Virus record (IMG/VR): IMGVR_UViG_3300002514_000031 | Coordinates: 1-59,495 of that record | Strand: one strand, 5' to 3' | Length of the DNA stretch: 59,495 nucleotides | Source of the DNA: a virus | Lineage: Duplodnaviria > Caudoviricetes | In this document: positions 1-59,495 of the stretch, piece by piece | How positions within the stretch are numbered: the stretch's first letter is position 1 | How the letters are laid out: each line of letters starts with the position of its first letter | The notes under the pieces: generated by a model | Seen by the model: the letters and a program-made list of their open reading frames with translations, nothing else | What the model was told of the DNA's origin: nothing | The model's database searches: none | Made by a program: the position numbers and the translations under genes

Positions 1-657
1 GGATCTGTTTTGAACTGGTCTCGGGAGGCAGGAGCGGAGATTCATTTCATTGATAGGATCGAAGGTTTCAATGATGCCACCGTTGCGCAGGTGAGTCGAT
101 TGTTTGCGTGGCACTTGATATATTATGGGGAGCCATTAGATGAGCGAGTGTATCTGTTGACGAGTGATATGGATCTCTGGCCTTTGACGGGAGTTCCTTT
201 TCATCGAGAAACTCCCTATGACCATGTCCATTTGTATTATGGAAATGTGTACGCTCACGAACCTGACCCGAAGTATCCCATTGGGTACATCGGAGCGAAG
301 GTGAGAACATGGCGGCAGATCCTTTCTATGGCTTTGGAAGAGGCGTTGAAAGGCGTTCGAGATGAGGCTGATGGAATGAAGGTTTGGTGCTATGATGAAT
401 CATTCTTCGGCAAGCGGATTCACGAATGGGAAGGAGAAAAAGAAATCATTGCGAGACGGGGAGCACCGCCAGTTGACCGCATAGATCGGAGTTGTTGGCG
501 AGAAATTCAAGCAGGAGATATAGATGCTCATCTGCTCAGGCCAGGTTATTCAGAAGCCAATTGGCCTCGGTTACGGGAGTTGTTGAGCAAAATCATACCG
601 CACCGAATGGCTTGGTGTGATGAGTATTATGAAACTTTTATGAAGGAGAATTTCTGA
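1..657 (+). CDS. Putative glycosyltransferase-like protein (probably 5'-truncated by the window edge)
   Basis: Frame open from base 1; hydrophobic strand followed by a DxD motif (YLLTSDMDLWPL), plus YPIGYIGA, WCYDE and DAHLLRP blocks. Confidence 0.4.
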   Translation, partial: GSVLNWSREAGAEIHFIDRIEGFNDATVAQVSRLFAWHLIYYGEPLDERVYLLTSDMDLWPLTGVPFHRETPYDHVHLYYGNVYAHEPDPKYPIGYIGAKVRTWRQILSMALEEALKGVRDEADGMKVWCYDESFFGKRIHEWEGEKEIIARRGAPPVDRIDRSCWREIQAGDIDAHLLRPGYSEANWPRLRELLSKIIPHRMAWCDEYYETFMKENF

Positions 658-718
658 TGGATCCATACGCAACGATAGTTTCGATGACCGAGGATCTTTC
701 TGAATTGGAGAATCTAGT

Positions 719-901
719 TTGAGCAGTGGCAATCCTATCGAGAAACTCAAAGAGCAGAAATGGTTGACGGAGCATCTTGAAAAGAAGATGAAGGAAGATT
801 TCTACGGAGAAATTCACGTGACCTTTCACGCAGGTCGAGTCATGCACGTAACTGATCACGAAAAACATCTGCCTCCAACTCGAAAAAACGCCCAAAAATA
901 A
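719..901 (+). CDS. Small protein, DUF2292/YezD-like
   Basis: TTG start with GGAG RBS; FYGEIHVTFHAGRVMHV resembles the DUF2292 pattern. Confidence 0.45.
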   Translation: MSSGNPIEKLKEQKWLTEHLEKKMKEDFYGEIHVTFHAGRVMHVTDHEKHLPPTRKNAQK

Positions 902-996
902 AATCAAAAAATTTTTGCTTTTTTCTTTTTGAGAAACGCTTTTGATCTTTTATGATAAAAGGTAGAAAGTGAATATCAAAAGCATAGAAGCATCCG

Positions 997-1035
997 AGCA
1001 CGGAGCCTCCTACAAAAGGTTCCGTGCTTTTTTTT
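997..1035 (+). terminator. Intrinsic terminator immediately upstream of the head genes
   Basis: AGCACGGAGCCT-cctacaaa-AGGTTCCGTGCT stem followed by a T run. Confidence 0.75.
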
Positions 1036-1051
1036 GTGGCTGGAGAAACTT

Positions 1052-2458
1052 ATGAAAAACATATTCAATACCGTGACTGCCAATCTTTCAGGAAAAGTGC
1101 GTCATGCTCGTTTGGAGGATCGAGACTATTTGGTTGCGCCGATGGTGATGATTGTTGAAGGCGTTTTGAACGGATCCGATGGCCCACTGATGTATCCCGA
1201 AGATGAGCTGAGGAAATTTCCTGGCGTTTGGGATCACAAACCCATCGTGGTGTATCATCCCGAGATAGATGGCCAGCCTGTTACAGCGTGTCGGCCAGAG
1301 ATCCTCGACAACCGCAAGGTTGGTATGATCATGAACACTCGCTTCGAGGAGAACAAACTCAAAGCGGAGGCGTGGTTGGAAAAGGATCGCATTGGAAAGG
1401 TCGATGACCGAATCACCGATGCGATCCAAAACAACGCCATGATGGAATTGTCTACAGGGTTATATGCTGACGTGGATCCAACAGCGGGATCCTTCAATGA
1501 CGAACCATATGACGCTGTTCTCCGAAACTACAAACCAGACCACCTCGCATTGCTCCCCGATAAAGTTGGAGCGTGTTCGATTGCTGACGGCGGGGGATTT
1601 CTTCGCAACCAAGTCTCTCATCAGGCTCTTCGGGATGATCTCCAATCGCTCATAACCAAGAACAGAAACCCGAACGGAAAAGATCAGCTCAATTATATCT
1701 GGGTGATGGATACGTTTGATGATGGCTTCTTTATTTTCGAGGAAAACAATTTGCTTTATCAGATGGGATACAAGGTCAACGGAGATGTTGTATCATTAGA
1801 AGGTTCACCGCAAAGAGTGGTACGCCGATATGAGTACGTGGTAGTGAACGGTAACAAGAAAATACAGAACCTCATTTATGAGAAGGAGTATGAAATGGAT
1901 ATTGAGAAAATCGTTCAGGAATTGATTGACAATGGAAAGTGGACTGAAGAGGATCGTGAATTCCTCCTGAGTCAAAATGAAGAAGGTCTCAAGCACCTAC
2001 AGGAAAGAAAACCTGTGGAGAATGAGGAAGAGGATCCGCCAGCTGAAGAGGATCCCCCAGCAGAAGATCCTCCTGCCGAAGAAGGTGGAGAGGAAGAAGC
2101 CCCCACGGGCAACGTGGAGCAACCCGCTCCAATTACGGCAGAGAAGTTCATCAGCAACGCTCCGCCAGAAATCAAAGAAGTCCTCGAGCAAGGACAGAAA
2201 CAGCTCCAAGGTGTTCGCAATGCTTTGATTGAAAAGATCCGAGCGAACAAGAAGAACACATTCACCGAAGATCAATTGAAATCCAAATCCATCGAGGACT
2301 TGGAAGCGATTGCGAAGCTGGCGGTGAATAGCGAAGAGGAACTGCCCAAGGCAGATTTCTCAGGACAGGCTCCTGTCACGAAGAACGAAGAAGATGAGCA
2401 TGTGGAAGAACCGCTTGTGGCGGTGACCATGAACTTCGACAAGAGCAAAGACAAATAA
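1052..2458 (+). CDS. DUF2213-type prohead protease/scaffold protein
   Basis: KPIVVYHP, MELSTG and PDHLALL...GACS motifs; acidic coiled C-terminal half; upstream of the capsid gene; ATG 1052 has a GGAG RBS. Confidence 0.8.
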   Translation: MKNIFNTVTANLSGKVRHARLEDRDYLVAPMVMIVEGVLNGSDGPLMYPEDELRKFPGVWDHKPIVVYHPEIDGQPVTACRPEILDNRKVGMIMNTRFEENKLKAEAWLEKDRIGKVDDRITDAIQNNAMMELSTGLYADVDPTAGSFNDEPYDAVLRNYKPDHLALLPDKVGACSIADGGGFLRNQVSHQALRDDLQSLITKNRNPNGKDQLNYIWVMDTFDDGFFIFEENNLLYQMGYKVNGDVVSLEGSPQRVVRRYEYVVVNGNKKIQNLIYEKEYEMDIEKIVQELIDNGKWTEEDREFLLSQNEEGLKHLQERKPVENEEEDPPAEEDPPAEDPPAEEGGEEEAPTGNVEQPAPITAEKFISNAPPEIKEVLEQGQKQLQGVRNALIEKIRANKKNTFTEDQLKSKSIEDLEAIAKLAVNSEEELPKADFSGQAPVTKNEEDEHVEEPLVAVTMNFDKSKDK

Positions 2459-2518
2459 CGGGGATGTCCTCGTTGGTGCTTGATTATTATCAAATGATAA
2501 AATGAAAGGAATGATAAA

Positions 2519-2947
2519 ATGCCAAACACGATTCAATTAGACGGTGATTACAAAAAAGAAGAAGCACTTGCCAATGCTGCTCTGAGTCCTGGCCATTTGG
2601 TCGAGCTGATGAGTACAGGAAAGATCCGAAAGCACTCGCAAGAAGGCGGTCATTCACAACTCGGTGTAGCGGTGGAAGATGCTCTGCAAGGTCAGATCAC
2701 CACTCACGCTTATGAAGCTGCAGAGCTGGTGACCTATCACATTCAGATGCGTGGAACTCGGTTCCAAGGCATCGTGAAGTCAGGTGAAACAATCGTCAAG
2801 GGTCAAGCCTTGTACTCAGCTGGAGATGGAACACTCATCAGCTTTAGCACTTTGACCTCGGGTAACAATGCCAATCAAGTCATTGCGTATGCGGAAGAGG
2901 CCGTGACTGCGGCAACCGATACGCTGACCGATGTACGAGCTGCATAG
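2519..2947 (+). CDS. Head decoration/cement protein
   Basis: 142 aa Ala/Gly-rich protein between scaffold and capsid genes; AAGGA RBS. Confidence 0.65.
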   Translation: MPNTIQLDGDYKKEEALANAALSPGHLVELMSTGKIRKHSQEGGHSQLGVAVEDALQGQITTHAYEAAELVTYHIQMRGTRFQGIVKSGETIVKGQALYSAGDGTLISFSTLTSGNNANQVIAYAEEAVTAATDTLTDVRAA

Positions 2948-2998
2948 ACCAGTTGTCTATGTGTTTTCATAAGAACCAGAAAAAGAAAGGAATACAAA

Positions 2999-4048
2999 AT
3001 GGACTTTTTCATGAATGGATCAGCGGTTGGTCAGGTAGCTCAAACGCTTCTCTCCAACGATTTCGACACAGATGTACTGCGTCCGTACATCGGTGATGAT
3101 GGACAAACCTACATCACAAGAAACGAAGGTGGCGAACCCAAAGCTGTTCGTGTGGCAAACGCCACCGCAACGCTTCGGAAAGATGACTGGAAGATTTTGG
3201 ATGAGGCGATTGTCCGTGTGGCACAGCCTCGTCTCAAGTTTGTCGGTGATCTCCGCTCCCGAGGACTGACTTACAGTATCCCGAATGGGATGGGCAAGAC
3301 GGTTCTGGAAACCGAGACCATGAGCGACATTGATGATGCGATCATCTCGATGGACGGTCTCAGGCAGTCTCAGGGTGATCGTCCAGTGTTCGAGCTGACG
3401 AACTTGCCCCTGCCGATTATCCATAAGGATTTCCACTACTCCTCAAGGCAGATCGCTGCGAGCAGGAATGGCGGAAGTCCGTTGGATACAACCACGGCAG
3501 AATTGGCGGCACGAAAAGTCGCTGAGCAAGTTGAGAAACTCGCTCTGGGACGTTCCAGCACGTATGCGTATGGTGGCGGAACGATCTATGGCCTGTCGAA
3601 CTACACCAACAACCTCACCAAGACACTCACCACTCCCGTGGCTGCGTCAGACGTGGGAACCACGTTGTTGGCCGAAGTTCTGGCGATGCGTGAACAGGCT
3701 CGAGCTGTTTACCATTATGGGCCATGGATGATCTATCACGCTCCGAACTGGGATCAGTATTTGGATGATGATTTCAAAGCCAACTCAGACATCACCGTGC
3801 GTGAACGTCTGGGAAAAATTCCCGACATCCTCGGTGTCCAGACAGTTGACTATCTCCAGAACTACGATCTGGCGTTAGTTCAGATGACCTCGGACGTTGT
3901 CCGTGAAGTCATTGGAATGGAAATGACTACGGTTCAGTGGGAGTCCAGCGGTGGACTTCAGCAGAACTTCAAGGTCATGACCATCATGGTTCCGCAGTTC
4001 CGAGCTGACCAAAATAGCAATACGGGAATTGTCTACGGATCCATCTAG
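2999..4048 (+). CDS. Major capsid protein, HK97 fold, encapsulin/linocin-M18-like
   Basis: 349 aa; WKILDEAIVRVA, LPLPIIHKDF and AARKVAEQVEKL...G resemble encapsulin-like capsids; position in head module. Confidence 0.85.
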   Translation: MDFFMNGSAVGQVAQTLLSNDFDTDVLRPYIGDDGQTYITRNEGGEPKAVRVANATATLRKDDWKILDEAIVRVAQPRLKFVGDLRSRGLTYSIPNGMGKTVLETETMSDIDDAIISMDGLRQSQGDRPVFELTNLPLPIIHKDFHYSSRQIAASRNGGSPLDTTTAELAARKVAEQVEKLALGRSSTYAYGGGTIYGLSNYTNNLTKTLTTPVAASDVGTTLLAEVLAMREQARAVYHYGPWMIYHAPNWDQYLDDDFKANSDITVRERLGKIPDILGVQTVDYLQNYDLALVQMTSDVVREVIGMEMTTVQWESSGGLQQNFKVMTIMVPQFRADQNSNTGIVYGSI

Positions 4049-4090
4049 GTTTCGTGGATCATCTTTGTTAGGATGTTGGTGTATCGCCAC

Positions 4091-4124
4091 AAGACGGACT
4101 GGCATTGGCCAGCCAGTCCGTCTT
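4091..4124 (+). terminator. Strong hairpin after the capsid gene (terminator or mRNA stabiliser)
   Basis: 13-bp perfect stem AAGACGGACTGGC/GCCAGTCCGTCTT; weak T tract. Confidence 0.6.
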
Positions 4125-4157
4125 GGATTTTACAAACGGCCAATGGAGACTATAATC

Positions 4158-4601
4158 ATGACCGATGAAAAAAAGATACGTTACTTTGTATTCAAGGATC
4201 CCAAGAACGGTTCTCACGTAGAGGACGACAAAGTGTACAGGCCTGGTGACAGGGTTCCCAGTACAAAAGATCTTGCCTCTTCCTTCCCGTTCAAGTTTGA
4301 AGAAGCATCTTCAAAAGAAGCCACTGGGCCACTCACTCATTTGAACTCCAAAGAGGAAGAGAAAGCGGAAGAACCTGTGCCCGAGGTCGTTGAAGAAGTG
4401 GAACCCGTAGTGAATCGGTTGGGCGTGGATATCACCAGCCGATACAAAGAAGCATCGGACGCGCATGTGCTTGTTTTGAAAGTCGGCAAGGCCGCAAAAA
4501 CAAGATACATCGTTGTGGGTGAAGATAGTCCTGATGTGCCTTTGACGGATAAATCGATGAAGAAAACAGAGCTGGAAACTTTTCTGGCAACACTCGGATA
4601 A
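4158..4601 (+). CDS. Hypothetical head-associated protein
   Basis: ATG 4158 with GGAG RBS inside ORF 4029..4601; follows the capsid gene. Confidence 0.6.
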   Translation: MTDEKKIRYFVFKDPKNGSHVEDDKVYRPGDRVPSTKDLASSFPFKFEEASSKEATGPLTHLNSKEEEKAEEPVPEVVEEVEPVVNRLGVDITSRYKEASDAHVLVLKVGKAAKTRYIVVGEDSPDVPLTDKSMKKTELETFLATLG

Positions 4602-4605
4602 TCAT

Positions 4606-5271
4606 ATGCAATGGAATCCAGAACAATGGTGGAAGGGAGAAGATATCATCTTGATCGGTGGTGGCAGTTCCCTTCGTGGATTCGATTGGGAAAGGCTCCG
4701 AGACCATCGGGTCATTGGGATCAATGACGCTTATCAGTTAGGAGAAGAGATTTGCGATGCTGTAGTGTTCGGAGATTTGAAGTGGTACACAGCACGTCAG
4801 CAATATCTCCAGCATTTCAAGAATCCCGTGTTTTCCAATCAGCCTTCTCTGCACGTAGGATCCCCAATTTGGCTGCGTACTATGCGGAGAGAGAAGAACG
4901 GACTCAGCCATGGCGGTTTGTACTGGGGCAACAACACGGGTTGCGTAGCGGTCAACCTCGCACTCCTTCTCGGAGCACGGCGGGTTATGTTATTGGGTTT
5001 TGACATGAAAGTCGGATCTGACAAGAAACTCAACTGGCATCCTTCGGAGGCTCGAGTCACCGAGCAAACTTTCATGAGGTTTGAAAAAGGATTCCGAATC
5101 ATCGCAAAAGAACTGAATGAGAAATTCCCTGACCGAGAAATTATCAACCTTGGTCCAGACTCCGATTTGGATCTGTTTCCTTTTCGGGATTTGGACACTT
5201 ACTTAGGAGACGCAAATGAAACGCATAACAATACTATTGGTGCTGGCGCTTGTAGCGTTGGCGGGATGTAG
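4606..5271 (+). CDS. DUF115/Maf-like (sialyltransferase-type fold) protein
   Basis: IILIGGGSSL, VIGINDAY, VFGD..W and NLALLLGARRVMLLGFDM motifs. Confidence 0.65.
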   Translation: MQWNPEQWWKGEDIILIGGGSSLRGFDWERLRDHRVIGINDAYQLGEEICDAVVFGDLKWYTARQQYLQHFKNPVFSNQPSLHVGSPIWLRTMRREKNGLSHGGLYWGNNTGCVAVNLALLLGARRVMLLGFDMKVGSDKKLNWHPSEARVTEQTFMRFEKGFRIIAKELNEKFPDREIINLGPDSDLDLFPFRDLDTYLGDANETHNNTIGAGACSVGGM

Positions 5272-5650
5272 CGGCATTCAAGCCACTCCGAAGATGGAAG
5301 CTCAGATCGCAACCAACGCAGCGGAAGCAACCGCACGCCTCGCTACTGAGCAGACGAAGGAGTCAGCCACCGCAGGCATTGCTACCAACGCAAAAGTGTT
5401 CGCCAATTATTATGACAATGCTACAGTGAATGTTTTTGCGTATTGGTTTGACGCTCGGAAACAGATTTGGTGCAACGCAACTTACTATACGTTGATCAAA
5501 AAGACGAAGGTGGCGAGTGAAACCATTGACAAGAATACTAAGGCCGATGATAAGTATGATGAGCCAACCATCAAAGCTCTCTATATTGAAGAAAACAAAT
5601 GGTTGCAGCAAGTCAATGACGGCCTAAAAGGAACTGACATCCAAAGGTAG
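5216..5650 (+). CDS. Lipoprotein
   Basis: Basic N-terminus, hydrophobic stretch and LAGC lipobox; AGGAG RBS. Confidence 0.75.
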   Translation: MKRITILLVLALVALAGCSGIQATPKMEAQIATNAAEATARLATEQTKESATAGIATNAKVFANYYDNATVNVFAYWFDARKQIWCNATYYTLIKKTKVASETIDKNTKADDKYDEPTIKALYIEENKWLQQVNDGLKGTDIQR

Positions 5651-5689
5651 TATTTTGCCCGAGGAAGTCGCACTGATAAGGAGACACTT

Positions 5690-6019
5690 ATGAGTTTGAC
5701 AATGGAAGAATTGAAGGCCAGAGGTTTGGGACTCTCGGAAGAGTTCATCGACACTTATGGTCCAGCCGTCATCGCAATGTCTTCGCAAGAGGCGTTGAAC
5801 CTGATTGAGCTTTTGGCGAATGGAAAAGAACTGGAAGCATGGGCGTTGGTTCTGGAAAAGAAATCTGGTGATGACGCTTTGGCTGAGTTCGTAACGATTA
5901 CTGCCGCATGGAATGCTGAGAATCAAAAGAATGCGTCATCACTGGCTCTCCAAAAGGAAGCGATTACGGCGTTGTTAAAAGGATGCCTGATAATATCGCT
6001 TGCATTGGTGGGTCTTTAA
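5690..6019 (+). CDS. Hypothetical protein with C-terminal hydrophobic segment
   Basis: GAG-rich RBS; ends in LLKGCLIISLALVGL. Confidence 0.6.
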   Translation: MSLTMEELKARGLGLSEEFIDTYGPAVIAMSSQEALNLIELLANGKELEAWALVLEKKSGDDALAEFVTITAAWNAENQKNASSLALQKEAITALLKGCLIISLALVGL

Positions 6020-6059
6020 CTTTTACGCTGCTTGGAAGATAGTAGTAAGGATGTGGATC

Positions 6060-6278
6060 ATGGATAAAGCACAGACGATAAAATGGTTGTCAGCTTCGGT
6101 TATCCGAGGCGTGGCGTGGGCATTGGCAGCGTGGTTCGGTATGTCTGCAACCGCATCCAATGAAACTTCCACGATGATCACCGATAGCGTTATTGGTTTG
6201 GTGCTGGCAGGAGTTTCGATTTATACCAGCATCAAAGGAAGAAAGAAACTCTTGTCAACACCTCCGCCAAAAGGATAA
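6060..6278 (+). CDS. Putative holin-like membrane protein
   Basis: Two hydrophobic segments and a basic C-terminal tail. Confidence 0.45.
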   Translation: MDKAQTIKWLSASVIRGVAWALAAWFGMSATASNETSTMITDSVIGLVLAGVSIYTSIKGRKKLLSTPPPKG

Positions 6279-6284
6279 TGAAAA

Positions 6285-6698
6285 ATGGCAAGAACTACAT
6301 ATTCAGCCGTAGCGTTGATCATTGAGGTTGACGCAAACATCAGCACGGATCTCGCACCGTTTATCGAAGTGGCAAACGCTCTGGTGACAGACGTATGCAA
6401 TACAACAGATTATACTGCAGCAAAGCTGGAGTTGATAGAACGATGGTTGAGTGCTCACTTTTATGCGATGCGGGATCCTCTGGCTGAAAACGAGAAGGCA
6501 GGAGAAGTCGGTCAGAAGTTTTTCGGAAAGGTTGATTTGGGCTTGCAGCATACTCGGTACGGTCAGATGGTTTTGATTTTGGACACTGACGGAGATTTGG
6601 CTGCGTTGAATAACAGAGCAACGAAAGGCAGAGCCAAGGTCACTCTTTCTGCCAGTTGGCTGGGAACGGAAGATTGGGACGAAAACAATAACACATGA
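6285..6698 (+). CDS. Head-tail adaptor protein
   Basis: IERWLSAHF and GLQHTRYGQM motifs typical of DUF4054-like adaptors; position. Confidence 0.7.
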   Translation: MARTTYSAVALIIEVDANISTDLAPFIEVANALVTDVCNTTDYTAAKLELIERWLSAHFYAMRDPLAENEKAGEVGQKFFGKVDLGLQHTRYGQMVLILDTDGDLAALNNRATKGRAKVTLSASWLGTEDWDENNNT

Positions 6699-7042
6699 GC
6701 ATCATCACTAAAATGTTGAAGCAGGACGCTGTCTATTGGGGAGCAGCGGTCAATGACGGAGACGGCGGTCAAACCTTCCCCACGGGAGTTGCTATCACTT
6801 GTCGATGGACGAATGTGGATGGTGATGTTCCTGATTCTCGGGATCTCTCTGAGATGTCTTCGCATAAGATCTATGTCAGTCAGGACGTTGCCATTGGTGG
6901 TTATCTGTACTTGGGAGATATTGCTGACGTGGATGACGGGGCTGATAGTCCTCTCACTACGGCGGGAGCGATTATGATCAAAGGTTTCCGCAAGATGCCC
7001 AACTTCAAGGCCACCGAATTTCTACGGGGGGTCAGTGTGTGA
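6695..7042 (+). CDS. Head closure (stopper) protein
   Basis: 115 aa beta-rich protein; ATGA overlap with adaptor; neck gene order. Confidence 0.6.
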   Translation: MSIITKMLKQDAVYWGAAVNDGDGGQTFPTGVAITCRWTNVDGDVPDSRDLSEMSSHKIYVSQDVAIGGYLYLGDIADVDDGADSPLTTAGAIMIKGFRKMPNFKATEFLRGVSV

Positions 7043-7419
7043 TGGCAAAAACAACAGTCAAAATCAAAGGACTCAACGAGGTTCGAGCGAACCTGCGAAA
7101 AGTCACTATGCATATACACGGCAACGCTCGTGCCGCGATGGTAGAGACCGTGGCAACAATTCAACGTGAGTCGATGAGAAGAACTCCCGTGGATACGGGA
7201 AATTTGATGGGCGGTCATCGCACGAAAGTCGGTGGGCACGGGAAGAAGGTTTGGGGCATCATCTACGTGTTGGCCAATTATGCGTTGTTTGTTCATGAGG
7301 CTCCTCCGAGCACTGTCTTCAAATCCAAATGGCCTCGTGGCCGCAAGTATTTAGAGCGCGCCATCACTGACAATTTGACGATGATCAAAGCAAACATTTT
7401 GAAGTGGGTGAAAGTATAA
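7042..7419 (+). CDS. HK97 gp10-like tail completion protein
   Basis: TPVDTGNL, YALFVHE and KYLERA motifs. Confidence 0.8.
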   Translation: MAKTTVKIKGLNEVRANLRKVTMHIHGNARAAMVETVATIQRESMRRTPVDTGNLMGGHRTKVGGHGKKVWGIIYVLANYALFVHEAPPSTVFKSKWPRGRKYLERAITDNLTMIKANILKWVKV

Positions 7420-7928
7420 TGGTAAGCAATTGGAATGATACAACTTGGCCTGTGGACTACGCTGCTCCAGTGGAAGCGGATAAGCTGGTATGGTATCCTG
7501 TATGCCGTATCGTCCGAGCGTATCTCATCGAACAGACGGTTGGAGTTGCTTATGATTCAGGCACTGACTGGTCGATCTGTACGGCGGAGCAATTGGATCT
7601 TCCTGAAAATCTGATAACCATTTATGATGAGGCCAGCAACATTCGTTCTCGTTCGTTGGCCAGCGGGAATCAAAATGATCCCGTGATTTCGATCCACGTG
7701 CGATCTATTTTACAAGACGTGGGCGTGTACAAAGCAAAACGCATCCAACACGTTCTCGATAAGATAAGCGGATGGTCATGGGCGGGAGTCGGTGACGGTA
7801 CGTTTGATCAAGCAATAGTAGTGAATTCATCGGAGCGTCAACGGGGAGTGTTTCCCTTGGGTCGTGATGAAAACAATTTATGGGCATTCAATATGGAATA
7901 CTCATTGGTGATTAGAAATATAACATAA
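7419..7928 (+). CDS. Tail terminator protein
   Basis: ITIYD, ISIHVRS and LGRDENN..FNMEY pattern; precedes tail tube. Confidence 0.65.
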   Translation: MVSNWNDTTWPVDYAAPVEADKLVWYPVCRIVRAYLIEQTVGVAYDSGTDWSICTAEQLDLPENLITIYDEASNIRSRSLASGNQNDPVISIHVRSILQDVGVYKAKRIQHVLDKISGWSWAGVGDGTFDQAIVVNSSERQRGVFPLGRDENNLWAFNMEYSLVIRNIT

Positions 7929-7941
7929 GAAGGAGTCACAA

Positions 7942-8385
7942 ATGAAAGCTGACACACTGAAAGACGGAAAAGGAACCACGATCACTTTTGCGGATCACGC
8001 GAATTTATTTTTGCGGATTGATCCCACAAGTATCACACCTCCAGGCATGGAAGGCGGTGATCCAATTGACACGACATCGCTGTCCAACACTTCGTATCGG
8101 ACGAAGTACCCGCAGTCATTGATGGAAATGACCAATGGTAGTTTCACGGCTGCCTACGATCCTGATGCGATGGAAGATGCGTATGCCGCTATCAATGACA
8201 ACAACCTTATCACTTTCACCTTCCCTGACGGGATGGCGGTTGCGGTTTGGGGTTATCTCAAAACCTTCACGCCTGGCGAAGTGGTAGTGGGTGAACAACC
8301 TACGGCGGAGTGTGAGATTGTTATCACACTTGAGAATGCATCGAGCGTTGAAACAGCCCCAGATTGGGAAGCTGGCTCGGCGTAA
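7942..8385 (+). CDS. Tail tube (major tail) protein
   Basis: IDTTSL and ITFTFPDG...GYLK motifs; strong AAGGAG RBS; no sheath gene, so a non-contractile tail. Confidence 0.8.
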   Translation: MKADTLKDGKGTTITFADHANLFLRIDPTSITPPGMEGGDPIDTTSLSNTSYRTKYPQSLMEMTNGSFTAAYDPDAMEDAYAAINDNNLITFTFPDGMAVAVWGYLKTFTPGEVVVGEQPTAECEIVITLENASSVETAPDWEAGSA

Positions 8386-8421
8386 TTTATTTTTGATAAT
8401 TGAAAAGAGAAGGAGACCATC

Positions 8422-8820
8422 ATGAGAGAGTTTTCAAGTGCAGCAAAAACAGAAGAGATCCGAGTTGACGATCAGTTGTACGTGATCCATGAATTGACTC
8501 AGGCTTCTCGTGACATATATCTCAAAGAACTTTCTTCCACTTTGAAAGTGCGTATGATAAGCACGGGTGAGAAGGACGCTCAAGGGAAAGATGTGATGCG
8601 AAGAGAAGTTGACATGTTGGATTTGACGGGCAGTCAGGTTACGCTTTTGGCAGCGACAATGAAAATTGTTGATGACGAAGGAGAGCAAAAAAAGATTGAG
8701 AAGTCAACTCTCAAGAATTGGCCAGCAGGAATGGTTGAGAAAATCGCAGCTGTGTCCTCGAAGCTGAATGGATTGGAAGTGGCTGAGGCTCTTCTGGAAG
8801 CAGACGCTGAAAAAAACTGA
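8422..8820 (+). CDS. Tail assembly chaperone (lambda gpG-like)
   Basis: Lies between tail tube and tape measure; ends GAA AAA AAC TGA. Confidence 0.75.
   Translation: MREFSSAAKTEEIRVDDQLYVIHELTQASRDIYLKELSSTLKVRMISTGEKDAQGKDVMRREVDMLDLTGSQVTLLAATMKIVDDEGEQKKIEKSTLKNWPAGMVEKIAAVSSKLNGLEVAEALLEADAEKN
8811..8817 (+). promoter_or_regulatory. -1 programmed ribosomal frameshift site A AAA AAC
   Basis: X XXY YYZ heptamer at the end of the chaperone; the -1 frame is open through to 9158. Confidence 0.8.
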
Positions 8821-9158
8821 ATGAGGGGGGAGGTTTGTTGTGGTGTAAAATTGCCCAAGCAACGGGCATGTCGATAGAAGCAGCGCAGCAAACGCTCTCC
8901 CTTTCAGAAGTCCGTTTGTGGGAAGCGTTTTTCAAAACGGAGTATCAGCGGTTGGAACGGTCTGATTGGTACATGGCTCAGATAGCTATGAAGATTCATC
9001 AGACCATAGCAGAGAAAGGTCGAAGGTTCAAGGTGAAAGATTTCTTGCTGACATTTTATAATCCTGATGCGTCTTTTGCGGGTGAGAAAGAGGATCAAGG
9101 CAAGATGATGCATTGGGTTCGGTCTTTGATCGCTGCTGGAAAGAAGAAAACAAAATGA
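8817..9158 (+). CDS. Frameshift extension of the tail chaperone (gpT-like)
   Basis: ORF 8835..9158 is in the -1 frame relative to 8422..8820 and open from the slippery site. Confidence 0.75.
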   Translation: MNEGGGLLWCKIAQATGMSIEAAQQTLSLSEVRLWEAFFKTEYQRLERSDWYMAQIAMKIHQTIAEKGRRFKVKDFLLTFYNPDASFAGEKEDQGKMMHWVRSLIAAGKKKTK

Positions 9159-11722
9159 TTCCCAAATCACTTGGCAATATGTCGGCAATGATCTCGCTCG
9201 ATACAGCTGGTGTCGATACGGGGGCAGCTCTCACTATGCGGAAGTTGCAAACCATGCAATCAACGCTTCGCAGCAAAGGTCTTTTGACTCTGGGTATCGG
9301 TCTGGCCTTTGCTGCACCGTTGGCGATTGCGTCCAAATCATTTGCTTCTTTCGAGCAGCAGATGGCCAACGTCTCCACTATGGTTGACGATACGGAAAAG
9401 CATATGGGGAGGCTGACGCAGGGTGTAACGGCGATGTCAATGGAGTTCGGTCAGGGAACCGAAACTATATCAAAAGGTTTGTATGATATTCTGTCGGCCA
9501 CTATTCCAGCGGAGAAGGCGTTGGGCGTTCTTTCTGTATCTGCTCGAGCAGCGATTGCAGGCGTGACCGATACAGGCGTTGCGGCTGATGCGATTACTAC
9601 ATTGTTGAGTTCCTACGGCCTCGGAGCTGAACATGCGGCCAGCATGTCGGATCTTCTCTTTGGGATCGTCAAACGAGGCAAGACCACTTTCGCAGAATTG
9701 GCTCCCACCATAGGGTTGGTTGCGTCATCAGCAGCATCAGCAGGGGTTTCCGTAGAGGAGTTGGGTGCCTCGATTGCTACGTTGACCCGTAACGGTGTGC
9801 GCACGGCCAATGCGGTAACGGCCACCAATGCTATTATTATGGGGTTTATGAAACCAACGAAGCAAGCAGCAGCATACGCCAAAGACAAACTCGGATTTTC
9901 TCTGGGCGTGGCAACGCTCAAGGCGGAAGGATTGGAGAAGGTTTTCAAGCGGATAGCGCATTTGCCTCCTGACGCTATTGCGAAGCTGTTTCCAAACATT
10001 CGAGCGTTGCGGGGTCTCCTTCCTGCGTTGAAGAGCATGAAGGGTTTCTCGAAGGATATTGGATTGCTCACGGCACGAGCGGGGATGACGGATGCTGCTT
10101 ACAAGAAGATGTCCAAAACTCTTTCCTTCGCTATGGCTCGTGTCAAGCAGTCGATGATGGCGGTGCTGGTGACGGTGGGATCGGCGTTGGCTCCTGCGTT
10201 GATGTCGATAGGAAGAGCGTTGGCGGTAGCAGCGAAGCACGTGCGGGGATTCGTAGAAAGAAACAAAACGCTCATCAAAGTTCTGGCGGTGGTTGCCGTG
10301 AGTCTCATTTCTATCGGAACGGCGATGTTGCTGGCTTCGGGAGTTCTGATGCTGGTGACGAAGGCGGTGGGAGGTTTGGTATTCATCGGGAAGGCGTTGT
10401 TTGGGGTTTTGACTTTGATCACGGCTCATCCGATTATTGCTTTTGTTCTTTTGCTCGGTGCTGCTTTCGTATACATCGCAGGAACAGGCGACACGTTCAT
10501 GGAGAAACTCAAAAGCATCGGAAACGTCATCATGACTTTTTTGACTCCTGCGATCTCTTGGTTGAAAACGGCGTTCACGGTAGCGTGGGCAGCGATTCAA
10601 ACGGCGTTCAAAGCAGCAGTTGCTTTTCTCATTCCCGTCTTTGAAGCCATCCGCACGAAGATCCGAGAGATTGTTGTGGCGGTGGTTTCGTTTTTGACTC
10701 CCGTATTTATCACGTTGGGTGAAGTCTTTTCGCAGGTGGCGGATACGTTGATTGCTTATTGGCAGATGATAGGTGATATCATCGGGATCGTTGTGGCGGC
10801 AGTCAGCGAGGTAGTCACTGCCATGGTGGACACCTTAGTGGAAGCCTTCACAACGTACCTGATGCCTGTGCTTGTTAAGGTGGGAGAGTTCTTCACGTGG
10901 CTCGGAGGCTTGATTCAGACGGCCTTCGGGGCTGCGGTAGAATGGGTCAAAGGAGCGTTGATGGATTTGGAGTTTGCCTTTTTGAATTGGAGGCTGGTCA
11001 GTGCGTGGATCCTCAACGGGTTCGTGTTGTTTGCGGTTTCGAGTTTTTGGAAAATCATTCATCAGATCAAAAACATTCCCACGTATTTGAAATGGGTTGC
11101 GGACAACTGGAGAGATATTTTTCAGACGATGTGGAACGCCATCAAAACCTTCTCCATGAACGTGGGAAAGAATTTGGCTGGCTTGTGGAAAGCCATTTGG
11201 GGTTTCATGAAGGGAGAAGGTTGGAATTTCAAATGGACGGGATTGATGGATGGTTTTGAAAACACAATCAAAGAGTTTCCGAAGATCGCCGAACGAGTCA
11301 TTGGGCCAGTTGAGCAGAGTCTTGTGGATAAGCAGAAAAAGATCAACGCAGAGTTGATTGCCGCTCGGGCAGCGTATGACAAATTGAAGGCGGAGAAGGA
11401 CGCTGGGCGGGGTGTTCCCGAAGATACTGGCCCAGAAGCAGAAGAAACACCGAAGGTTCCCGAAGCAATCAAGCTGGATACTTCGGACGCATCCCCAGAC
11501 ATCGCTGCGGCGGTGGCGGAAGGAGTTCAAGCGAAATCCTCGTTGGCTGGAATGGTCGAGAAAGGATCCGCCGCAGCCTTTGCCGCAGTGGTCAAGAGCG
11601 ACAGTGTCGCCAAGACCACCGCACGCAATACTTCTACAATGGTGAAGTATCAAAAGAAAGCTGTTCAGTTGTTACAAGAAGCAACTACAAAACCAAAGGT
11701 CGTTGATCTTGGTTTATCATAG
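9155..11722 (+). CDS. Tape measure protein (TP901-type core)
   Basis: FEQQMANV and GKTTFAELA motifs, Ala-rich amphipathic repeats, periodic Trp/Phe; ATGA overlap at 9155. Confidence 0.92.
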   Translation: MIPKSLGNMSAMISLDTAGVDTGAALTMRKLQTMQSTLRSKGLLTLGIGLAFAAPLAIASKSFASFEQQMANVSTMVDDTEKHMGRLTQGVTAMSMEFGQGTETISKGLYDILSATIPAEKALGVLSVSARAAIAGVTDTGVAADAITTLLSSYGLGAEHAASMSDLLFGIVKRGKTTFAELAPTIGLVASSAASAGVSVEELGASIATLTRNGVRTANAVTATNAIIMGFMKPTKQAAAYAKDKLGFSLGVATLKAEGLEKVFKRIAHLPPDAIAKLFPNIRALRGLLPALKSMKGFSKDIGLLTARAGMTDAAYKKMSKTLSFAMARVKQSMMAVLVTVGSALAPALMSIGRALAVAAKHVRGFVERNKTLIKVLAVVAVSLISIGTAMLLASGVLMLVTKAVGGLVFIGKALFGVLTLITAHPIIAFVLLLGAAFVYIAGTGDTFMEKLKSIGNVIMTFLTPAISWLKTAFTVAWAAIQTAFKAAVAFLIPVFEAIRTKIREIVVAVVSFLTPVFITLGEVFSQVADTLIAYWQMIGDIIGIVVAAVSEVVTAMVDTLVEAFTTYLMPVLVKVGEFFTWLGGLIQTAFGAAVEWVKGALMDLEFAFLNWRLVSAWILNGFVLFAVSSFWKIIHQIKNIPTYLKWVADNWRDIFQTMWNAIKTFSMNVGKNLAGLWKAIWGFMKGEGWNFKWTGLMDGFENTIKEFPKIAERVIGPVEQSLVDKQKKINAELIAARAAYDKLKAEKDAGRGVPEDTGPEAEETPKVPEAIKLDTSDASPDIAAAVAEGVQAKSSLAGMVEKGSAAAFAAVVKSDSVAKTTARNTSTMVKYQKKAVQLLQEATTKPKVVDLGLS

Positions 11723-11731
11723 GAAAAGCAT

Positions 11732-12742
11732 ATGGCATTTACACTGAAATATATTGATGTGAAAATGGGCAAGAGCAGCCCGCATGGTCAAGATCGCACG
11801 TACAAATTAGAGTATCAAGTGACCTCCGATGCAGCGACAACTTTAGGCGCGGCTGCGGATTATCTGGTGAGCAATCTTCCGTCCACGCTGACTTCCTACG
11901 GCGATGCAAATGCGAAGCTGGAAGATTTCTCCTGTAACGCTTTAGAAGAAGGATCCGTGTTGTTGAAGTTCGGCGGCACCGCCAACTATGAAAAGAAAAG
12001 ATCCTCTCAATCAAATGAAGATGAAAATTCTTCAGATGAAGTCCAGATCCGTTTCGGGCAAAACTCATATGAGAAAGTCAAATACTCTTCTTTTGACGCA
12101 AACAAAAAGAAAGTCGCTGTTTTGAATTCTGCTGGTGCTCGGTTTGGAGAACCTTTGTTGCAGGTTGAAAAACGATTACAAATCACGGTGTCCAAAACCT
12201 ACAACAAGTCCGTTATCAATCCAGCGAGTTTTCAACGGTATTTCGATTCAGTCAATCTCAATGCAATCCGCATCGCAGACATTCCCATTATCCAAAGGGG
12301 TGGGCATATGAAATCCATTTCACCAGTAGCACAACGAATCACTGGCGATGACTATGACTGGCGAATCACTTATGAGATTGAAGTCAGAGGAAACGGCGAG
12401 ACGTATGACCGAGAGGTTCTGGATCAGGGTTTCTACTTTTTGGAAGAAGTCAACGGATATGAAAACGCCGCAGCGATCAAAGCCAATCCCAATGGGTTTG
12501 TTTTGAGACTCAAAAAGGATGGAGGTTCAACTGGTGTTTCTTATTATCGAAAAGTACATGCCAAGGTCTTGAATGAGGATGGCGAAGAAGAAACCTCGAA
12601 GGAACCCGTGTTGTTGGATGGTAAGGGCGGGTTGTTGTTCGACACAACGCCAGGAAATGAAAAGTACATCGTGTATAGGTCTCATCCCGAAAAGAATTGG
12701 AGCGTGTTGGATCTTCCCAAAACCGTAGCGGAGGGATTGTGA
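11732..12742 (+). CDS. Tail tip/distal tail protein (putative)
   Basis: Directly after tape measure; NSAG..F, LDQGF and PVLLDGKG blocks. Confidence 0.55.
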   Translation: MAFTLKYIDVKMGKSSPHGQDRTYKLEYQVTSDAATTLGAAADYLVSNLPSTLTSYGDANAKLEDFSCNALEEGSVLLKFGGTANYEKKRSSQSNEDENSSDEVQIRFGQNSYEKVKYSSFDANKKKVAVLNSAGARFGEPLLQVEKRLQITVSKTYNKSVINPASFQRYFDSVNLNAIRIADIPIIQRGGHMKSISPVAQRITGDDYDWRITYEIEVRGNGETYDREVLDQGFYFLEEVNGYENAAAIKANPNGFVLRLKKDGGSTGVSYYRKVHAKVLNEDGEEETSKEPVLLDGKGGLLFDTTPGNEKYIVYRSHPEKNWSVLDLPKTVAEGL

Positions 12743-13635
12743 TGCCTAAGAATGAAGGCGTATTGATTCGCAAAGACAATGCCGCAGCTCTTGGCGAAGT
12801 TGCCCGCGAGTTTGGCGGCATCCCCAAGTCCGAAGTTGGCGAACGAGTTGAACGGGGAAACGCTCCGAGGAAACCAGATCACAATCTCATCAGCGTGTAT
12901 AATAATTCGGCAGTGGTGTTGGTGCCTTCTAACATTGTTCAAATTTACAAAACAGGAAGCGTTCAAGATCGTTCGCCTATCATGACGAGGGAGTTGGGTA
13001 ATGTGGCTTGGCACGCTTCTACTCCTAATGGAGTGAATGAGGGAACCTATGCGGTGATGCTTACTCAAGCAACTATCGAAGGGATTGGAAAGGCTTTGGT
13101 TGCGGGCGTTGTGAAAGTTCGGTTAGATGATACGAATGAAGGGCTGTTCGCCAATCCTCAATACAATAATCTTACCAGCATGGCTACTGAGCCCGTTGGA
13201 ATGTTCAAAGTATTGTATGTGGATACGGCGGGAGATTCTGATACATGGGGTTTCATTCAATTGGCAGTTCCTATGGATGAAGAATTTGACGCTGAAATCA
13301 CGGGCAATACTTCTTTGGGGGGTAACCAATGGACATATTCATTCAAGCAGATAGAGAAGTTGACCGCTGATTATGGAAATTGGACAGATGTTTCTGGAGG
13401 TTGGATCGGCGCAGCAGCTCTCAATCGAATAGAGGATATCAACGCAGCCACAGGCGTGCAGGGTAATGGAGTTGATGCGGCCAATCTGGATCCAGCTGGT
13501 ACGGGTTCGGATACGTTCTTCATAAAAGAATGTCCAACGGGCACACCAGTAAGGATGAAGCGGATCCGTTTTGCTGACGGCACTTCTGAGTTTTGGTTCT
13601 CTTATAGTAATGGGGTTGATGGAGGGTGTAGCTGA
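12742..13635 (+). CDS. Tail tip protein (putative)
   Basis: Overlapping stop/start junctions on both sides; ends NGVDGGCS. Confidence 0.5.
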   Translation: MPKNEGVLIRKDNAAALGEVAREFGGIPKSEVGERVERGNAPRKPDHNLISVYNNSAVVLVPSNIVQIYKTGSVQDRSPIMTRELGNVAWHASTPNGVNEGTYAVMLTQATIEGIGKALVAGVVKVRLDDTNEGLFANPQYNNLTSMATEPVGMFKVLYVDTAGDSDTWGFIQLAVPMDEEFDAEITGNTSLGGNQWTYSFKQIEKLTADYGNWTDVSGGWIGAAALNRIEDINAATGVQGNGVDAANLDPAGTGSDTFFIKECPTGTPVRMKRIRFADGTSEFWFSYSNGVDGGCS

Positions 13636-14672
13636 TGACTGGTAATAATCTCAGAGCTGGATGTTGTTGTAACGATACGATGTACGTGATCCACGATCCA
13701 GATGTTGGTGATGGCTCCACGCAAAAGTTTGAGATTGATGGCGGAGGTTCAGCCATTCCTCAATGGGGTTATAACACAGGTGATAATGGTAGAAGGATAC
13801 GGGTTGGGAATGATGGCCATGTCTATGTTGTGGGTGGTTATGGTGACCCAGCAGGAGCAATCGTTTGGAAGTTGACTTTGGAAGGGGCGTTGGTTTGGTC
13901 GGATGGTCTTTCAGTCGGGTGTCTTTTTGGTTATGGTGTTTGGGTTGATGCGAATGATAATGTTTATGTTATTGGTTCTCGACCAAACACGGCGGGATAT
14001 AATGTTTATGATAATGTCGGGAAGTATAACTCGGCTGGAGTTTTGCAATGGGGATTCAATACAAAACCTTATGCTAACAGAGTGGATGTTTATGATATTG
14101 CAGTAGACTCCAATGGGAATGTTTATTTGACCTTCCCCAAAACAAAATACCCAACAGCGGGGGGTTCCGATTATGATTGGATGAAACTGGACTCAGATGG
14201 AAACTTGATTGATGGCGGTGTGTTGGGTGCGGGTTCCAGTTACTCCACCAGAGCAATAACAGTTGACTCCAACGACAATGTTTATGCAACCGTGTACGAT
14301 AAGATTCAAAAGTTGGGGGGTTGGTCTTACACGGCACAAGACTATTTATTGGATATAACGACCGATGATGATGGAAATGTTTATGCTTGCGGAGGCCAAG
14401 CGGGAATGATGAAAGACCAACTTTACAAACTCACTTCCGCTGGCGCGTTGGTTTGGAGTGAGGTTGTCAAGAGTCATCATTATAATGTCCTTGAAGGCCT
14501 TTCAATTCAAAATTCCAAAGGGCTTGTTTATGTCGCAGCCAAACAAGGAGTATGGAATGCTGGAGGGGGAGTTTGGAGAGTGAACTCAGCGGATGGAAGT
14601 ACATATGACCATCCTCTTTCTGCGAGCATAGAAGATTACTTGCGAGTTGCGGTGGGCCCGACATCATGGTGA
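13635..14672 (+). CDS. Beta-propeller protein, putative receptor-binding protein
   Basis: Repeated (I/V)xVDxxxNVY...KLxSxGxxxW blades; N-terminal GCCC. Confidence 0.7.
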   Translation: MTGNNLRAGCCCNDTMYVIHDPDVGDGSTQKFEIDGGGSAIPQWGYNTGDNGRRIRVGNDGHVYVVGGYGDPAGAIVWKLTLEGALVWSDGLSVGCLFGYGVWVDANDNVYVIGSRPNTAGYNVYDNVGKYNSAGVLQWGFNTKPYANRVDVYDIAVDSNGNVYLTFPKTKYPTAGGSDYDWMKLDSDGNLIDGGVLGAGSSYSTRAITVDSNDNVYATVYDKIQKLGGWSYTAQDYLLDITTDDDGNVYACGGQAGMMKDQLYKLTSAGALVWSEVVKSHHYNVLEGLSIQNSKGLVYVAAKQGVWNAGGGVWRVNSADGSTYDHPLSASIEDYLRVAVGPTSW

Positions 14673-14992
14673 GACATTATCATATAGAAGATAGGCATGC
14701 GATTTGTTTGAGTTGTGATCACTCAAGCGAGAATGCGAGATATTGTGACTTGTGGAAAGAGGGTTGTTTTGAAAAAGAACGCACGAAGTTTGAAACAAAA
14801 TGCCCGTTGGGCAAATGGAAAGAAGTGGATGCGAGTTCGGAGTGTAAGTTTCGATCCTGTAGAGGGTGTCACGGACAACCTGAATGCGGTAGTGGTGTAG
14901 GTGGCGATTGTGATTTTGGAATAGGCTCTTTTTATAGATGCGAAGTATGGCGAGATGCTTATGGAGTTGAAAAACTGAATGCTGATAACTGA
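14666..14992 (+). CDS. Cys-rich small protein
   Basis: RHAICLSC, CPLGKW and further Cys clusters. Confidence 0.6.
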   Translation: MVRHYHIEDRHAICLSCDHSSENARYCDLWKEGCFEKERTKFETKCPLGKWKEVDASSECKFRSCRGCHGQPECGSGVGGDCDFGIGSFYRCEVWRDAYGVEKLNADN

Positions 14993-15551
14993 TTATACAT
15001 TAGAATGGACTGCTTTGAATGAGGCTACAATTACGTGGGCAGGCGGAGCTACCGATGTGTACTGGACTATTTATGTCAATGGGAAAGTGCTGGATCAGTT
15101 TGAAGATTCAGGTTCAATCTCAAAAACAATTTCGCTTCGGGAAGATGATAATCATACAATCGCCATTGTAAAATCTTCAACGATCCCGCTAGAGGCTATG
15201 CCGTCACCCGAAGCAGCAGTGCTTCTCCGCCCAACGGTGCGATGGGTACGGGTTCCTGCGGCTTCTTCCTATGTATTGTATTTTGTTGATGCAAATGATA
15301 GCAACTATGAATACATCTTGGACACGATATTTGCTGACGAGGATTCGCCAGACGTATATGAATGGCGGTTCCCGAGTGACTTGGAATTTGCAGGAGAAGA
15401 TGTGGTGCGTGTGAAGGTTGTTGCTGAAGGTAGTTTCGGAACCGCAGCAGCTCCTTCGATTGTTTCAGGATTTGTGGGTGGGCATCCCGCTCACGCTTAC
15501 AGCATTACTTCGGGAGACGGCAGCGTGTTGACCATTGATCGGGAAAGGTGA
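14979..15551 (+). CDS. Virion protein, Ig/FN3-like (putative)
   Basis: Beta-rich with W..V..ASSY.LY pattern. Confidence 0.45.
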   Translation: MLITDYTLEWTALNEATITWAGGATDVYWTIYVNGKVLDQFEDSGSISKTISLREDDNHTIAIVKSSTIPLEAMPSPEAAVLLRPTVRWVRVPAASSYVLYFVDANDSNYEYILDTIFADEDSPDVYEWRFPSDLEFAGEDVVRVKVVAEGSFGTAAAPSIVSGFVGGHPAHAYSITSGDGSVLTIDRER

Positions 15552-15904
15552 TTGTTATGGCTGGTATTGAACGAGAAGAATTTGTTGAACAGAACGGCAA
15601 GTGCCAATTGAAATTTCAAAAATTGGAGAGTGAAATGAACACACTGAAAGAAGCAACAGCACATACGAGCGGACAAGTCGATCAGATTCATGGGATAGTT
15701 TGCGGTGATGGGAATGGGAAGCCAGGGATTCGTGAGCAGTTCCGAAATCAAGAACGCGCACGGGAACGGACAGAAGATCGTCTTCAACTCGTTGAAGAAC
15801 ACATAGCAAATTACAGTTGGAAATTATGGCAGAAGTTCGCAGCGGTCTTGGTGGTAGGCTGCGCGGTGGCTAGTGTGATTATCCAATTGGTGAGAATTTT
15901 ATAA
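15548..15904 (+). CDS. Coiled-coil protein with C-terminal transmembrane helix (possible lysis protein)
   Basis: Coiled coil, GDGNGKPG, C-terminal hydrophobic helix. Confidence 0.5.
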   Translation: MIVMAGIEREEFVEQNGKCQLKFQKLESEMNTLKEATAHTSGQVDQIHGIVCGDGNGKPGIREQFRNQERARERTEDRLQLVEEHIANYSWKLWQKFAAVLVVGCAVASVIIQLVRIL

Positions 15905-15905
15905 A

Positions 15906-17399
15906 ATGATACCGAATGAACTACAATTGTATTATTCTTCCTCTGAGGTGGCCTCGGATGGTGGATCTTTGCCCCAAAAGACGGTGACAGATGATGCCGC
16001 CAATCGGTATACTATTGATTGGTCAGACGCCAGCGGTATTGATTGGAGTTATGCGGTTGGATGGTTCGATAATGATACAACCACGGTGGCTCTCCGAGGC
16101 GTGCTGTTTTCGGTGTGGAGTGCTACGGGATCCGCTATCACGTTGGCAACGCAACTTCCCACCGAACCGCAAACGGGAGACACCTTCAGATTGGCTCAGG
16201 GTCTCAGCTTCCAATCATCAATGAAGATACCTATCAATGCAGTGAACGCTTCCGCTCCTGAATTGGCTACGGTAGAGTTGGTTTTCCTTTCGGGCGTTAC
16301 AATAAAGCAATGCCGATCCGATGCGGATCTGTACGTGCGCTACGATGCTGATGATGAAACAATCACGATCTCATTGGATAATGAGACTTGGAATTGTTCT
16401 TCAGCGTTGGATGTCTCTTCGGCAGTCACAGATGGATACGTTCAAACAACTACAGGAGAATGGTTGAGCATTGACGTAGATGACACGGCACTGCCCGCCA
16501 CTTCAACAACTCAGCGGATCCTTGTTTCAGAAATTCATAATGCGATCTTGCCTGTGGTGTGGGTTGAAAGTGAAAGTTTCGATCTGGTGCTTCATCATTT
16601 TGCCGTGATGGAAAATGAAAGCAGCGGAACCGAGGACATCACAGCCTTCGCAAACGAGATCGCATCCACTACGCTTGCCGCTCAATATAATGATGGTGAT
16701 GAATATATTGATCTCACGGACGGTGAAGGATTTCCTGGCAGAGACTTTTGGCTTCATCTGGATGAGTCCATAGATGACATTCGATACGTGACTCAGCGAG
16801 CAGGGAACAGATGCTATTTGGCGGATACGAGTGATTGGATGATTGTTCCTTTCAATCAGGGCACAACAGAACCTCCCACAGGACAAAGAGTGGAAGATTT
16901 AACAACACAAACAGCGGGGATGCTTAGAGCCGTTTATGTTACAAGTGGTTCATGGGCGTTGAATGATGCAGCGGGTTTCTTGTGGGTCTCTGACTATGAA
17001 GGTGCTTCTCCTTGGAACACGGGGGAGTTCGTTGAGGAGTCACCGCAGCCTGGAGATGTATACTGCGAGACTGATGGGACTCCTTATTTTGGCATCAGAG
17101 AAAAGGCACGCCAACCCATCTGGTATTCGGGAGACACTGTTCAGAACTATCCTGATTTTGATTTGGCTTTGATCGCTCCTGAAAGTTCTTCGGAGTACAC
17201 TTCCATTGAGCATCCGCAAGACACAATTCCAACTTCTTTTTCGCCGTGGTTTGAAGGAGCGGTATACTGGGAAAAAGAAATTGATGATTCATCTTTCTCC
17301 AGCGAACAGATTGCCTTGGTCTTTCGCAGGATCCTATTGGAAGGTATTCAAGGCAATCTACAAATAGAACAAAATCTCTTTTTCGATTGGGAGACATAA
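15906..17399 (+). CDS. Acidic virion structural protein (tail appendage, putative)
   Basis: 497 aa, Asp/Glu/Ser/Thr rich, tightly packed in the late gene block. Confidence 0.5.
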   Translation: MIPNELQLYYSSSEVASDGGSLPQKTVTDDAANRYTIDWSDASGIDWSYAVGWFDNDTTTVALRGVLFSVWSATGSAITLATQLPTEPQTGDTFRLAQGLSFQSSMKIPINAVNASAPELATVELVFLSGVTIKQCRSDADLYVRYDADDETITISLDNETWNCSSALDVSSAVTDGYVQTTTGEWLSIDVDDTALPATSTTQRILVSEIHNAILPVVWVESESFDLVLHHFAVMENESSGTEDITAFANEIASTTLAAQYNDGDEYIDLTDGEGFPGRDFWLHLDESIDDIRYVTQRAGNRCYLADTSDWMIVPFNQGTTEPPTGQRVEDLTTQTAGMLRAVYVTSGSWALNDAAGFLWVSDYEGASPWNTGEFVEESPQPGDVYCETDGTPYFGIREKARQPIWYSGDTVQNYPDFDLALIAPESSSEYTSIEHPQDTIPTSFSPWFEGAVYWEKEIDDSSFSSEQIALVFRRILLEGIQGNLQIEQNLFFDWET

Positions 17400-17400
17400 A

Positions 17401-18117
17401 ATGAAATTTGATGAAAAAACAGCACAGATGATTTTAACGGCAGATGAGAGTTCTGATACAACTTGCTTCCCGTTATTTGTCACTGCTGCAACAGGGGGAG
17501 TAGCACCAAAGACTGGCTCAAACCTAACCTTCAATTCTGCTACTGGTGTCTTAGGTGCGGAAAGCCTTACTCTGGAGAATTCATCTGGAACTGATGCCAG
17601 TATCACTATGGATGGCACGGGTGCTTATACAGGAGTATTCAGGTGGGAATCCGATAACAACCGATTTGTTTTTCAAAACATTTTCAAATTGACTTCGGGA
17701 AAACAGATTCATTTCGGATTCACCACCAATAACATCAGCGGTTCAGCGGATGGTGTTCTGGATATCAATGCGACCAATCGAATACAAACAACGGGCGGGT
17801 TGATAAATACGCCTGATGCGATAACAGCAACAGATGCGGGGGTTGCAGCATCATTGACTACATTGAATACCGAAGTAACAACCAATGGTGATAGCGACCT
17901 TGATAATGTCACGCTGGCCAACGGTACTTCGGGGCAAATTAAGCATATTTATTGCGTAGTGGAGGGCAACGCAGCGGACACTTGGAAAATAACACCCGCT
18001 ACAATGTGTGGTGGAACTCAGATTACTTTTTCGGGTGTCGGCGAAGGTTGCACGATGGTTTATGCTGATAATGAGGGCTGGGTTGTAGTAGCTAATAATG
18101 GTGGCACAATTTCATAA
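17401..18117 (+). CDS. Tail fibre-like protein
   Basis: LTFNSATGVL and VTLANGTSGQIK..., ends in a W-containing fibre-type motif. Confidence 0.55.
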   Translation: MKFDEKTAQMILTADESSDTTCFPLFVTAATGGVAPKTGSNLTFNSATGVLGAESLTLENSSGTDASITMDGTGAYTGVFRWESDNNRFVFQNIFKLTSGKQIHFGFTTNNISGSADGVLDINATNRIQTTGGLINTPDAITATDAGVAASLTTLNTEVTTNGDSDLDNVTLANGTSGQIKHIYCVVEGNAADTWKITPATMCGGTQITFSGVGEGCTMVYADNEGWVVVANNGGTIS

Positions 18118-18132
18118 GGAAAGGAAATAAAA

Positions 18133-18348
18133 ATGCCAGAGCTTAAATTTACGATCAAGAACGCATCGTGGGTAACGCGGATTCAAAATGCTTATAAGCA
18201 AGCATTCCCGAAGCCTGATGGTGTAACGGATGTCCAGTGGACAAAGCGAATGATTGCCCAACAGGTCAGGCAGTTTGTTCACCAACAAGAATGGGAAGCT
18301 GCTGAGAATGCGATCAGCGTGGATGTGCCCGATGATGTTATGTTATAG
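18133..18348 (+). CDS. Hypothetical protein
   Basis: Strong AAGGA RBS. Confidence 0.6.
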   Translation: MPELKFTIKNASWVTRIQNAYKQAFPKPDGVTDVQWTKRMIAQQVRQFVHQQEWEAAENAISVDVPDDVML

Positions 18349-18377
18349 TATAGGAATGATTCATTGAGGAGACCAAA

Positions 18378-18623
18378 ATGAACGAATTACAAATGATGGT
18401 GGTGGTGCCGAACGGACAGCAGGCTCAGTTACTTATGGCCTTGTGTAAGGCTGCATTGTCTTCGGGAGATTTGAACATGGCTGATCTTGCAGTCACGGTG
18501 TCTAAATCTATCCACGTGAACGATGACGTGATAGGATTGGTGTTCCCAGTTCCAACTCCCGAGGAGCCAGAGGATGTACCCGTAGACAACAGAGAACCGC
18601 CTGTGTTTGAGGAAGAAGGATAA
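18378..18623 (+). CDS. Hypothetical protein
   Basis: GAGGAG RBS. Confidence 0.6.
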   Translation: MNELQMMVVVPNGQQAQLLMALCKAALSSGDLNMADLAVTVSKSIHVNDDVIGLVFPVPTPEEPEDVPVDNREPPVFEEEG

Positions 18624-18627
18624 CAAT

Positions 18628-19224
18628 ATGGCAAATGAGATTCAATACCGACATACGACGACTGGAGCGGATACGATTTATGCTGTGGTACGAAAAGCAG
18701 TGACGAATCAGTATTGGGATACCACAGGTTCACCTGCTTTTGAGACACTTGTTCCAGCGAGTTGGACAGATTATGACATTGCTATGTCGGAGACTCCTGC
18801 TAGTGGCTACACTTACACAGGAGCTTTTCCAGCAGGCATAACAGCAGGTAGATACAATGTAGACATCTATCTTCGAGCAGGCGGTTCTCCAGCTATCACT
18901 GACACGCTTCTTGCTACGGGTGTTATGGATTGGGACGGAGCCGCTGAAATTCTTCCGTCCACAATAGATGCTACGGCAGATGCGATCTTAGTAGACACCA
19001 ACGAGCTTCAAGCCCAATTTGATGATGTGGATTCGACTGGAACCGAAGTCATTACAGCTGCTAAGGCCATGGAAATTTGCTTAGCAATTCTTGGAGGCAA
19101 CGCCACCTTCAACACCAACACTCGAGTCTGGACGATCTATGGCCGTGATGGTTCTACTTCCCTGTGGACGGTGACAGAATCCAATACTGTAAATGGAACC
19201 CGAACTGCTAGCACGAAAGTGTAG
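18628..19224 (+). CDS. Virion protein (putative)
   Basis: ATG 18628 with AAGGA RBS; Thr/Ala rich. Confidence 0.55.
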   Translation: MANEIQYRHTTTGADTIYAVVRKAVTNQYWDTTGSPAFETLVPASWTDYDIAMSETPASGYTYTGAFPAGITAGRYNVDIYLRAGGSPAITDTLLATGVMDWDGAAEILPSTIDATADAILVDTNELQAQFDDVDSTGTEVITAAKAMEICLAILGGNATFNTNTRVWTIYGRDGSTSLWTVTESNTVNGTRTASTKV

Positions 19225-19231
19225 GTGAAAC

Positions 19232-19924
19232 ATGTGGCCTTCTTATCACTGGCCGTCATATCATTGGCCTGAAAGACATTGGCCATTAGTTCCTAATCAC
19301 GTGGAACAGGTAGCCAGATCCCTGCGCACACGCAGACTCCTCGATGAGAGGTGGCACGTGGTGCTAGTTGATGCGACTGGCGTGCGAAGGGGATTGGGCT
19401 GGATGGACGTGCCTACCACCGCCGCAGGAACCATTACCGTGCCTGCGTGGATTCCTGACGGACTGTATGATGTAGAGATCGAAACCTATGGAATGGCATG
19501 GAGCGGTTTGATTCAGAAAAACATCGGATCTATTTTGATTGACAGTGGCGCTTCCGAACGAGCGGAGGAAGGATTGCCGCTGCTTAGCAATTTGAGATAC
19601 GATTGGAATGAAGGTTACATTCGCTTGCGTTGGGATGGTGAGGTTGCTCCTGAGGATTCTGGATTGGTCTCCACTGGAATCTGGCTGGATAATGGAGTTC
19701 CGAATTTCGGGACGGATCCCACCTACACCATCCCACTTTTTTCCAATTTCACCACTCATCAATATATCCTGTTTGAAAATCAAACCTATACGCACGCAGG
19801 GGTCGCAGCCATTCGGGATTCGGATACAGGCGATGGGGCTTGGATCCTCCTGCCGACATTAGCAGAGGATGATGCTGGTGCGGTGACGGTAGTGAATCCG
19901 TCAACGGTGATCGTGGAAGGTTGA
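19232..19924 (+). CDS. Hypothetical virion protein with N-terminal WPxxH repeats
   Basis: Begins MWPSYHWPSYHWPERHWP; last + strand gene of the late block. Confidence 0.55.
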   Translation: MWPSYHWPSYHWPERHWPLVPNHVEQVARSLRTRRLLDERWHVVLVDATGVRRGLGWMDVPTTAAGTITVPAWIPDGLYDVEIETYGMAWSGLIQKNIGSILIDSGASERAEEGLPLLSNLRYDWNEGYIRLRWDGEVAPEDSGLVSTGIWLDNGVPNFGTDPTYTIPLFSNFTTHQYILFENQTYTHAGVAAIRDSDTGDGAWILLPTLAEDDAGAVTVVNPSTVIVEG

Positions 19925-20506
19925 TTATAATCCGATCACTTCCCCAGTTTCCAGCTCTTCGATGTTGGTGACCATAATGAATTGAACGCCCATTTCTTTT
20001 GACAAGGCTTCCATCATCTCCTTCACCTTTCCTCGGTAGTGAGCGGAAGGAGATTTGAAAGGTTCATCCATCACCAGCACTCTTCGGCACAAAGGACGTT
20101 TGAGCATCATACAGGTCAGACGAAGGGCAAGAGCAGCCACATCCACGCATCCACCTCCCGAGGCCGTCAGCGGATCCACTTGCTTTCCGTCACGCTCAAA
20201 AACCAGTTGAGCTTCGGTGCGTCCTCGCTTCCGTTCAAATAGGATCCTGAACTCATACGGTTCCTCAAACACCGAGGACAAACATCTGCTCACCACACCA
20301 GCGATTCGGGCGTGAACTTTCTGTTGGATGCTTTGAGATATGTTTTGAACTATTTCACGAGCCTCTTCCAGCGTTTCCTTTTCGTGGAGCACGTGATCTC
20401 GAGCGTCACGAGCGTCAGCCACGAGTTTTCGAGAGGCTTCATATTCAGCGGAGAGCTGAGTGACTTTATCATTCCACTGGGATAGCTGACTGGGGATCTC
20501 AGGCAT
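19925..20506 (-). CDS. sbcC: SbcC/Rad50-like ATPase, C-terminal half
   Basis: Coiled coil, ABC-signature-like ASGGG, Walker B VLVMDEPF; ATG 20506 with GGAGGAG RBS. Confidence 0.8.
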   Translation of the reverse strand: MPEIPSQLSQWNDKVTQLSAEYEASRKLVADARDARDHVLHEKETLEEAREIVQNISQSIQQKVHARIAGVVSRCLSSVFEEPYEFRILFERKRGRTEAQLVFERDGKQVDPLTASGGGCVDVAALALRLTCMMLKRPLCRRVLVMDEPFKSPSAHYRGKVKEMMEALSKEMGVQFIMVTNIEELETGEVIGL

Positions 20507-20750
20507 GTAAGATCTCCTCCCATTCGTTCTCGAAAGTCTCCAAAGCGTCATTGAATTCTTTTTGGGCTTGTGCGGTTTCCTTTTCCATCTGGCGTAGTTT
20601 GGTCTTGGCTTCTTTCAAAGTCGCACATCCCGTAGTTTCTTTCAGTTGCTTGAGAAGGAGATCCAGCTGGCCTTTGGCTTGGTCTTTGTTTCGGGTGAGA
20701 TCTTCTATTTGTTGCTTGAGTTCTTCGTATCTTTCGACTGCGGTTGTCAT
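20499..20750 (-). CDS. Small coiled-coil protein
   Basis: 83 aa heptad-rich protein overlapping both neighbours. Confidence 0.7.
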   Translation of the reverse strand: MTTAVERYEELKQQIEDLTRNKDQAKGQLDLLLKQLKETTGCATLKEAKTKLRQMEKETAQAQKEFNDALETFENEWEEILHA

Positions 20751-21673
20751 TTGGTTTTCTCCATCGCTTCGTATAGTTTTGCTTGTGTTTCTTTGCTGGG
20801 TTTCTTTTTGTCGATGTAACGCTGAACAGCTGCTCGGAAGTCCAGCGGATTTCTCACGAGTCCATCAAGAGCTTCCATGAACTCTGTCACGTCCAGTTCG
20901 GAAGTTTTAGGCTCCTCCACTCCTCGTTCCAGAACGTCTTTGGATGTATCGAGGAGATGTGTATGAATAGATCCGTTGTCCATTATCAATCCCACTTGCG
21001 GAGTGTAGTCAGCTTCGTCCGTTTTTCTTCGCATCAGGGTTCCGCAATTGAATACGGTTGTTGTCTTTTTGTCTTCTCGCAAAGTGTATTGAAATCCTTT
21101 ATGATTATCACCGAAGATGACAACGTCAAATTGCTTCAACCATTTTCGTTTGTTGGTGAGTCGCTGTTCTTTCGGTGCGTTGGGATAGCTGTGCCCTTGA
21201 ATCCAGCAATACTCGTGAACGAGCGCAATGTTGATTTTCTCGGAGCGCATGTTTTTTATTTTTTGTACTGGAACGCCCCACGGAAATCCGTACACATCCA
21301 TCTTTGCATAACAGGTTCTTTGAAGTGGCATTAAGTCTCTGATGGTTTGTGCTAAGAACAAAGATGCGTATGCACTTTTGTAAATGGAAGTGTAGTTGTG
21401 CTGAGGAAGATCATGTTGGCCTGGCACCGCCACCACTCTGGGCAGATGGGCCATTGCCCAATTGATAAGTTCTGGCGGCGAGTTCCACCGATCCAATACA
21501 TCACCAGCACAGATGATAGGTGCCTCGTGTTTGCGGGCGAGTTCACGAAGTTCATCCAGCGGTCGTTGCATCGCTTTCAACCAGTTGGGTTCTTTCGCAC
21601 GGCATCGAGGAGGGTTGAGTTGTAGATGAATATCTGCGCAGGCAATTGCTATCACTTTCCGCATAGTGGACAC
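20747..21673 (-). CDS. sbcD: SbcD/Mre11-like metallophosphoesterase nuclease
   Basis: ADIH, AGDVLD, GQHD and GDNH motifs. Confidence 0.88.
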   Translation of the reverse strand: MSTMRKVIAIACADIHLQLNPPRCRAKEPNWLKAMQRPLDELRELARKHEAPIICAGDVLDRWNSPPELINWAMAHLPRVVAVPGQHDLPQHNYTSIYKSAYASLFLAQTIRDLMPLQRTCYAKMDVYGFPWGVPVQKIKNMRSEKINIALVHEYCWIQGHSYPNAPKEQRLTNKRKWLKQFDVVIFGDNHKGFQYTLREDKKTTTVFNCGTLMRRKTDEADYTPQVGLIMDNGSIHTHLLDTSKDVLERGVEEPKTSELDVTEFMEALDGLVRNPLDFRAAVQRYIDKKKPSKETQAKLYEAMEKTK

Positions 21674-22656
21674 CTTTTGAATTTGGTTTTCATTTTCTCT
21701 TTTTCTTCTTTTAGCAGATCCGTGTTCAGATCATAATCGGTTCGCACACGTTGAGTACGGGCGATTATGATCTGAAGATCCTTCTTTTGTTTTTCTCGTC
21801 TGTTCCAGCGGGAGAACCGAACGGTGAGAGCTTTGACGGGCGGGATCTTCACCGCTGCTTTCTTCTCCGCTTCTTCCACGGATCCGATGAGATCCCGAAG
21901 AGCGGAAACCTTCCGCTCCAATCCAGCAGCTTTCCGTCCTGCCGTAACGCAGATGCCCGCTCCTCGCACCACTTTTGCCGCTGTTTTGTACCTCTCGGTG
22001 ATAGCTTCTACCTCTGACACCTGTTTTTGGCTTAGATCAAGGATTTGGCGGTGTTTCTGGTGTATAGCGGAGAGCTTGCGGACATTGTCCAGATCCTTCT
22101 TCAATCTGGGGATGTGGCGAAGGTTCTTGCGATTACTTCGGGCGGCAATCAACGCCTCCTCTCGATCATCAACCAACACCTGCGTCTTGCGGATCTCGGA
22201 AGCCAGATTGCTCATCGTAGAATCCATCAGCTCCAAGTCCACGATCTTGTTCAGACTTCGGCTGACTTCTCCCGCCGATAAGCTGAACCAAAAAGGAGAA
22301 TCAAATTGGCCTTGGAAATTCAGATCACTTATTGATAAGAAGTTGGCGATGGGTTGGGGTACATCTCTGCCGAAGGCTTTGTACAGCTGGTCTCCCATTC
22401 GGTAGGTGTTGGTGTTCCCTTCCCACCGCCTTTCAATTTCCACACCATCCACGGTCAGCGTGACGGATACTTTTTTGCTGTTCCAGTTCAGGAACTCGTT
22501 TCCAGCAGGTCGATTCAGGCACACCCATTCAATCGCACGGCGGATAGCGGATTTGCCCGCATCGCTTTTGCCTACGATGGTGGTGATGTTTTCGGTGAAA
22601 TCCAAATACAATCGTTTGTGTGCTTGGAATCCTTCGATGTCTATGATTTCAATCAT
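21652..22656 (-). CDS. sbcC: SbcC/Rad50-like ATPase, N-terminal half
   Basis: GFQAH, Walker A GKSDAGKS, Q-loop FQGQ, coiled coil ending in CPLC. Confidence 0.85.
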   Translation of the reverse strand: MIEIIDIEGFQAHKRLYLDFTENITTIVGKSDAGKSAIRRAIEWVCLNRPAGNEFLNWNSKKVSVTLTVDGVEIERRWEGNTNTYRMGDQLYKAFGRDVPQPIANFLSISDLNFQGQFDSPFWFSLSAGEVSRSLNKIVDLELMDSTMSNLASEIRKTQVLVDDREEALIAARSNRKNLRHIPRLKKDLDNVRKLSAIHQKHRQILDLSQKQVSEVEAITERYKTAAKVVRGAGICVTAGRKAAGLERKVSALRDLIGSVEEAEKKAAVKIPPVKALTVRFSRWNRREKQKKDLQIIIARTQRVRTDYDLNTDLLKEEKEKMKTKFKRCPLCGK

Positions 22657-22868
22657 GAAAAAAGACTTTCTTGGAACATCGGTTTCACCACGAGAAATTT
22701 TGGTGAGTGGTGGTTCTTCGGTTTGTACTTCGGGTTGGGTGTATATGAATGATTGGTTCCCAATCGTTTGATTGCTTTTTGTGCGTACACAGCTTTGGTA
22801 TATTTGGCAATGATCTCATAGGGGATCCCGTTCACGATTACTTTTTCAACTTTCTTCTTCTTGGTCAT
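22653..22868 (-). CDS. Small basic hypothetical protein
   Basis: GGAGG RBS; overlaps both neighbours. Confidence 0.55.
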   Translation of the reverse strand: MTKKKKVEKVIVNGIPYEIIAKYTKAVYAQKAIKRLGTNHSYTPNPKYKPKNHHSPKFLVVKPMFQESLFS

Positions 22869-23439
22869 TACTTCCTCCTGATAATTCCCTGATCACTCTG
22901 GCCACGTCTTTCGGTGTTACCATTAGAAAAAAGTCTGTTAGTTGTATTTGTAGGATCCGTCCGTGGATGGCTTTTGTTTTTATAATGAGAGAGGGTTCGT
23001 TCATTCTCATTTTATTGTTCAATCCTTGAGCCATTCTAAAAGGAAGGAGGATGGTGCTTTCTCTTTGATCCCTTTGGTGAATGACCATCCAGCTTATGGC
23101 AAGTGCTTCATCTCGGGATCGTATGGCTTGTTTCATAAAAGAGACCAATTCGGGTTCTTTCATTCGTTCTTTTTTGTCCACGATGTTACTGGCGAGTGCG
23201 GCTGGATAACCTCGCTTGAGTTCGATGGCAAAGAGATCTATCAGCGGTTGTCCAATCGGATCCGTGGCTTGAACATCTCCGTGATTTCCAAAGGTGCGTT
23301 TGTTCTTTTTACTGCGCACGGTGGCTCTGGCTCCGCTTCCCGCCGTTCTCCAAAACACGTCATCCCTTTGACCGTGTGTCCACCACAAACTTAGTTCCTT
23401 GCAAATTTTTCTCTCATATGGGGTTCCTTTGTTCGCCAT
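22846..23439 (-). CDS. Holliday junction resolvase (Hjc-like PD-(D/E)xK)
   Basis: KG..YER, SG, GDV and IELKRG motifs. Confidence 0.8.
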   Translation of the reverse strand: MANKGTPYERKICKELSLWWTHGQRDDVFWRTAGSGARATVRSKKNKRTFGNHGDVQATDPIGQPLIDLFAIELKRGYPAALASNIVDKKERMKEPELVSFMKQAIRSRDEALAISWMVIHQRDQRESTILLPFRMAQGLNNKMRMNEPSLIIKTKAIHGRILQIQLTDFFLMVTPKDVARVIRELSGGSNDQEEES

Positions 23440-23440
23440 G

Positions 23441-24319
23441 CTAGCATACTCCTGTGTACGGGCCAATTTTCAATAGTGTAACCATTCCGAGGTTGCGCAC
23501 GCCTTCCCGCCATTGTCTTTCGTTGGGAAGGGATTTGTGCGGATTGGGCTCAGGCGTTTCATGCCAAGGGAGCGTGACCAATTTCAAATTGCGTTTGTGA
23601 ATTGCTTTGCTTCCTCGGGAGTTGATGGCGATGGCTTTTTTGCTTTCGGGTTTCAATTTGTTTCGTAGAAATTGAATGGCTGTTTTTTCTCCAATCCCTT
23701 GAACGCCTCGGACGTTGTCGCTGATACATCCAGCGTATGCTTTGACGTCAGCCCATCGAGAAGGAAGGATCTTGTAGTCATTTACGAAAGAATGATATGT
23801 GGTTTCCTTTCGGGTTCGAGGATCGTACATAGAAACCTTCTCGGTCAGGCACTGAAACATATCGTGATCAGCAGTTACAATCACGCAAGAATCTTTTGGG
23901 TGTTTCTCGGAAATCTCCAACGCAGCCTTCGCAATCCAATCATCACTTTCGATCCGAGGACTCATCAACACATTCCCATATCCCATCGAAGGCAGAATGT
24001 GTACCCGAAGATCTCGTGTGCTCTTTCTGAATCGGCGTGCTTCCTTCTTCGCCACACCCAACTCTTCTTCTGAAAGGTTCTTCGGAGTTTCTTGGCGTTG
24101 GGCTTTGTACGGCGTGTAATGATCTCTTCGGATACTCACGCCCATGTCCCAGCAGAACACGGGGTACAAAGCGTCAAATTGTTTTTGGATTGAGAGAACC
24201 TCGCTCAAAAAACCATACGCAATTTCGGTAGGTTGTCCGTTGTGCGAAAGTTCATCCATAGTATATCGTGCCCTGTGACAAAGATAATTACAATCAATCA
24301 ACAACCAAGTATCACCCAT
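23441..24319 (-). CDS. 5'-3' exonuclease/flap endonuclease (Pol I N-terminal type)
   Basis: LLID, YKAQR, ESDD, TADHD and SDNVRGVQGIGEKTA motifs. Confidence 0.92.
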   Translation of the reverse strand: MGDTWLLIDCNYLCHRARYTMDELSHNGQPTEIAYGFLSEVLSIQKQFDALYPVFCWDMGVSIRRDHYTPYKAQRQETPKNLSEEELGVAKKEARRFRKSTRDLRVHILPSMGYGNVLMSPRIESDDWIAKAALEISEKHPKDSCVIVTADHDMFQCLTEKVSMYDPRTRKETTYHSFVNDYKILPSRWADVKAYAGCISDNVRGVQGIGEKTAIQFLRNKLKPESKKAIAINSRGSKAIHKRNLKLVTLPWHETPEPNPHKSLPNERQWREGVRNLGMVTLLKIGPYTGVC

Positions 24320-24346
24320 GACAAATTTCCTTTCATCCTTGATTGG

Positions 24347-25444
24347 TTATGTGTAACGTGGTTTCCTTTTCACTTCGCATTTCTCTTCGATCTCGTCCCA
24401 GACTTCCTGAACAATCATCCGCAGATCTTTTTCCAGCTCGTTCTTTTCGATGTACTGAATGAATCTTTCTACGGTTCCCGTGAAGTCAAATTCCTTGGGT
24501 TGGAAAAATGCTCCGCTTCTCCAATGACCTTCTGCGATGAGATAGTTCACGCAGCCTCCTACGTCATCGAAGCCAAATGAATAATAGATCGGTATGGTCA
24601 CCTTGCGGTCTTTTCCTTTGATTCTGTTTTTCTTTGTTTGGATAATAGAATCCACGCCAATGATTCGGGGTTTTCCTTTGACGTGTCGTTTGAGTTTCTT
24701 TCCGCAGGAACTCCAGATGGCCAACGTGGCATAGAAAGTGAGAGCGTGTCCACCAGAGCGGGTCTTTTTAGCGAATCCAAAATCAAAGTTGTCTCGGGTT
24801 TGACTGATAACGATGAGAATGGATCCTGACTTTCGGATCCTACTGAGCAACCTGCGGATCCCAGCGGAGTTCTTTTTTGCTTTCCCGTCTCCGAAAGAAC
24901 CTGTGGTGGTCTTTCCTTTGCGGTGAGCTTCTTTTTGATCCTCGAATTTGTCTTGTTCAGCATCGCTGCTCAGGGAGTCCATTGAGTCGAGAATGTATAT
25001 GAAGGGTTGTCCAGCTTTGATCGCATCGTCAATGTTGTAGTAAAATTCCTCAATGGTCGTGCTGCATCCGTTGTTGAGGTCATAAGGATCCTTGCTAGTT
25101 TTTTTGTTCGGTGGTTCGATGCGTTCGGCAACTTTGGATCCAAAGAATTTCGAGATGTCCATCAGTGCCCCGTCCTCACTGTTGTCGTAGATGAATCGGT
25201 AGTCATCGAAGTTCTTATTGTTCGCAGCTTCAGCGAGGCACGTCAGAGAGAGGAAGGTTTTGCCGCTGCTGGAGTCTCCTACAAGGTGGTAGTATTTGCC
25301 CTTCATGAATCCTCGGTTGATATGGTCTGAGATAGCGAGGTTCAAAAGAGTCGATCCCGTGGATACAAAATCCTGAACGGAAGGTTTGCGTGCTTTCTTC
25401 TTTTTTTTTCTGAGCTGCTTTTTTAGTTGTTCTGTTTTTGCCAT
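24347..25444 (-). CDS. recA: RecA/UvsX-like recombinase
   Basis: STGSTLLN, Walker A GDSSSGKT, ILDSMDSL, ISQTR and SGGHALTFYA motifs. Confidence 0.9.
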   Translation of the reverse strand: MAKTEQLKKQLRKKKKKARKPSVQDFVSTGSTLLNLAISDHINRGFMKGKYYHLVGDSSSGKTFLSLTCLAEAANNKNFDDYRFIYDNSEDGALMDISKFFGSKVAERIEPPNKKTSKDPYDLNNGCSTTIEEFYYNIDDAIKAGQPFIYILDSMDSLSSDAEQDKFEDQKEAHRKGKTTTGSFGDGKAKKNSAGIRRLLSRIRKSGSILIVISQTRDNFDFGFAKKTRSGGHALTFYATLAIWSSCGKKLKRHVKGKPRIIGVDSIIQTKKNRIKGKDRKVTIPIYYSFGFDDVGGCVNYLIAEGHWRSGAFFQPKEFDFTGTVERFIQYIEKNELEKDLRMIVQEVWDEIEEKCEVKRKPRYT

Positions 25445-25460
25445 GTTCGTACCTGTCATG

Positions 25461-25491
25461 GGGTGGAGTCGAAACCGTTCCAACTCCACCC
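25461..25491. promoter_or_regulatory. Intergenic hairpin between SSB and RecA
   Basis: GGGTGGAGT/ACTCCACCC inverted repeat just upstream of the RecA start. Confidence 0.5.
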
Positions 25492-25512
25492 CACACTACT
25501 TTAACAAAAGGA

Positions 25513-26769
25513 TCATCCATTAGCTTCTTCGTCACACTCGTTCCAAACATCGCACTTGTCGCACTCGTCCAGAGTCTCCAGATCTTTTCCGAAGGTTCCG
25601 CCGTGAGGGCATTTACCTTTTTTGCTTTTGCCCTTTTTGGATTTGTCCTTCGATGATTTCGCTGAACTCTTGGACGCTGAGGACTTTTTTGCTTTTTTGA
25701 TCAGCGTGAGATCCTCTGGAGCAAAAGACAACTCATCGCCGTCATCGAACGTGATGGTGACATCGTCTCCGTCAACGTCTTTTACAACGCCTTCATAGTC
25801 ATCACCTTCAATTTCGGCACTGACCCGATCTCCCTTTTCAATTTCAACATCGTCATCCCCAACTTCGGGTTCGGGTTCTCCTTCAGGTTCTTCATCTTCC
25901 TCGGGTTCGGGTTCTCCTTCGGGTTCTTCATCTTCCTCGGGTTCGGGATCTGGATCATCATCAGGCTCATTGTCTTCGTCAGGATCTCCCGCTGCCGCAC
26001 GGTCTGCGTCATCCTCATCTTCATCAGGATCTTCGTTAAGATCCTCGTTCTGATGGAAGATGGCTTCCAGTTCGTCATAGGTTTTCTCAATGAGAAGATC
26101 GTCCAAGCACACAGTCTCATCGAGGATGTCAGCGTCAAAATCTTCCTTGCGAGGTTTGAAGTTGACACTGGAAACTTTGTAACTGGTTCTCCCGCCGAAT
26201 TTGTTTTCAGCGATAACGAGCTTCAGCACCAGCCCACCTTCCAACTCGCAGAACTCGTCCAAGCTCTCGTCATCGTCTTGGTTGTTGATCTCATCGTTGA
26301 GTTTCTCTCCGAAGAAGAAGTTGCTGATGTCCCACAGCATTACTTTTTCGGGTTCCTTCATATCCACCACGTGGAACAACTGACGATAGGAAGGCTTCAA
26401 TGATTTGACCATCTCGTCCTGCGGATCTTTTTGCTTCTTCATCCAATCGCAAATCGGGCAGGGTTTCTTGAAGGTTCGGTTCAAGCAGCAGTAACTGTCT
26501 TGGTTGGCTCCTATGTTACGGTGGATCCAATAGGATCTCTCATAGTGGAGCGTGCCTTCATCGGCGTTGGGGTTTCCTTCTCCCGTCCAATACGGGATAA
26601 TGCTGACACGTTTGACTCCCATCTTGTCGAGTTTGAAGAAGTCCATTTCATTGGCTGGCTTCTTCACGGAGGTTCGTTCAAAACCTCCTGACTGTTGATT
26701 GGCTGCCGCTTTCTTGGCGTTCTTCGCAGCCATTCCTTTTTTATACTTTTTGTTTTTCTTCTTCGACAT
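25513..26769 (-). CDS. Single-stranded DNA-binding protein (T4 gp32-like) with extended acidic tail
   Basis: H...CC...CPIC zinc motif, very acidic C-terminal half, adjacent to RecA. Confidence 0.75.
   Translation of the reverse strand: MSKKKNKKYKKGMAAKNAKKAAANQQSGGFERTSVKKPANEMDFFKLDKMGVKRVSIIPYWTGEGNPNADEGTLHYERSYWIHRNIGANQDSYCCLNRTFKKPCPICDWMKKQKDPQDEMVKSLKPSYRQLFHVVDMKEPEKVMLWDISNFFFGEKLNDEINNQDDDESLDEFCELEGGLVLKLVIAENKFGGRTSYKVSSVNFKPRKEDFDADILDETVCLDDLLIEKTYDELEAIFHQNEDLNEDPDEDEDDADRAAAGDPDEDNEPDDDPDPEPEEDEEPEGEPEPEEDEEPEGEPEPEVGDDDVEIEKGDRVSAEIEGDDYEGVVKDVDGDDVTITFDDGDELSFAPEDLTLIKKAKKSSASKSSAKSSKDKSKKGKSKKGKCPHGGTFGKDLETLDECDKCDVWNECDEEANG
25865..25947 (-). repeat. 36-bp tandem repeat encoding PEPEEDEEPEGE
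   Basis: Two near-identical units inside the SSB gene. Confidence 0.85.
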
Positions 26770-26914
26770 CGGGTGCTCCTTTTCTATTGAGTGTTTGATG
26801 TTTGCCGTTATAATAGGCTGCTGTGATCACTTTGATCGTTGTGTATAAAATCGTGCATGGGATAATCAATATGAGAATGATTACCCGCTTGATTGTTTCT
26901 GTTAAAAATTTCAT
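26741..26914 (-). CDS. Small membrane protein, 57 aa (not in ORF track)
   Basis: MKFLTETIKRVIILILIIPCTILYTTIKVITAAYY...; ATGA overlap with upstream stop; fills the gap. Confidence 0.6.
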   Translation of the reverse strand: MKFLTETIKRVIILILIIPCTILYTTIKVITAAYYNGKHQTLNRKGAPDVEEEKQKV

Positions 26915-27390
26915 GATTGGTTTTTCAATTTGTCGGCGGATTTCTGACTGATGCGGTTCGTGGGCTTGGCGAAGTATCCTTGTCCGTGAAGTGCGATCAA
27001 TCCTTCCAACGCTCTCTTCCGATGCTCGAGGGCATTCATGAAAGCCTGAAGCACGTCAATGTCGTGGAGTGCTTGGAGTTCCAGATCTCGATATTGTTCC
27101 ACATTGTCATCCATCGCAACCGCTTCGGCAACTGCTCCCACGGTTGGTTTTTCTTTCAGGCCATGCTCTTCAGGATCCTTTCGGATCTTCTTGGCGGTTT
27201 CGGCCTGACAGACTTCCAACTCACTTTTGAATCGGCGTGCTTTGTCTTTCGCTTCCGCCAGTTCCAACGCTCGGGTGATAACGAGTCTGGGTTGTTCCAA
27301 GCAATGCTTTTCAAGCAATAACAAATCCAGATCGAATATGTCAATGTCCAAGTCTTTCTTTTTTGCTTTTTTCTTTTTCACTGTCTTCAT
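26911..27390 (-). CDS. UvsY-like recombination mediator
   Basis: All-helical 159 aa, ALEHRKRALEGLI..GYF ending, upstream of SSB and RecA. Confidence 0.55.
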   Translation of the reverse strand: MKTVKKKKAKKKDLDIDIFDLDLLLLEKHCLEQPRLVITRALELAEAKDKARRFKSELEVCQAETAKKIRKDPEEHGLKEKPTVGAVAEAVAMDDNVEQYRDLELQALHDIDVLQAFMNALEHRKRALEGLIALHGQGYFAKPTNRISQKSADKLKNQS

Positions 27391-27407
27391 TTTCTTTCTC
27401 CTTCTAC

Positions 27408-27419
27408 CTTATTATAGAT
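27408..27419 (-). promoter_or_regulatory. Phage promoter motif ATCTATAATAAG
   Basis: Exact 12-mer followed by AAGGAG and ATG 27390. Confidence 0.8.
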
Positions 27420-27432
27420 CACAAATCATTTT

Positions 27433-28362
27433 TCAATCCATTTTATCATGAACAACTTCCCAACACGATGCCGTGAGCCCAGCTTTCTTGCTGTCATAGA
27501 AGTTCTGTTGAAAAGCGTAGATGATCCGCCATGCTTTTTCGGCTAGTTTTCCTCCTCCGAGCAGCACAGAGTTTGCATATCCCAAAACCAACCATCGAAC
27601 GCTCTCAGGATCGTCATCCAGTTCCTTGAGAATGCCCGAGATTTTCTGCCAGCTGGGATTTGGAGAAATCAAAGCACGAGCCAGTTCAATCGCTTGTGCT
27701 TTCATGTCGATATTCTGAATGGCGTTGAGCATTTCTTCGTCATCTTCAATTCCCATTATAGCATTCAAGCTCACCAAAGCAGAACGGGCGGAACCTTCGG
27801 ACACCTCCACCAACCGATCCGCACACTCTTCAGTAATGATGATTTGTTCTTTTCGGCAGACGTAGTTGATCAGGCGTTTCATATCCGTATTCTTCAACAG
27901 CTTCACTACGATCTTCGTTGAGCGGGTGTGTATTGTTTTCTTGAGCTTCTGGGGATCGGTAGTGCTCAAAAAGAAATAGGCATGAGATGGCGTGTCCTCT
28001 AACATTTTCAAAAAGGCATCCTGAGCCTCTCCCGTCATGCGATGGCATTCGTCTATATGCCAGATGCGGCAGGATCCCGAGATGGGAGACAGACTCAGAT
28101 GCTTTTGAATGAAACGCACCATATCAATCCCACGCAAAATACTGCAATTGATTTCTTTGAAATCCTGATCGCCGCAGTCCATTTCTTTTTTCAGGATCCT
28201 CGCCAGCGTAGTTTTGCCGCAACCACTTGGCCCAGAGAAGAGGAGCGTGTGAGGCACTCGCTTGTTCTTGATCATCTCGTTCAATACTTTGACGGGTTCG
28301 GGTTGTCCCCAAACTCTTTTGAGGTCAGTGGGTCGATGCTTTTTGTACAATTCAGTTTTCAA
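27433..28362 (-). CDS. dnaX: Clamp loader, DNA polymerase III gamma/tau-like
   Basis: LYKKHRP, WGQ, Walker A GPSGCGKTT, IDECH and FLKMLED motifs; probable TTG start near 28362. Confidence 0.88.
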   Translation of the reverse strand: MKTELYKKHRPTDLKRVWGQPEPVKVLNEMIKNKRVPHTLLFSGPSGCGKTTLARILKKEMDCGDQDFKEINCSILRGIDMVRFIQKHLSLSPISGSCRIWHIDECHRMTGEAQDAFLKMLEDTPSHAYFFLSTTDPQKLKKTIHTRSTKIVVKLLKNTDMKRLINYVCRKEQIIITEECADRLVEVSEGSARSALVSLNAIMGIEDDEEMLNAIQNIDMKAQAIELARALISPNPSWQKISGILKELDDDPESVRWLVLGYANSVLLGGGKLAEKAWRIIYAFQQNFYDSKKAGLTASCWEVVHDKMD

Positions 28363-29743
28363 TTTTGATCTCCTTTTTGTCATTCCAACTTTGGCCTTCA
28401 TATGCAATCTCTGCGTCTATTCGTAGAGGCACCGAAATCCATTTCCATTTTCGTGCGAGATCTCGGGTCATTATTTTCTTTGCGGCAGCGAGATAATCCT
28501 GAACTTCATCGACAGGAACGTCAGCCACGATGCTATCATGGATCTGTCCTACAATCTTTGCTCCGCTTCGGTTTCTCTCGATCCATTTTTGTAACCTCGT
28601 CAGGCTCCAAAGCAAACAATGAAAAGCGGATCCCTGAATTGGGGCGTTGATCGCTTCGTTCCTTTTGAAAACTCCGTTCTCAATGAAGCCAGTCAGCGTC
28701 TGCCACCCGCCGTTCTTTTGATATTCACTCCACCACTTCTCTTTCCATTCCGCATATACTTTGAAACGACTGCCCCAGAAATTTGCTTCAACTTCTTGGA
28801 TATGTTTTTCAAATGTTCGTGCCTTCGGTTTCTGCTTAGGATCGCAGGCACCCAATCGAGTGATGCCTTGTTCTTTGAGATGGTCGGTGACCAGCGTTCC
28901 GTTCTTCATGCTCAACTTCCCGCTCACGATATGATCCCAGAGATTGCGTGCGCAGTTGATATAGTAGTCTCCATAGAATTGCGGGAAGATGAATTTGTTT
29001 TTGCCTCCGTATCGTAACTGCTTGGTCACTTGATCGGTGTCCATCATATAGCATTCCGCTGCCATGTCTCGGTGCATGTCCAATGAAAGATCTTCTACAT
29101 AGGCCGTCAACCGAGGATCGTGATGATAGCAACAGGAGATCCCCACTTCAATTCCGCTGTAGTCAAGTTCAACCAGAGCGTGGCCAACCCGAGGAATGAA
29201 CGCTTGCCGAATCAGATCGGCAATCCATTCTAACCTGATTGGGATGTTTTGGAAATTAGGTCTTTCACTGCTTCCACGGAAGGTGGAAACGAGATGAAGA
29301 GAGAAGATTGGGTGAAGAAATCCGTCAACAGTTTCCTTTTGGATTCCGTAGAGGTAGGTGGAGAGTGCTTTTTGTAATTTGGAGATCTTGAGAAACCGTT
29401 TGACATAAGGGATTGACAAGCTGGAGAGACTTTCCTCATCAGTTCGAGGCCGTCCAGTAGGTGTTCGATTGACGCACGCGTGCCCCATGCGATTGAAGAG
29501 AACCTCTCCAAGTTGCTCACGGCTGTTGAAGTTGGCACTCCTCCCAAATGTAGTTTTCCAAACTTGAGTGACTTCATCTTCTTCAAGAGAGCGGTACAAG
29601 TTGGCGATGCGTCTTTTTGTTTTCCCAATAGCTCCTTCGAGATAATCCGTATCAATTCTGATTCCATTGGATTCGATCCTGCTGAGGGTTTGGAGTCCTT
29701 CGTGAAGTAGTTTGTACGCTTCGGGGGTGGTGGCTCTACTCAT
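28352..29743 (-). CDS. polA: Family A DNA polymerase, polymerase domain only
   Basis: PNFQNIP, motif A DYSGIE, motif B R..GK....FYG, NAPIQG, motif C QIHDSI. Confidence 0.92.
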   Translation of the reverse strand: MSRATTPEAYKLLHEGLQTLSRIESNGIRIDTDYLEGAIGKTKRRIANLYRSLEEDEVTQVWKTTFGRSANFNSREQLGEVLFNRMGHACVNRTPTGRPRTDEESLSSLSIPYVKRFLKISKLQKALSTYLYGIQKETVDGFLHPIFSLHLVSTFRGSSERPNFQNIPIRLEWIADLIRQAFIPRVGHALVELDYSGIEVGISCCYHHDPRLTAYVEDLSLDMHRDMAAECYMMDTDQVTKQLRYGGKNKFIFPQFYGDYYINCARNLWDHIVSGKLSMKNGTLVTDHLKEQGITRLGACDPKQKPKARTFEKHIQEVEANFWGSRFKVYAEWKEKWWSEYQKNGGWQTLTGFIENGVFKRNEAINAPIQGSAFHCLLWSLTRLQKWIERNRSGAKIVGQIHDSIVADVPVDEVQDYLAAAKKIMTRDLARKWKWISVPLRIDAEIAYEGQSWNDKKEIKIEN

Positions 29744-30971
29744 GACATTTTCCCGTTTGGAGTTTGGAGATCCGTTCCATTTGTATTTGCGCCAGTTTGT
29801 ATTCTAGCAACGCATCCATTCCATTATACAAAAGCAGATCCGTCAAGTTGATCTGATTTATTTTGTTGAACTTGCTTTCGGCGGAGTCTTTGAGATAAGG
29901 TTGAATGTGATCGTCATAAGGAGGCTGTCCCAGTTGGACGTAGGATTGAAACTTGAGTCCAGTGACTCCCGCCTGATTGTTCAGTACATGAGCGGCAAGC
30001 ATCGTGTCCCATTTCCAATTCTTGACTTCCACTCCGAGGATCTTCTGTGTCCACCGATCCTCGAACTTCAAGTTGGCTGCAATCTTTCCGCAATCACTTT
30101 GTAGAAGTTCTTGGGTTGCTTCAATCACTTCTCCCATCCACGGGAAGGCAATTGTTTTGGTTCCTCCCGTACAAACTGCGCATGAATATATTCTGGCTCC
30201 TTTGTATTCGGGCTTCAAGCAGTTCGTCTCATAATCAAAAGCAATATCATCCCCCAGTAGGATCCATTGACGAAGAAGGCGTGCAGCTTCTTCGGGATCG
30301 TGAATGATGCGTATTTCTTTTTGGAGGTCAGGGATCTTTTCCCACGGTTTGGAATGTCTCTTTTTGATAGCGGATCTCAAGTGCTTCCGAAACCAGAGTG
30401 CCAATCCTCGGTTGCGTTCTTCTTCGAGAAGCTGCCACGGGTGATAAGTAGGAACGATCCATGCGTTGGGATTTTGCGAAGGAACAATGAACCCAGCCCA
30501 CTTGGTAGTTGGGCCAGGCGATTCCTTCCAAGTGTGTCCGATGAGACTTTGGATGGCGGTGTTTCCGAGAAGAACGACAACGGTGGGTTTCTTTTCTTCG
30601 ATGACTTGGAACAGGTTGCCACGACAACATAGGATCTCTGCACCGTTCGGCGTTCGTCCTTTCGGTGGACGACATCGCACTGCGTGAGTTCGCCAACAGT
30701 CCTTGTCCAGATGAACGCCCAAAGAGGTGAGTGTTTTTCGTAGGAGCAATCCTGCCTCTCCGCCGAACGAGTCGTGGTTGGCATCTTCTTTTTGATCAGG
30801 AGCTTCACCCACGATCAATATGCTTTTGTCTCCTTCACCTACCATCGGCATTTTAGGACAGGCGCATGAACGAGACAACCCGCATTTCCCGCAGAGAGGA
30901 ACTTTGCTCAATGGTCGGTCATTCGTTTGTAGTAGTTCGGACGTTGTCCAGAATCCCTTACTCATCCTCAA
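29736..30971 (-). CDS. Family 4 uracil-DNA glycosylase-like domain fused to DnaQ-like 3'-5' exonuclease
   Basis: CxxC, VGEAP, CRPP and TYHP, then FDYET, NLKFE, DTMLAAH and YNGMDA. Confidence 0.88.
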   Translation of the reverse strand: MRMSKGFWTTSELLQTNDRPLSKVPLCGKCGLSRSCACPKMPMVGEGDKSILIVGEAPDQKEDANHDSFGGEAGLLLRKTLTSLGVHLDKDCWRTHAVRCRPPKGRTPNGAEILCCRGNLFQVIEEKKPTVVVLLGNTAIQSLIGHTWKESPGPTTKWAGFIVPSQNPNAWIVPTYHPWQLLEEERNRGLALWFRKHLRSAIKKRHSKPWEKIPDLQKEIRIIHDPEEAARLLRQWILLGDDIAFDYETNCLKPEYKGARIYSCAVCTGGTKTIAFPWMGEVIEATQELLQSDCGKIAANLKFEDRWTQKILGVEVKNWKWDTMLAAHVLNNQAGVTGLKFQSYVQLGQPPYDDHIQPYLKDSAESKFNKINQINLTDLLLYNGMDALLEYKLAQIQMERISKLQTGKCHE

Positions 30972-31977
30972 TGACTCCCAGATACGTCACGAACACATAA
31001 CTGCCGTTGTCCACTTTCAACGCCTTCTCGGATACTTCGCACTTGTTGAATCGGTTCGTGATGTCGGAAAGGAGTTTGGGAGAGATCATGAATTCCAACG
31101 CTCGTCCTTTGTAGGAGGTGGGGCGGGTTTCGGTGTAGCTGCCGTTTGGGCCATCACCCGTGATTCGGATCCGCTTGGGTCTCATGTCCACTTTGACTTC
31201 GTTGTGTTCTTCTTCTCTGCTGAAAACCTCGGCACGCTCCGCCATCTCAGTAAGTGCTTTGGGAAGTTTGACGGGATCTCCTGACACATCCAACACTTTG
31301 TCCATCGGCGGGAAATCTTCGGCATATTGCCGACAGCTGAGGGTGAGTCCTTTTTTATTTCGGAAGTGAATCCAACTCTCCGTTATTGCCCACTCATACA
31401 TTACAGCTCTGCCAACTTCTTTCATTGCTTCGTGACGAACCAAAATTGACTTGTCCAATCCCGTGTCCATAGCGTATCGAGTGATTTGGAAGTTGTCGCA
31501 CGCTTCGATCCATTTGGGAGCGACATGAACGCACGTCAATGAGAAGTGACTCTCATCGGTACTGGCTGACTGACGAACGAGATCCACCGCTTGACTGAAT
31601 CCTTCGGGAATGTCCAACCATTCATCCTTCTTCTTCGGTACGTCCACCACGTCAATACCCAAGAGGATTTCGCTTTCCATTCTGATGCGCACTTCCTTCC
31701 GCTTCCCTTTGATGATGAGTGATCCTTCTTCCGTATCCAGCATCAATTTCTCATCGCTGATTTTATGAAGGACATCAATGAGTGGACGGGCTTGTACAGC
31801 TCCTTCGATGTCACCCACGTCACATTTGTAAGAGCATGCAACCTCGTCATTGTACGTGAACACCCGTTTGTTTTTGAAAACCACGCAGCTGCTTTGCTCT
31901 ACAATATCACGGGCGTTCAATCCTGGTGCCACGTTCTCCAATTGCGCCAACAGTTCTTCTCTGTCCACTTGATTCAT
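30958..31977 (-). CDS. dnaN: Sliding clamp, DNA polymerase III beta-like
   Basis: About 339 aa from ATG 31977 with AAGGA RBS; SLTCVHV..IEACDNFQI and EDFP motifs; near clamp loader and polymerase. Confidence 0.8.
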   Translation of the reverse strand: MNQVDREELLAQLENVAPGLNARDIVEQSSCVVFKNKRVFTYNDEVACSYKCDVGDIEGAVQARPLIDVLHKISDEKLMLDTEEGSLIIKGKRKEVRIRMESEILLGIDVVDVPKKKDEWLDIPEGFSQAVDLVRQSASTDESHFSLTCVHVAPKWIEACDNFQITRYAMDTGLDKSILVRHEAMKEVGRAVMYEWAITESWIHFRNKKGLTLSCRQYAEDFPPMDKVLDVSGDPVKLPKALTEMAERAEVFSREEEHNEVKVDMRPKRIRITGDGPNGSYTETRPTSYKGRALEFMISPKLLSDITNRFNKCEVSEKALKVDNGSYVFVTYLGVIEDE

Positions 31978-31990
31978 TTTCGATGTCCTT

Positions 31991-32824
31991 TCATCTGTTT
32001 GTGTATATGGTAGCAACCCGTGCTGGGTTGAGTCTCTTCTTGTAAGTTTCCAATCCACGCTGTCCCAGATCTCCTCCGTCATTGACGAGCGGAGGATGAT
32101 CTTTGAACCACTGGGCGTTTCGATAAAAGCACAAACGCAAAAACGCTTGCGCACACGGTTCTCCGTTGTCGATACAAAATCGGAAGTTGGTGAACCTCCA
32201 ATTGTAATCAGCCACGTTCATTCCGATGAGATTGTCATCGCCATCGAGCAAAATCCAGCGGTGGTTTCCGTTGAGAACGTAGTCCACCAAGATGTCTGGA
32301 TCATAGATAGAGTCTTTGCGATCCGCCCACGCCATCAATAGCGTTTCGATCTTCTCATCCAGAGTGGATCCGAGCACGCTCATGGGAACATATTGAAGGT
32401 CAGAATGAGCACGCAAAAAGGTGTTCGTGTTTTTTCGGAAGTTTGCCCAGCGTTGACCGCTCAAGTCGCAAAGAAATTCTTCATGGCGGTAGATGTACTG
32501 ACGATCCAACGCCTCTCCTTCGGACGCATCCAAGAAGCTGCTCCACCATTTGGCTCCTGTATGAATCAAAACATTCTCTTCCTCGAACAGCGGAGGAAAG
32601 AACCAACCGCCATCGTCATCGGTGTAACCGCTCAAGTGTCCCAGACGTGTCCAGACCAATCCTTTGCGCTCAATGTATTCATCGCTGACCCAAAAGTTCG
32701 GTTCAATCTTCTTCTGTCTCAGGTGGAGCCAATAGGTTGAATCCTTTTTTCTTTCCATCACTTTTGCCTTTGCTTCCTTTGCTTGTTCCGAAGCGTTTGT
32801 TTTTGATTTTGCTAATGAGGGCAC
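31991..32824 (-). CDS. DUF2156/MprF C-terminal-like GNAT-fold protein (putative aminoacyl-tRNA-dependent transferase)
   Basis: YIY...DLSGQRWANFRKNTNTF and VNDGGDLGQRGLETYKKRLNP resemble DUF2156 blocks. Confidence 0.7.
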   Translation of the reverse strand: MPSLAKSKTNASEQAKEAKAKVMERKKDSTYWLHLRQKKIEPNFWVSDEYIERKGLVWTRLGHLSGYTDDDGGWFFPPLFEEENVLIHTGAKWWSSFLDASEGEALDRQYIYRHEEFLCDLSGQRWANFRKNTNTFLRAHSDLQYVPMSVLGSTLDEKIETLLMAWADRKDSIYDPDILVDYVLNGNHRWILLDGDDNLIGMNVADYNWRFTNFRFCIDNGEPCAQAFLRLCFYRNAQWFKDHPPLVNDGGDLGQRGLETYKKRLNPARVATIYTNR

Positions 32825-32864
32825 GGCTCACGCCTCCGCTCTTTCTACTTTTTCCGCCCATGTG

Positions 32865-33614
32865 TCATTCATCCTTTCCCAGCTCGTCATATACGCATAA
32901 ACCAATCACGCATTCCATCGGGAAGCGTTTGTCTGTGCTTTCGATCCATGCGATGTTCTTATCAAAACTCCATTCCAGATTATCCGCAAAAGCGTACAAC
33001 GCAGCGAAGTCCTGCGTGCGGATCCCGATGGGCTCGAACTCATCCAACTCTTGCGATGCTACGGCGTTCAATCCCACGCTCTCTTTTTTCGTGATGGTGA
33101 TGATTGAACCTGAATAAATATCTCGCTGGACAATACGCAATTTGCCTTTGCGTGCGGAGAACTCGATGTGGCTCAGGTTCTCGTCCAGTAGTTTGAACAG
33201 ATCGGATCCCAAGATCACGCTGTTGCCTTCGGGCTTCTCGAATTTTTCAAAAAGACTCCGCACATTGTCAGGCGTTCTTTCGGGAGTCTTACAAGATTTG
33301 GTCTTGGTGTATTTGTCGGTGCGGGTAATGAATTTGATGCGGCCACCTTCCTCGAGAAACTCCTTGGATTCATAGTCATCCGCTCGGAAGGAGACGGGAG
33401 AAGCAAAGGTTGAATCCTGCTTCCTCAAAGGGAAATGAATCAGCACCGTAGAGTCCTGATTGAGAATGAAAATCTTTTTGTTCAAGCAATAGATCGTATT
33501 GCGCAACCTCCCGTTCTGCGTCAATGCGGCAGCGTGTGAAAAGATGTCTTCCACGGTCTGATTGATTTTGGTGTTTCTTTTTTTCTTCGCTGCCTTCTTT
33601 TTCTTTTTGGCCAT
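32865..33614 (-). CDS. Hypothetical protein, possibly clamp (PCNA/gp45)-like fold
   Basis: 249 aa alternating helix/strand pattern; fold is an inference only. Confidence 0.35.
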   Translation of the reverse strand: MAKKKKKAAKKKRNTKINQTVEDIFSHAAALTQNGRLRNTIYCLNKKIFILNQDSTVLIHFPLRKQDSTFASPVSFRADDYESKEFLEEGGRIKFITRTDKYTKTKSCKTPERTPDNVRSLFEKFEKPEGNSVILGSDLFKLLDENLSHIEFSARKGKLRIVQRDIYSGSIITITKKESVGLNAVASQELDEFEPIGIRTQDFAALYAFADNLEWSFDKNIAWIESTDKRFPMECVIGLCVYDELGKDE

Positions 33615-33615
33615 G

Positions 33616-35037
33616 TTATAATCCTTTTATGATGTCTTCAAGTATCCGCTCTCTGAAATCGGTGTCTTTGTATTTCCAAACCAATGAACCTTCATCGGTT
33701 CCCGCCACGTGCATTCCTCTTGACCAGCTGTGGGAGTAGGCACTTTGGTTCCCTTCAGTATTCCAAAGTGCCTTCACATCCCTGTACAACGCTGCACTCA
33801 AAAAGCCTCCGTGTTTGTTGACGTAGTTGACGAAGTTTTTCCATGATGTCGGTTTGCCTTTTCGTTTTTGAATATAACGAGCTGCAGTGACAGTGCATCC
33901 ATAATTGAATCCGCCTCGGAACCAATCACCAACCTCGCAACATACCATCTGATTATTGTCGGGAGCATTTCCCATATCGAACGTGGAACAAGAGAAACCT
34001 CGCTCACGAAACATCTGCATGAACTTTCCCAATAGCAAACTTCCCGCTGCTTGCGAGTCGCACCCGAGGAGAAACAATCTGTCCCAATCGTATCCCATGT
34101 TATGAAAACTTTGCCTGATGCCAGGATTCTTTGCGGTGTATGAATAGGTGTCGAAGGTTATATGACGACAACCGATTTCCCAAACATCTTTCATGTATTG
34201 TTCCACGTCCTCTTTTTTGTCGTTCAGAAAAACCAAGAACGGTTCAATGCGAGGCACCACACGCACGCCAGCTTTCACGAGTTTCTCCATTGCACGCAAT
34301 CGTCTGCGATACGAAGGTGCGCCAGGTTCCAGTTCTTTCAGGAACTCATTGTCAGAAGAAATCAAAGTCATATGAACAGCTGCTCGTCCTGCGTTACGTG
34401 CGAGTGCCTCCACATAATCGTCTCGACCAACCAAAGCACTTTTGGTGTTTATCATTACAGGATAAGAAATGTCAGCGAGATACTCCAGAAGTTCCAAGCT
34501 GATTCCTTTTTCTTTTTCATCATCGAGAAAGTCCTCAAAGCGGATCCCGAACCTCATTGGAATTTCCAAGCCTATGGCTTTGGCTACGGCGGCACCCGAA
34601 GCGAAGGAGTGAGGATCCTTTCCACGGTTCTTCATAAGCACATCCAGTTCCTTTTTATACATGGTGGCATTACAATGACGGAACCCCATTGTTTTGGAAT
34701 TGTCGAAGAAGGCCGTGTACAAACTCGCTCGAAAGGCATTGGCGTAGCAATACTTGCAACCGAACGGGCAGAGCAATCCATCCCACGTATCAATATTCAG
34801 AGGCATCGGACACGCCTGAGCACGGCACGATACTTCTACGAAACTGTTCAGCTCTTCGAGGTTCAGGAGACGTTCCTGAGGGATCCATTTACTCTCGGTG
34901 AGTTTGAATTCTTGGTATTGAGTTTTGCGTCCTTTCTCTTTGACGGGTTGGATCTTTCCTTTCTCGTCAACGAGTTTGCGAGTGCGTGGGATCACGTTCG
35001 CAACTATGGATCTCAGTTCATAATAATCCATGGTCAC
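33616..35037 (-). CDS. Radical SAM enzyme, spore photoproduct lyase-like
   Basis: CPFGCKYC motif, INTKS, LEPGAPS..RRL and RIEPF. Confidence 0.88.
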   Translation of the reverse strand: MTMDYYELRSIVANVIPRTRKLVDEKGKIQPVKEKGRKTQYQEFKLTESKWIPQERLLNLEELNSFVEVSCRAQACPMPLNIDTWDGLLCPFGCKYCYANAFRASLYTAFFDNSKTMGFRHCNATMYKKELDVLMKNRGKDPHSFASGAAVAKAIGLEIPMRFGIRFEDFLDDEKEKGISLELLEYLADISYPVMINTKSALVGRDDYVEALARNAGRAAVHMTLISSDNEFLKELEPGAPSYRRRLRAMEKLVKAGVRVVPRIEPFLVFLNDKKEDVEQYMKDVWEIGCRHITFDTYSYTAKNPGIRQSFHNMGYDWDRLFLLGCDSQAAGSLLLGKFMQMFRERGFSCSTFDMGNAPDNNQMVCCEVGDWFRGGFNYGCTVTAARYIQKRKGKPTSWKNFVNYVNKHGGFLSAALYRDVKALWNTEGNQSAYSHSWSRGMHVAGTDEGSLVWKYKDTDFRERILEDIIKGL

Positions 35038-35537
35038 CCTTCCATCATCTTTTTTACTTCGGGCAATTCTTTGTTATTGTTCAGAACAGCTTTTGTGAAA
35101 GGCTTGACGTGATCTTTCAATTGGTATCCCGTTCGGTGACAGTCTTTCATAAGGGTGTCCAATTTGGATGCGGTCTTTTCATAGAAGTTTGGATCACCTT
35201 TTCCGAGTTTTGGAACGAGGCCAAAACCTTTTTTTGATTTCTTCCCCTCTTTCTGTTCGGCAATCATATCCAGCAGGATCATCCCAGCTGCGTAGTTGCT
35301 TTTTGCCGCCAGTAGTGTGTGGGCAACAGTTGAGTCCTTGTCATCTTCTCGTTTTATCACGCAGTGGTTTTTGTTTTTGTAGATGTGTCCGAACTTTGTT
35401 CTGTCTTCCACGTTTGAAAAGACATGCGTGTTCTTCCTATTGACTTTCAGATCGCCAAAAGGCAAAAAGCCATCCACGCCTTCAAACACAAGGGATTCCA
35501 CACGTGTCGCTTTCATACTATATTTTGATCCTGACAT
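35034..35537 (-). CDS. Hypothetical protein
   Basis: First gene after promoter motif; AAGGAG RBS. Confidence 0.7.
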   Translation of the reverse strand: MSGSKYSMKATRVESLVFEGVDGFLPFGDLKVNRKNTHVFSNVEDRTKFGHIYKNKNHCVIKREDDKDSTVAHTLLAAKSNYAAGMILLDMIAEQKEGKKSKKGFGLVPKLGKGDPNFYEKTASKLDTLMKDCHRTGYQLKDHVKPFTKAVLNNNKELPEVKKMMEG

Positions 35538-35555
35538 TTTTATTTCTCCTTCTGT

Positions 35556-35567
35556 CTTATTATAGAT
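35556..35567 (-). promoter_or_regulatory. Phage promoter motif ATCTATAATAAG
   Basis: Exact 12-mer followed by AAGGAG and ATG 35537. Confidence 0.8.
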
Positions 35568-35591
35568 TGATGATATCGAAACAATCTGACT

Positions 35592-36509
35592 TTATGGAAT
35601 AAGGTGCTCAAAACCTTCCGAACCTATCGCATCAAATGTTCCGTCCAGTATTTTCCTGATGTTCTCTTCTATGACATCACGTTTGTTTTTCGTAATGGAT
35701 GTCGCATGCCATCTTTTTTCTTTCCAACCCACGAAGGGTTCTGTTTTCGGTAGTTCTTTTATTTTGTACGTGTTGTCAAATAGTTGTCTGATGTTTCCGT
35801 TGTCTAATGCGCATAGCAAATAATCTCGGCACCAGTGGATCGCATTCAAAACTTCTTCTGGATTCACTGAGGCGGAGAAATGACGAAACTCTATTGTGTC
35901 TGTTTGTAGAAGTTGGCGGAGACTGATTGCCGCCCGAGGTTGAGCGTGCCATAGTGGGCTCCCTTTTTTGCTTTGCGGAACTTCTAACTCAAAGAACCTT
36001 TTGATTGATTTGGCTTGTAGTTGTTTTTGTACTCGGTTTATTGGAATGGAAGTCCAGTGACTCATTCTCATCCACCGCTGACGTTTCACCGCTTCTTTGT
36101 GTTCTCGGGCAGATGGGAAATCGAAGCGAGTGGGAATGGGCAACGGATCCACATGATGATAAATGTCGGTGTTTTCCGATATGAATTTTTGGATCTTTTT
36201 CAGAACGTCCAAGTTGTCTTTCAATCCTGGCATGCGAATGTGAACATGCAAACCCGCTCGATGAGTCGCCACCGCTCTCGGGTGCTTCTTCAAAAACTTT
36301 TGAAGGAGTTTGATTTGTTCCTCGGGTGTTTCCGTTGCGGGTGTATTGATTTCTCCTCCAAATGGATAGCTCTTCAGGGAAGGATCCGTTGCGATCCCGT
36401 TACTGTTACAAGCGTTTGGTTCTGGATCTCTTCCGAAACCTTCCCAACCTTTCCGAGTATCCCAATCACCGAACTCGTGCTCACAACCGTATGTCCATTT
36501 CATATCCAT
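35592..36509 (-). CDS. Amidoligase (glutamine synthetase-like COOH-NH2 ligase)
   Basis: TYGCEHEF, GEINTP, GLHVHI and TIEFR motifs. Confidence 0.82.
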   Translation of the reverse strand: MDMKWTYGCEHEFGDWDTRKGWEGFGRDPEPNACNSNGIATDPSLKSYPFGGEINTPATETPEEQIKLLQKFLKKHPRAVATHRAGLHVHIRMPGLKDNLDVLKKIQKFISENTDIYHHVDPLPIPTRFDFPSAREHKEAVKRQRWMRMSHWTSIPINRVQKQLQAKSIKRFFELEVPQSKKGSPLWHAQPRAAISLRQLLQTDTIEFRHFSASVNPEEVLNAIHWCRDYLLCALDNGNIRQLFDNTYKIKELPKTEPFVGWKEKRWHATSITKNKRDVIEENIRKILDGTFDAIGSEGFEHLIP

Positions 36510-37360
36510 TCTCCTTCATGGCCTATATTCCAAAACAAAATCGGTTCTTCAATTGGTCGGTGCGTTCTCATAAGCCACTGCCACGCCTTGCGGTCATAGA
36601 AAGCATGACACGGAAAAGGGCAAGGCTCCTCGGATCGTTCGGTGTACTCCCATCCCAAGTCAACCAATTTCAAATTCTTTCTTTTAATTCCAGTGATCCC
36701 GCCTTCCACCTTTTTGGCTTTGAAAAGGATCTTCTTTTTTTTCTGAATGACGTTTCCTGTCCGACACATAATGCCGAACGCCTTGCAGCCTTCGGGAAGT
36801 TTCCTCAACAGTCCAGCAAAGATTGTTCCCGATCCTACGCAACACACCACCGTCCGAAGAGTGATCTTTTTCAGAGTCCTTTGAAACTCTCTAGCGGTTT
36901 CGTGAATCGTCTGTTCCAAAGGCAATCCCAAGTCCAGCATCTCCGCTTCTTTTCCAAACTCGTTCCGCAATCTTTTTCTACAGATATGATAATTCACTCT
37001 TGCCATTCCCGCTTCCACTTTGCGGATCGTGGCGTTGCACTTCTTCCAGTGCTTCCGATGGATCTTCAGAACCTCATGCGGTTCTTTGTATTGAGGATCG
37101 TATATGACGGCCTGTAAGCCAAGTTGTTGGCACGCCCATGCAACTCCCCATCCAGCCATGCTGATGCTCGTCTCGGTGTATCCTACCACGCGCAATCCCT
37201 TTTCCTTCCGCTCGGATAAGTAAGTATACACGCCTCTCATTTTGCTGAATGGCGGGGATCCTTCTGGCCCGCAGAGATCTTCCCGCTTGACGTGGATGGT
37301 TCTGCCTCCTGCTTCGTAGGTTTCAATGGGGGTGTTTTTTCTCATCGTCAGTTTCGTCAT
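36500..37360 (-). CDS. PLP-dependent enzyme, fold type II (ACC deaminase/cysteine synthase-like)
   Basis: VKREDL...SKMRG (Schiff-base Lys), VGSGT loop, YDRKAW and LFWNIG. Confidence 0.85.
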   Translation of the reverse strand: MTKLTMRKNTPIETYEAGGRTIHVKREDLCGPEGSPPFSKMRGVYTYLSERKEKGLRVVGYTETSISMAGWGVAWACQQLGLQAVIYDPQYKEPHEVLKIHRKHWKKCNATIRKVEAGMARVNYHICRKRLRNEFGKEAEMLDLGLPLEQTIHETAREFQRTLKKITLRTVVCCVGSGTIFAGLLRKLPEGCKAFGIMCRTGNVIQKKKKILFKAKKVEGGITGIKRKNLKLVDLGWEYTERSEEPCPFPCHAFYDRKAWQWLMRTHRPIEEPILFWNIGHEGEWI

Positions 37361-38421
37361 AACACTCCCGCATCTTTCATAGTATAGAAGTCACCCTTTT
37401 TTCCCGTCAGTATTTTCAAGCCTTCTTCTTTGTTTCCAATCCCTTCCCATGTGGTGTTCTCGATGTGTTCTTTGTCGTGTCCTGCTTGTAGCATACTTTT
37501 CCAATAGTGAGTATTGAAGAGGGACGGGTTGGGCACGTTGATTCCGCAGCAGGTGTTCGCTTGTTCTTTCCAATCGGATCCCGTGTTCACAAAATCAGGA
37601 CACCCCAAACGGATCCCCACGTCATCGGCAATCTCGCATAATTTCTTTTGGATCTTCCGCCAAGGCCGATCCTGATTCATCGTCCAGATCTTCTCGATGT
37701 CCAATCCAATTGAATGGAACCGTTTGGCTACGTGGTCATTGAGATGAAGATTATATGTATTGTAGCTCTCCACGCCGATGTCTTTCAACCTGAGCAGGAG
37801 ATCTCGGAACTGTTCGGTGGTATGCAATCCTGGAATGAAGGGTTCACCGTTGACTCCCACAGCATATCCTGTTCGCACCCAGCGTCTCATTATGCGGAAC
37901 CGCTTGTCAATGGGCGTGGTTCTTTTTCGTTCCAGCGTTTCCCAATCCCATTCGGCGCCAGGAGAAATCACGGGCATCACCGTGAGTAGTTTTTTGTCTC
38001 GAGCTTCTTGAAGAAGAGGTTCGCACAAAACCAAGTTCCCGAGGAAGTGGGTTTGAATTACGAACGTCCAATTCAAATCTATCAAGTGCTGAAGGATCCG
38101 CATGGATACTTTGTGTTTGATTTCGGCGGGTTGGAAAGGATCCGTTTTGTTGCCGAAGCGTATTGTTTTTTTGAGGCGGAGTGCGTTTGCCAAACTGGTT
38201 TTGGGATTCTTGTTTTTCAATCCCGCTTCCAGCTTTCGGCGGATCTGTTCGGGATCCGCTGGCCGAAGATCTTGCCCCCACGTCCGATTCAACTTGCGCA
38301 AATAGCAATGGTGGCAATCCGCTTCGCAGTTCCAATAACTGTCAATAGAAAAAGGCAGTGGACAATAGAGGCAATCACCTCTAATGCCCACTGCCGATTT
38401 GTATGTTTTGGTGTCTGCCAT
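37357..38421 (-). CDS. Radical SAM enzyme, SPL-like, paralogue of 33616..35037
   Basis: CEADCHHC motif, RFGNKTDPFQPAE, GEPFIPG, C-terminal CCG. Confidence 0.88.
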   Translation of the reverse strand: MADTKTYKSAVGIRGDCLYCPLPFSIDSYWNCEADCHHCYLRKLNRTWGQDLRPADPEQIRRKLEAGLKNKNPKTSLANALRLKKTIRFGNKTDPFQPAEIKHKVSMRILQHLIDLNWTFVIQTHFLGNLVLCEPLLQEARDKKLLTVMPVISPGAEWDWETLERKRTTPIDKRFRIMRRWVRTGYAVGVNGEPFIPGLHTTEQFRDLLLRLKDIGVESYNTYNLHLNDHVAKRFHSIGLDIEKIWTMNQDRPWRKIQKKLCEIADDVGIRLGCPDFVNTGSDWKEQANTCCGINVPNPSLFNTHYWKSMLQAGHDKEHIENTTWEGIGNKEEGLKILTGKKGDFYTMKDAGVL

Positions 38422-38422
38422 A

Positions 38423-39046
38423 CTACAGAGCAACAACTTTCCCGACAACACGAGCGTTGTCACCATCGACTTCAATGAGGCCGAGGATTTGGCATTCCAA
38501 CATTACGCGTTTTGTATGCCAGACAGCTTCTTTGTCGTTTCCACGGCCTCCGTGCGCCATGTACTCTTCGTTGGTCTTTTCTGCGATCTCGTTGACCGTG
38601 AATTTCTTTTTCTTCAGGTTGGCAATCGCTTCAATGATCAACTTCTGACGTGTTGGTTTCTTCTTCGCAACTTTCTTCGCAGTTTTCTTCGGTTCGGGTT
38701 CCTTTTTCTTTGCTGCTTTTTTCGCTGCCTTCTTCGCAACTTTCTTCGCAACTTTCTTCGCAGTTTTCTTCGGTTCGGGTTCCTTTTTCTTTGCTGCTTT
38801 TTTCGCTGCCTTCTTCTTCACGGGTTTCTTATCTTCTACGATCTCCAAGGCATTGCCTTCGCTGATCGTGATCTCGATGTCCTCCAGATTGGTGCGCTGT
38901 TCTTCATTCAGCTTTTCGAGGTCAGTGTCCTCGCTCTTGGCGAGAACTTTACATTTGTTGGCCAGCTGGGTGTCACTCCATTTGTAGGCCGTTCCATATC
39001 CTAATGCCGTGAAAATTTCAACAACTTCTTTTTTAGTGATAATCAT
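38423..39046 (-). CDS. Histone H1-like Lys/Ala-rich DNA-binding protein
   Basis: KKAAKK/KKVAKK repeats and C-terminal winged-helix-like segment; ATG 39046 with AAGGAG RBS. Confidence 0.7.
   Translation of the reverse strand: MIITKKEVVEIFTALGYGTAYKWSDTQLANKCKVLAKSEDTDLEKLNEEQRTNLEDIEITISEGNALEIVEDKKPVKKKAAKKAAKKKEPEPKKTAKKVAKKVAKKAAKKAAKKKEPEPKKTAKKVAKKKPTRQKLIIEAIANLKKKKFTVNEIAEKTNEEYMAHGGRGNDKEAVWHTKRVMLECQILGLIEVDGDNARVVGKVVAL
38661..38816 (-). repeat. Direct repeat, 81-bp period, encoding KKAAKKAAKKKEPEPKKTAKKVAKK
   Basis: Two identical ~75-bp copies at 38661 and 38742. Confidence 0.9.
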
Positions 39047-39096
39047 TTTTGGTCTCCTTGTGTTAGTGTTTTTGATTGTCACGTTTTTGCTTCCGT

Positions 39097-39108
39097 CTTA
39101 TTATAGAT
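39097..39108 (-). promoter_or_regulatory. Phage promoter motif ATCTATAATAAG
   Basis: Exact 12-mer; the match to the copy at 51626 continues through ACGGAAGCAAAAA. Confidence 0.8.
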
Positions 39109-39146
39109 CAAAAGACTCTCTATCAACCAAACGCTTTATGCTTTTT

Positions 39147-39380
39147 TCAAAAGTTTTTTCGATCTTCCGCCATTTGGAAGATCTCGTTGCAAACTCCTTT
39201 CCATTTACTATTGTTGAAGGCAATGGCTCGGATCTGTTTTGGGGATCTTCCGTTGGACAGATGATCCTCCACGAAATCTTCGAGCGTCCTTTTTTGAACT
39301 TCCTCGGGCGGGGTTTTTCCAATCGCACTTTCGTGTTTTCTTTTCGTTGCGGCTTTTTTGATTTTCAGATCTACTTTCAT
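39147..39380 (-). CDS. Hypothetical protein
   Basis: Preceded by the GAAAGGAAAATCAAA-ATG leader also used by early genes. Confidence 0.65.
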   Translation of the reverse strand: MKVDLKIKKAATKRKHESAIGKTPPEEVQKRTLEDFVEDHLSNGRSPKQIRAIAFNNSKWKGVCNEIFQMAEDRKNF

Positions 39381-39393
39381 TTTGATTTTCCTT

Positions 39394-40788
39394 TCACCAA
39401 CAAGATTTCACGCACATGTTCGCCAGTGACAGGCAGGTCGCTACATGTACGCATCGGGTTTCCACGAACTCATCTTCACGCAACACAACCCAGTTGAGGC
39501 GCATGAGTCCCATTTCTTTTTCTTCCATCGTCTGACAAAGTCCGATCATCCCTGTCACGTGATCGTTCTTCATTCGTGCTTCGCTGAAATTGCTTCGATC
39601 CAAGATGTATGATTTGTAGGCAGCGGCATCCGATTGAGTTGCCGTCAGTACCAAACAATGATACTGCTGACTCAATCCTCGGAGCCTCCGCCATGTGTCT
39701 CCGATCTGATCACGCCGATCCCATCCGCCTTTCTCGCTTTCCAACAGGTCAGCGTAGTCAATCACGATCACGTCAGGCACCCATCCATCTCTACTCCAAC
39801 CCAGAAGGACATCTTTGATTTCTTGAATGGTGAGGTCAGAAGGATGCGCACTCACTCGGAGATAGCTGGTGGTGCTTTTGATTCTTTTTTTCTGGAGACG
39901 TTCGGAGGCTTCTACCACCTGTTGGGTAGTGAGTGGCGTTTTGAATTCACGCAATTCATGTTCCACTTCTGCTGCTGACTCTTCGGGATCTCTGATCAGG
40001 CTGGTTGGGTATTTCACGGTGCGGGCTTTTCGAGGCCACTGGGCAATGCGGGTAGCGAATCGGCGAGTGATCTGCTTGAGGCTCATATCACCTGCCTCAA
40101 AGAAGGCCACACGCCTTCTTTGAAGTGCCGCACGAAAGGCAACATCCAACAACCAGAATGTTTTGCCTCGTTTGCTTGGGCCAAGGAAGGAGATGAACCC
40201 GTCACGGCATAGATCCGTTCCAAAGAACTCTCCGAGTGCGCCAGGATATTTCACCAACGTCTCTTCCGTTTGATTGTCCAAGGAGTTGGCGATGGCTTGT
40301 TCATCTTGAAAGACATCAATCCATTCGTTCTCTCCCAGCTTCACGCTGCTCCATTCGTTGACTCGTTGTTCGGCCTCGGACGCACTGCCCGTGTCGAGAT
40401 CTCCTTGGATCTGTTCGGCAAGTTTTTCCAATCGCACTTTCGTGAAATAGGATCCTGCGATGTCAATCAGATATTCTTCGTTGAGTTCCCGTTCTGCTTC
40501 TTCATAATCATCGCTCAAGTTTGCCAAGAAGGATCCGATCAATTCACCTGCGGCATTTTCGAGATTGCGTGACATCCAGCTCTCGAACAGAGATTGGATT
40601 TGTCCTTGCGGTGCTTCATCGTATTTTTGAAGGTAGTCCACGCACCACGATCCGATAAGGTTACACCACGAGGATCGAAACATGTTACCATCCCAACGGT
40701 TGGCGATGCGTCCGCAGACGGTAGTGCTCACGATCATTCCCGTGAGCAATTGCTTTTCCTGATTGGCCTCAATCTTTTGAATTTTCAT
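39394..40788 (-). CDS. dnaB: Replicative helicase, DnaB-like
   Basis: Walker A GPSKRGKT, IVIDYADL and LTATQ motifs. Confidence 0.88.
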   Translation of the reverse strand: MKIQKIEANQEKQLLTGMIVSTTVCGRIANRWDGNMFRSSWCNLIGSWCVDYLQKYDEAPQGQIQSLFESWMSRNLENAAGELIGSFLANLSDDYEEAERELNEEYLIDIAGSYFTKVRLEKLAEQIQGDLDTGSASEAEQRVNEWSSVKLGENEWIDVFQDEQAIANSLDNQTEETLVKYPGALGEFFGTDLCRDGFISFLGPSKRGKTFWLLDVAFRAALQRRRVAFFEAGDMSLKQITRRFATRIAQWPRKARTVKYPTSLIRDPEESAAEVEHELREFKTPLTTQQVVEASERLQKKRIKSTTSYLRVSAHPSDLTIQEIKDVLLGWSRDGWVPDVIVIDYADLLESEKGGWDRRDQIGDTWRRLRGLSQQYHCLVLTATQSDAAAYKSYILDRSNFSEARMKNDHVTGMIGLCQTMEEKEMGLMRLNWVVLREDEFVETRCVHVATCLSLANMCVKSCW

Positions 40789-41506
40789 ATATCTTCTCCG
40801 CCAGCTGATTGTACAAAGAACCGTTGCCACACCATTCACAACTCCACTTGTGTCCGATTATCCGCCAGTGTGAATGTTTTTCATTCCATGCGTGGCCTAT
40901 CAAATCCCCGTTCCAGTTGTCTCGAGAAACCACGTTGCGATGAACCCATCGCATCCATTGAAGGATCTGGAAGTCAGATGGAGGCAACTTGCTTATCAGA
41001 TACGCTCGGAACCGTTCCAGATGAGGCGGAAGGTCAATCAGGGAGTGGATCCGTTTGATCCACGCCTCATAGCTATCGAGAGACACCTGAATCGTTGCGA
41101 GGATGTGTCCTCTCGAAGAAACAGGCCATTCAAGGGCAGATAGCTGCCTGAGGATCCCTTGTGGCTTACATTTGGGATTCTCCACGTGTAAGAAGTCCTC
41201 GGGATTCTCTCTTTGATAGGCTTGACGGATCCGTGCGAACTTCTCCCGAAATCCTCCCGCCGAATATACATGAGGGATATATTTGTCAGTGATGTTATCG
41301 CAATACCATTTCAGGATCTTTTGAAGATCCTCTTCCTCCACGCCATCTTCGGAGCGCATCAATCTGAACTCCCGCTCCCATCGAGCCAGAGAAATTCCTT
41401 TGGAAATTTTGCCTGCTTGTTTGAGGGAGGAGAAAAGGGTCATGGCATCTTCTCGGGATTGGCTGAACTCTTCTATTGTTTCTGGTTGTATGAATCCTCG
41501 GTTCAT
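40769..41506 (-). CDS. Hypothetical replication protein
   Basis: Between primase and helicase with overlapping junctions; ATG 41506. Confidence 0.55.
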   Translation of the reverse strand: MNRGFIQPETIEEFSQSREDAMTLFSSLKQAGKISKGISLARWEREFRLMRSEDGVEEEDLQKILKWYCDNITDKYIPHVYSAGGFREKFARIRQAYQRENPEDFLHVENPKCKPQGILRQLSALEWPVSSRGHILATIQVSLDSYEAWIKRIHSLIDLPPHLERFRAYLISKLPPSDFQILQWMRWVHRNVVSRDNWNGDLIGHAWNEKHSHWRIIGHKWSCEWCGNGSLYNQLAEKIYENSKD

Positions 41507-42369
41507 TTGAATACGGCCTTTCTGATTTTCTGAATTTCTTTCGGCGATGCTGATCCTGGATCTTCCGCATCTATTTGAATGTTGATTGTCTGACCCGAGA
41601 AGAGACTCAAGCACCTGCATAATTCCATCGCCTCTTTTTGAGCGGGTACAGAATTATCAAAGCACACCGCTCGGACGGGATATTGACTCATCAGTTTGAT
41701 TTGCGAAGGAGTCACGTTCAATCCGAGGGTGGCCACCGCTCCTCTTCCGATCCGCCAAGCGTCAGTCGCACCTTCTACGATAATGACGGCGTGTGCGGCC
41801 AAGTCAGCTCCGTAGAGGAGATGCTTGTGGTTGATGATTTCTTCTTCGGGTGCGGCTGAGATGTAGCGTGGTTTGTTCTTCTCTCCAATCGCTCGGGTTG
41901 TCCACGACACAAATTCAAAATTCTGATAGATCGGAATGAACAAACGCCAAGCCAGCTTCGGAGCAATTCCAATTCCTTTCACTTGCCACACTTCTTCGAT
42001 TTCTTGCGCATCAAATCCTCGTTCTTCCAGATACGTTCGGTGAGCATCCCGCATCAGGCGGATTGGAGCAGGGAATTTCAACGTGCCTCGTTTGTTGATG
42101 GTCTTTGCTATGCGTTTGGGGATCTCTCGAAGGGATTCCAGTGCCTTCGCATAAGGCATTCCCGAGACTACGTGAAGAACATAGGGCAAGTTTTTTCTTC
42201 CGCACTGCCAGCAGTTACATCCCAAGGAGGTTTCATTGATTCCAAGATGAAACTTGCCGCTTCCTCTTCCGCAGTCAGGGCAGTCGATCTGGATCCATCC
42301 TTCTCGGGAGTGCTTGCCTTCAGCTTGGTACGGGATCGAAAGTTTGGTCAGGAGATCGGTGATGTTCAT
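41503..42369 (-). CDS. DNA primase (zinc finger plus TOPRIM)
   Basis: CPDC...CWQC, IVEGATD, ATLG and CFDN motifs. Confidence 0.88.
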   Translation of the reverse strand: MNITDLLTKLSIPYQAEGKHSREGWIQIDCPDCGRGSGKFHLGINETSLGCNCWQCGRKNLPYVLHVVSGMPYAKALESLREIPKRIAKTINKRGTLKFPAPIRLMRDAHRTYLEERGFDAQEIEEVWQVKGIGIAPKLAWRLFIPIYQNFEFVSWTTRAIGEKNKPRYISAAPEEEIINHKHLLYGADLAAHAVIIVEGATDAWRIGRGAVATLGLNVTPSQIKLMSQYPVRAVCFDNSVPAQKEAMELCRCLSLFSGQTINIQIDAEDPGSASPKEIQKIRKAVFK

Positions 42370-42370
42370 T

Positions 42371-43723
42371 TCATTTCTCCTCTAATGAATGGATCAGAGC
42401 ATCATACAAATTGAAATCGTTCTTGACGTTCTTCCCGTCCATCGTGTCAGCAATTACGTTTTGTTTTTTCTGAATCAACTCGCATAGCATTTCTTCTATC
42501 GTTCCTTTGGCTACGATGTAGGTGATCTGGGCAGCGTTCTTTTGTCCGATACGGTGGATGCGATCTTCGGCCTGAGTATGGTTCGCTGGAACCCAATCGA
42601 GTTCCGCAAACAGCACGTTACTCGATGCGGTGAGGGTGATACCCGTTCCTGCGGCAATGACGTTACCAAAAAACAAACGGATCTTTTTTTGGTGCTGGAA
42701 GGAGTTGACTGCTTTCTGTTTGTTGAGCGGTGAGGTACTTCCATCCAACACCACCGAGTTCCTCGGATACAAGTCATGAAGTCCACGCACAACTTTCTTA
42801 TGAACGCCGAACACCACCAGCTTTTCATCCGTCTCTTCTAAGAAGCTGTCAATCCATTTTTTGACGGCCTCCATTTTCAAGTCCATCGCTTTCCTTTTCA
42901 AGTATCCCATTTTGTTCAACACCAGAGCCTTCTTCACTCGGTGAACTTTGGAGGGTTTGTTTTCGTGTAGCCAGCGGAGGAAGTTGTCACGCACTTTTTT
43001 GTACTCGGTCAACTTCACCGATATGGGAACCACGGTGCGGATCTTGTCAGGGAGTTCTTTCAGAACGTCCTTTTTGCGTCTGCGTATCAACATGTGTCGA
43101 TTGAGTCTGGTGTGAAGTTCTTCGAGGTGTTCCGCTCCTTTGTATATCCACTTGCCGTTCTTGAGTTCGGGTTTGCAATAACGGGCAGCGTAGGCAAGGA
43201 AGTCATTGAATACTTCGGGATACAGCAGGTGAATCATCGGCCAAAGTTCGGCAGGACAATTCAACATTGGCGTTCCCGAGATCGCAATGATATGTTTGAA
43301 TCGAGTTGCTAATGCTAGCAGCATCTGCGTTCGTTGAGCGGATCGGTTCTTTGCGTAATGACACTCATCAATGATGAGGGTTTTGAACCCGCCCGTCCGC
43401 AGCTTCTTTCCCCACGCATTCAGGATCTTGTAATTGATAATCGTGATGGGGAGATCAATTTTGATATTTTCTTTTTTGGCGGTCATCCCGTTCAACACTC
43501 GACTGAGCATGCCCGCTTTGGTGGAGGCTTCTTTTTCCCATACCCATTTCAAATGAGCAGGGCACACCACCAAAGCAGGCAAGGCAATCTCGGGATTCTC
43601 TTTCACCCACCATAACGCTTGAAGGGTTTTCCCGAGTCCCATTTCATCGGCCAGCAACGCTCGTCCTTTGAAGTGGGAAATCCATCGCACTCCTTTCTTT
43701 TGATATTTGAAAAGGATGCTCAT
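42371..43723 (-). CDS. SNF2-family helicase (HARP-like)
   Basis: ADEMGLGKT, DECH, SGTP and QAEDRIHRIGQ motifs. Confidence 0.93.
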   Translation of the reverse strand: MSILFKYQKKGVRWISHFKGRALLADEMGLGKTLQALWWVKENPEIALPALVVCPAHLKWVWEKEASTKAGMLSRVLNGMTAKKENIKIDLPITIINYKILNAWGKKLRTGGFKTLIIDECHYAKNRSAQRTQMLLALATRFKHIIAISGTPMLNCPAELWPMIHLLYPEVFNDFLAYAARYCKPELKNGKWIYKGAEHLEELHTRLNRHMLIRRRKKDVLKELPDKIRTVVPISVKLTEYKKVRDNFLRWLHENKPSKVHRVKKALVLNKMGYLKRKAMDLKMEAVKKWIDSFLEETDEKLVVFGVHKKVVRGLHDLYPRNSVVLDGSTSPLNKQKAVNSFQHQKKIRLFFGNVIAAGTGITLTASSNVLFAELDWVPANHTQAEDRIHRIGQKNAAQITYIVAKGTIEEMLCELIQKKQNVIADTMDGKNVKNDFNLYDALIHSLEEK

Positions 43724-44259
43724 TGAAGCACTTCCCGTATTTCATCAACAACAGCTCGGAAGCGATGCGCATTCCATCCTTCTTTTTTGATCGTCTCTTC
43801 TCGCACGGAAGATCTGATGTTTGCAAAAGATCCTCCTTTGCTATCTATGATTGTTTGGATTTCATTTGGCGTATTCAAAACCAAATCCAAAACCGTTTGA
43901 GTGTCTTCACTCACGGCATCATAGACATGCGTCCAAAACTCTCTCGGTTCTTCTGATGCTATTGGATCCAGTTCTCCTCCTCGTTGGAATCGGTTACAAT
44001 ACCGTGCCGCTCTCCGCCACGCATCAAACAAATGCGTTCGAACGTAACTGACCAGAAGAGTAGTGAAGGCGTTTCCATAAGAAGGGTCAAAGGCTTTGTA
44101 TGCTTTTACAAAAGCCAAACACGCTTCCGAGTATAGTTCATCCAGAGATAGAAGGGAGCCGTGTCGCTCGATGAATCGGTGACACATGTCGTGTAGAAGT
44201 TGTTTGACATCTCGGTACGTTTGGTCAAAAGCATCCGTGGTAATGGTTGTACATATCAT
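43720..44259 (-). CDS. Sigma-70 region 2-like phage sigma factor
   Basis: DELYSEACLAFVKAYKAFDPSYGNAFTT pattern. Confidence 0.7.
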   Translation of the reverse strand: MICTTITTDAFDQTYRDVKQLLHDMCHRFIERHGSLLSLDELYSEACLAFVKAYKAFDPSYGNAFTTLLVSYVRTHLFDAWRRAARYCNRFQRGGELDPIASEEPREFWTHVYDAVSEDTQTVLDLVLNTPNEIQTIIDSKGGSFANIRSSVREETIKKEGWNAHRFRAVVDEIREVLQ

Positions 44260-44276
44260 AATCGTCTCCTGTCTTT

Positions 44277-44288
44277 CTTATTATAGAT
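44277..44288 (-). promoter_or_regulatory. Phage promoter motif ATCTATAATAAG
   Basis: Exact 12-mer followed by AGGAG and ATG 44259. Confidence 0.8.
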
Positions 44289-44301
44289 TTGAATTTGTTG
44301 T

Positions 44302-44535
44302 TTATGAAGGTGGGTGCAAAACTGCGGGCGGAAACAATATGGCTTTTTCAGTCACACCCAGAACTCCCGCCAGAAGCTGTACATGCTTCCAGCGTGGACG
44401 GTGTTTGTTTGCTTCCAGTTCTGAAATACAGTTTTGTGAAATGCCTGTCTTCACGGACAGTTCCTGCTGGGTTAGTTTTTTGCGGGTTCTCAGCACCCGC
44501 AGATAGGTTCCTATCAGAAGTGGTTCTTTTTTCAT
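44302..44535 (-). CDS. XRE-family HTH regulator
   Basis: LRVLR...LTQQELSVKTGISQNCISELE....P. Confidence 0.9.
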   Translation of the reverse strand: MKKEPLLIGTYLRVLRTRKKLTQQELSVKTGISQNCISELEANKHRPRWKHVQLLAGVLGVTEKAILFPPAVLHPPS

Positions 44536-44558
44536 TGCGTCTCCTTCGCATTAGGGTT

Positions 44559-44588
44559 TCGAGTATCGATCAAGTCTATGATACTCGA
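44559..44588. promoter_or_regulatory. Inverted repeat upstream of the HTH gene (operator or hairpin)
   Basis: TCGAGTATC-N12-GATACTCGA. Confidence 0.5.
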
Positions 44589-44627
44589 TATACTTTTTCA
44601 TTCCTAATTAAAAATGTAATTGCTTTT

Positions 44628-45578
44628 TTATTGGTTCAGTATGTCCAAGATCGCTTTCACTTTTTCAGCACTCAGAGCGTCTGTAATGGCGAGTCTGTAC
44701 AAAGGGTTGTCTTTTGTCCAACGATATGCCTTGGTCATTCGTCCTACACGGTTTTCAGATTTGAATTCACCAGCATCACCTTTGTAGATCTCCAACGCTT
44801 CGTCCACTCTTCTTTTTTGACCTCGGGAGCCATGATGGTAGTCCCATGTGTCATATCCTTTTTCAAACTTCCCGTTCAGAGGAGTCTCATGAAGCAGCTC
44901 GAAGGCTCCAACACGAAAGTCTTCAGCAATAGTTTCCTGTTGTTTGGCTCGGTTCAGTTTCCCTTCCCGTCTTGCCAACCATTCCAAAATCACTTCTTTG
45001 ATTTTCTTAGCGTTGGTGGTTCCATCTTTCTTGATGATGTACTTGCGTGACGGACGATCTTCAATCAAAGCGTAACTGGCAGAAAGTTCAATGCGAAGTT
45101 CGGCTGGCCTTCTGCTCCATACGTCTCCAGGATATACCAACGTGGCCGCAATGGATACTACGTTGTTGGGGAATTTGATCATTGTTTCTTCTCCGTAGGA
45201 TGCGGTGTCTCCCAACTCGAAATCCACATCATCAAACTTCGGATCCTTTTTCATGGAGGAGTACACATGCTTGATTGCTTTCCGAACTTTGGCATTGATC
45301 TGTTCTTCGATTTGCTTTGCTTTTTCTTCTTCCTTCACAACGCTCGGCATTACAACTTCGCAAAGATCTTTGTTGCGTTCCATCATCGCTTCATGAGTTT
45401 GTTTCTGCGATTCTATATGCTCTTGGAATTTCACTTTGATGCTTTCCAAAGTTGTTTTGCTCAGGAGCATTTTTGTTTCTTCGATCTCCTTTCTCAGTTC
45501 GTGCATCTTCGTATTGTTTGTTTGGATTTGTTCTTCAACTGATTTTACGCTCGTGTAATTTCTGTCATTGTATTTCAT
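44628..45578 (-). CDS. Hypothetical protein with N-terminal coiled coil
   Basis: 316 aa ORF with AAGGA RBS. Confidence 0.7.
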   Translation of the reverse strand: MKYNDRNYTSVKSVEEQIQTNNTKMHELRKEIEETKMLLSKTTLESIKVKFQEHIESQKQTHEAMMERNKDLCEVVMPSVVKEEEKAKQIEEQINAKVRKAIKHVYSSMKKDPKFDDVDFELGDTASYGEETMIKFPNNVVSIAATLVYPGDVWSRRPAELRIELSASYALIEDRPSRKYIIKKDGTTNAKKIKEVILEWLARREGKLNRAKQQETIAEDFRVGAFELLHETPLNGKFEKGYDTWDYHHGSRGQKRRVDEALEIYKGDAGEFKSENRVGRMTKAYRWTKDNPLYRLAITDALSAEKVKAILDILNQ

Positions 45579-45630
45579 GATTCTTTTCCTTTCATAGTAG
45601 TTTGCAATTTCATTTCCATTTCAAAGTGTT

Positions 45631-45810
45631 TCAGATTTTCTTTTCCCAATGGGCAATTTGTTTTTTCAGGCCTCGGATCTTCCGTGCTCGGAAGGATTTC
45701 ATACCAACACTCGAGTCTGGACGATCCTCACATAGCACAAACTCCTCTTCCCATTCTCTCAATTCAGTTTCCAACCGCTCGATTATCTCTTGGGGTTCAT
45801 ATATTTTCAT
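45631..45810 (-). CDS. Small protein, 59 aa (not in ORF track)
   Basis: MKIYEPQEIIERLETELREWEEE...; conserved GAAAGGAAAATCAAA leader. Confidence 0.65.
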   Translation of the reverse strand: MKIYEPQEIIERLETELREWEEEFVLCEDRPDSSVGMKSFRARKIRGLKKQIAHWEKKI

Positions 45811-45941
45811 TTTGATTTTCCTTTCTTGATGTTTTCTTTTTTCATTCTTCGGGCAACTTCTTTTTCTCTTTCAATTTCTTCTCGCACATGTCGTGCTACC
45901 ATACTCGTTTGGATTTCTTTTTGCTTCTTGGTGAGTTTCAT
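45807..45941 (-). CDS. Small basic protein, 44 aa (not in ORF track)
   Basis: MKLTKKQKEIQTSMVARHVREE...; AGGAG RBS; ATGA overlap with next gene. Confidence 0.55.
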   Translation of the reverse strand: MKLTKKQKEIQTSMVARHVREEIEREKEVARRMKKENIKKGKSK

Positions 45942-45955
45942 TTTCGTCTCCTATC

Positions 45956-45991
45956 ATATGGGCTGGACTCCCGAAGAAGCCCAGCCCATAT
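45956..45991 (-). promoter_or_regulatory. cUUCGg-capped RNA hairpin
   Basis: Minus strand ATATGGGCTGGGCTTC-TTCG-GGAGTCCAGCCCATAT; no U tract. Confidence 0.65.
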
Positions 45992-45995
45992 CGTT

Positions 45996-47297
45996 TCATT
46001 TCATTTCCACTATGTCTCCAAAGGGAACCTTCGGAAGTTCGTGACGCCACGGGCAGGGAGTCGCAACCCACAGCGTTGGATAGTCAGGCTCCTCTTCAGG
46101 AAAGCGTCCATCCAAGTCCGTCAGATATATCAAACACGCTGGTTCAATATCTTCCTTCTCAATCCATTCAAACACGGGAGTGAATCGAGTTCCACCGCCA
46201 CCAATCGGTTTCGGTTCAATCGGCATATCCGCTCGGGTGAAAGTCTCGGTTCCTCGGACTTCATAATCACAATACACAACTCGCACTGTCGTGTCATAAT
46301 GTTCGAGGATGGAGGAGGCTTCCTTCGCAAACTTGCTCAGCGTCTGCGTGTCAACCGATCCGCTGGTATCAATCGCCAGCACGATCTCGGGCAACTCCTC
46401 GCTAACCAAACTCGGAAGAACCAACCCACGTCCAATGTAACGCTTGGATGGTCTGTTCCAGTTGTAGTCATTGCGTGCGGTATTCTCAACGAAGTCTCGC
46501 AACAAAACGTCCCATGAGGTTTCGGGATTCACGATCTCATCAACCATTCGTTTGAGATCTCCCTGACCCGATCCGATTTGTCGAGAGGCTTGAGAAGTGG
46601 CTACACGCCATTCATCTTTCAGCTCTTCGATTGCTTCTTTGGAGAAGTCATCGCCAACTTCGGGATCTTCTACACCACCGCATCCGCCAGGATCCATTGT
46701 ATCACCTTCTGCGGAGCCATCTTGACCTTCGGTGGCCTCGGAGCCATCTTCAGATCCTTCGTTGGTCTCGGAGCCATTCTCATCGCTCTCATCGCTCTCA
46801 TCGCTCTCGTTGTCTCGGTCATCGGAGGATCCTGCCTGACCTTCATTGTCCTCTTCGTTCTCATCGGTATCGTCTTTGTCTTCATCAGCGTCAGGTTTCG
46901 GATTGGTATTGCTCAACCTCTCATACCATTCTTCCGCACTCAACAGCTCATCCGTCATCAACGCTCCCTTCGGGAGTTTGAATCCTGCTTTGATCAGGAT
47001 CGGGTTGATGGAGTAGTCACACGCTTGATTCCACAGCTTCATATCTCGGTTCCCACGTCTCCAGAAGTGACCGTTGCTACAGTGCATAACCTCGTGAGCG
47101 TAGCATCCCATGAGTTCGGGATCAGGCTGCGCATCAACAAATGAAGGACTCCATCTGATTCTCTTCCCGTCCACCATCGCCGTTCCAGCTTTCTCATCCA
47201 GTACATTTGCGAGCTTCATCGACAACGTGCCGAAGAAGCTATGATCAAGCACCAGATGCGTCCGTGCCTTCGTGATTCTTTTCATTATGTTTTCCAT
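45996..47297 (-). CDS. DUF2201-like metallopeptidase plus VWA domain protein
   Basis: HEVMH, acidic linker, MIDAS IDTSGS, GGGGT and YLTD motifs. Confidence 0.88.
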   Translation of the reverse strand: MENIMKRITKARTHLVLDHSFFGTLSMKLANVLDEKAGTAMVDGKRIRWSPSFVDAQPDPELMGCYAHEVMHCSNGHFWRRGNRDMKLWNQACDYSINPILIKAGFKLPKGALMTDELLSAEEWYERLSNTNPKPDADEDKDDTDENEEDNEGQAGSSDDRDNESDESDESDENGSETNEGSEDGSEATEGQDGSAEGDTMDPGGCGGVEDPEVGDDFSKEAIEELKDEWRVATSQASRQIGSGQGDLKRMVDEIVNPETSWDVLLRDFVENTARNDYNWNRPSKRYIGRGLVLPSLVSEELPEIVLAIDTSGSVDTQTLSKFAKEASSILEHYDTTVRVVYCDYEVRGTETFTRADMPIEPKPIGGGGTRFTPVFEWIEKEDIEPACLIYLTDLDGRFPEEEPDYPTLWVATPCPWRHELPKVPFGDIVEMK

Positions 47298-47375
47298 TGT
47301 ACTATCCTTTCCAGTTAGGTTTTCAATTCACGGTTCATCGCAATCCTCCCCGTGGGGAGGAGAGCGGCAAATCAT

Positions 47376-48269
47376 TTACTCGGAAGTGCCCATGAACGCT
47401 TTCATCTTATCCACGATGGCCGAAGCGTCTTTGGCTGTCTGCTTTCTTTCTTTCGGATTGTTTCGCAACTCTTCGGGTTTGCGTCCGCCAATCTTCTTTC
47501 GCACGTCCTTCTCCAACGCCGTCAGTTCAGCATCACCCGTGATATTCAGCACGGGCAACAGATCGCAAAGGTCAGTGAGGTTCGTGATCATTGAATCAAA
47601 GATCCTCGCTTTGGGATCACTCAGGCGTTCGGCCACGTGATTGACTACTTCAAACAATCGCTTCCAAACGTCTCCAACAGCATCGTTCACTGTCTTGTTG
47701 ACTTCATCGTCAATTGTCGCTCGGATCTTCTCAGCCTCAACCTCGCACATCTGAACTCGGAAGTCCGAAGATGTCGGCAGCGGCATGACCGTAACATCCC
47801 AACCAAAACGAGTCCGAAGATAATCAGTTGTTGGGAAGTTCTCAGGTTTGTAAAGTCCTTGCAACCTTTCTTTTGCCCGTTCCACAATAGCGGGATAGGT
47901 TTCAGTGAGGAAGGTTTCAACAGCATTATCCAAATCCACTTTCAACTCTCGCATCTTCTCGGTGTAGGTCATGAACATATCCGCAGGAAGGATACGGGCA
48001 CCGTCATTGTTCCAAGGCAGCGTCAGTTTGTCGTGCATCGCTTTGCCTCGGTTCAACGCACTGCGAATTTCTTTCGCAGCGTCCTTCGGAATGTTATGGG
48101 TGTACCATCGGCCACCGTCTCGTCTCGCACCTTTGTTTCGGGTGACTTCGGTTTGTACTTCCGTATCCACGGTACATCCATTCCAGTTATGGATCGTGAG
48201 GTTCACCAGCATCGCTCGTGAGGTAATGTCCGTTGTTCCGATTGTTTTTTTGATTTCTTGGTTTGTCAT
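47376..48269 (-). CDS. DUF3150-like protein
   Basis: TLPW..DGARILP and LNITGD.EL motifs; between AAA and VWA genes. Confidence 0.6.
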   Translation of the reverse strand: MTNQEIKKTIGTTDITSRAMLVNLTIHNWNGCTVDTEVQTEVTRNKGARRDGGRWYTHNIPKDAAKEIRSALNRGKAMHDKLTLPWNNDGARILPADMFMTYTEKMRELKVDLDNAVETFLTETYPAIVERAKERLQGLYKPENFPTTDYLRTRFGWDVTVMPLPTSSDFRVQMCEVEAEKIRATIDDEVNKTVNDAVGDVWKRLFEVVNHVAERLSDPKARIFDSMITNLTDLCDLLPVLNITGDAELTALEKDVRKKIGGRKPEELRNNPKERKQTAKDASAIVDKMKAFMGTSE

Positions 48270-48308
48270 GATAAGTTCCTTTCAAAGTCTTTTTGGTTTT
48301 TGGTTTCG

Positions 48309-49298
48309 TTACAGGAGGATCTCTTGATGATCATTCGCCCATTGAATGAAGTCAACGTTGTTCGCAGCTTCGGGGCACTTTCGTAATGTATCACGGATAG
48401 CCAACACGCCGAACTCATCGGGCAGCCTCGTGGCGTATTGGATGATGCTACTGGCGTTGTCTTCATTCGCCATGGTAGCAATTGCCGTTGAGATAGCATA
48501 CATCGCAGCGGGTTCGGTAGGCACTACGGCATTTGTAGGATCGCTCAGCACGGCATCCATATCAGGAAGATCTTCCCACACTCGGAGGAAGCCAACAAAC
48601 TCGGTAGCGAGTCCAGTACCAGCCGCACCACCGAGTGTTTCCACATCCGTGATTCCTAATGCAACCCATTCAGCGAGGTTGGTCACGGTTCGAGGAGAAG
48701 GACGATTCACGATGTCGTTGGTTGGAGCACCAGGATCCGTCATCAGGCCAGGTCGCAGCCGAACGAAGGCAACAACCTCGGGAGCCACTCCATTTTCCAA
48801 CGCCCATGCACACCAGTCATCCACATCCACATCCAGCTGGACGATAGTTTTGAAACGTGATTTGATAGGTTCCAAAACGCCAGTGACTCCAGCTTTGTCT
48901 TCTCTTCGGTTCGTGGCAGAGATGAACACGACATGGTCGCTGATTTTCTTCCCGTTGATTTCACGTGCGAGGAGGAGTTGCATGTTGGAGGCTTGAACGC
49001 AGGCAGGTGCCTGACCGAGATCATCGATCAATACCACCGTCAACCGATCCACTTCCATCATCTTCCGCAGATCGCCATAAGGGAGAAACTCAGCCTGCCC
49101 GTCCACGATCCCAGGCAATCCCTTTTTGTCGGTAGGATCTTCAACCACGGGGTGAGTGATAATCAAATCAGCTCCTGCTTCCGCCGCAGCCTGTTTGACA
49201 ATGTCGCTCTTGCCGATACCTGGCGCACCTTTGATAAGAACGGGCTTGTTGTTTTTGATTGCCTTGACCAATAGTTTTTTCAGTTTTGTAGCTTTCAT
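48309..49298 (-). CDS. MoxR-like AAA+ ATPase
   Basis: GAPGIGKS, LIDDL, ATN, SRF and PSPR motifs. Confidence 0.9.
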   Translation of the reverse strand: MKATKLKKLLVKAIKNNKPVLIKGAPGIGKSDIVKQAAAEAGADLIITHPVVEDPTDKKGLPGIVDGQAEFLPYGDLRKMMEVDRLTVVLIDDLGQAPACVQASNMQLLLAREINGKKISDHVVFISATNRREDKAGVTGVLEPIKSRFKTIVQLDVDVDDWCAWALENGVAPEVVAFVRLRPGLMTDPGAPTNDIVNRPSPRTVTNLAEWVALGITDVETLGGAAGTGLATEFVGFLRVWEDLPDMDAVLSDPTNAVVPTEPAAMYAISTAIATMANEDNASSIIQYATRLPDEFGVLAIRDTLRKCPEAANNVDFIQWANDHQEILL

Positions 49299-49353
49299 GA
49301 TTCAGTCCTTTCTAAATAGTTTCAGTTTTCAGTTCATTTCGTTTCAGTTTCAA

Positions 49354-49758
49354 TTAGCAATATCCATATGCTCGATACACAGCATAGATCGCCAAGATCT
49401 TCCGTGCGTCTCTTTTCCGAGGTGCAGTGTCAATGATCGTTCGTCCTTCGCCATCCAGCAGAAGCATATGACCGCTGATGCGGACAACGTAACGAGTCCC
49501 AGCGGGATCGTTCTTGGATGCTTCTTTGATTTGCTTCCGTGCTCCGCCAACTGTTTTGCTTTTGATTCGTGACTTCCGTGATCGGGCACAGTATCCGTTG
49601 CGGCGGATGATATCCAATCCAACATTCTTTTTAGTTCGCTCATTCCAAGTGTGCTTGTAATCACTCGGATGAATTCCCAAAGCAGCCAGTACATTTGAAA
49701 CGCAAGCTGATTTGACATTTCCACTAGCAGTTGTTTCATGTTCTTGTAATCCAGTCAT
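49354..49758 (-). CDS. Early hypothetical protein
   Basis: Start directly follows the repeated leader. Confidence 0.7.
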   Translation of the reverse strand: MTGLQEHETTASGNVKSACVSNVLAALGIHPSDYKHTWNERTKKNVGLDIIRRNGYCARSRKSRIKSKTVGGARKQIKEASKNDPAGTRYVVRISGHMLLLDGEGRTIIDTAPRKRDARKILAIYAVYRAYGYC

Positions 49759-49808
49759 TTTGATTATCCTTTCTAAGTAGTTTCAGTTTTCAATTTGGTT
49801 CAGTGTAG

Positions 49809-49826
49809 GCTCCTCCGAAGAGGAGC
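49809..49826 (-). promoter_or_regulatory. cUUCGg-capped RNA hairpin
   Basis: Minus strand GCTCCTC-TTCG-GAGGAGC; no U tract. Confidence 0.65.
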
Positions 49827-49840
49827 GAACAGCGAATCAA

Positions 49841-50149
49841 TTACACCCACTGTTTTTCAACGCTGAGTTGATATCCAAACTCCTCGTCATTCTGAATCAT
49901 TCGATTCATTTTGTTTTCCGCTGCTTGTCGTGTCTTCCAATAGCGAGGAAAGAAGTGGGTGTTGCCTTCGTTGTACCAAACTTTTCCTGACCAGTAGAAA
50001 GTTTTGGTTTCACGGTTGATAACTCTTTCACCTTTGATACAGTAATGTGTGTGCTCCTTTTCCCGTCTGGCTTCCGCCTTGGCTTCTCTTTTTTCTGATG
50101 CTCTTTTTTCAGCAGCGTCAATCACGTCCATTTCGTATGAGTTGTTCAT
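49841..50149 (-). CDS. Early hypothetical protein
   Basis: Start directly follows the repeated leader. Confidence 0.7.
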   Translation of the reverse strand: MNNSYEMDVIDAAEKRASEKREAKAEARREKEHTHYCIKGERVINRETKTFYWSGKVWYNEGNTHFFPRYWKTRQAAENKMNRMIQNDEEFGYQLSVEKQWV

Positions 50150-50183
50150 TTTGATTTTCCTTTCTAAATAGTTTCAGTTTTGG

Positions 50184-50513
50184 TTATTTGACTCGTTGAA
50201 TACAAATTGCGGTTGGATCGTTGAAAATAGTGAATCCAAGTTCTTCAATTCTGTCCTCGAAATCCGCTGAAGCACCCACACTCCATTTTCTTTCACTCTC
50301 AGGAAGGATCCGAGCGTGATGAAGTTCGTGACGAAGTCCGATACCCAAACTTGTCACACTTGGGTAGTGTCCGAACTTTTCCATGGCTTGGTCGATGATG
50401 CTTTGGATGTCCTCTTTGAGTTCGGTGTCAACTCTCCTCTCAATCAATTTCTTTTCTTTTTTAGTTTCGATGTCTTTGATAGTTTCGTTTTTGATTTTTG
50501 TTAGCTGTGTCAT
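50184..50513 (-). CDS. Early hypothetical protein
   Basis: Start directly follows the repeated leader. Confidence 0.7.
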   Translation of the reverse strand: MTQLTKIKNETIKDIETKKEKKLIERRVDTELKEDIQSIIDQAMEKFGHYPSVTSLGIGLRHELHHARILPESERKWSVGASADFEDRIEELGFTIFNDPTAICIQRVK

Positions 50514-50547
50514 TTTGATTTTCCTTTCTAAGTAGTTTCAGTTTTGG

Positions 50548-50754
50548 TTATGCTTCTTTGACTGCGTTCAATCTCTTGATGACTTTCTTCAAATCTTCAA
50601 TAACAACTTGAAGATGCTTTTTGGTTTCGTCCGAGCATCGAGAAGTTGTATCCGAAAGCCAGCTGGCCAGTTCTTTTTCTTTTTTCTCGATGAGTGATTC
50701 CAAAGTTCCGAAGTTCAATAACGATTGTTCCACTTGCGTCAGTTTCATTTTCAT
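50548..50754 (-). CDS. Early hypothetical protein (first gene of the early block)
   Basis: Start directly follows the repeated leader. Confidence 0.7.
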   Translation of the reverse strand: MKMKLTQVEQSLLNFGTLESLIEKKEKELASWLSDTTSRCSDETKKHLQVVIEDLKKVIKRLNAVKEA

Positions 50755-51089
50755 TCTCCTTCTAAGTAGTTTCAGTTTTCATTTCAATTTCAAACTTGAC
50801 CGTGAGGCGTTGCTTCCTCATAAAAGTCTTTCACTCGGTCAAAGCGTTTCAGCACGCTGGAGAAGTCTGAAGAGTGTAACCTTGTTTCGCCGATCAGCTA
50901 GTGAGTTGCTATCCTCAGAGGCTCGCTATAAATCCGCACTTACAATTTCAAACTTCTCATGGGTCTGACCGTTTCTCATCTCAACCTTCTCTCCCGAGAG
51001 GCCTTGGCTTTCGCATGATTCGAAACCTGCTTTCGCTGCCATCCGCATTTCTCTATTCACTTTTAATAACCTCTTAACTTCTACACTAT

Positions 51090-51118
51090 ATAGTATCGAC
51101 TGTTTCGATATTCGTCAA
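51090..51118 (-). promoter_or_regulatory. Host sigma70-type early promoter
   Basis: TTGACG-17 nt-TACTAT on the minus strand with A-rich sequence upstream; overlaps palindrome TATCGA-N5-TCGATA. Confidence 0.75.
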
Positions 51119-51257
51119 GCGTAAAATCCGAAAAAACATGCACTTTTTTTTTGGGCTCCTTTTTCCCTTCCTTTTTAGTGTTATTTGTTAGTGTTATGGC
51201 TCTTTTGTTTTTTGGATCCTGAAAAGTTTTTTTGAAATTTTTTGTTTTTCTTTTCGC

Positions 51258-51269
51258 ATCTATAATAAG
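51258..51269 (+). promoter_or_regulatory. Phage promoter motif ATCTATAATAAG upstream of a non-coding region
   Basis: Exact 12-mer; no RBS/ATG follows. Confidence 0.75.
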
Positions 51270-51610
51270 ACAGGAAGAAAACCGCAGAAAGTCCTGCCGT
51301 CAGTTTCAGGAAAGACCGAGGTCAAAAACTGATACCAAACGCTTCACGGGTCAGTAGGTGAAGAGACGTAACGAAACGCAACGTGCCCTATTGCGTTCCA
51401 AAACATTTTTGTTTTGCACTCTGCGAACTTCGAGGAGTGGCTGGACGATCCCAGCGAAATGGTTTGACGAAGTTCCGCTTGAAAGCCTCACTCAAAATTG
51501 ATTGAAGTTTTTGAAAGTGTCCGAATTGCTCGGGCACTTTCTGCCTACTCAACGAGTAGAGAAGAAAGAACCTTCAAGAGCAATAGCGATTGAAGAAGGA
51601 GTTCTTTTTT
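51270..51610 (+). ncRNA. Candidate structured non-coding RNA
   Basis: Promoter at the 5' end, about ten consecutive stems, T-rich end, no ORF in the track. Confidence 0.55.
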
Positions 51611-51625
51611 GTTTTGGTTTTTTCA

Positions 51626-51637
51626 ATCTATAATAAG
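51626..51637 (+). promoter_or_regulatory. Phage promoter motif ATCTATAATAAG
   Basis: Exact 12-mer upstream of AAGGAG and ATG 51678. Confidence 0.8.
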
Positions 51638-51677
51638 ACGGAAGCAAAAAGATTTTAACATTCAGAAGGAGACTACA

Positions 51678-52163
51678 ATGCCGAAGAAAAGCAAATTGGA
51701 AACGATGAAAAACGATCTCACGAAAATCCGTGATGCTCGCATCGACAAAATTGAACGGTGGTACGAAGAGACGTTGATTGCTCTCGATGAGATGTACGGT
51801 TCACCCGTGTTTGCGGTTCCTGTAGTGATGAACATTCATCCTACGAAAAAGAAGAAACGAAAAAGAAGAAGAGGAACCAAAGACACCCGCAAGTATCTCA
51901 GCAAAACTTCCTACGACATCATCACCGAGTATATGACGATGATCAACGAAGGAGAGCTATTCAGCGTGCTGGATATTCGGGAATGGATCCTGAAAAATTT
52001 CAAAGGGTACAACGTCACGAACGATTGTCACTTGGCGAACATTCCGAATGTTCTGAGGAAACTCAGAAAGAGAGGAGCCTTGGATTTTCAGACCGTGGGA
52101 GGTCATGAGGGAAGAGGCCTGAACGCCGAACACATTCTGACGAAAGCACCTGAAGTAAAATGA
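51678..52163 (+). CDS. Hypothetical protein, basic patch plus possible winged helix
   Basis: KKKKRKRRR patch; AAGGAG RBS. Confidence 0.65.
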   Translation: MPKKSKLETMKNDLTKIRDARIDKIERWYEETLIALDEMYGSPVFAVPVVMNIHPTKKKKRKRRRGTKDTRKYLSKTSYDIITEYMTMINEGELFSVLDIREWILKNFKGYNVTNDCHLANIPNVLRKLRKRGALDFQTVGGHEGRGLNAEHILTKAPEVK

Positions 52164-52236
52164 TACAGCATGACGGTGAATACATCACGGTGGAGTTGAA
52201 CGTCCAAGTGACGTTTGGAGAAGAGGAGAAAGAAAA

Positions 52237-52542
52237 ATGAAAAACAAAGGCATGCTCTTTCCCGAGGCAGGAACCGTAGAGAAGATGAGGTGTGATGTTT
52301 GTAATGCGTGGATGGACATAGTGAGAAACGTGCGTGGAAGTAAAAGCTGGGGAGGAGCGATGGCGGGAATCATAACCACCTTTGATCAGTTCATCTGTCC
52401 ATACATCAAAGCACCGTGGCACGTGAACCTCCTCCAGCTCCGAGAAGAGGCCGAACGAACCGTCAGCAAGAAGATCCGAGCAATCATCGAGCAGGAAATG
52501 GAAGAAATTTTGAGCAATGTTCTGAGGAAACTCAGGAGGTGA
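52237..52542 (+). CDS. Hypothetical protein with possible zinc ribbon
   Basis: CDVC...CP.....WH; GAGGAG RBS. Confidence 0.6.
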   Translation: MKNKGMLFPEAGTVEKMRCDVCNAWMDIVRNVRGSKSWGGAMAGIITTFDQFICPYIKAPWHVNLLQLREEAERTVSKKIRAIIEQEMEEILSNVLRKLRR

Positions 52543-52650
52543 GTATGGTGATGGCAAAAGCTGATGATGAAAAAGATTCCGACAATTGAATAATTCTTTT
52601 TGTTGAAGTGGACTTGGTCGATATGATAGGAAGTAGTAAGGAAACCGAAT

Positions 52651-53355
52651 ATGGCCAAGAAAACTCTTGTGAAGAAAGCGAAGAAGGCGGCAAGAACGAT
52701 CCCAACCGTCACCAAGTGCACGGTGAAAGAGGAACGCTTTTGCAAAGAATACATCAAACACGGTAACGGATCCAAATCCCATCGTGACGCTGGCTATGGC
52801 GGCAACAATAATCACGTCCGTGCTCATGAGCTTCTCCAAAAGACGCATATCCAAAAGAGGATAGCTGAACTCAATAAGGATCGGGAGATCCGAACTCAAG
52901 TCACCGCTGACCGAACTATTCGAGAACATGCCCGAATTGCTTTTGCCAATCACGATGAGATAGCGAAGGCAGCCAGCGATGCTTCGAGCGTGGCAGACTT
53001 TTTCAACCGTTTGAGTACAGACGATTGCGCAGCGGTGGAATCCGCTCGAATGGTTACGTTGGAAAAAAGGAAACCCGCCAAGCCAGCTCGGTATGATAAG
53101 GATGGTGAGGAGATCCGTCCAGAAGTTCCCGAAGTTCCCGAAGTCACTGAACTCCGATACGTTCTTCATGATAAACAAAAAGCTCTCGATGCCCTCGACA
53201 AAATCCAAGGACTTCTTATCATTCGTCATTCTCATTCGGACGATACGCCCAAATTGAATACGGTACGTGTAGAAGATTTGGGGTTGGGAACGGAAGCGAA
53301 GAAAGAGTTGTTGGAGAGGATCCGAGAAGCCCAGAAGGAGGAGAAGGAAGAATGA
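52651..53355 (+). CDS. terS: Terminase small subunit
   Basis: KEERFCKEY..GN....AGY, ELL...I..RI, RIAFA and HDKQKALDAL motifs. Confidence 0.88.
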   Translation: MAKKTLVKKAKKAARTIPTVTKCTVKEERFCKEYIKHGNGSKSHRDAGYGGNNNHVRAHELLQKTHIQKRIAELNKDREIRTQVTADRTIREHARIAFANHDEIAKAASDASSVADFFNRLSTDDCAAVESARMVTLEKRKPAKPARYDKDGEEIRPEVPEVPEVTELRYVLHDKQKALDALDKIQGLLIIRHSHSDDTPKLNTVRVEDLGLGTEAKKELLERIREAQKEEKEE

Positions 53356-54833
53356 CACCCGCATTACTCGAAAAAGAGATTGCTGAAGATATTCTATTGG
53401 AAGAGCATGACGTGGTAGCGAGTATCTGCCGTGATAGCTTTTGGTTTTTCGTTCAAGAGTTCTGGGCAGAAATTATTGATGAACCTCTCATTGAGAATTG
53501 GCACATGCCCTTGTTATGCGAAGAACTTCAGAAGCTGGCGGAGCGGGTTTTCAAGCGTTTGCCTCTTCGGCAGGATCTTCTAATCAACATCGCGCCAGGC
53601 ACTAGCAAAAGCACCATCACCTCGGTTATGCTTCCTGCGTGGTGTTGGATCCGAGCACCGTGGGTTCAGATTATCTGCGGCAGTTACGGGCATGACCTCG
53701 CATTGGATCTCTCTACGAAGGGAAGAGCGATTGTGGAAAGCGAGAAATACAAAGCGTGTTTTCCCGAAGTCAAATTGAGTAGCACTCAAAACGCAAAACA
53801 ATTCTATCAGACCACCGCTGGAGGGTGGCGGTTCGCTACGTCCACGGGCGGAGCGGTTACGGGAAGGCACGGGCATTTGATAATCATAGATGATCCAGTG
53901 GATCCGCAGGGAGCGGAGAGTTTGGCAGAGAACGAAGCGGCACGCCTCTGGCTGACCGATGTTATACCAAAAAGAAAAGTAGACCAATCCAGAACCCCCA
54001 CGGTGATGATAATGCAAAGACTTCACCGAGACGATCCGAGTGCCCTTTGGCAAGACCAAATGAAAAGAGGAAGGCACGTGAAGCATATCTGCCTCCCTGC
54101 GGAAGTAAACGAGTTCATCAAACCCGTCTCTTTGGCTGCACGTTACGTGGATGGCCTTTTGGATCCCGTTCGGTTGAGTAGAATGGTATTGGAAAATCAA
54201 TGGAGAGTTTCCGAGCATTCTTATGAGGCTCAATATCTTCAGAACCCAATCCCACGGGGAGGAGGAATGTTCAAGACGGACAACATCGAGATCCTACCCA
54301 TGGACAAGTATCCTGAAGGGTTCAAGCTCGTTCGGTATTGGGACAAAGCGGGTACACGAGAAGGCGGAGCATATACGGCGGGAGTGCTTATGGGAGCAAG
54401 AGGAAAGAACCGCATGAAGGAGTTTGTGATATTAGACGTAGTGAGAGGGCAGTGGGAAGCGTATACTCGTGAAAAGATAATCCGACAAACGGCGGAAGCG
54501 GATGGAAGGCGGGTGATTGTTCGAGTAGAACAAGAACCTGGAAGTGGCGGGAAAGAATCCGCTGAGAACACGATCCGAAACCTCGCTGGCTTCCGAGTCG
54601 CAGCGGATCTCGTTGGTGCTAGCAGCGGGAACAAAGTTCAACGAGCGGATCCGCTGGCGAGTCAAGTCAATGGCGGAGCGGTGAAGATGAGAAGAGCGGA
54701 TTGGAACAGTGCGTATCTCGATGAGATGCGATCCTTCCGAGAACAAAGCAAATACAAAGACCAAATAGACGCATCCACAGGAGCTTTTTCTCTCCTCGTG
54801 GGCAGACAGAAATACATAGGAGCATTGAGATAA
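53352..54833 (+). CDS. terL: Terminase large subunit
   Basis: APGTSKS, TGRHGHLIIIDDP, IMQRLH, YWDKA, EQEPG and DQIDA motifs. Confidence 0.95.
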   Translation: MTPALLEKEIAEDILLEEHDVVASICRDSFWFFVQEFWAEIIDEPLIENWHMPLLCEELQKLAERVFKRLPLRQDLLINIAPGTSKSTITSVMLPAWCWIRAPWVQIICGSYGHDLALDLSTKGRAIVESEKYKACFPEVKLSSTQNAKQFYQTTAGGWRFATSTGGAVTGRHGHLIIIDDPVDPQGAESLAENEAARLWLTDVIPKRKVDQSRTPTVMIMQRLHRDDPSALWQDQMKRGRHVKHICLPAEVNEFIKPVSLAARYVDGLLDPVRLSRMVLENQWRVSEHSYEAQYLQNPIPRGGGMFKTDNIEILPMDKYPEGFKLVRYWDKAGTREGGAYTAGVLMGARGKNRMKEFVILDVVRGQWEAYTREKIIRQTAEADGRRVIVRVEQEPGSGGKESAENTIRNLAGFRVAADLVGASSGNKVQRADPLASQVNGGAVKMRRADWNSAYLDEMRSFREQSKYKDQIDASTGAFSLLVGRQKYIGALR

Positions 54834-54834
54834 C

Positions 54835-56391
54835 ATGGCAAAGAAGAAAGCAGTGAAGAAATTGAAGAACATGGGAACTCCCGTGCCATCGATCAATCTG
54901 GCCCAGCAGAAAAAAAAGATCGGTGCGAGGATTCTCAACCATCATACTACCTCCACTATGCAACAAATCATCAACACGATGTCTACACGAAGCGAAGCGT
55001 GGAGCAAGATGCTGGATCCTCGAAGGGATCTGGATACCGAATGCGGGTACAAGGTCAACCCGTCAGCCTCCGATTACAATGACATCTACGAAAAGGAAGG
55101 TTATGCGGCTCGAGTAGTCCATATCATTCCCGAGGAGTGCTGGCAATCGGATCCCATAGTGACGGAGAACGAGGAAGCAGACGAAACCGAATTTGAGAAG
55201 GCGTGGAAAGAGATCGAAGAACAAAAAGATTTGTATTCGATTATGGCACGTGCTGATGTACTAAGCGGTCTGGGGCGGTTCGGGATCATACTGTTGGGAT
55301 TGAACGATGGCGCAAAGCTCAAGGACGAAGTTGTGCCCAGAGAAGGAATGGAGTTGCTGTACCTTCGGGTGTTCGATGAGAGCGTGGTGCAAGTCGCTAA
55401 GCTCGAAAAGGATTCTCAAAACGAGAGATATGGATTGCCTGTTTTATACACCGTTCAATTTGATGATATTACCAATACCAAATCCATCAAGAGTTCCGAA
55501 GGCATGAAGGTTCATTGGTCTCGAGTGGTTCACTTAGCAGACAACCGAAGGATGAGTGATGTGGTGGGGGTGAGTCGATTGAGAAATGTATATAACCGAT
55601 TACAGGACATCCGCAAAGTGGCGGGAGGATCGGCGGAGATGTACTGGCAAGGAGCGTTTCCTGGTTTCAACTTCGAGGTTGATCCAGCGTTGCTTGAAGC
55701 GGGTTCCGATGCTATCGACACGGACGCATTGAAGAACGAGATGTTGGACTATACCAATGGCCTTCAACGAGCGTTGAAAACGGTTGGCGTGAAAGTCCAT
55801 TCATTGGCTCCGCAGGTCGTGGATCCCACGCCGCAGATCATCGTTCAGTTGAAACTCATCGCATTGGCCAAGGGGATCCCGTTCAGGATCTTCATGGGTA
55901 CAGAAGAAGGAAAGCTGGCGGGTGGTCAGGACGCAAAAGCGTGGGCGAAGCGGATGGCCTCTCGGCAAAGAGAATATCTGACGCCGTATGTGGTACGGCC
56001 TTTCATTCAGCAATTGATAAACGTAGGTGTTTTGCCTGAGGTAGAAGATTTCAAAATTGACTGGCCTAATATGCTAGAGGTCAGCGAGAAGGAAAAGGCG
56101 GAAGTGGCGAACATAATAACAGCCGCCATGAAAGCATATGTACAAGGCGGAGTTGATCACTTGATTCCGCCTGACCAGTATCTGATAAACATTATTGGAC
56201 TGGATGCGGATCTAGTTGAAGAAATGAAAGCGGAGATTGAAGCAATCATCGAGCAGGAAGAAAAAGATCAAGCCGCACTCGAAGAGGATCTGCGAAAGCA
56301 GGGATTGAATCCTGATGGTACGCCAATTCAACCCGAAGAAGAGGAAGAAGAAAACGAGCCACCAGTTCCTCCAGTTCCTCCTCAAAAATAA
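54835..56391 (+). CDS. Portal protein (DUF1073-like)
   Basis: Follows TerL; AARVV, YGLP, VHWSRVVH and GIPFRIFMG motifs. Confidence 0.85.
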   Translation: MAKKKAVKKLKNMGTPVPSINLAQQKKKIGARILNHHTTSTMQQIINTMSTRSEAWSKMLDPRRDLDTECGYKVNPSASDYNDIYEKEGYAARVVHIIPEECWQSDPIVTENEEADETEFEKAWKEIEEQKDLYSIMARADVLSGLGRFGIILLGLNDGAKLKDEVVPREGMELLYLRVFDESVVQVAKLEKDSQNERYGLPVLYTVQFDDITNTKSIKSSEGMKVHWSRVVHLADNRRMSDVVGVSRLRNVYNRLQDIRKVAGGSAEMYWQGAFPGFNFEVDPALLEAGSDAIDTDALKNEMLDYTNGLQRALKTVGVKVHSLAPQVVDPTPQIIVQLKLIALAKGIPFRIFMGTEEGKLAGGQDAKAWAKRMASRQREYLTPYVVRPFIQQLINVGVLPEVEDFKIDWPNMLEVSEKEKAEVANIITAAMKAYVQGGVDHLIPPDQYLINIIGLDADLVEEMKAEIEAIIEQEEKDQAALEEDLRKQGLNPDGTPIQPEEEEEENEPPVPPVPPQK

Positions 56392-56574
56392 ATAGAGATC
56401 AGAAAAGGATATGAGTGATGATTGAACAGCACGATCCCTACGGTGAAGATTGGTCAAGAATCTGGTTTTGGTTGATTATTATATTGGTGGGAGGAGGAGT
56501 TGTGTGTGCTTGGGTTTTGATATTTCGAGAGTTGTTTTTTATGACATGCAGTCCGATGAAAGGCGGTTGAATAG

Positions 56575-58875
56575 ATGCCTACCACTTTGAAAAAGGATCC
56601 TACGCAAACCACGATGCTTCGGGCACGTTTCGTTCGAGATATGAACAAGCGGTTTGCGTTGATCTCTCGAGCGGTTCGGGAATTACTTATTGACGATGAC
56701 GCGTTTGGATTGAAACCCGCTCCCACTCTCCAATTCAATATAGTTGAAAGACAGGTATGGCGTTTTCAATCGGACGCTCAAAAGGTCACCTCTTTTCGTA
56801 GGTGGTTACAAGAACAAATCAACGAGAAAGTTCTGATCTCGGATGCGGTAGGAGGGAAACCGTGGTTGGCTCCATATATCGAAAGCTCATACAAAAAAGG
56901 TCTCACCAAATCCTACCAACAAGTGTACGGAGATCTTTTGGAAACTCCCGAAGCGTTGAGGACGATGCCGAACGGGAACATTTTGGGCGTCAGCTTTCAG
57001 GGAGCGGAGCAGACGAAGCGAATAGAAGCCATTTACACCCGTGCCTGGAACGATCTAACAGGCGTTACAGCGGCAATGGGGCAAAAGCTCTCTCGGCATC
57101 TTTCTTTGGGTCTCGCACAAGGAGACAACCCCAGAGTCATAGCGAGGAGGATGACCAAAGACATAACTGGACTCACTCGGACGAGAGCACGGATGATAGC
57201 ACGCACCGAGGTTATCGCAGCTCACGCCGAAGGCCAGTTGGACGCTTATGAGGATTTGGCGATTGACGAAGTGACGATTCAGGCCGAATGGTTGACGGCG
57301 GGAGATGATCGAGTATGCGGAATGTGTCAACCGATGGAAGGAGAGATCCTGAAGTTGGAAGAAGCGAGGGGATTGATCCCGAGGCATCCCAATTGTCGAT
57401 GTGCTTGGGTTCCCGTTCCGAATAGACCGAAAACACCGCAAGCGGATCTCAACAAATCATTAGCGGAGAGCATTGACGCCGAACGGGTCAAAGGATCTCT
57501 CCTGAGCAAGAAGAAAAGAAGCTCATGGGCGGGGAAAGAATTGCTCAAAGCGAAACTCCCAACACCTGTTAAGAAGAAGGCCGTCAAGAAAGTCGCCAAG
57601 AAGAAGGCCGTGAAGAAAGTTCAACCATTCCACAAACCTCGTGGTGGAGGAGCTACACAACGGCTTCGTGATGAGATAGCCGCCAAGAAACCACCCACGA
57701 AAGCACCACCCACCCGAGAAGCGTTTGAAAAACAATTGGATGCGTTGTATGCAAGCCGTCCATGGGGAAAAGGGCAGTGGGCAGCGGAGAGGGCTAGGCT
57801 ACAAGATGAATTCAATAAAGCCGTGGCCGCAGCAACGAAGAAGCCCATAGCAACCAAAACAATAAAGTTGCAAAAGGATCTCGATGCTGCTACTGCCAAA
57901 AGACTTGCTGCTGAAAAGAAACTTGCCACTCAAACAAAGGAACTGAAAGAAACCAAAAAGAAACTTGCCGCAGTTGAAAAACGAAACAAAGAAATTGCAG
58001 AGTTGAAAAGAAAGCTCGCACAGGAGAAGGCAGTTGTTAAAAAGTTGGACAAAAAGTTGGCAGCACAAGACCGTGCCCGAGATGCTGGGAAGAAACCGAA
58101 GATTGACACCACAGTAAGAAAAGCACCTGATCCCGAACGGGTCACTTACATCAAAAAGTTCAGTCATGTCGATGATGAGACCGCTGATCTAATGGGCAGA
58201 CTTGAAGCATCCTTCCCCACCAAGAGCTCAAGAGGACATCCGACACTGGTGAGGCCGAACATCGGTGGAGGTAAGGATTCTGTAGGGATGTTCAAAGGAG
58301 GAGGAGCTGAAGTGCCGTGGAGTAAATTACACAAACAAGTAGAAGGGATCACCGATGAAATCTACCGATTGCGTGCTGGTAATAAGTACATAGGGAAGAA
58401 TGCTATTGATGAAGCACTTAGTCAAGTGCAAACACTCAATATCACCAACTCAGAATATGGTTGGCTTTTGAAAAAGGAGAATATCAATGCCGTAGGTGTG
58501 TTCGATAGTAGCAGAGGCAAACTTGTTCTAGGTTTGAACAACTCCACCAAAACAAAACCATTCAAACTAGGAGGCTTCCAATACAGCGTCGATGGGTCAA
58601 CCACTGGCATTTTCAGGCATGAGATGGGTCACGGTTTGCAGTTCTCACTTGCCGCAGAAAAGAAAGCAGAGTTTCAATCCATATGGAAAGCATATACAAA
58701 AGGCGGCAATTTGACGATTCAAGATAACATAGGAAGATACGCGTACACTAATGATATGGAACTGTTTGCGGAGAGTTTCGCTGCATACACTCATAAGGAT
58801 TATGGGCTTGGTGGAAAGCTGCTGCCGAAAAAACTTCATGATTTCTTTTTTGATTTACTTGGTTCTGATCTATAA
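56575..58875 (+). CDS. MuF/SPP1 gp7-like head morphogenesis protein with C-terminal zincin metallopeptidase domain
   Basis: RARMIARTE, DDRVCGMC and PRHPNCRC, then Lys-rich coiled coil, HEMGH and ELFAESF. Confidence 0.88.
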   Translation: MPTTLKKDPTQTTMLRARFVRDMNKRFALISRAVRELLIDDDAFGLKPAPTLQFNIVERQVWRFQSDAQKVTSFRRWLQEQINEKVLISDAVGGKPWLAPYIESSYKKGLTKSYQQVYGDLLETPEALRTMPNGNILGVSFQGAEQTKRIEAIYTRAWNDLTGVTAAMGQKLSRHLSLGLAQGDNPRVIARRMTKDITGLTRTRARMIARTEVIAAHAEGQLDAYEDLAIDEVTIQAEWLTAGDDRVCGMCQPMEGEILKLEEARGLIPRHPNCRCAWVPVPNRPKTPQADLNKSLAESIDAERVKGSLLSKKKRSSWAGKELLKAKLPTPVKKKAVKKVAKKKAVKKVQPFHKPRGGGATQRLRDEIAAKKPPTKAPPTREAFEKQLDALYASRPWGKGQWAAERARLQDEFNKAVAAATKKPIATKTIKLQKDLDAATAKRLAAEKKLATQTKELKETKKKLAAVEKRNKEIAELKRKLAQEKAVVKKLDKKLAAQDRARDAGKKPKIDTTVRKAPDPERVTYIKKFSHVDDETADLMGRLEASFPTKSSRGHPTLVRPNIGGGKDSVGMFKGGGAEVPWSKLHKQVEGITDEIYRLRAGNKYIGKNAIDEALSQVQTLNITNSEYGWLLKKENINAVGVFDSSRGKLVLGLNNSTKTKPFKLGGFQYSVDGSTTGIFRHEMGHGLQFSLAAEKKAEFQSIWKAYTKGGNLTIQDNIGRYAYTNDMELFAESFAAYTHKDYGLGGKLLPKKLHDFFFDLLGSDL

Positions 58876-58880
58876 CGAGG

Positions 58881-58892
58881 ATCTATAATAAG
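58881..58892 (+). promoter_or_regulatory. Phage promoter motif ATCTATAATAAG
   Basis: Exact 12-mer followed by AAGGAG and ATG 58909. Confidence 0.8.
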
Positions 58893-58908
58893 GCAGAAGG
58901 AGACTGTT

Positions 58909-59118
58909 ATGATGAAAGAAAGTACATGTTCCAAACGGGGCTGTATTCACTATTCGGGTGTTCGGTATCTTGAAGAAGGTAATGAGCTGACTGAAGTGGT
59001 CTATTGCGAAGCGTTCCCAGATGGCATCCCGTTGAAAATTGCTTTTGGTGACAACAAACATCTGAAGCCTGTCAAAGGAGATCACGGGATTCAATTCAAC
59101 ATAGGAGACCAACTATGA
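58909..59118 (+). CDS. Small Cys/His-rich protein downstream of MuF
   Basis: C....C.HY, CEAFPDGIP, H.KP..GDHGIQF. Confidence 0.7.
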   Translation: MMKESTCSKRGCIHYSGVRYLEEGNELTEVVYCEAFPDGIPLKIAFGDNKHLKPVKGDHGIQFNIGDQL

Positions 59119-59360
59119 CTATTTACAGACTACCGTGGGCAGTTGTTTTTATGATTGGCGTGATTACTTCTTCGGTGGTGATCACTGCCGTAGCGGTTCG
59201 GAGCATCGACAAAAAGCTATCCGAACCCATCACCGTCAAACGATACGATCCGCCAGAAGATCCTCACGCACTGGAAAAGATCGAAGCGGAGAAAAAGGAA
59301 GCACTCAAGCCCGCACCGCTTCCTCCGTGCCCGTTGACGGATCTGGGTCATGGAAGTTGA
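59115..59360 (+). CDS. Small membrane-anchored protein
   Basis: AGGAG RBS, N-terminal hydrophobic helix, ATGA overlap. Confidence 0.6.
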   Translation: MTIYRLPWAVVFMIGVITSSVVITAVAVRSIDKKLSEPITVKRYDPPEDPHALEKIEAEKKEALKPAPLPPCPLTDLGHGS

Positions 59361-59495
59361 GAGACGGTATGGATTGCTGCGTGGCGGATGATGGAGCTGT
59401 TCGCTGTCTCTCCTTCCTTTTTTTGGAAGGTGTGCATGACTCGTCATTGTAAAATTTGCGGAAAAGAAATTGATTCTTTGCTGATCAACGGGCAG

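What the first reader, a model, noticed from the sequence alone, without database searches (positions are those of the whole stretch)
31991..39046. Candidate new phage DNA hypermodification pathway: two radical SAM enzymes, PLP enzyme, amidoligase and aminoacyl-tRNA transferase, without the known entry enzymes
Seen: eight co-oriented genes between DnaB and the clamp/polymerase genes, in two promoter-headed units. Unit 1 is histone-like protein, rSAM, fold-II PLP enzyme, amidoligase. Unit 2 is a 167-aa unknown, rSAM, a 249-aa unknown and a DUF2156-like GNAT, running on into clamp, UDG-exonuclease, polymerase and clamp loader. Known: thymidine hypermodification in phages such as ViI and M6 uses PLP decarboxylases and, in M6, a radical SAM isomerase, but starts from 5-hydroxymethyluracil via a dUMP hydroxymethylase, a 5hmU DNA kinase and an amino acid:DNA transferase. 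I recognise none of these here, nor TET/JBP, 7-deazaguanine (Que/DpdA) or PurZ genes. Inference: SPL-like radical chemistry activates a base directly in DNA, and the ligase, tRNA-dependent transferase and PLP enzyme build an amino-acid-derived side chain.
Basis: partly seen in the sequence, partly recalled or inferred. Interest (0 to 1): 0.92.

Follow-up and report, generated by a model that had tools for sequence, protein, structure and literature searches.

The report
Kinase-free phage DNA hypermodification module
An uncultured phage carries, among its replication genes, a widespread but unstudied enzyme set that most likely adds an amino-acid-derived group to its DNA without the starter enzymes of all known pathways; this phage has added an amidoligase borrowed from those known pathways.

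Summary
In detail: eight co-oriented minus-strand genes lie at 31991-39082, in two units headed by a repeated promoter-like motif. Their domain calls are confirmed by Pfam, NCBIfam and PHROGs. A ninth gene was missed, a 52-aa micro-ORF at 32703-32861.

The 249-aa "unknown" folds as a PCNA-like clamp. The 277-aa protein folds as a DUF2156/MprF/FemX-type tandem GNAT.

rSAM1, rSAM2, the PCNA-like protein, the micro-peptide and the GNAT form a core that is syntenic in 80 related IMG/VR loci. It always sits between DnaB and the beta clamp. The slot between the two rSAM genes varies.

The PLP enzyme is a full-length homologue of phage M6 gp52, the DNA-acting decarboxylase. The amidoligase and the 167-aa ORF are absent from all 80 relatives. 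Homologues of this amidoligase sit in records with amino acid:DNA transferase (44 of 50).

5-hmU kinase, ADDT and TET/JBP are absent from this contig and from 20 of 20 relatives, nine of them at least 90% complete. Thymidylate synthase is absent here and present in 3 of 20.

Best reading (0.6): post-replicative DNA base hypermodification with a new radical-SAM and tRNA-type front end. The chemistry is untested.

This scan has already found the same module on at least ten other genomes. I found no paper describing it.

The parts
39097..39108 (-). Promoter-like motif ATCTATAATAAG heading unit 1
   Evidence: One of 7 exact copies in the contig, against 0.09 expected by shuffling.
38423..39082 (-). 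Lys/Ala-rich protein (likely start at the ATG at 39046). It belongs to a family that occupies the slot between DnaB and rSAM1 in relatives. Function unknown.
   Evidence: A perfect 81-bp tandem duplication, 1.9 copies, lies at 38661-38816. Of 80 related loci, 15 hold distinct ORFs labelled as this protein by blastp. 37 more hold an unlabelled ORF family in the same slot (cluster C0) that it matches only weakly (E about 2e-4 to 8e-4). No Pfam or PDB match was informative.
37357..38475 (-). rSAM1: radical SAM enzyme, a distant homologue of the M6 gp53 glycinyl-thymine isomerase. Core gene.
   Evidence: C50xxxC54xxC57 is invariant across 41 sequences, together with C38, C292, C309 and C310. NCBIfam PA0069 family, E 7.9e-14. 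hhalign against M6 gp53: probability 96.2%, E 2.1e-9, over 256 columns. Present in 73 of 80 related loci.
36500..37360 (-). Fold-type II PLP enzyme, homologue of the M6 gp52 DNA-acting decarboxylase. Optional tailoring gene.
   Evidence: PALP, E 2.5e-12. phrog_7093, E 4e-47. 35.8% identity over 95% of its length to M6 gp52. Lys40 aligns with gp52 Lys36 in an invariant FSK motif. Present in 43 of 80 loci. It falls in a subclade specific to this phage group.
35592..36509 (-). Amidoligase_2 enzyme, a strain-specific tailoring gene whose homologues sit in ADDT-type thymidine hypermodification clusters
   Evidence: PF12224, 30.4 bits, above its cut-off. Found in 0 of 80 related loci. Homologues lie in records with ADDT in 44 of 50 cases and with the 5-hmU kinase family in 25 of 50. 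One homologue, P0230, is fused to the kinase family PF18748.
35556..35567 (-). Promoter-like motif heading unit 2
   Evidence: Exact copy of ATCTATAATAAG between the amidoligase stop and the start of the 167-aa ORF.
35034..35537 (-). 167-aa orphan ORF of unknown function
   Evidence: No Pfam, PHROG or NCBIfam match. No relative in the 80 related loci or the 50 amidoligase loci. Not related to the small accessory family of the relatives. The Atlas gave nothing usable.
33616..35037 (-). rSAM2: radical SAM enzyme, paralogue of rSAM1. The most conserved core gene and the candidate entry enzyme.
   Evidence: Radical_SAM, E 2e-8. PA0069 family, E 9.9e-17. C90xxxC94xxC97 plus C76, C122, C350, C366 and C367 are invariant in 22 sequences. 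56-72% identity to the best 120 homologues listed, out of 538 scored hits. hhalign against the rSAM1 profile: 98%, E 2.7e-13.
32865..33614 (-). PCNA-like two-domain clamp-fold protein with a Lys-rich N-terminal tail. Core gene, additional to the replicative beta clamp.
   Evidence: AlphaFold model pLDDT 90.2. Foldseek against the PDB: PCNA and 9-1-1 clamps, E 3.7e-9, TM 0.57. Present in 76 of 80 loci. Absent from 5 of 5 records of phages that carry UDG-exonuclease homologues (two of them also a clamp homologue) but ADDT-type clusters. Positive control 5 of 5.
32703..32861 (-). 52-aa micro-ORF, MGGKSRKSGGVSRALI..., with an invariant N-terminus.
   Evidence: It starts 4 nt after the clamp-like gene's stop. 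The motif GGKSRK is present in 76 of 85 related loci. The 9 misses all end before this position. There were 0 hits in six frames of 51 control loci. G9, S12 (60 of 61) and L15 are conserved in 61 distinct sequences.
31991..32824 (-). DUF2156/MprF-C/FemX-like tandem GNAT (probable true start at Met23, about 32758). A candidate aminoacyl-tRNA-dependent transferase. Core gene.
   Evidence: AlphaFold model pLDDT 90.8, with residues 1-30 low. Foldseek: 2hqy 2.6e-10, aa-PG synthases and MprF about 1e-8, the aminoacyl-tRNA-dependent peptide synthase Sbb17 1e-5, FemX 5e-5. Present in 69 of 80 loci.

Best explanation
This is a post-replicative DNA base hypermodification module with a new front end.

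Shown:
- A core of rSAM1, rSAM2, a PCNA-like clamp protein, a roughly 50-aa peptide with an invariant N-terminus (GGKSRKxGxVS..L) and a DUF2156-type transferase is conserved. It is syntenic between DnaB and the beta clamp in a large group of uncultured phages.
- The slot between the two rSAM genes carries interchangeable tailoring genes.
- Three tailoring families found in the cluster here or in its relatives also serve the known thymidine pathways: a gp52-like PLP decarboxylase, a PaMx11 gp47-like flavin enzyme and this amidoligase family.
- The known starters (dUMP hydroxymethylase or TET/JBP, 5-hmU DNA kinase, amino acid:DNA transferase) are absent.

Inferred:
- rSAM2, working with the peptide and the tRNA-type transferase on DNA held by the PCNA-like protein, installs an amino-acid (probably glycine-like) adduct on a base, most likely the thymine methyl group.
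- rSAM1, which is gp53-like, rearranges the adduct.
- The PLP enzyme decarboxylates it to a primary amine.
- In this phage the amidoligase then joins that amine, or a remaining carboxylate, to a further acid or amine in an ATP-dependent step.
- The purpose would be protection of the phage DNA from host nucleases.
For: 1. PLP enzyme. It is 35.8% identical over 95% of its length to M6 gp52. The Schiff-base lysine aligns. PMC8989533 shows that gp52 decarboxylates C-alpha-glycinylthymine in DNA (passages read).
2. rSAM1. Its profile matches M6 gp53, the DNA-acting rSAM isomerase, at 96.2% and E 2.1e-9.
3. Amidoligase. Its homologues lie in records with ADDT in 44 of 50 cases, including 11 of 12 that are at least 90% complete. 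The kinase family is present in 25 of 50. One homologue is fused to the kinase family. In the closest locus with context, L087, the order is kinase, rSAM, ADDT, PLP, amidoligase.
4. Relatives carry a flavin enzyme in the variable slot. Its hit in phage PA_LZ03 is the gene between the PaMx11_46 and PaMx11_49 homologues, which is the gp47 position.
5. Core synteny in 80 loci: rSAM2 80, clamp-like protein 76, rSAM1 73, GNAT 69. The peptide motif is in 76 of 85 loci, and every miss is a truncated locus.
6. In L117, a phage with homologous DnaB, beta clamp and UDG-exonuclease (34-40% identity), the same slot holds amidoligase, rSAM, FAD enzyme, ADDT, TET/JBP and a kinase.
7. Starters are absent. 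There are 0 hits at E<=10 in this contig for PF18724, PF18748, PF00303 and PF12851. ADDT, the kinase and TET/JBP are each found in 0 of 20 relatives. Thymidylate synthase is found in 3 of 20. Positive controls in M6 worked.
8. Folds: the PCNA-like protein and the aminoacyl-tRNA-transferase-like protein.
9. No tRNA genes and no nucleotide-metabolism families were seen among the 28 window ORFs scanned, 8, 6, 10 and 4 in the six-frame family searches. This fits modification of ordinary bases after replication.
Against: - No chemistry is shown, and no modified nucleoside is known for any member. There is no cultured relative: tblastn of rSAM2 against 50,697 phage records gave only 3 weak partial hits.
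- The contig is 82% complete.
- This phage's PLP enzyme belongs to a subclade separate from gp52, split with 100% support (quick tree only). Its substrate may therefore differ.
- rSAM2 has no significant similarity to gp53 (21.8%). Neither rSAM profile finds SPL or any other rSAM in the PDB.
- The genome still strongly avoids TTAA (18 seen, 287 expected), CGCG (16 against 184) and CTAG (22 against 230). Some relatives avoid GATC. Any protection is therefore not general.
- A small conserved peptide together with rSAMs, a tRNA-type transferase and tailoring enzymes is also the signature of peptide natural-product pathways.
- The earlier notes of this scan reach the same reading, but they are not independent evidence.
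Confidence: 0.6

Rival explanations
1. The module matures the small conserved peptide, or the Lys/Ala-rich protein, into a modified peptide or a small molecule. This would be a RiPP- or scaffold-peptide-type pathway: rSAM maturases, aminoacyl-tRNA-dependent extension, then PLP, flavin, reductase and amidoligase tailoring. The product would act on the host or the replisome and would not be attached to DNA.
For: - A roughly 50-aa peptide with an invariant N-terminus is present in every locus that covers its position.
- The FemX/Sbb17-type fold normally acts on peptide or small-molecule amines.
- The variable tailoring set (methyltransferase-like, aldo-keto reductase, FAD, PLP, amidoligase) would also suit a natural-product cluster.
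Against: - The PLP, flavin and amidoligase families are the ones tied to DNA-level thymidine pathways.
- rSAM1 matches the DNA-acting gp53.
- A dedicated PCNA-fold protein and a fixed position inside the replisome operon point to DNA.
- No protease or exporter was seen in the cluster.
Confidence: 0.13
2. The two rSAM enzymes are DNA repair enzymes of the 'DNA repair photolyase' (COG1533) type. They would serve the replisome of phages from anoxic habitats, with the clamp-like protein as their platform. The PLP and amidoligase genes would be unrelated passengers.
For: - JGI names several homologues 'DNA repair photolyase'.
- The rSAMs hit the PA0069/Rv2578c families.
- The genes lie next to the clamp, exonuclease and polymerase genes.
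- Five loci have no gene between rSAM1 and rSAM2.
Against: - The hits fall far below the family cut-offs (51-61 bits against 360-430).
- The SPL model scores only E 0.093.
- Tailoring genes of hypermodification type are inserted exactly between the two rSAM genes in most loci.
- An invariant peptide and a tRNA-type transferase have no place in a repair scheme.
Confidence: 0.08
3. The module modifies RNA (for example host tRNA) or free nucleotides before replication, and does not act on DNA after replication.
For: - The transferase fold binds aminoacyl-tRNA.
- Elongator-type chemistry, which pairs a radical SAM domain with an acetyltransferase fold, acts on tRNA. This is mentioned in the discussion of PMC13219725.
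- No direct evidence here ties the rSAM enzymes to DNA.
Against: - The PCNA-fold partner.
- Homology to enzymes shown to work on DNA polymers.
- No nucleotide kinase, dNTP-handling or tRNA genes were found in the contig.
Confidence: 0.07

Closest known systems
5-NedU pathway of Pseudomonas phage M6 (Yuavirus): gp58 dUMP hydroxymethylase, gp54 5-hmdU DNA kinase, gp51 amino acid:DNA transferase, gp53 rSAM isomerase, gp52 PLP decarboxylase (PMC8989533)
   Same: A gp52-type PLP enzyme with full-length homology and its lysine conserved. A gp53-related rSAM enzyme, here rSAM1. The genes cluster among replication genes.
   Different: No hydroxymethylase, kinase or transferase is present. There is a second rSAM enzyme, a PCNA-like protein, a conserved micro-peptide and a DUF2156-type transferase, none of which M6 has. 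The PLP enzyme belongs to a separate subclade.
Metagenomic ADDT-type thymidine hypermodification clusters carrying amidoligase genes (noted without function in PMC8989533, section 21)
   Same: The same amidoligase family, 29-59% identical. PLP lies directly upstream of the amidoligase in 7 of 50 such loci, as it does here.
   Different: Those clusters hold ADDT (44 of 50 records) and often the kinase. Their loci (up to 10 kb each side) hold none of the rSAM1, PCNA-like or GNAT families, and one of 50 has a weak rSAM2-profile hit at 54 bits. Here the amidoligase sits in a cluster that has neither ADDT nor kinase.
Mom of phage Mu: a GNAT enzyme that transfers glycine from Gly-tRNA to N6 of adenine in dsDNA (PMC13219725)
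   Same: It is the precedent for charged tRNA serving as donor in a phage DNA modification. Both proteins are of the GNAT superfamily.
   Different: Mom acts alone and is a single GNAT domain. Here the protein is a tandem GNAT of the DUF2156/FemX type and is always accompanied by two rSAM enzymes, a clamp-like protein and a peptide. I did not compare the two sequences.
Spore photoproduct lyase and the COG1533 'DNA repair photolyase' rSAM families (PA0069, Rv2578c)
   Same: A CxxxCxxC radical SAM core. The NCBIfam families hit at 1e-10 to 1e-16.
   Different: Scores lie far below the family cut-offs. The SPL model itself scores E 0.093. No PDB sequence match was found. Extra invariant cysteines are present.
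FemX / MprF C-terminal domain / Sbb17 aminoacyl-tRNA-dependent transferases
   Same: The tandem-GNAT fold: Foldseek E 2.6e-10 to 5e-5, TM up to 0.64.
   Different: The protein is soluble, phage-encoded and sits in a replisome operon. Sequence identity is 8-16%. The Pfam match is below its cut-off. Donor and acceptor are unknown.

Membership tests
5-hmdU-based thymidine hypermodification pathway (M6 / ViI / PaMx11 type) | A source of 5-hmdU: a dUMP hydroxymethylase (Thymidylat_synt fold) or a TET/JBP dioxygenase | tested here: not met
   PF00303 and PF12851: 0 six-frame hits at E<=10 in the contig. Relatives: thymidylate synthase in 3 of 20 (one canonical, at 414 bits), TET/JBP in 0 of 20. The contig is only 82% complete. 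The TET/JBP search had no deliberate positive control, though the same Pfam model did hit L117.
5-hmdU-based thymidine hypermodification pathway (M6 / ViI / PaMx11 type) | 5-hmdU DNA kinase (PF18748) | tested here: not met
   0 hits in the contig. 0 of 20 relatives, 9 of them at least 90% complete. The positive control in M6 was found at 65.8 bits.
5-hmdU-based thymidine hypermodification pathway (M6 / ViI / PaMx11 type) | Amino acid:DNA transferase (ADDT / aGPT-Pplase, PF18724) | tested here: not met
   0 hits in the contig. 0 of 20 relatives. The positive control in M6 was found at 159.7 bits. Other ADDT clades were not searched separately.
5-hmdU-based thymidine hypermodification pathway (M6 / ViI / PaMx11 type) | Tailoring enzymes that act on the base-linked amino acid (gp52-type PLP decarboxylase, gp53-type rSAM) | tested here: met
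   PLP enzyme: 35.8% identity, E 1.4e-51, to gp52. rSAM1 profile against gp53: 96.2% probability.
5-hmdU-based thymidine hypermodification pathway (M6 / ViI / PaMx11 type) | A hypermodified thymidine in virion DNA | not testable with these tools
   This needs nucleoside LC-MS of phage DNA, and no cultured member was found.
Radical SAM superfamily, COG1533/SPL-like branch | CxxxCxxC cluster-binding motif and family-level sequence match | tested here: inconclusive
   The motif is invariant in both paralogues. Pfam Radical_SAM passes for rSAM2 (35 bits against 29.5) but not for rSAM1 (12.2 bits). The PA0069 and Rv2578c models are hit far below their cut-offs. No PDB hit was found.
DUF2156 / aminoacyl-tRNA-dependent transferases (MprF C-terminal, FemX, Sbb17) | Tandem GNAT fold of this family | tested here: met
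   Model pLDDT 90.8. The top Foldseek hits are 2hqy, aa-PG synthases, MprF, Sbb17 and FemX. The Pfam LPG_synthase_C match is below its cut-off, 22.8 against 27.5 bits.
DUF2156 / aminoacyl-tRNA-dependent transferases (MprF C-terminal, FemX, Sbb17) | Use of aminoacyl-tRNA as the acyl donor | not testable with these tools
   This needs an enzyme assay.
PCNA-type sliding clamps | Two-domain clamp fold of about 250 residues | tested here: met
   Model pLDDT 90.2. PCNA and 9-1-1 chains hit at E 3.7e-9 and TM 0.52-0.58. All 500 counted matches have E<=0.001.
PCNA-type sliding clamps | Ring assembly and loading on DNA | not tested
   The only complex job went to a different question and gave no verdict.
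Amidoligase_2 (PF12224) | Pfam match above the gathering score | tested here: met
   30.4 bits against a cut-off of 22, E 4.5e-7.
Mom-type tRNA-dependent DNA modification | Homology to Mom and a single-enzyme system | not tested
   No Mom sequence was compared. The system here has several components. The resemblance is by mechanism only (PMC13219725).

The most novel reading that the evidence does not exclude
The module performs direct radical C-H functionalisation of thymine in double-stranded DNA, with no 5-hmU intermediate.

The invariant Gly-Gly N-terminus of the micro-peptide would be the glycine donor. An rSAM enzyme couples the peptide's N-terminal glycine to the thymine methyl radical on DNA held by the PCNA-like ring. 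The gp53-like rSAM rearranges the link, and the glycine is left on the base. The FemX-like transferase then recharges the peptide with glycine from Gly-tRNA.

This would be a catalytic peptide-carrier cycle that links translation to DNA chemistry. In this phage the product would be further decarboxylated and amidated.
Probability: 0.12. Interest if true: 0.95.

Novelty: new variant of a known kind. Interest (0 to 1): 0.8.

Why it matters
All thymidine hypermodification pathways described in the papers I read start from 5-hydroxymethyluracil, a DNA kinase and an amino acid:DNA transferase. The published metagenome survey was seeded on the kinase (PMC8989533, section 21), so it could not see this group.

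If this module modifies DNA, it shows three things:
- a second, independent way to start hypermodification;
- a way that is common in uncultured phages (123 IMG/VR contigs, hundreds of protein clusters);
- new DNA-acting radical SAM chemistry, and possibly a second case of charged tRNA feeding a DNA modification.

This particular phage adds one point. The amidoligase of the kinase-type clusters has been recruited into the kinase-free module. That argues that both routes converge on chemically similar intermediates.

Such enzymes would also be useful as tools for site-directed DNA functionalisation.

Tried and rejected
- DNA similarity of the cluster to 50,697 phage records: no match.
- Single-protein scan of IMG/VR with rSAM2: nothing. 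The alignment-based scan worked.
- Scan of GTDB genomes: only 5 MAG contigs, from five different phyla. This gives no host assignment, and I read these contigs as binned phage DNA.
- Complex prediction with rSAM2, the PCNA-like protein and the GNAT as partner: score 0.00, no verdict. This is evidence neither for nor against binding.
- The 167-aa ORF: no relatives and no fold lead.
- The Lys/Ala-rich family: no informative Pfam or PDB match. I rejected 'histone' as a family assignment.
- Profile searches of rSAM1 and rSAM2 against PDB sequences found no rSAM enzyme.
- I considered that the 249-aa protein is simply the replicative clamp. I rejected this because a separate beta clamp (PDB profile E 6.8e-16) and a clamp loader are present. 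The PCNA-like gene is also missing from phages with related replication genes that lack the rSAM genes.
- I considered that PLP and amidoligase arrived together as one cassette. I rejected this because the PLP enzyme groups with those of this phage group, not with the PLP enzymes next to amidoligases elsewhere. That tree is the quick one; the careful search did not finish.
- GGATCC over-representation (77 against 12.8) is real, but I could not link it to the module.
- Supplementary files of the papers were not opened. Figure 2 and the supplements of PMC8989533 may show clusters that I could not see.

Full report
**What is there**

The window is a whole IMG/VR virus contig of 59,495 bp. It is linear, and CheckV estimates it at 82% complete. 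Genes from about 19.9 kb to 51 kb run on the minus strand.

Downstream come a UDG plus 3'-5' exonuclease fusion, a family A polymerase and a clamp loader.

The motif ATCTATAATAAG occurs exactly seven times in the contig, against 0.09 expected. Two copies lie just upstream of the Lys/Ala-rich gene and of the 167-aa ORF, so the 'two units' description holds.

**Domain calls**

- The PLP enzyme is PALP (E 2.5e-12) and phrog_7093 (E 4e-47).
- The ligase is Amidoligase_2, above its cut-off.
- rSAM2 passes Pfam Radical_SAM. rSAM1 does not.
- Both rSAMs hit the PA0069 and Rv2578c radical SAM families (1e-10 to 1e-16), though far below those models' cut-offs.
- The spore photoproduct lyase model itself scores only E 0.093.
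- Profile searches of either paralogue against PDB sequences find no rSAM enzyme.
- 'SPL-like' is therefore a loose label here.
- The two enzymes are paralogues (hhalign 98%, E 2.7e-13). Each has an invariant CxxxCxxC plus further invariant cysteines.

**The two 'unknowns' that could be folded**

I used alignments of 45 sequences taken from related loci.

- The 277-aa protein gave a model with pLDDT 90.8. Its best PDB matches are the DUF2156 protein 2hqy (2.6e-10), aminoacyl-phosphatidylglycerol synthases and MprF (about 1e-8), the aminoacyl-tRNA-dependent peptide synthases Sbb17 and Sba18, and FemX.
- The 249-aa protein gave a model with pLDDT 90.2. It matches PCNA and 9-1-1 clamps (E 3.7e-9, TM 0.52-0.58). 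It is additional to the beta clamp.

**A missed gene**

A lead from earlier notes of this scan was a 'tiny invariant peptide'. I tested it here.

- Four nucleotides after the clamp-like gene's stop begins a 52-codon ORF at 32703-32861, MGGKSRKSGGVSRALI....
- It overlaps, in another frame, the first 22 codons of the long GNAT ORF. Those codons are poorly modelled and lie outside the family consensus.
- The motif GGKSRK is found on the right strand in 76 of 85 related loci.
- The nine misses are all loci that end before this position.
- It is found in none of 51 control loci read in six frames.
- In 61 distinct sequences, G9 and L15 are invariant and S12 is present in 60.
- The tails vary. Many end in a hydrophobic pair followed by acidic residues.

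**How widespread, and what is core**

- rSAM2 has 538 scored homologues. The best 120 are 56-72% identical, on contigs of up to 79 kb, and some carry inteins.
- An alignment-based scan of IMG/VR found 123 contigs, of which 80 loci were kept.
- tblastn of the window's proteins against these 80 loci, many of them truncated, found:

| Protein | Loci with a hit (of 80) |
|---|---|
| rSAM2 | 80 |
| PCNA-like | 76 |
| rSAM1 | 73 |
| GNAT | 69 |
| beta clamp | 64 |
| DnaB | 63 |
| PLP | 43 |
| Lys/Ala-rich protein | 8 |
| amidoligase | 0 |
| 167-aa ORF | 0 |

- The gene order is constant: DnaB, a roughly 230-aa protein, rSAM1, a variable slot, rSAM2, PCNA-like, peptide, GNAT, beta clamp, exonuclease, polymerase, clamp loader.
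- Between DnaB and the beta clamp, mostly in the variable slot, relatives hold:
  - a PLP enzyme
  - a weakly methyltransferase-like protein (19 loci)
  - an aldo-keto reductase (11 loci)
  - an N6/N4 DNA methylase (13 loci)
  - DUF362 (7 loci)
  - a FAD oxidoreductase (3 loci)
  - a PAPS-reductase-like gene
  - small unknown ORFs
- In five loci the variable slot is empty.

This window is therefore the conserved core plus PLP, with an amidoligase and an orphan ORF added.

**Links to known DNA hypermodification**

- The PLP enzyme is 35.8% identical over 95% of its length to gp52 of Pseudomonas phage M6. Its Lys40 aligns with gp52 Lys36.
- PMC8989533 (passages and section 21 read) shows that gp52 decarboxylates C-alpha-glycinylthymine in DNA to give 5-(2-aminoethyl)deoxyuridine. 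It also shows that gp53 is the rSAM isomerase.
- The rSAM1 profile matches gp53 at 96.2% probability. rSAM2 does not match it.
- The FAD enzyme of the relatives hits the gene at the gp47 position of PaMx11-type phages.
- The amidoligase family was recovered in 50 IMG/VR loci:
  - None of these loci has the rSAM1, PCNA-like or GNAT families. One locus (L125) has a weak rSAM2-profile hit (54 bits).
  - Their records contain ADDT in 44 of 50 cases.
  - Their records contain the kinase family in 25 of 50 at E<=1e-3, and 8 of 50 above the cut-off.
  - One homologue is fused to the kinase domain.
- In L117, a phage whose DnaB, beta clamp and UDG-exonuclease are 34-40% identical to those here, the same slot holds amidoligase, rSAM, FAD enzyme, ADDT, TET/JBP and a P-loop kinase.
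- The PCNA-like and GNAT families are absent from five such records. The positive control for the PCNA-like search was 5 of 5.

**Absence of the starters**

- Six-frame searches of the contig with ADDT, the 5-hmU kinase, thymidylate synthase and TET/JBP gave nothing at E<=10.
- Because the contig is incomplete, I repeated the searches on the whole records of 20 relatives. Nine of these are at least 90% complete, and five have terminal repeats.
- Results in the 20 relatives: kinase 0, ADDT 0, TET/JBP 0, thymidylate synthase 3.
- Both key models found their genes in M6.

**Reading**

The most economical explanation is a DNA hypermodification module. Its tailoring enzymes are shared with the thymidine pathways, but its front end is different.

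That the target is thymine, that the adduct is glycine-like, and the order of steps are all inferences. They rest on which tailoring families are recruited and on the gp53 relationship.

The PLP tree (quick method only) puts this phage's enzyme in a subclade of 26 sequences specific to this phage group. That subclade is separated with full support from the one holding gp52, seven ADDT-type enzymes and six others from this group. The substrate may therefore differ from that of gp52. The tree also shows that the amidoligase was acquired separately from the PLP gene.

**Against, and rivals**

- Nothing chemical is shown.
- There is no cultured relative.
- A conserved small peptide with rSAM enzymes, a tRNA-type transferase and tailoring enzymes could equally describe a peptide natural-product pathway.
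- The genome avoids TTAA, CGCG and CTAG strongly, so it still behaves as if exposed to restriction.

**Literature**

Searches found the M6/ViI/PaMx11 papers, a 2026 diaminopropane-thymine paper and the Mom papers. I opened the 2026 diaminopropane-thymine paper only for a term search. None describes an rSAM, PCNA-like and DUF2156 module.

Mom (PMC13219725; abstract and discussion read) is a precedent for charged tRNA as donor to DNA.

**Earlier findings of this scan**

The same module was reported on at least ten other genomes, with the same reading. These are AI notes and are not independent evidence.

I reached the PCNA, GNAT, M6 and absence results before reading them. I took from them only the lead to the micro-peptide, which I then tested.

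New here are the amidoligase link to ADDT-type clusters and the positional swap seen in L117.

Noticed in passing
whole window: GGATCC occurs 77 times against 12.8 expected from base composition, and GGATC and GATCC are each over 3-fold enriched. In contrast TTAA (18 against 287), CGCG (16 against 184) and CTAG (22 against 230) are strongly avoided. Related loci do not share the GGATCC excess. Some of them almost lack GATC (L002 1 against 67, L022 0 against 68).
   Followed up: partly
38661-38816: A perfect 81-bp tandem duplication (1.9 copies, 100% match) lies inside the Lys/Ala-rich gene.
   Followed up: partly
27408, 35556, 39097, 44277 (-); 51258, 51626, 58881 (+): Seven exact copies of ATCTATAATAAG, against 0.09 expected, plus one copy with one mismatch at 14928. 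This is probably the phage's own promoter. A sigma-70 region 2 protein is encoded at 43720-44259.
   Followed up: partly
L117 7818-16488: A 137-kb phage contig with homologous DnaB, beta clamp and UDG-exonuclease carries, in the same slot, a TET/JBP, kinase and ADDT cluster with rSAM, FAD and amidoligase genes.
   Followed up: yes
P0052, P0113; L077 and L081 rSAM2 ORFs of 612-622 aa: Some rSAM2 homologues carry intein (Hint) domains.
   Followed up: no
P0230, P0233, P0237: Amidoligase homologues fused to the 5-hmdU kinase domain (P0230), or carrying a low-molecular-weight phosphatase domain (P0233, P0237).
   Followed up: no
L041, L056, L079: A third rSAM2-like paralogue of 504-520 aa lies between the GNAT and the beta clamp in some relatives.
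   Followed up: no
45996-49298: A DUF2201 metallopeptidase-like plus VWA-like protein and an AAA ATPase, separated by a 297-aa ORF with no Pfam match, upstream of the replication genes.
   Followed up: no
29736-30971: A UDG-superfamily domain is fused to the 3'-5' exonuclease, and the family A polymerase is encoded as a separate gene. In several relatives the two are one ORF of 830-905 aa.
   Followed up: no

Follow-up and report, generated by a model that had tools for sequence, protein, structure and literature searches.

What does a phage promoter transcribe when no ribosome-binding site and start codon follow it? This question is raised by one locus of the window, by which we mean the whole stretch of 59,495 nt analysed here, an IMG/VR record (IMGVR_UViG_3300002514_000031) of an uncultured marine phage. 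The locus lies where early genes give way to late ones, and a sequence-only reading had proposed that it encodes a promoter-driven, densely structured, novel phage ncRNA. By the covariation described below, the region is a conserved structured RNA, and our best reading is that it represents a previously uncatalogued family. On balance, and with modest confidence, we favor the view that a highly structured, non-coding RNA of about 340 nt is encoded by a self-contained gene at 51259-51615 on the plus strand, in which promoter, RNA, and terminator form one unit and the product acts in trans.

A promoter motif and a hairpin with a T run frame the region

The phage promoter motif, TCTATAATAAGAC, has 10 matches (at most 2 mismatches) in the whole window against 0.64 expected, a number reached by 0 of 100 shuffles; the motif noticed by the sequence-only reading is thus real. 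Seven of the 10 copies are intergenic and correctly oriented. Three matches with 2 mismatches each, at 12538, 14926, and 35173, fall within coding sequence and were left out of the promoter count. Six intergenic copies (27406-, 35554-, 39095-, 44275-, 51627+, and 58882+) have a GGAG-type ribosome-binding site and an ATG 14-48 nt 3′ of the motif. The copy at 51259 is, as had been claimed, the sole good intergenic one without a ribosome-binding site and ATG downstream. The elements around the region are as follows.

51061-51258, no strand: T-rich spacer that separates the minus-strand arm (last start at about 51042-51060) from the plus-strand arm at the divergent junction
51259-51271, plus strand: promoter P1, an exact copy of TCTATAATAAGAC, with the -10 element TATAAT at 51261-51266
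51562-51615, plus strand: 3′ hairpin and T run TTTTTTGTTTT (T run at 51605-51615), with a fold of -16.8 kcal/mol
51627-51639, plus strand: promoter P2, a second exact copy of the motif, upstream of the first plus-strand ORF (ATG at 51678)

Judging from the spacing, the RNA would start near 51272-51274. Promoter P1 was not called by a simple sigma-70 scan because it has no canonical -35 element, and motif and promoter scans found no minus-strand copy of the promoter motif inside the RNA. At the other end, the final stem with a T run that had been noted earlier is present at 51562-51615, and we read it as a putative intrinsic terminator of the RNA; a simple terminator scan missed it because its loop exceeds the limit of the scan. 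Promoter P2 at 51627, itself outside the RNA, probably drives the first plus-strand ORF and the terS/terL operon. The T-rich spacer, which carries the direct repeat TAGTGTTAT at 51176-51184 and 51189-51197, is poorly conserved against the relative L004 (see below) and is context outside the RNA.

The RNA is predicted to fold into two pseudoknots and a series of hairpins

Two H-type pseudoknots are followed by six further hairpins and then by the hairpin with the T run. The parts between promoter P1 and that last hairpin are listed here; covarying pairs are counted over six family sequences from three lineages.

51272-51291, plus strand: 5′ leader, short and poorly conserved in two alignments
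51292-51333, plus strand: pseudoknot 1 (H-type), from covariation and coordinate reading in three lineages
51292-51296 with 51307-51311, plus strand: S1 of pseudoknot 1 (TCCTG/CAGGA in the window, TCCCG/CGGGA in L004, CCCC/GGGG in L009)
51299-51306 with 51326-51333, plus strand: helix P1 of pseudoknot 1; 5 of 8 pairs covary
51314-51316 with 51321-51323, plus strand: P1a, a small hairpin in the connecting loop of pseudoknot 1; 2 of 3 pairs covary
51342-51363, plus strand: hairpin P2, 6 bp; 5 of 6 pairs covary; conserved 10-nt loop G-S-G-K-C-R-GUAG
51364-51374, plus strand: conserved single-stranded joiner RGACGUAA; GACGTAA is invariant in 6 of 6 sequences
51375-51397, plus strand: hairpin P3, 7 bp; 7 of 7 pairs covary in the six sequences; conserved loop motif UGCCC/GGCCC
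51399-51416, plus strand: hairpin P4, 7 bp; 5 of 7 pairs covary, and all are paired in three lineages when read by coordinates
51417-51475, plus strand: pseudoknot 2, made of P5, an 8-bp loop pairing, and the hairpin P6 and joiner between them
51417-51422 with 51433-51439, plus strand: P5 of pseudoknot 2, with G51435 bulged, from covariation over six sequences
51425-51432 with 51468-51475, plus strand: 8-bp pairing of the P5 loop, an exact complementarity (GAACTTCG/CGAAGTTC) in the window
51440-51444 with 51451-51455, plus strand: hairpin P6, from covariation over six sequences
51456-51467, plus strand: conserved joiner AAUGGU, within pseudoknot 2
51476-51513, plus strand: linker of variable length with the conserved motif GC-N-CACU, 12 nt longer by an insertion in the window than in L004, and no secure helix
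51514-51540, plus strand: hairpin P7, 11 bp; 6 of 11 pairs covary; an internal U-G wobble is common to the window and L004
51545-51559, plus strand: hairpin P8, 6 bp; 3 of 6 pairs covary; longer in the L009 lineage

Both pseudoknots are alike in design, each with a stem of 5-6 bp, a 2-nt spacer, a second stem of 8 bp, and a hairpin in the long loop. S1, with its 4-5 bp, is the least secure helix of the fold, and the P1a pairs of the window are G-C, A-U, and C-G. Three further pairings were tried and rejected: the helix GGTTT/AAGCC (51461-51465 with 51483-51487), suggested by RNAalifold on two sequences, had only 73% of its cells paired over six sequences, and two pairings considered by eye, between the P2 and P3 loops and between a second CACTC and the 3′ arm of P5, were dropped because they are not kept in L009.

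Every stem listed by the sequence-only reading was found in its place and also occurs in the minimum-free-energy fold of the plus strand. This fold has -109.2 kcal/mol (z = -3.45), and 0 of 100 shuffles folded as well, the outcome of the shuffled-control comparison that had been proposed. The corresponding z-scores are -2.93 for L004 and -7.78 for L009. The minus strand of the window folds nearly equally well (z = -3.03); hence thermodynamics alone report dense inverted repeats and do not pick the strand. The strand is indicated by the helices, which contain five G-U cells and no A-C cell, and by the promoter and the T run, both on the plus strand.

Base pairing is kept while the sequence changes in three lineages

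The relative L004, whose terL is 77% identical, keeps 72 of the 72 proposed pairs. In a MAFFT alignment of the window and L004, which was not fitted to any structure, 144 of 144 cells are paired and 21 pairs have changed on both sides. None of 500 shuffles reached the observed values, and no slid control had more than 1 such changed pair.

A covariance model, R1, was built with no sequences other than those of the window and L004. It matched the window, and so did it five of the 17 loci searched besides (L004, L005, L007-L013, L015, L016, and L018-L023). Apart from L004, these were L008, L009, L010, and L013, found at 73-76 bits (E about 1e-22); they form one further lineage, with terL 51-54% identical and no blastn similarity. 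Over the six sequences, 37 of 64 nested pairs show changes on both sides and 96.8% of 376 cells are paired, in an alignment that was fitted to the covariance model and leans towards structure. Here the slid controls gave at most 4, and the observed value was again reached by 0 of 500 shuffles. The family is small, as four of its six sequences are nearly identical and leave three effective lineages. Read by coordinates, all eleven helices, both pseudoknots included, are fully canonical in the three lineages.

One case is the 8-bp pairing of pseudoknot 2, which is perfect in each lineage and has been rewritten from one to the next (GAACTTCG/CGAAGTTC, GATCTCTG/CAGAGATC, and GTGGCTCA/TGAGCCAC). 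The complementarity between a loop and a downstream segment, put forward earlier as a possible pseudoknot or switch, therefore proved exact and conserved, and it has a counterpart in the like pseudoknot at the 5′ end.

The RNA is non-coding and matches no Rfam family

Stops occur in every frame in the three lineages, and there is no conserved reading frame. By tblastx, the similarity between the window and L004 is spread across all frames, and the comparison of the window with L009 gave only two chance-level matches (E of 0.03 and 0.11). An Rfam search, the check suggested with the original proposal, matched no family in the three lineages: Rfam 15 (4227 models) gave 0 matches at the gathering threshold in the whole window, and the 8, 4, and 4 weak matches at E ≤ 10 in the three lineages share no family between lineages. 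At the same cutoff the pRNA covariance model and the GOLLD and ROOL models had no match in any of the three lineages, and the tRNA neighborhood of GOLLD and ROOL is also absent. ARAGORN found 0 tRNA or tmRNA genes in the window, and for tmRNA there is neither a tRNA-like domain nor a conserved tag frame. Taken together, the covariation in three lineages, the lack of a conserved ORF, and the lack of an Rfam match support the candidate novel phage ncRNA.

A full-text literature search found no description of the RNA. PMC10690425 predicts 8,495 candidate structured RNAs from IMG/VR, many with terminators, and the main-text passages compared here describe no such RNA. Since the window and L004 both come from IMG/VR, the source of those candidates, the RNA could be among them, in the supplementary alignments and models of that study.

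The RNA stands ahead of the packaging module but is missing from some relatives

In all three lineages the RNA lies upstream of, and co-oriented with, the terS-terL-portal module, while the left-hand neighbors are unrelated. The earlier placement upstream of terS is exact for the L009 lineage only; in the window, two small ORFs stand between the RNA and terS. For the small ORFs adjoining the RNA in the window, L004, and L009, Pfam and PHROGs gave no family, and in the three lineages there is no conserved protein partner gene adjoining the RNA. The 161-aa downstream ORF had no relatives in IMG/VR. Besides a normal terS and terL, the window phage has genes for a DNA polymerase of family A, a primase, and a DnaB-like helicase.

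A promoter between the RNA and the first late ORF is found in three of three lineages, at 51627 in the window, as TGGTATAAT near 4173 in L004, and at 2490-2518 in L009. In L009 the terS ATG lies 6 nt past the -10 element of this promoter, so that terS is apparently leaderless and the RNA is no translational leader there. The candidate promoter for the RNA itself in L009 is weak (9/12) and lies about 70 nt further upstream. As to the 3′ end, L004 also has a hairpin followed by a T run (TTTTTTATT). The L009 lineage keeps its 3′ hairpin through a compensatory change between sub-variants and has no directly adjoining T run, which makes release of the RNA doubtful there. We also asked whether either arm of the 3′ hairpin could pair with the core as an antiterminator; 0 of 6 tests in the three lineages beat shuffled arms (|z| < 1.4). 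The mutually exclusive folds of a terminator/antiterminator riboswitch or attenuator were thus not found in any of the three lineages, nor was a regulated gene without its own promoter past the terminator, as a promoter is present there in all three.

The RNA is absent, despite sufficient upstream sequence, from L019, L021, L023, and L012, and from L022, which is apparently the same contig as L012 in another collection; the contigs of L005, L007, L011, L015, L018, and L020 end too soon upstream. R1 had no match in the whole records behind L005, L015, L021, and L023. L019 (terL 53% identical) has a like divergent junction, also with a promoter (TCTATAAT), but this junction measures only about 280 nt and does not contain the RNA; with the filters off, R1 found there only junk of at most 9.3 bits, inside terS. 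The unit in the window has its own promoter and its own hairpin with T run, and it is missing from the equivalent junction of L019; these points suggest an accessory insert of the ‘moron’ kind, a moron being an additional unit of a phage genome that is complete in itself.

By blastn against 50,697 GenBank phage records, the RNA region of the window and that of L009 had no match, and tblastn with the terL of each found nothing above 39% identity, so that there is no cultured relative and no host is identified. DNA-pattern scans of IMG/VR returned only the L004 contig and a match in L016, which was rejected by the covariance model as a chance match, and a collection of bacterial and archaeal genomes gave neither a pattern match nor a terL relative. 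In four DNA sequencing runs we saw short, low-depth contigs identical to the window, none of them spanning most of the RNA, and we rest no conclusion on them. As for antisense targets elsewhere in the window, the longest complementary match is 13 nt and none looked meaningful; there are 27 11-mer matches against a mean of 9.7 (maximum 23) in mononucleotide shuffles, a count inflated by overlapping matches.

Trans-acting RNA or cis-acting element

The kept position and orientation ahead of the packaging/head module would suit a role in cis, or one linked to the module, at least as well as they suit an RNA acting freely in trans, and cis antitermination of the late operon is the main rival. Here the nascent RNA from promoter P1 would modify the polymerase, or would set the read-through of 51562-51615 and of later terminators, and transcripts started at promoter P1 would reach the distal late genes. 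We think such a leader unlikely. Promoter, RNA, hairpin, and terS/terL keep their order on one strand in three lineages despite the differing other side, as a leader would have it, but the separate promoter ahead of the first late ORF in each lineage and the leaderless terS of L009 argue against it. Read-through is likely in the L009 lineage, whose hairpin has no adjoining T run, and it could act at a strong terminator-like site within the plus-strand arm (996-1029, a 13-bp stem and T8); against this stand the absence of antiterminator complementarity in the six tests and the L019 junction, which works without the RNA. The core of about 260 nt with two pseudoknots is also far larger than put (about 70 nt) or EAR (about 120 nt), and what it has in common with put-like processive antitermination is only the layout of promoter, RNA, terminator, and operon. 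We regard it as improbable that the RNA assists head assembly or DNA packaging as a cofactor, or that it assembles with itself into a complex of RNA only, held together in dimers or rings by intermolecular 8-nt pairing. The RNA does travel with the terS-terL-portal-head module and not with replication genes, the two 8-nt segments that complement each other have changed in step from lineage to lineage, and there is a precedent in ROOL and GOLLD, where, in the part of PMC12286853 drawn on here, loop-joiner ‘tertiary’ pairings found by covariation proved to be intermolecular bridges. However, the geometry fits an ordinary intramolecular H-type pseudoknot, a design that pseudoknot 1 repeats; no lineage matches the pRNA, ROOL, or GOLLD models; and the phage has a normal terS and terL. 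Moreover, L019 with its related terL has no RNA, so the RNA is not essential to such a packaging machine.

There are two further explanations. The region might be a replication element, either a pre-primer or origin transcript or a set of hairpins acting as folded single-stranded DNA at a junction origin. The replication pre-primer ColE1 RNA II runs into the origin unterminated and stays hybridized, under the control of an antisense RNA, and T7 and T4 have origin transcripts. The position at the strand-bias switch and cumulative GC skew minimum, beside a T-rich tract with a short direct repeat, and the replication genes of the phage (family A polymerase, DnaB-like helicase, primase) would suit this role, which we nonetheless rate as highly improbable. 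The skew switch coincides with the gene-direction switch and hence carries little information, the hairpin with T run that ends the RNA in the window and L004 argues against a pre-primer of the RNA II type and its persistent RNA-DNA hybrid, and the RNA is linked to the packaging module, with unrelated replication-side neighbors in the L009 lineage and no RNA in L019. Least credible to us is a double-stranded DNA site (pac, cos, or an operator array) whose inverted repeats are bound by protein, with no functional RNA. Although pac sites often lie near terS, as this region does, and both window strands fold about equally well, the repeat sequences change freely while their pairing is kept (37 of 64 pairs), which is the opposite of how protein-binding sites behave. 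Crossing pairings and G-U pairs are kept (five G-U cells, no A-C cell), and the promoter and T-run hairpin frame the unit on one strand. The possibility that the region works as a DNA site, raised with the original proposal as a way to refute it, is thus unlikely in its purely double-stranded form.

We therefore return to the trans-acting RNA as the preferred reading. In it, the host RNA polymerase would transcribe the RNA from about 51272, and the RNA would fold during its synthesis, be released at the terminator, and act in trans as a compact particle. Its unpaired motifs that do not vary (GUAG in the P2 loop, the joiner GACGUAA, GCCC in the P3 loop, and the joiner AAUGGU) may form a contact surface, and the partner could be a protein, another RNA, or further copies of the same RNA.

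Significance and comparison with known RNAs

To our knowledge, the translation apparatus aside, few RNAs of more than about 200 nt have conserved pseudoknotted folds, and those that do are often ribozymes, riboswitch-like sensors, or self-assembling particles. The window RNA is compact and well delimited, its covariation is unusually clean, and it bears on what phages use large structured RNAs for. As a short stand-alone unit it can be synthesized and its structure, oligomer state, self-cleavage, and termination examined directly, and a seed alignment and model are now available for finding more members. There is a slim chance that it belongs to a so far undescribed class of phage ribonucleic machines linked to the head/packaging module, in which intermolecular 8-nt pairing would build dimers, rings, or cages, either of RNA only, as in ROOL and GOLLD, or as a pRNA-like cofactor of the terS/terL motor; a ribozyme would fall under the same slim chance.

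In phi29 pRNA, complementary loops join neighboring molecules into a ring on the portal. The window RNA resembles it as a phage RNA gene with two co-changing complementary loop segments, genetically close to packaging. It differs in being about twice as long and in having segments of 8 nt instead of 4, and the phage differs from phi29 in encoding terS and terL, in a family A polymerase that is not of the phi29 type, and in having a relative (L019) without the RNA. With tmRNA it has in common a size of about 350 nt and a series of H-type pseudoknots, but not the tRNA-like domain (ARAGORN), an Rfam tmRNA match, or a conserved tag frame.

HK022 put RNAs and Bacillus EAR are RNA-mediated processive antitermination elements. 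The layout of promoter, RNA, terminator, and late or packaging genes is that of HK022 putL/putR, Bacillus EAR, and the lambda PR′-6S RNA-tR′ arrangement, and EAR also contains a pseudoknot. Unlike put, EAR, and lambda 6S, however, the window RNA is several times larger, has two pseudoknots, and is followed by a second promoter past the terminator in three lineages.

GOLLD and ROOL are large, ornate RNAs found in phages and prophages. Like them, as far as they are covered in the part of PMC12286853 used here, the window RNA is phage-encoded and large for an ncRNA of the bacterial world, with many helices and covarying loop-joiner pairings. GOLLD is often longer than 800 nt according to the same part of PMC12286853, against about 340 nt here. 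Unlike GOLLD and ROOL, the window RNA has no tRNA genes in the window and leaves their Rfam models unmatched, and it stands instead at the head of a packaging operon.

The candidate RNA lies between two divergent gene arms

The virus record is linear (59,495 bp, estimated completeness 82%), and its DNA is present in sequencing runs labelled marine or seawater metagenomes. Among cultured phages, the best relatives of its terL are <39% identical, as are those of the terL of L009, a contig from a related phage. The genes are split into two arms, and the candidate RNA (51259-51615, +) sits inside the 617-bp gap between them (51061-51677).

Gene arms of the window
~19.9 kb to 51.06 kb, minus strand: MoxR-type AAA ATPase, DUF2201 protein, sigma-70-region-2 protein, SNF2 helicase, primase, DnaB-like helicase; further genes: PLP enzyme, amidoligase, radical-SAM enzyme, UDG plus exonuclease, family A DNA polymerase, clamp loader
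From 51,678, plus strand: terS (52651-53355) and terL (53352-54833)

Past terL, the plus-strand arm carries ORFs matching putative portal/head-region genes of another related contig (L010). On the minus strand, the phage encodes a 179-aa protein with sigma-70 region 2 (43720-44259). A cluster at 33616-37360 (-), beside the replication genes, encodes a radical-SAM enzyme, an amidoligase-2 protein and a PLP-dependent enzyme, possibly a pathway for DNA modification or for a small molecule.

A promoter copy and a 3′ hairpin frame the structured region

Allowing ≤2 mismatches, the promoter motif TCTATAATAAGAC has 10 matches in the window, where 0.64 would be expected. Of the ten, seven are intergenic copies directed at genes; they are of one type (TCTATAATAAGRN, canonical -35 absent) and serve both arms.

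Promoter copies
27406, 35554, 39095 and 44275, minus strand
51259, 51627 and 58882, plus strand

Six of these precede a GGAG-type ribosome-binding site and an ATG, the latter 14-48 nt past the motif. As the sequence-only reading had noticed, the copy at 51259 is the sole one with neither. Beyond the structured region, at 51627, a second exact copy serves the first plus-strand ORF. For four of the seven intergenic copies, the ATG is just 14-16 nt past the motif, which would put the Shine-Dalgarno only a few bases from the inferred start of the transcript. The 39095 and 51627 copies have 11 additional identical bases in common (GGAAGCAAAAA).

The final stem with a T run was found as described: a hairpin at 51562-51610 (-16.8 kcal/mol) leads into TTTTTTGTTTT. 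A simple terminator scan made no call for it because its loop is large. The strongest intrinsic-terminator-like site of the plus-strand arm lies elsewhere, at 996-1029 (+), between two late ORFs (13-bp stem with 7 G-C pairs, then T8), with a promoter-like TTGAGA-16-TATGAT upstream at 929-956. The T-rich spacer ahead of the RNA promoter contains a direct repeat, TAGTGTTAT (51176-51184 and 51189-51197, 13-nt period), possibly an operator or a repeat of the origin type; it has no conserved counterpart in the related contig L004.

Compensatory changes maintain the fold in three lineages

All the stems listed by the sequence-only reading are present in the sequence and in the minimum-free-energy fold. 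The plus strand folds at -109.2 kcal/mol (z = -3.45), and none of 100 dinucleotide shuffles is as stable. The minus strand is nearly as stable (z = -3.03); energy alone thus reflects dense inverted repeats and does not pick the strand. The corresponding z-scores are -2.93 in L004 and -7.78 in L009.

Searching through terL, we found L004 (an IMG/VR contig of 49.8 kb, terL 77% identical), where 350 nt of the divergent junction are clearly homologous. RNAalifold, given a plain MAFFT alignment of the two, predicted 73 pairs, 18 of them compensatory. We curated this to a 72-pair structure by removing a doubtful long-range helix and adding the loop/downstream pairing proposed earlier. All 144 cells are paired, and both sides have changed in 21 pairs. 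Sliding the structure by 1-3 columns left at most one doubly changed pair and 36-46% pairing, and 0 of 500 column shuffles matched the observed values.

From the two sequences we built a covariance model, which matched four metagenome contigs (L008, L009, L010 and L013) at 73-76 bits (E ~1e-22), always on the terL strand and 738-1090 nt upstream of terL. These contigs had been collected for terL alone (51-54% identity), and blastn detected no similarity to the window RNA in them. Being near-identical, they count as one lineage, giving three known lineages. With all six sequences, pairing over 64 nested pairs reaches 96.8%, and 37 of these pairs are doubly changed; slid controls gave at most 4 doubly changed pairs, and 0 of 500 shuffles reached the observed value. 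This alignment is biased towards the structure, having been fitted to the model; we therefore also checked each helix by its coordinates in the three lineages and found all pairs canonical. The five further contigs supply the homologues upstream of terS/terL and the covariation that had been proposed as a check. The RNAalifold helix GGTTT/AAGCC was dropped, as it fails in the third lineage (73% paired over the six sequences).

The RNA contains two pseudoknots of common design

Elements of the RNA, 5′ to 3′ (all plus strand)
Leader: 20 nt at the 5′ end
Pseudoknot 1: S1 51292-96/51307-11; P1 51299-306/51326-33; small hairpin P1a in the long loop
P2: conserved 10-nt loop, 3′ end GUAG
Joiner GACGUAA: between P2 and P3, invariant
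P3: GCCC loop
P4: after P3
Pseudoknot 2: P5 51417-22/51433-39; P5 loop 51425-32 pairs with 51468-75
P6 and conserved joiner AAUGGU: between the strands of the pseudoknot 2 pairing
Variable linker, P7 (11 bp), P8, 3′ hairpin: in that order after pseudoknot 2

In both pseudoknots, a first stem of 5-6 bp is followed by a spacer of 2 nt and a second stem of 8 bp, the latter abutting the first stem's return strand; the long loop carries a hairpin. What had been noted as a possible pseudoknot is the 8-bp pairing of pseudoknot 2, which is perfect and wholly rewritten in each lineage (GAACTTCG/CGAAGTTC, GATCTCTG/CAGAGATC, GTGGCTCA/TGAGCCAC). S1 also changes in step (TCCTG/CAGGA, TCCCG/CGGGA, CCCC/GGGG); being short, it appears less secure than that pairing. 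In L009, a candidate GTCACA-17-TATAGT promoter (2066-2127 region), if used, would add ~70 nt to the 5′ end of that lineage's RNA, with two small hairpins that have no counterpart in the window or L004.

The helices include 5 G-U cells and 0 A-C cells; one is an internal U-G in P7 common to two lineages. Read on the opposite strand, all five would be mismatches, and the promoter and T run likewise point to the plus strand. Stops interrupt all six frames in all three lineages. Performing tblastx, we obtained similar scores in every frame for window/L004 and merely two chance-level matches for window/L009 (E 0.03 and 0.11). These patterns argue for a plus-strand RNA rather than a small protein gene, in agreement with the non-coding reading.

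The RNA travels with the packaging and head module

The three lineages have a common layout of divergent junction, promoter, RNA, 3′ hairpin, second promoter and same-strand late genes. The proposed position ahead of terS holds in all three, although not immediately so in the window, where two small ORFs intervene; L004 has other small ORFs there and L009 none. Shared genes are terS and terL, together with more ORFs past terL, the latter putative portal and head genes. On the far side of the RNA, L009 encodes a protein of 256 aa and, from a DPPY motif read by eye, a putative Dam-like methyltransferase; neither has a homologue in the window. With one side shared and the other unrelated, the RNA seems to travel with the packaging and head module.

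Another contig about as distant (L019, terL 53% identical) has the same divergent junction and a TCTATAAT promoter, and no RNA was found in its ~280-nt gap; the RNA is therefore dispensable for that kind of phage. Direct repeats (CCAGCAAAAATCT x2) lie in this junction (880-960), upstream of a TTTTCTATAAT promoter for terS.

A short ORF of the window (MAAKA...SADL, ~38 aa, 50926-51042, -) recurs in conserved form in L004, with a 33-nt in-frame indel. It is followed by a 170-nt non-coding stretch (50755-50925, - strand intergenic) with conserved blocks (e.g. AGTGTAACCTTGT) and long hairpins ahead of the next minus-strand gene. An early-operon attenuator or a further small RNA may reside here.

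Proposed role and relation to known RNAs

Rfam 15 gave 0 matches across the whole window at gathering thresholds, consistent with the earlier failure to place the RNA in a known family, and at E≤10 no family recurred across the three lineages. ARAGORN found no tRNA or tmRNA in the window. The full-text literature searched yielded no description of the RNA; a 2023 survey predicted 8,495 candidate structured RNAs from IMG/VR (PMC10690425), and the RNA may be among them. What is shown is a conserved, pseudoknotted, non-coding plus-strand fold, with a putative promoter copy on one side and a T-run hairpin on the other. The initial observation is confirmed, and its interpretation as a candidate phage non-coding RNA is supported; that a selected RNA structure exists we regard as highly probable. 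Judged by these comparisons, the RNA represents a new phage RNA family, large and with two pseudoknots; its known members are few, and its comparative support is unusually clean.

We lean towards a reading in which transcription would start at ~51272, the RNA would fold co-transcriptionally and be released at ~51612, and its invariant unpaired motifs would let it act in trans on a protein, an RNA or copies of itself. No long antisense target was found elsewhere in the window.

The main rival, a cis-acting antitermination element of the late operon, would account for the conserved position and orientation and for the weak terminator in L009, but promoters intervene between the RNA and the late genes, L019 lacks the RNA, and its size also speaks against this role, which we consider rather unlikely. 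The 3′ hairpin arms showed complementarity to the core no higher than shuffled in the three lineages (0/6 tests), giving no sign of a terminator/antiterminator switch. In L009, the terS ATG lies 6 nt past the -10 of the second promoter (TTGGCT-17-TATAAT, 2490-2527 region), and a Shine-Dalgarno is absent; terS of this lineage thus appears leaderless, and the RNA would not be a translational leader. A double-stranded DNA site is hardly credible: pairing is held while sequence changes, contrary to a protein-binding DNA site, and the crossing pairings are conserved too. A replication primer or origin element is very improbable. A cofactor role in packaging or assembly, or self-assembly of the RNA, is another reading, which we think improbable; the link to the packaging module would fit, and so would the precedent of ROOL and GOLLD, whose covarying loop-joiner pairings turned out to be intermolecular (PMC12286853).
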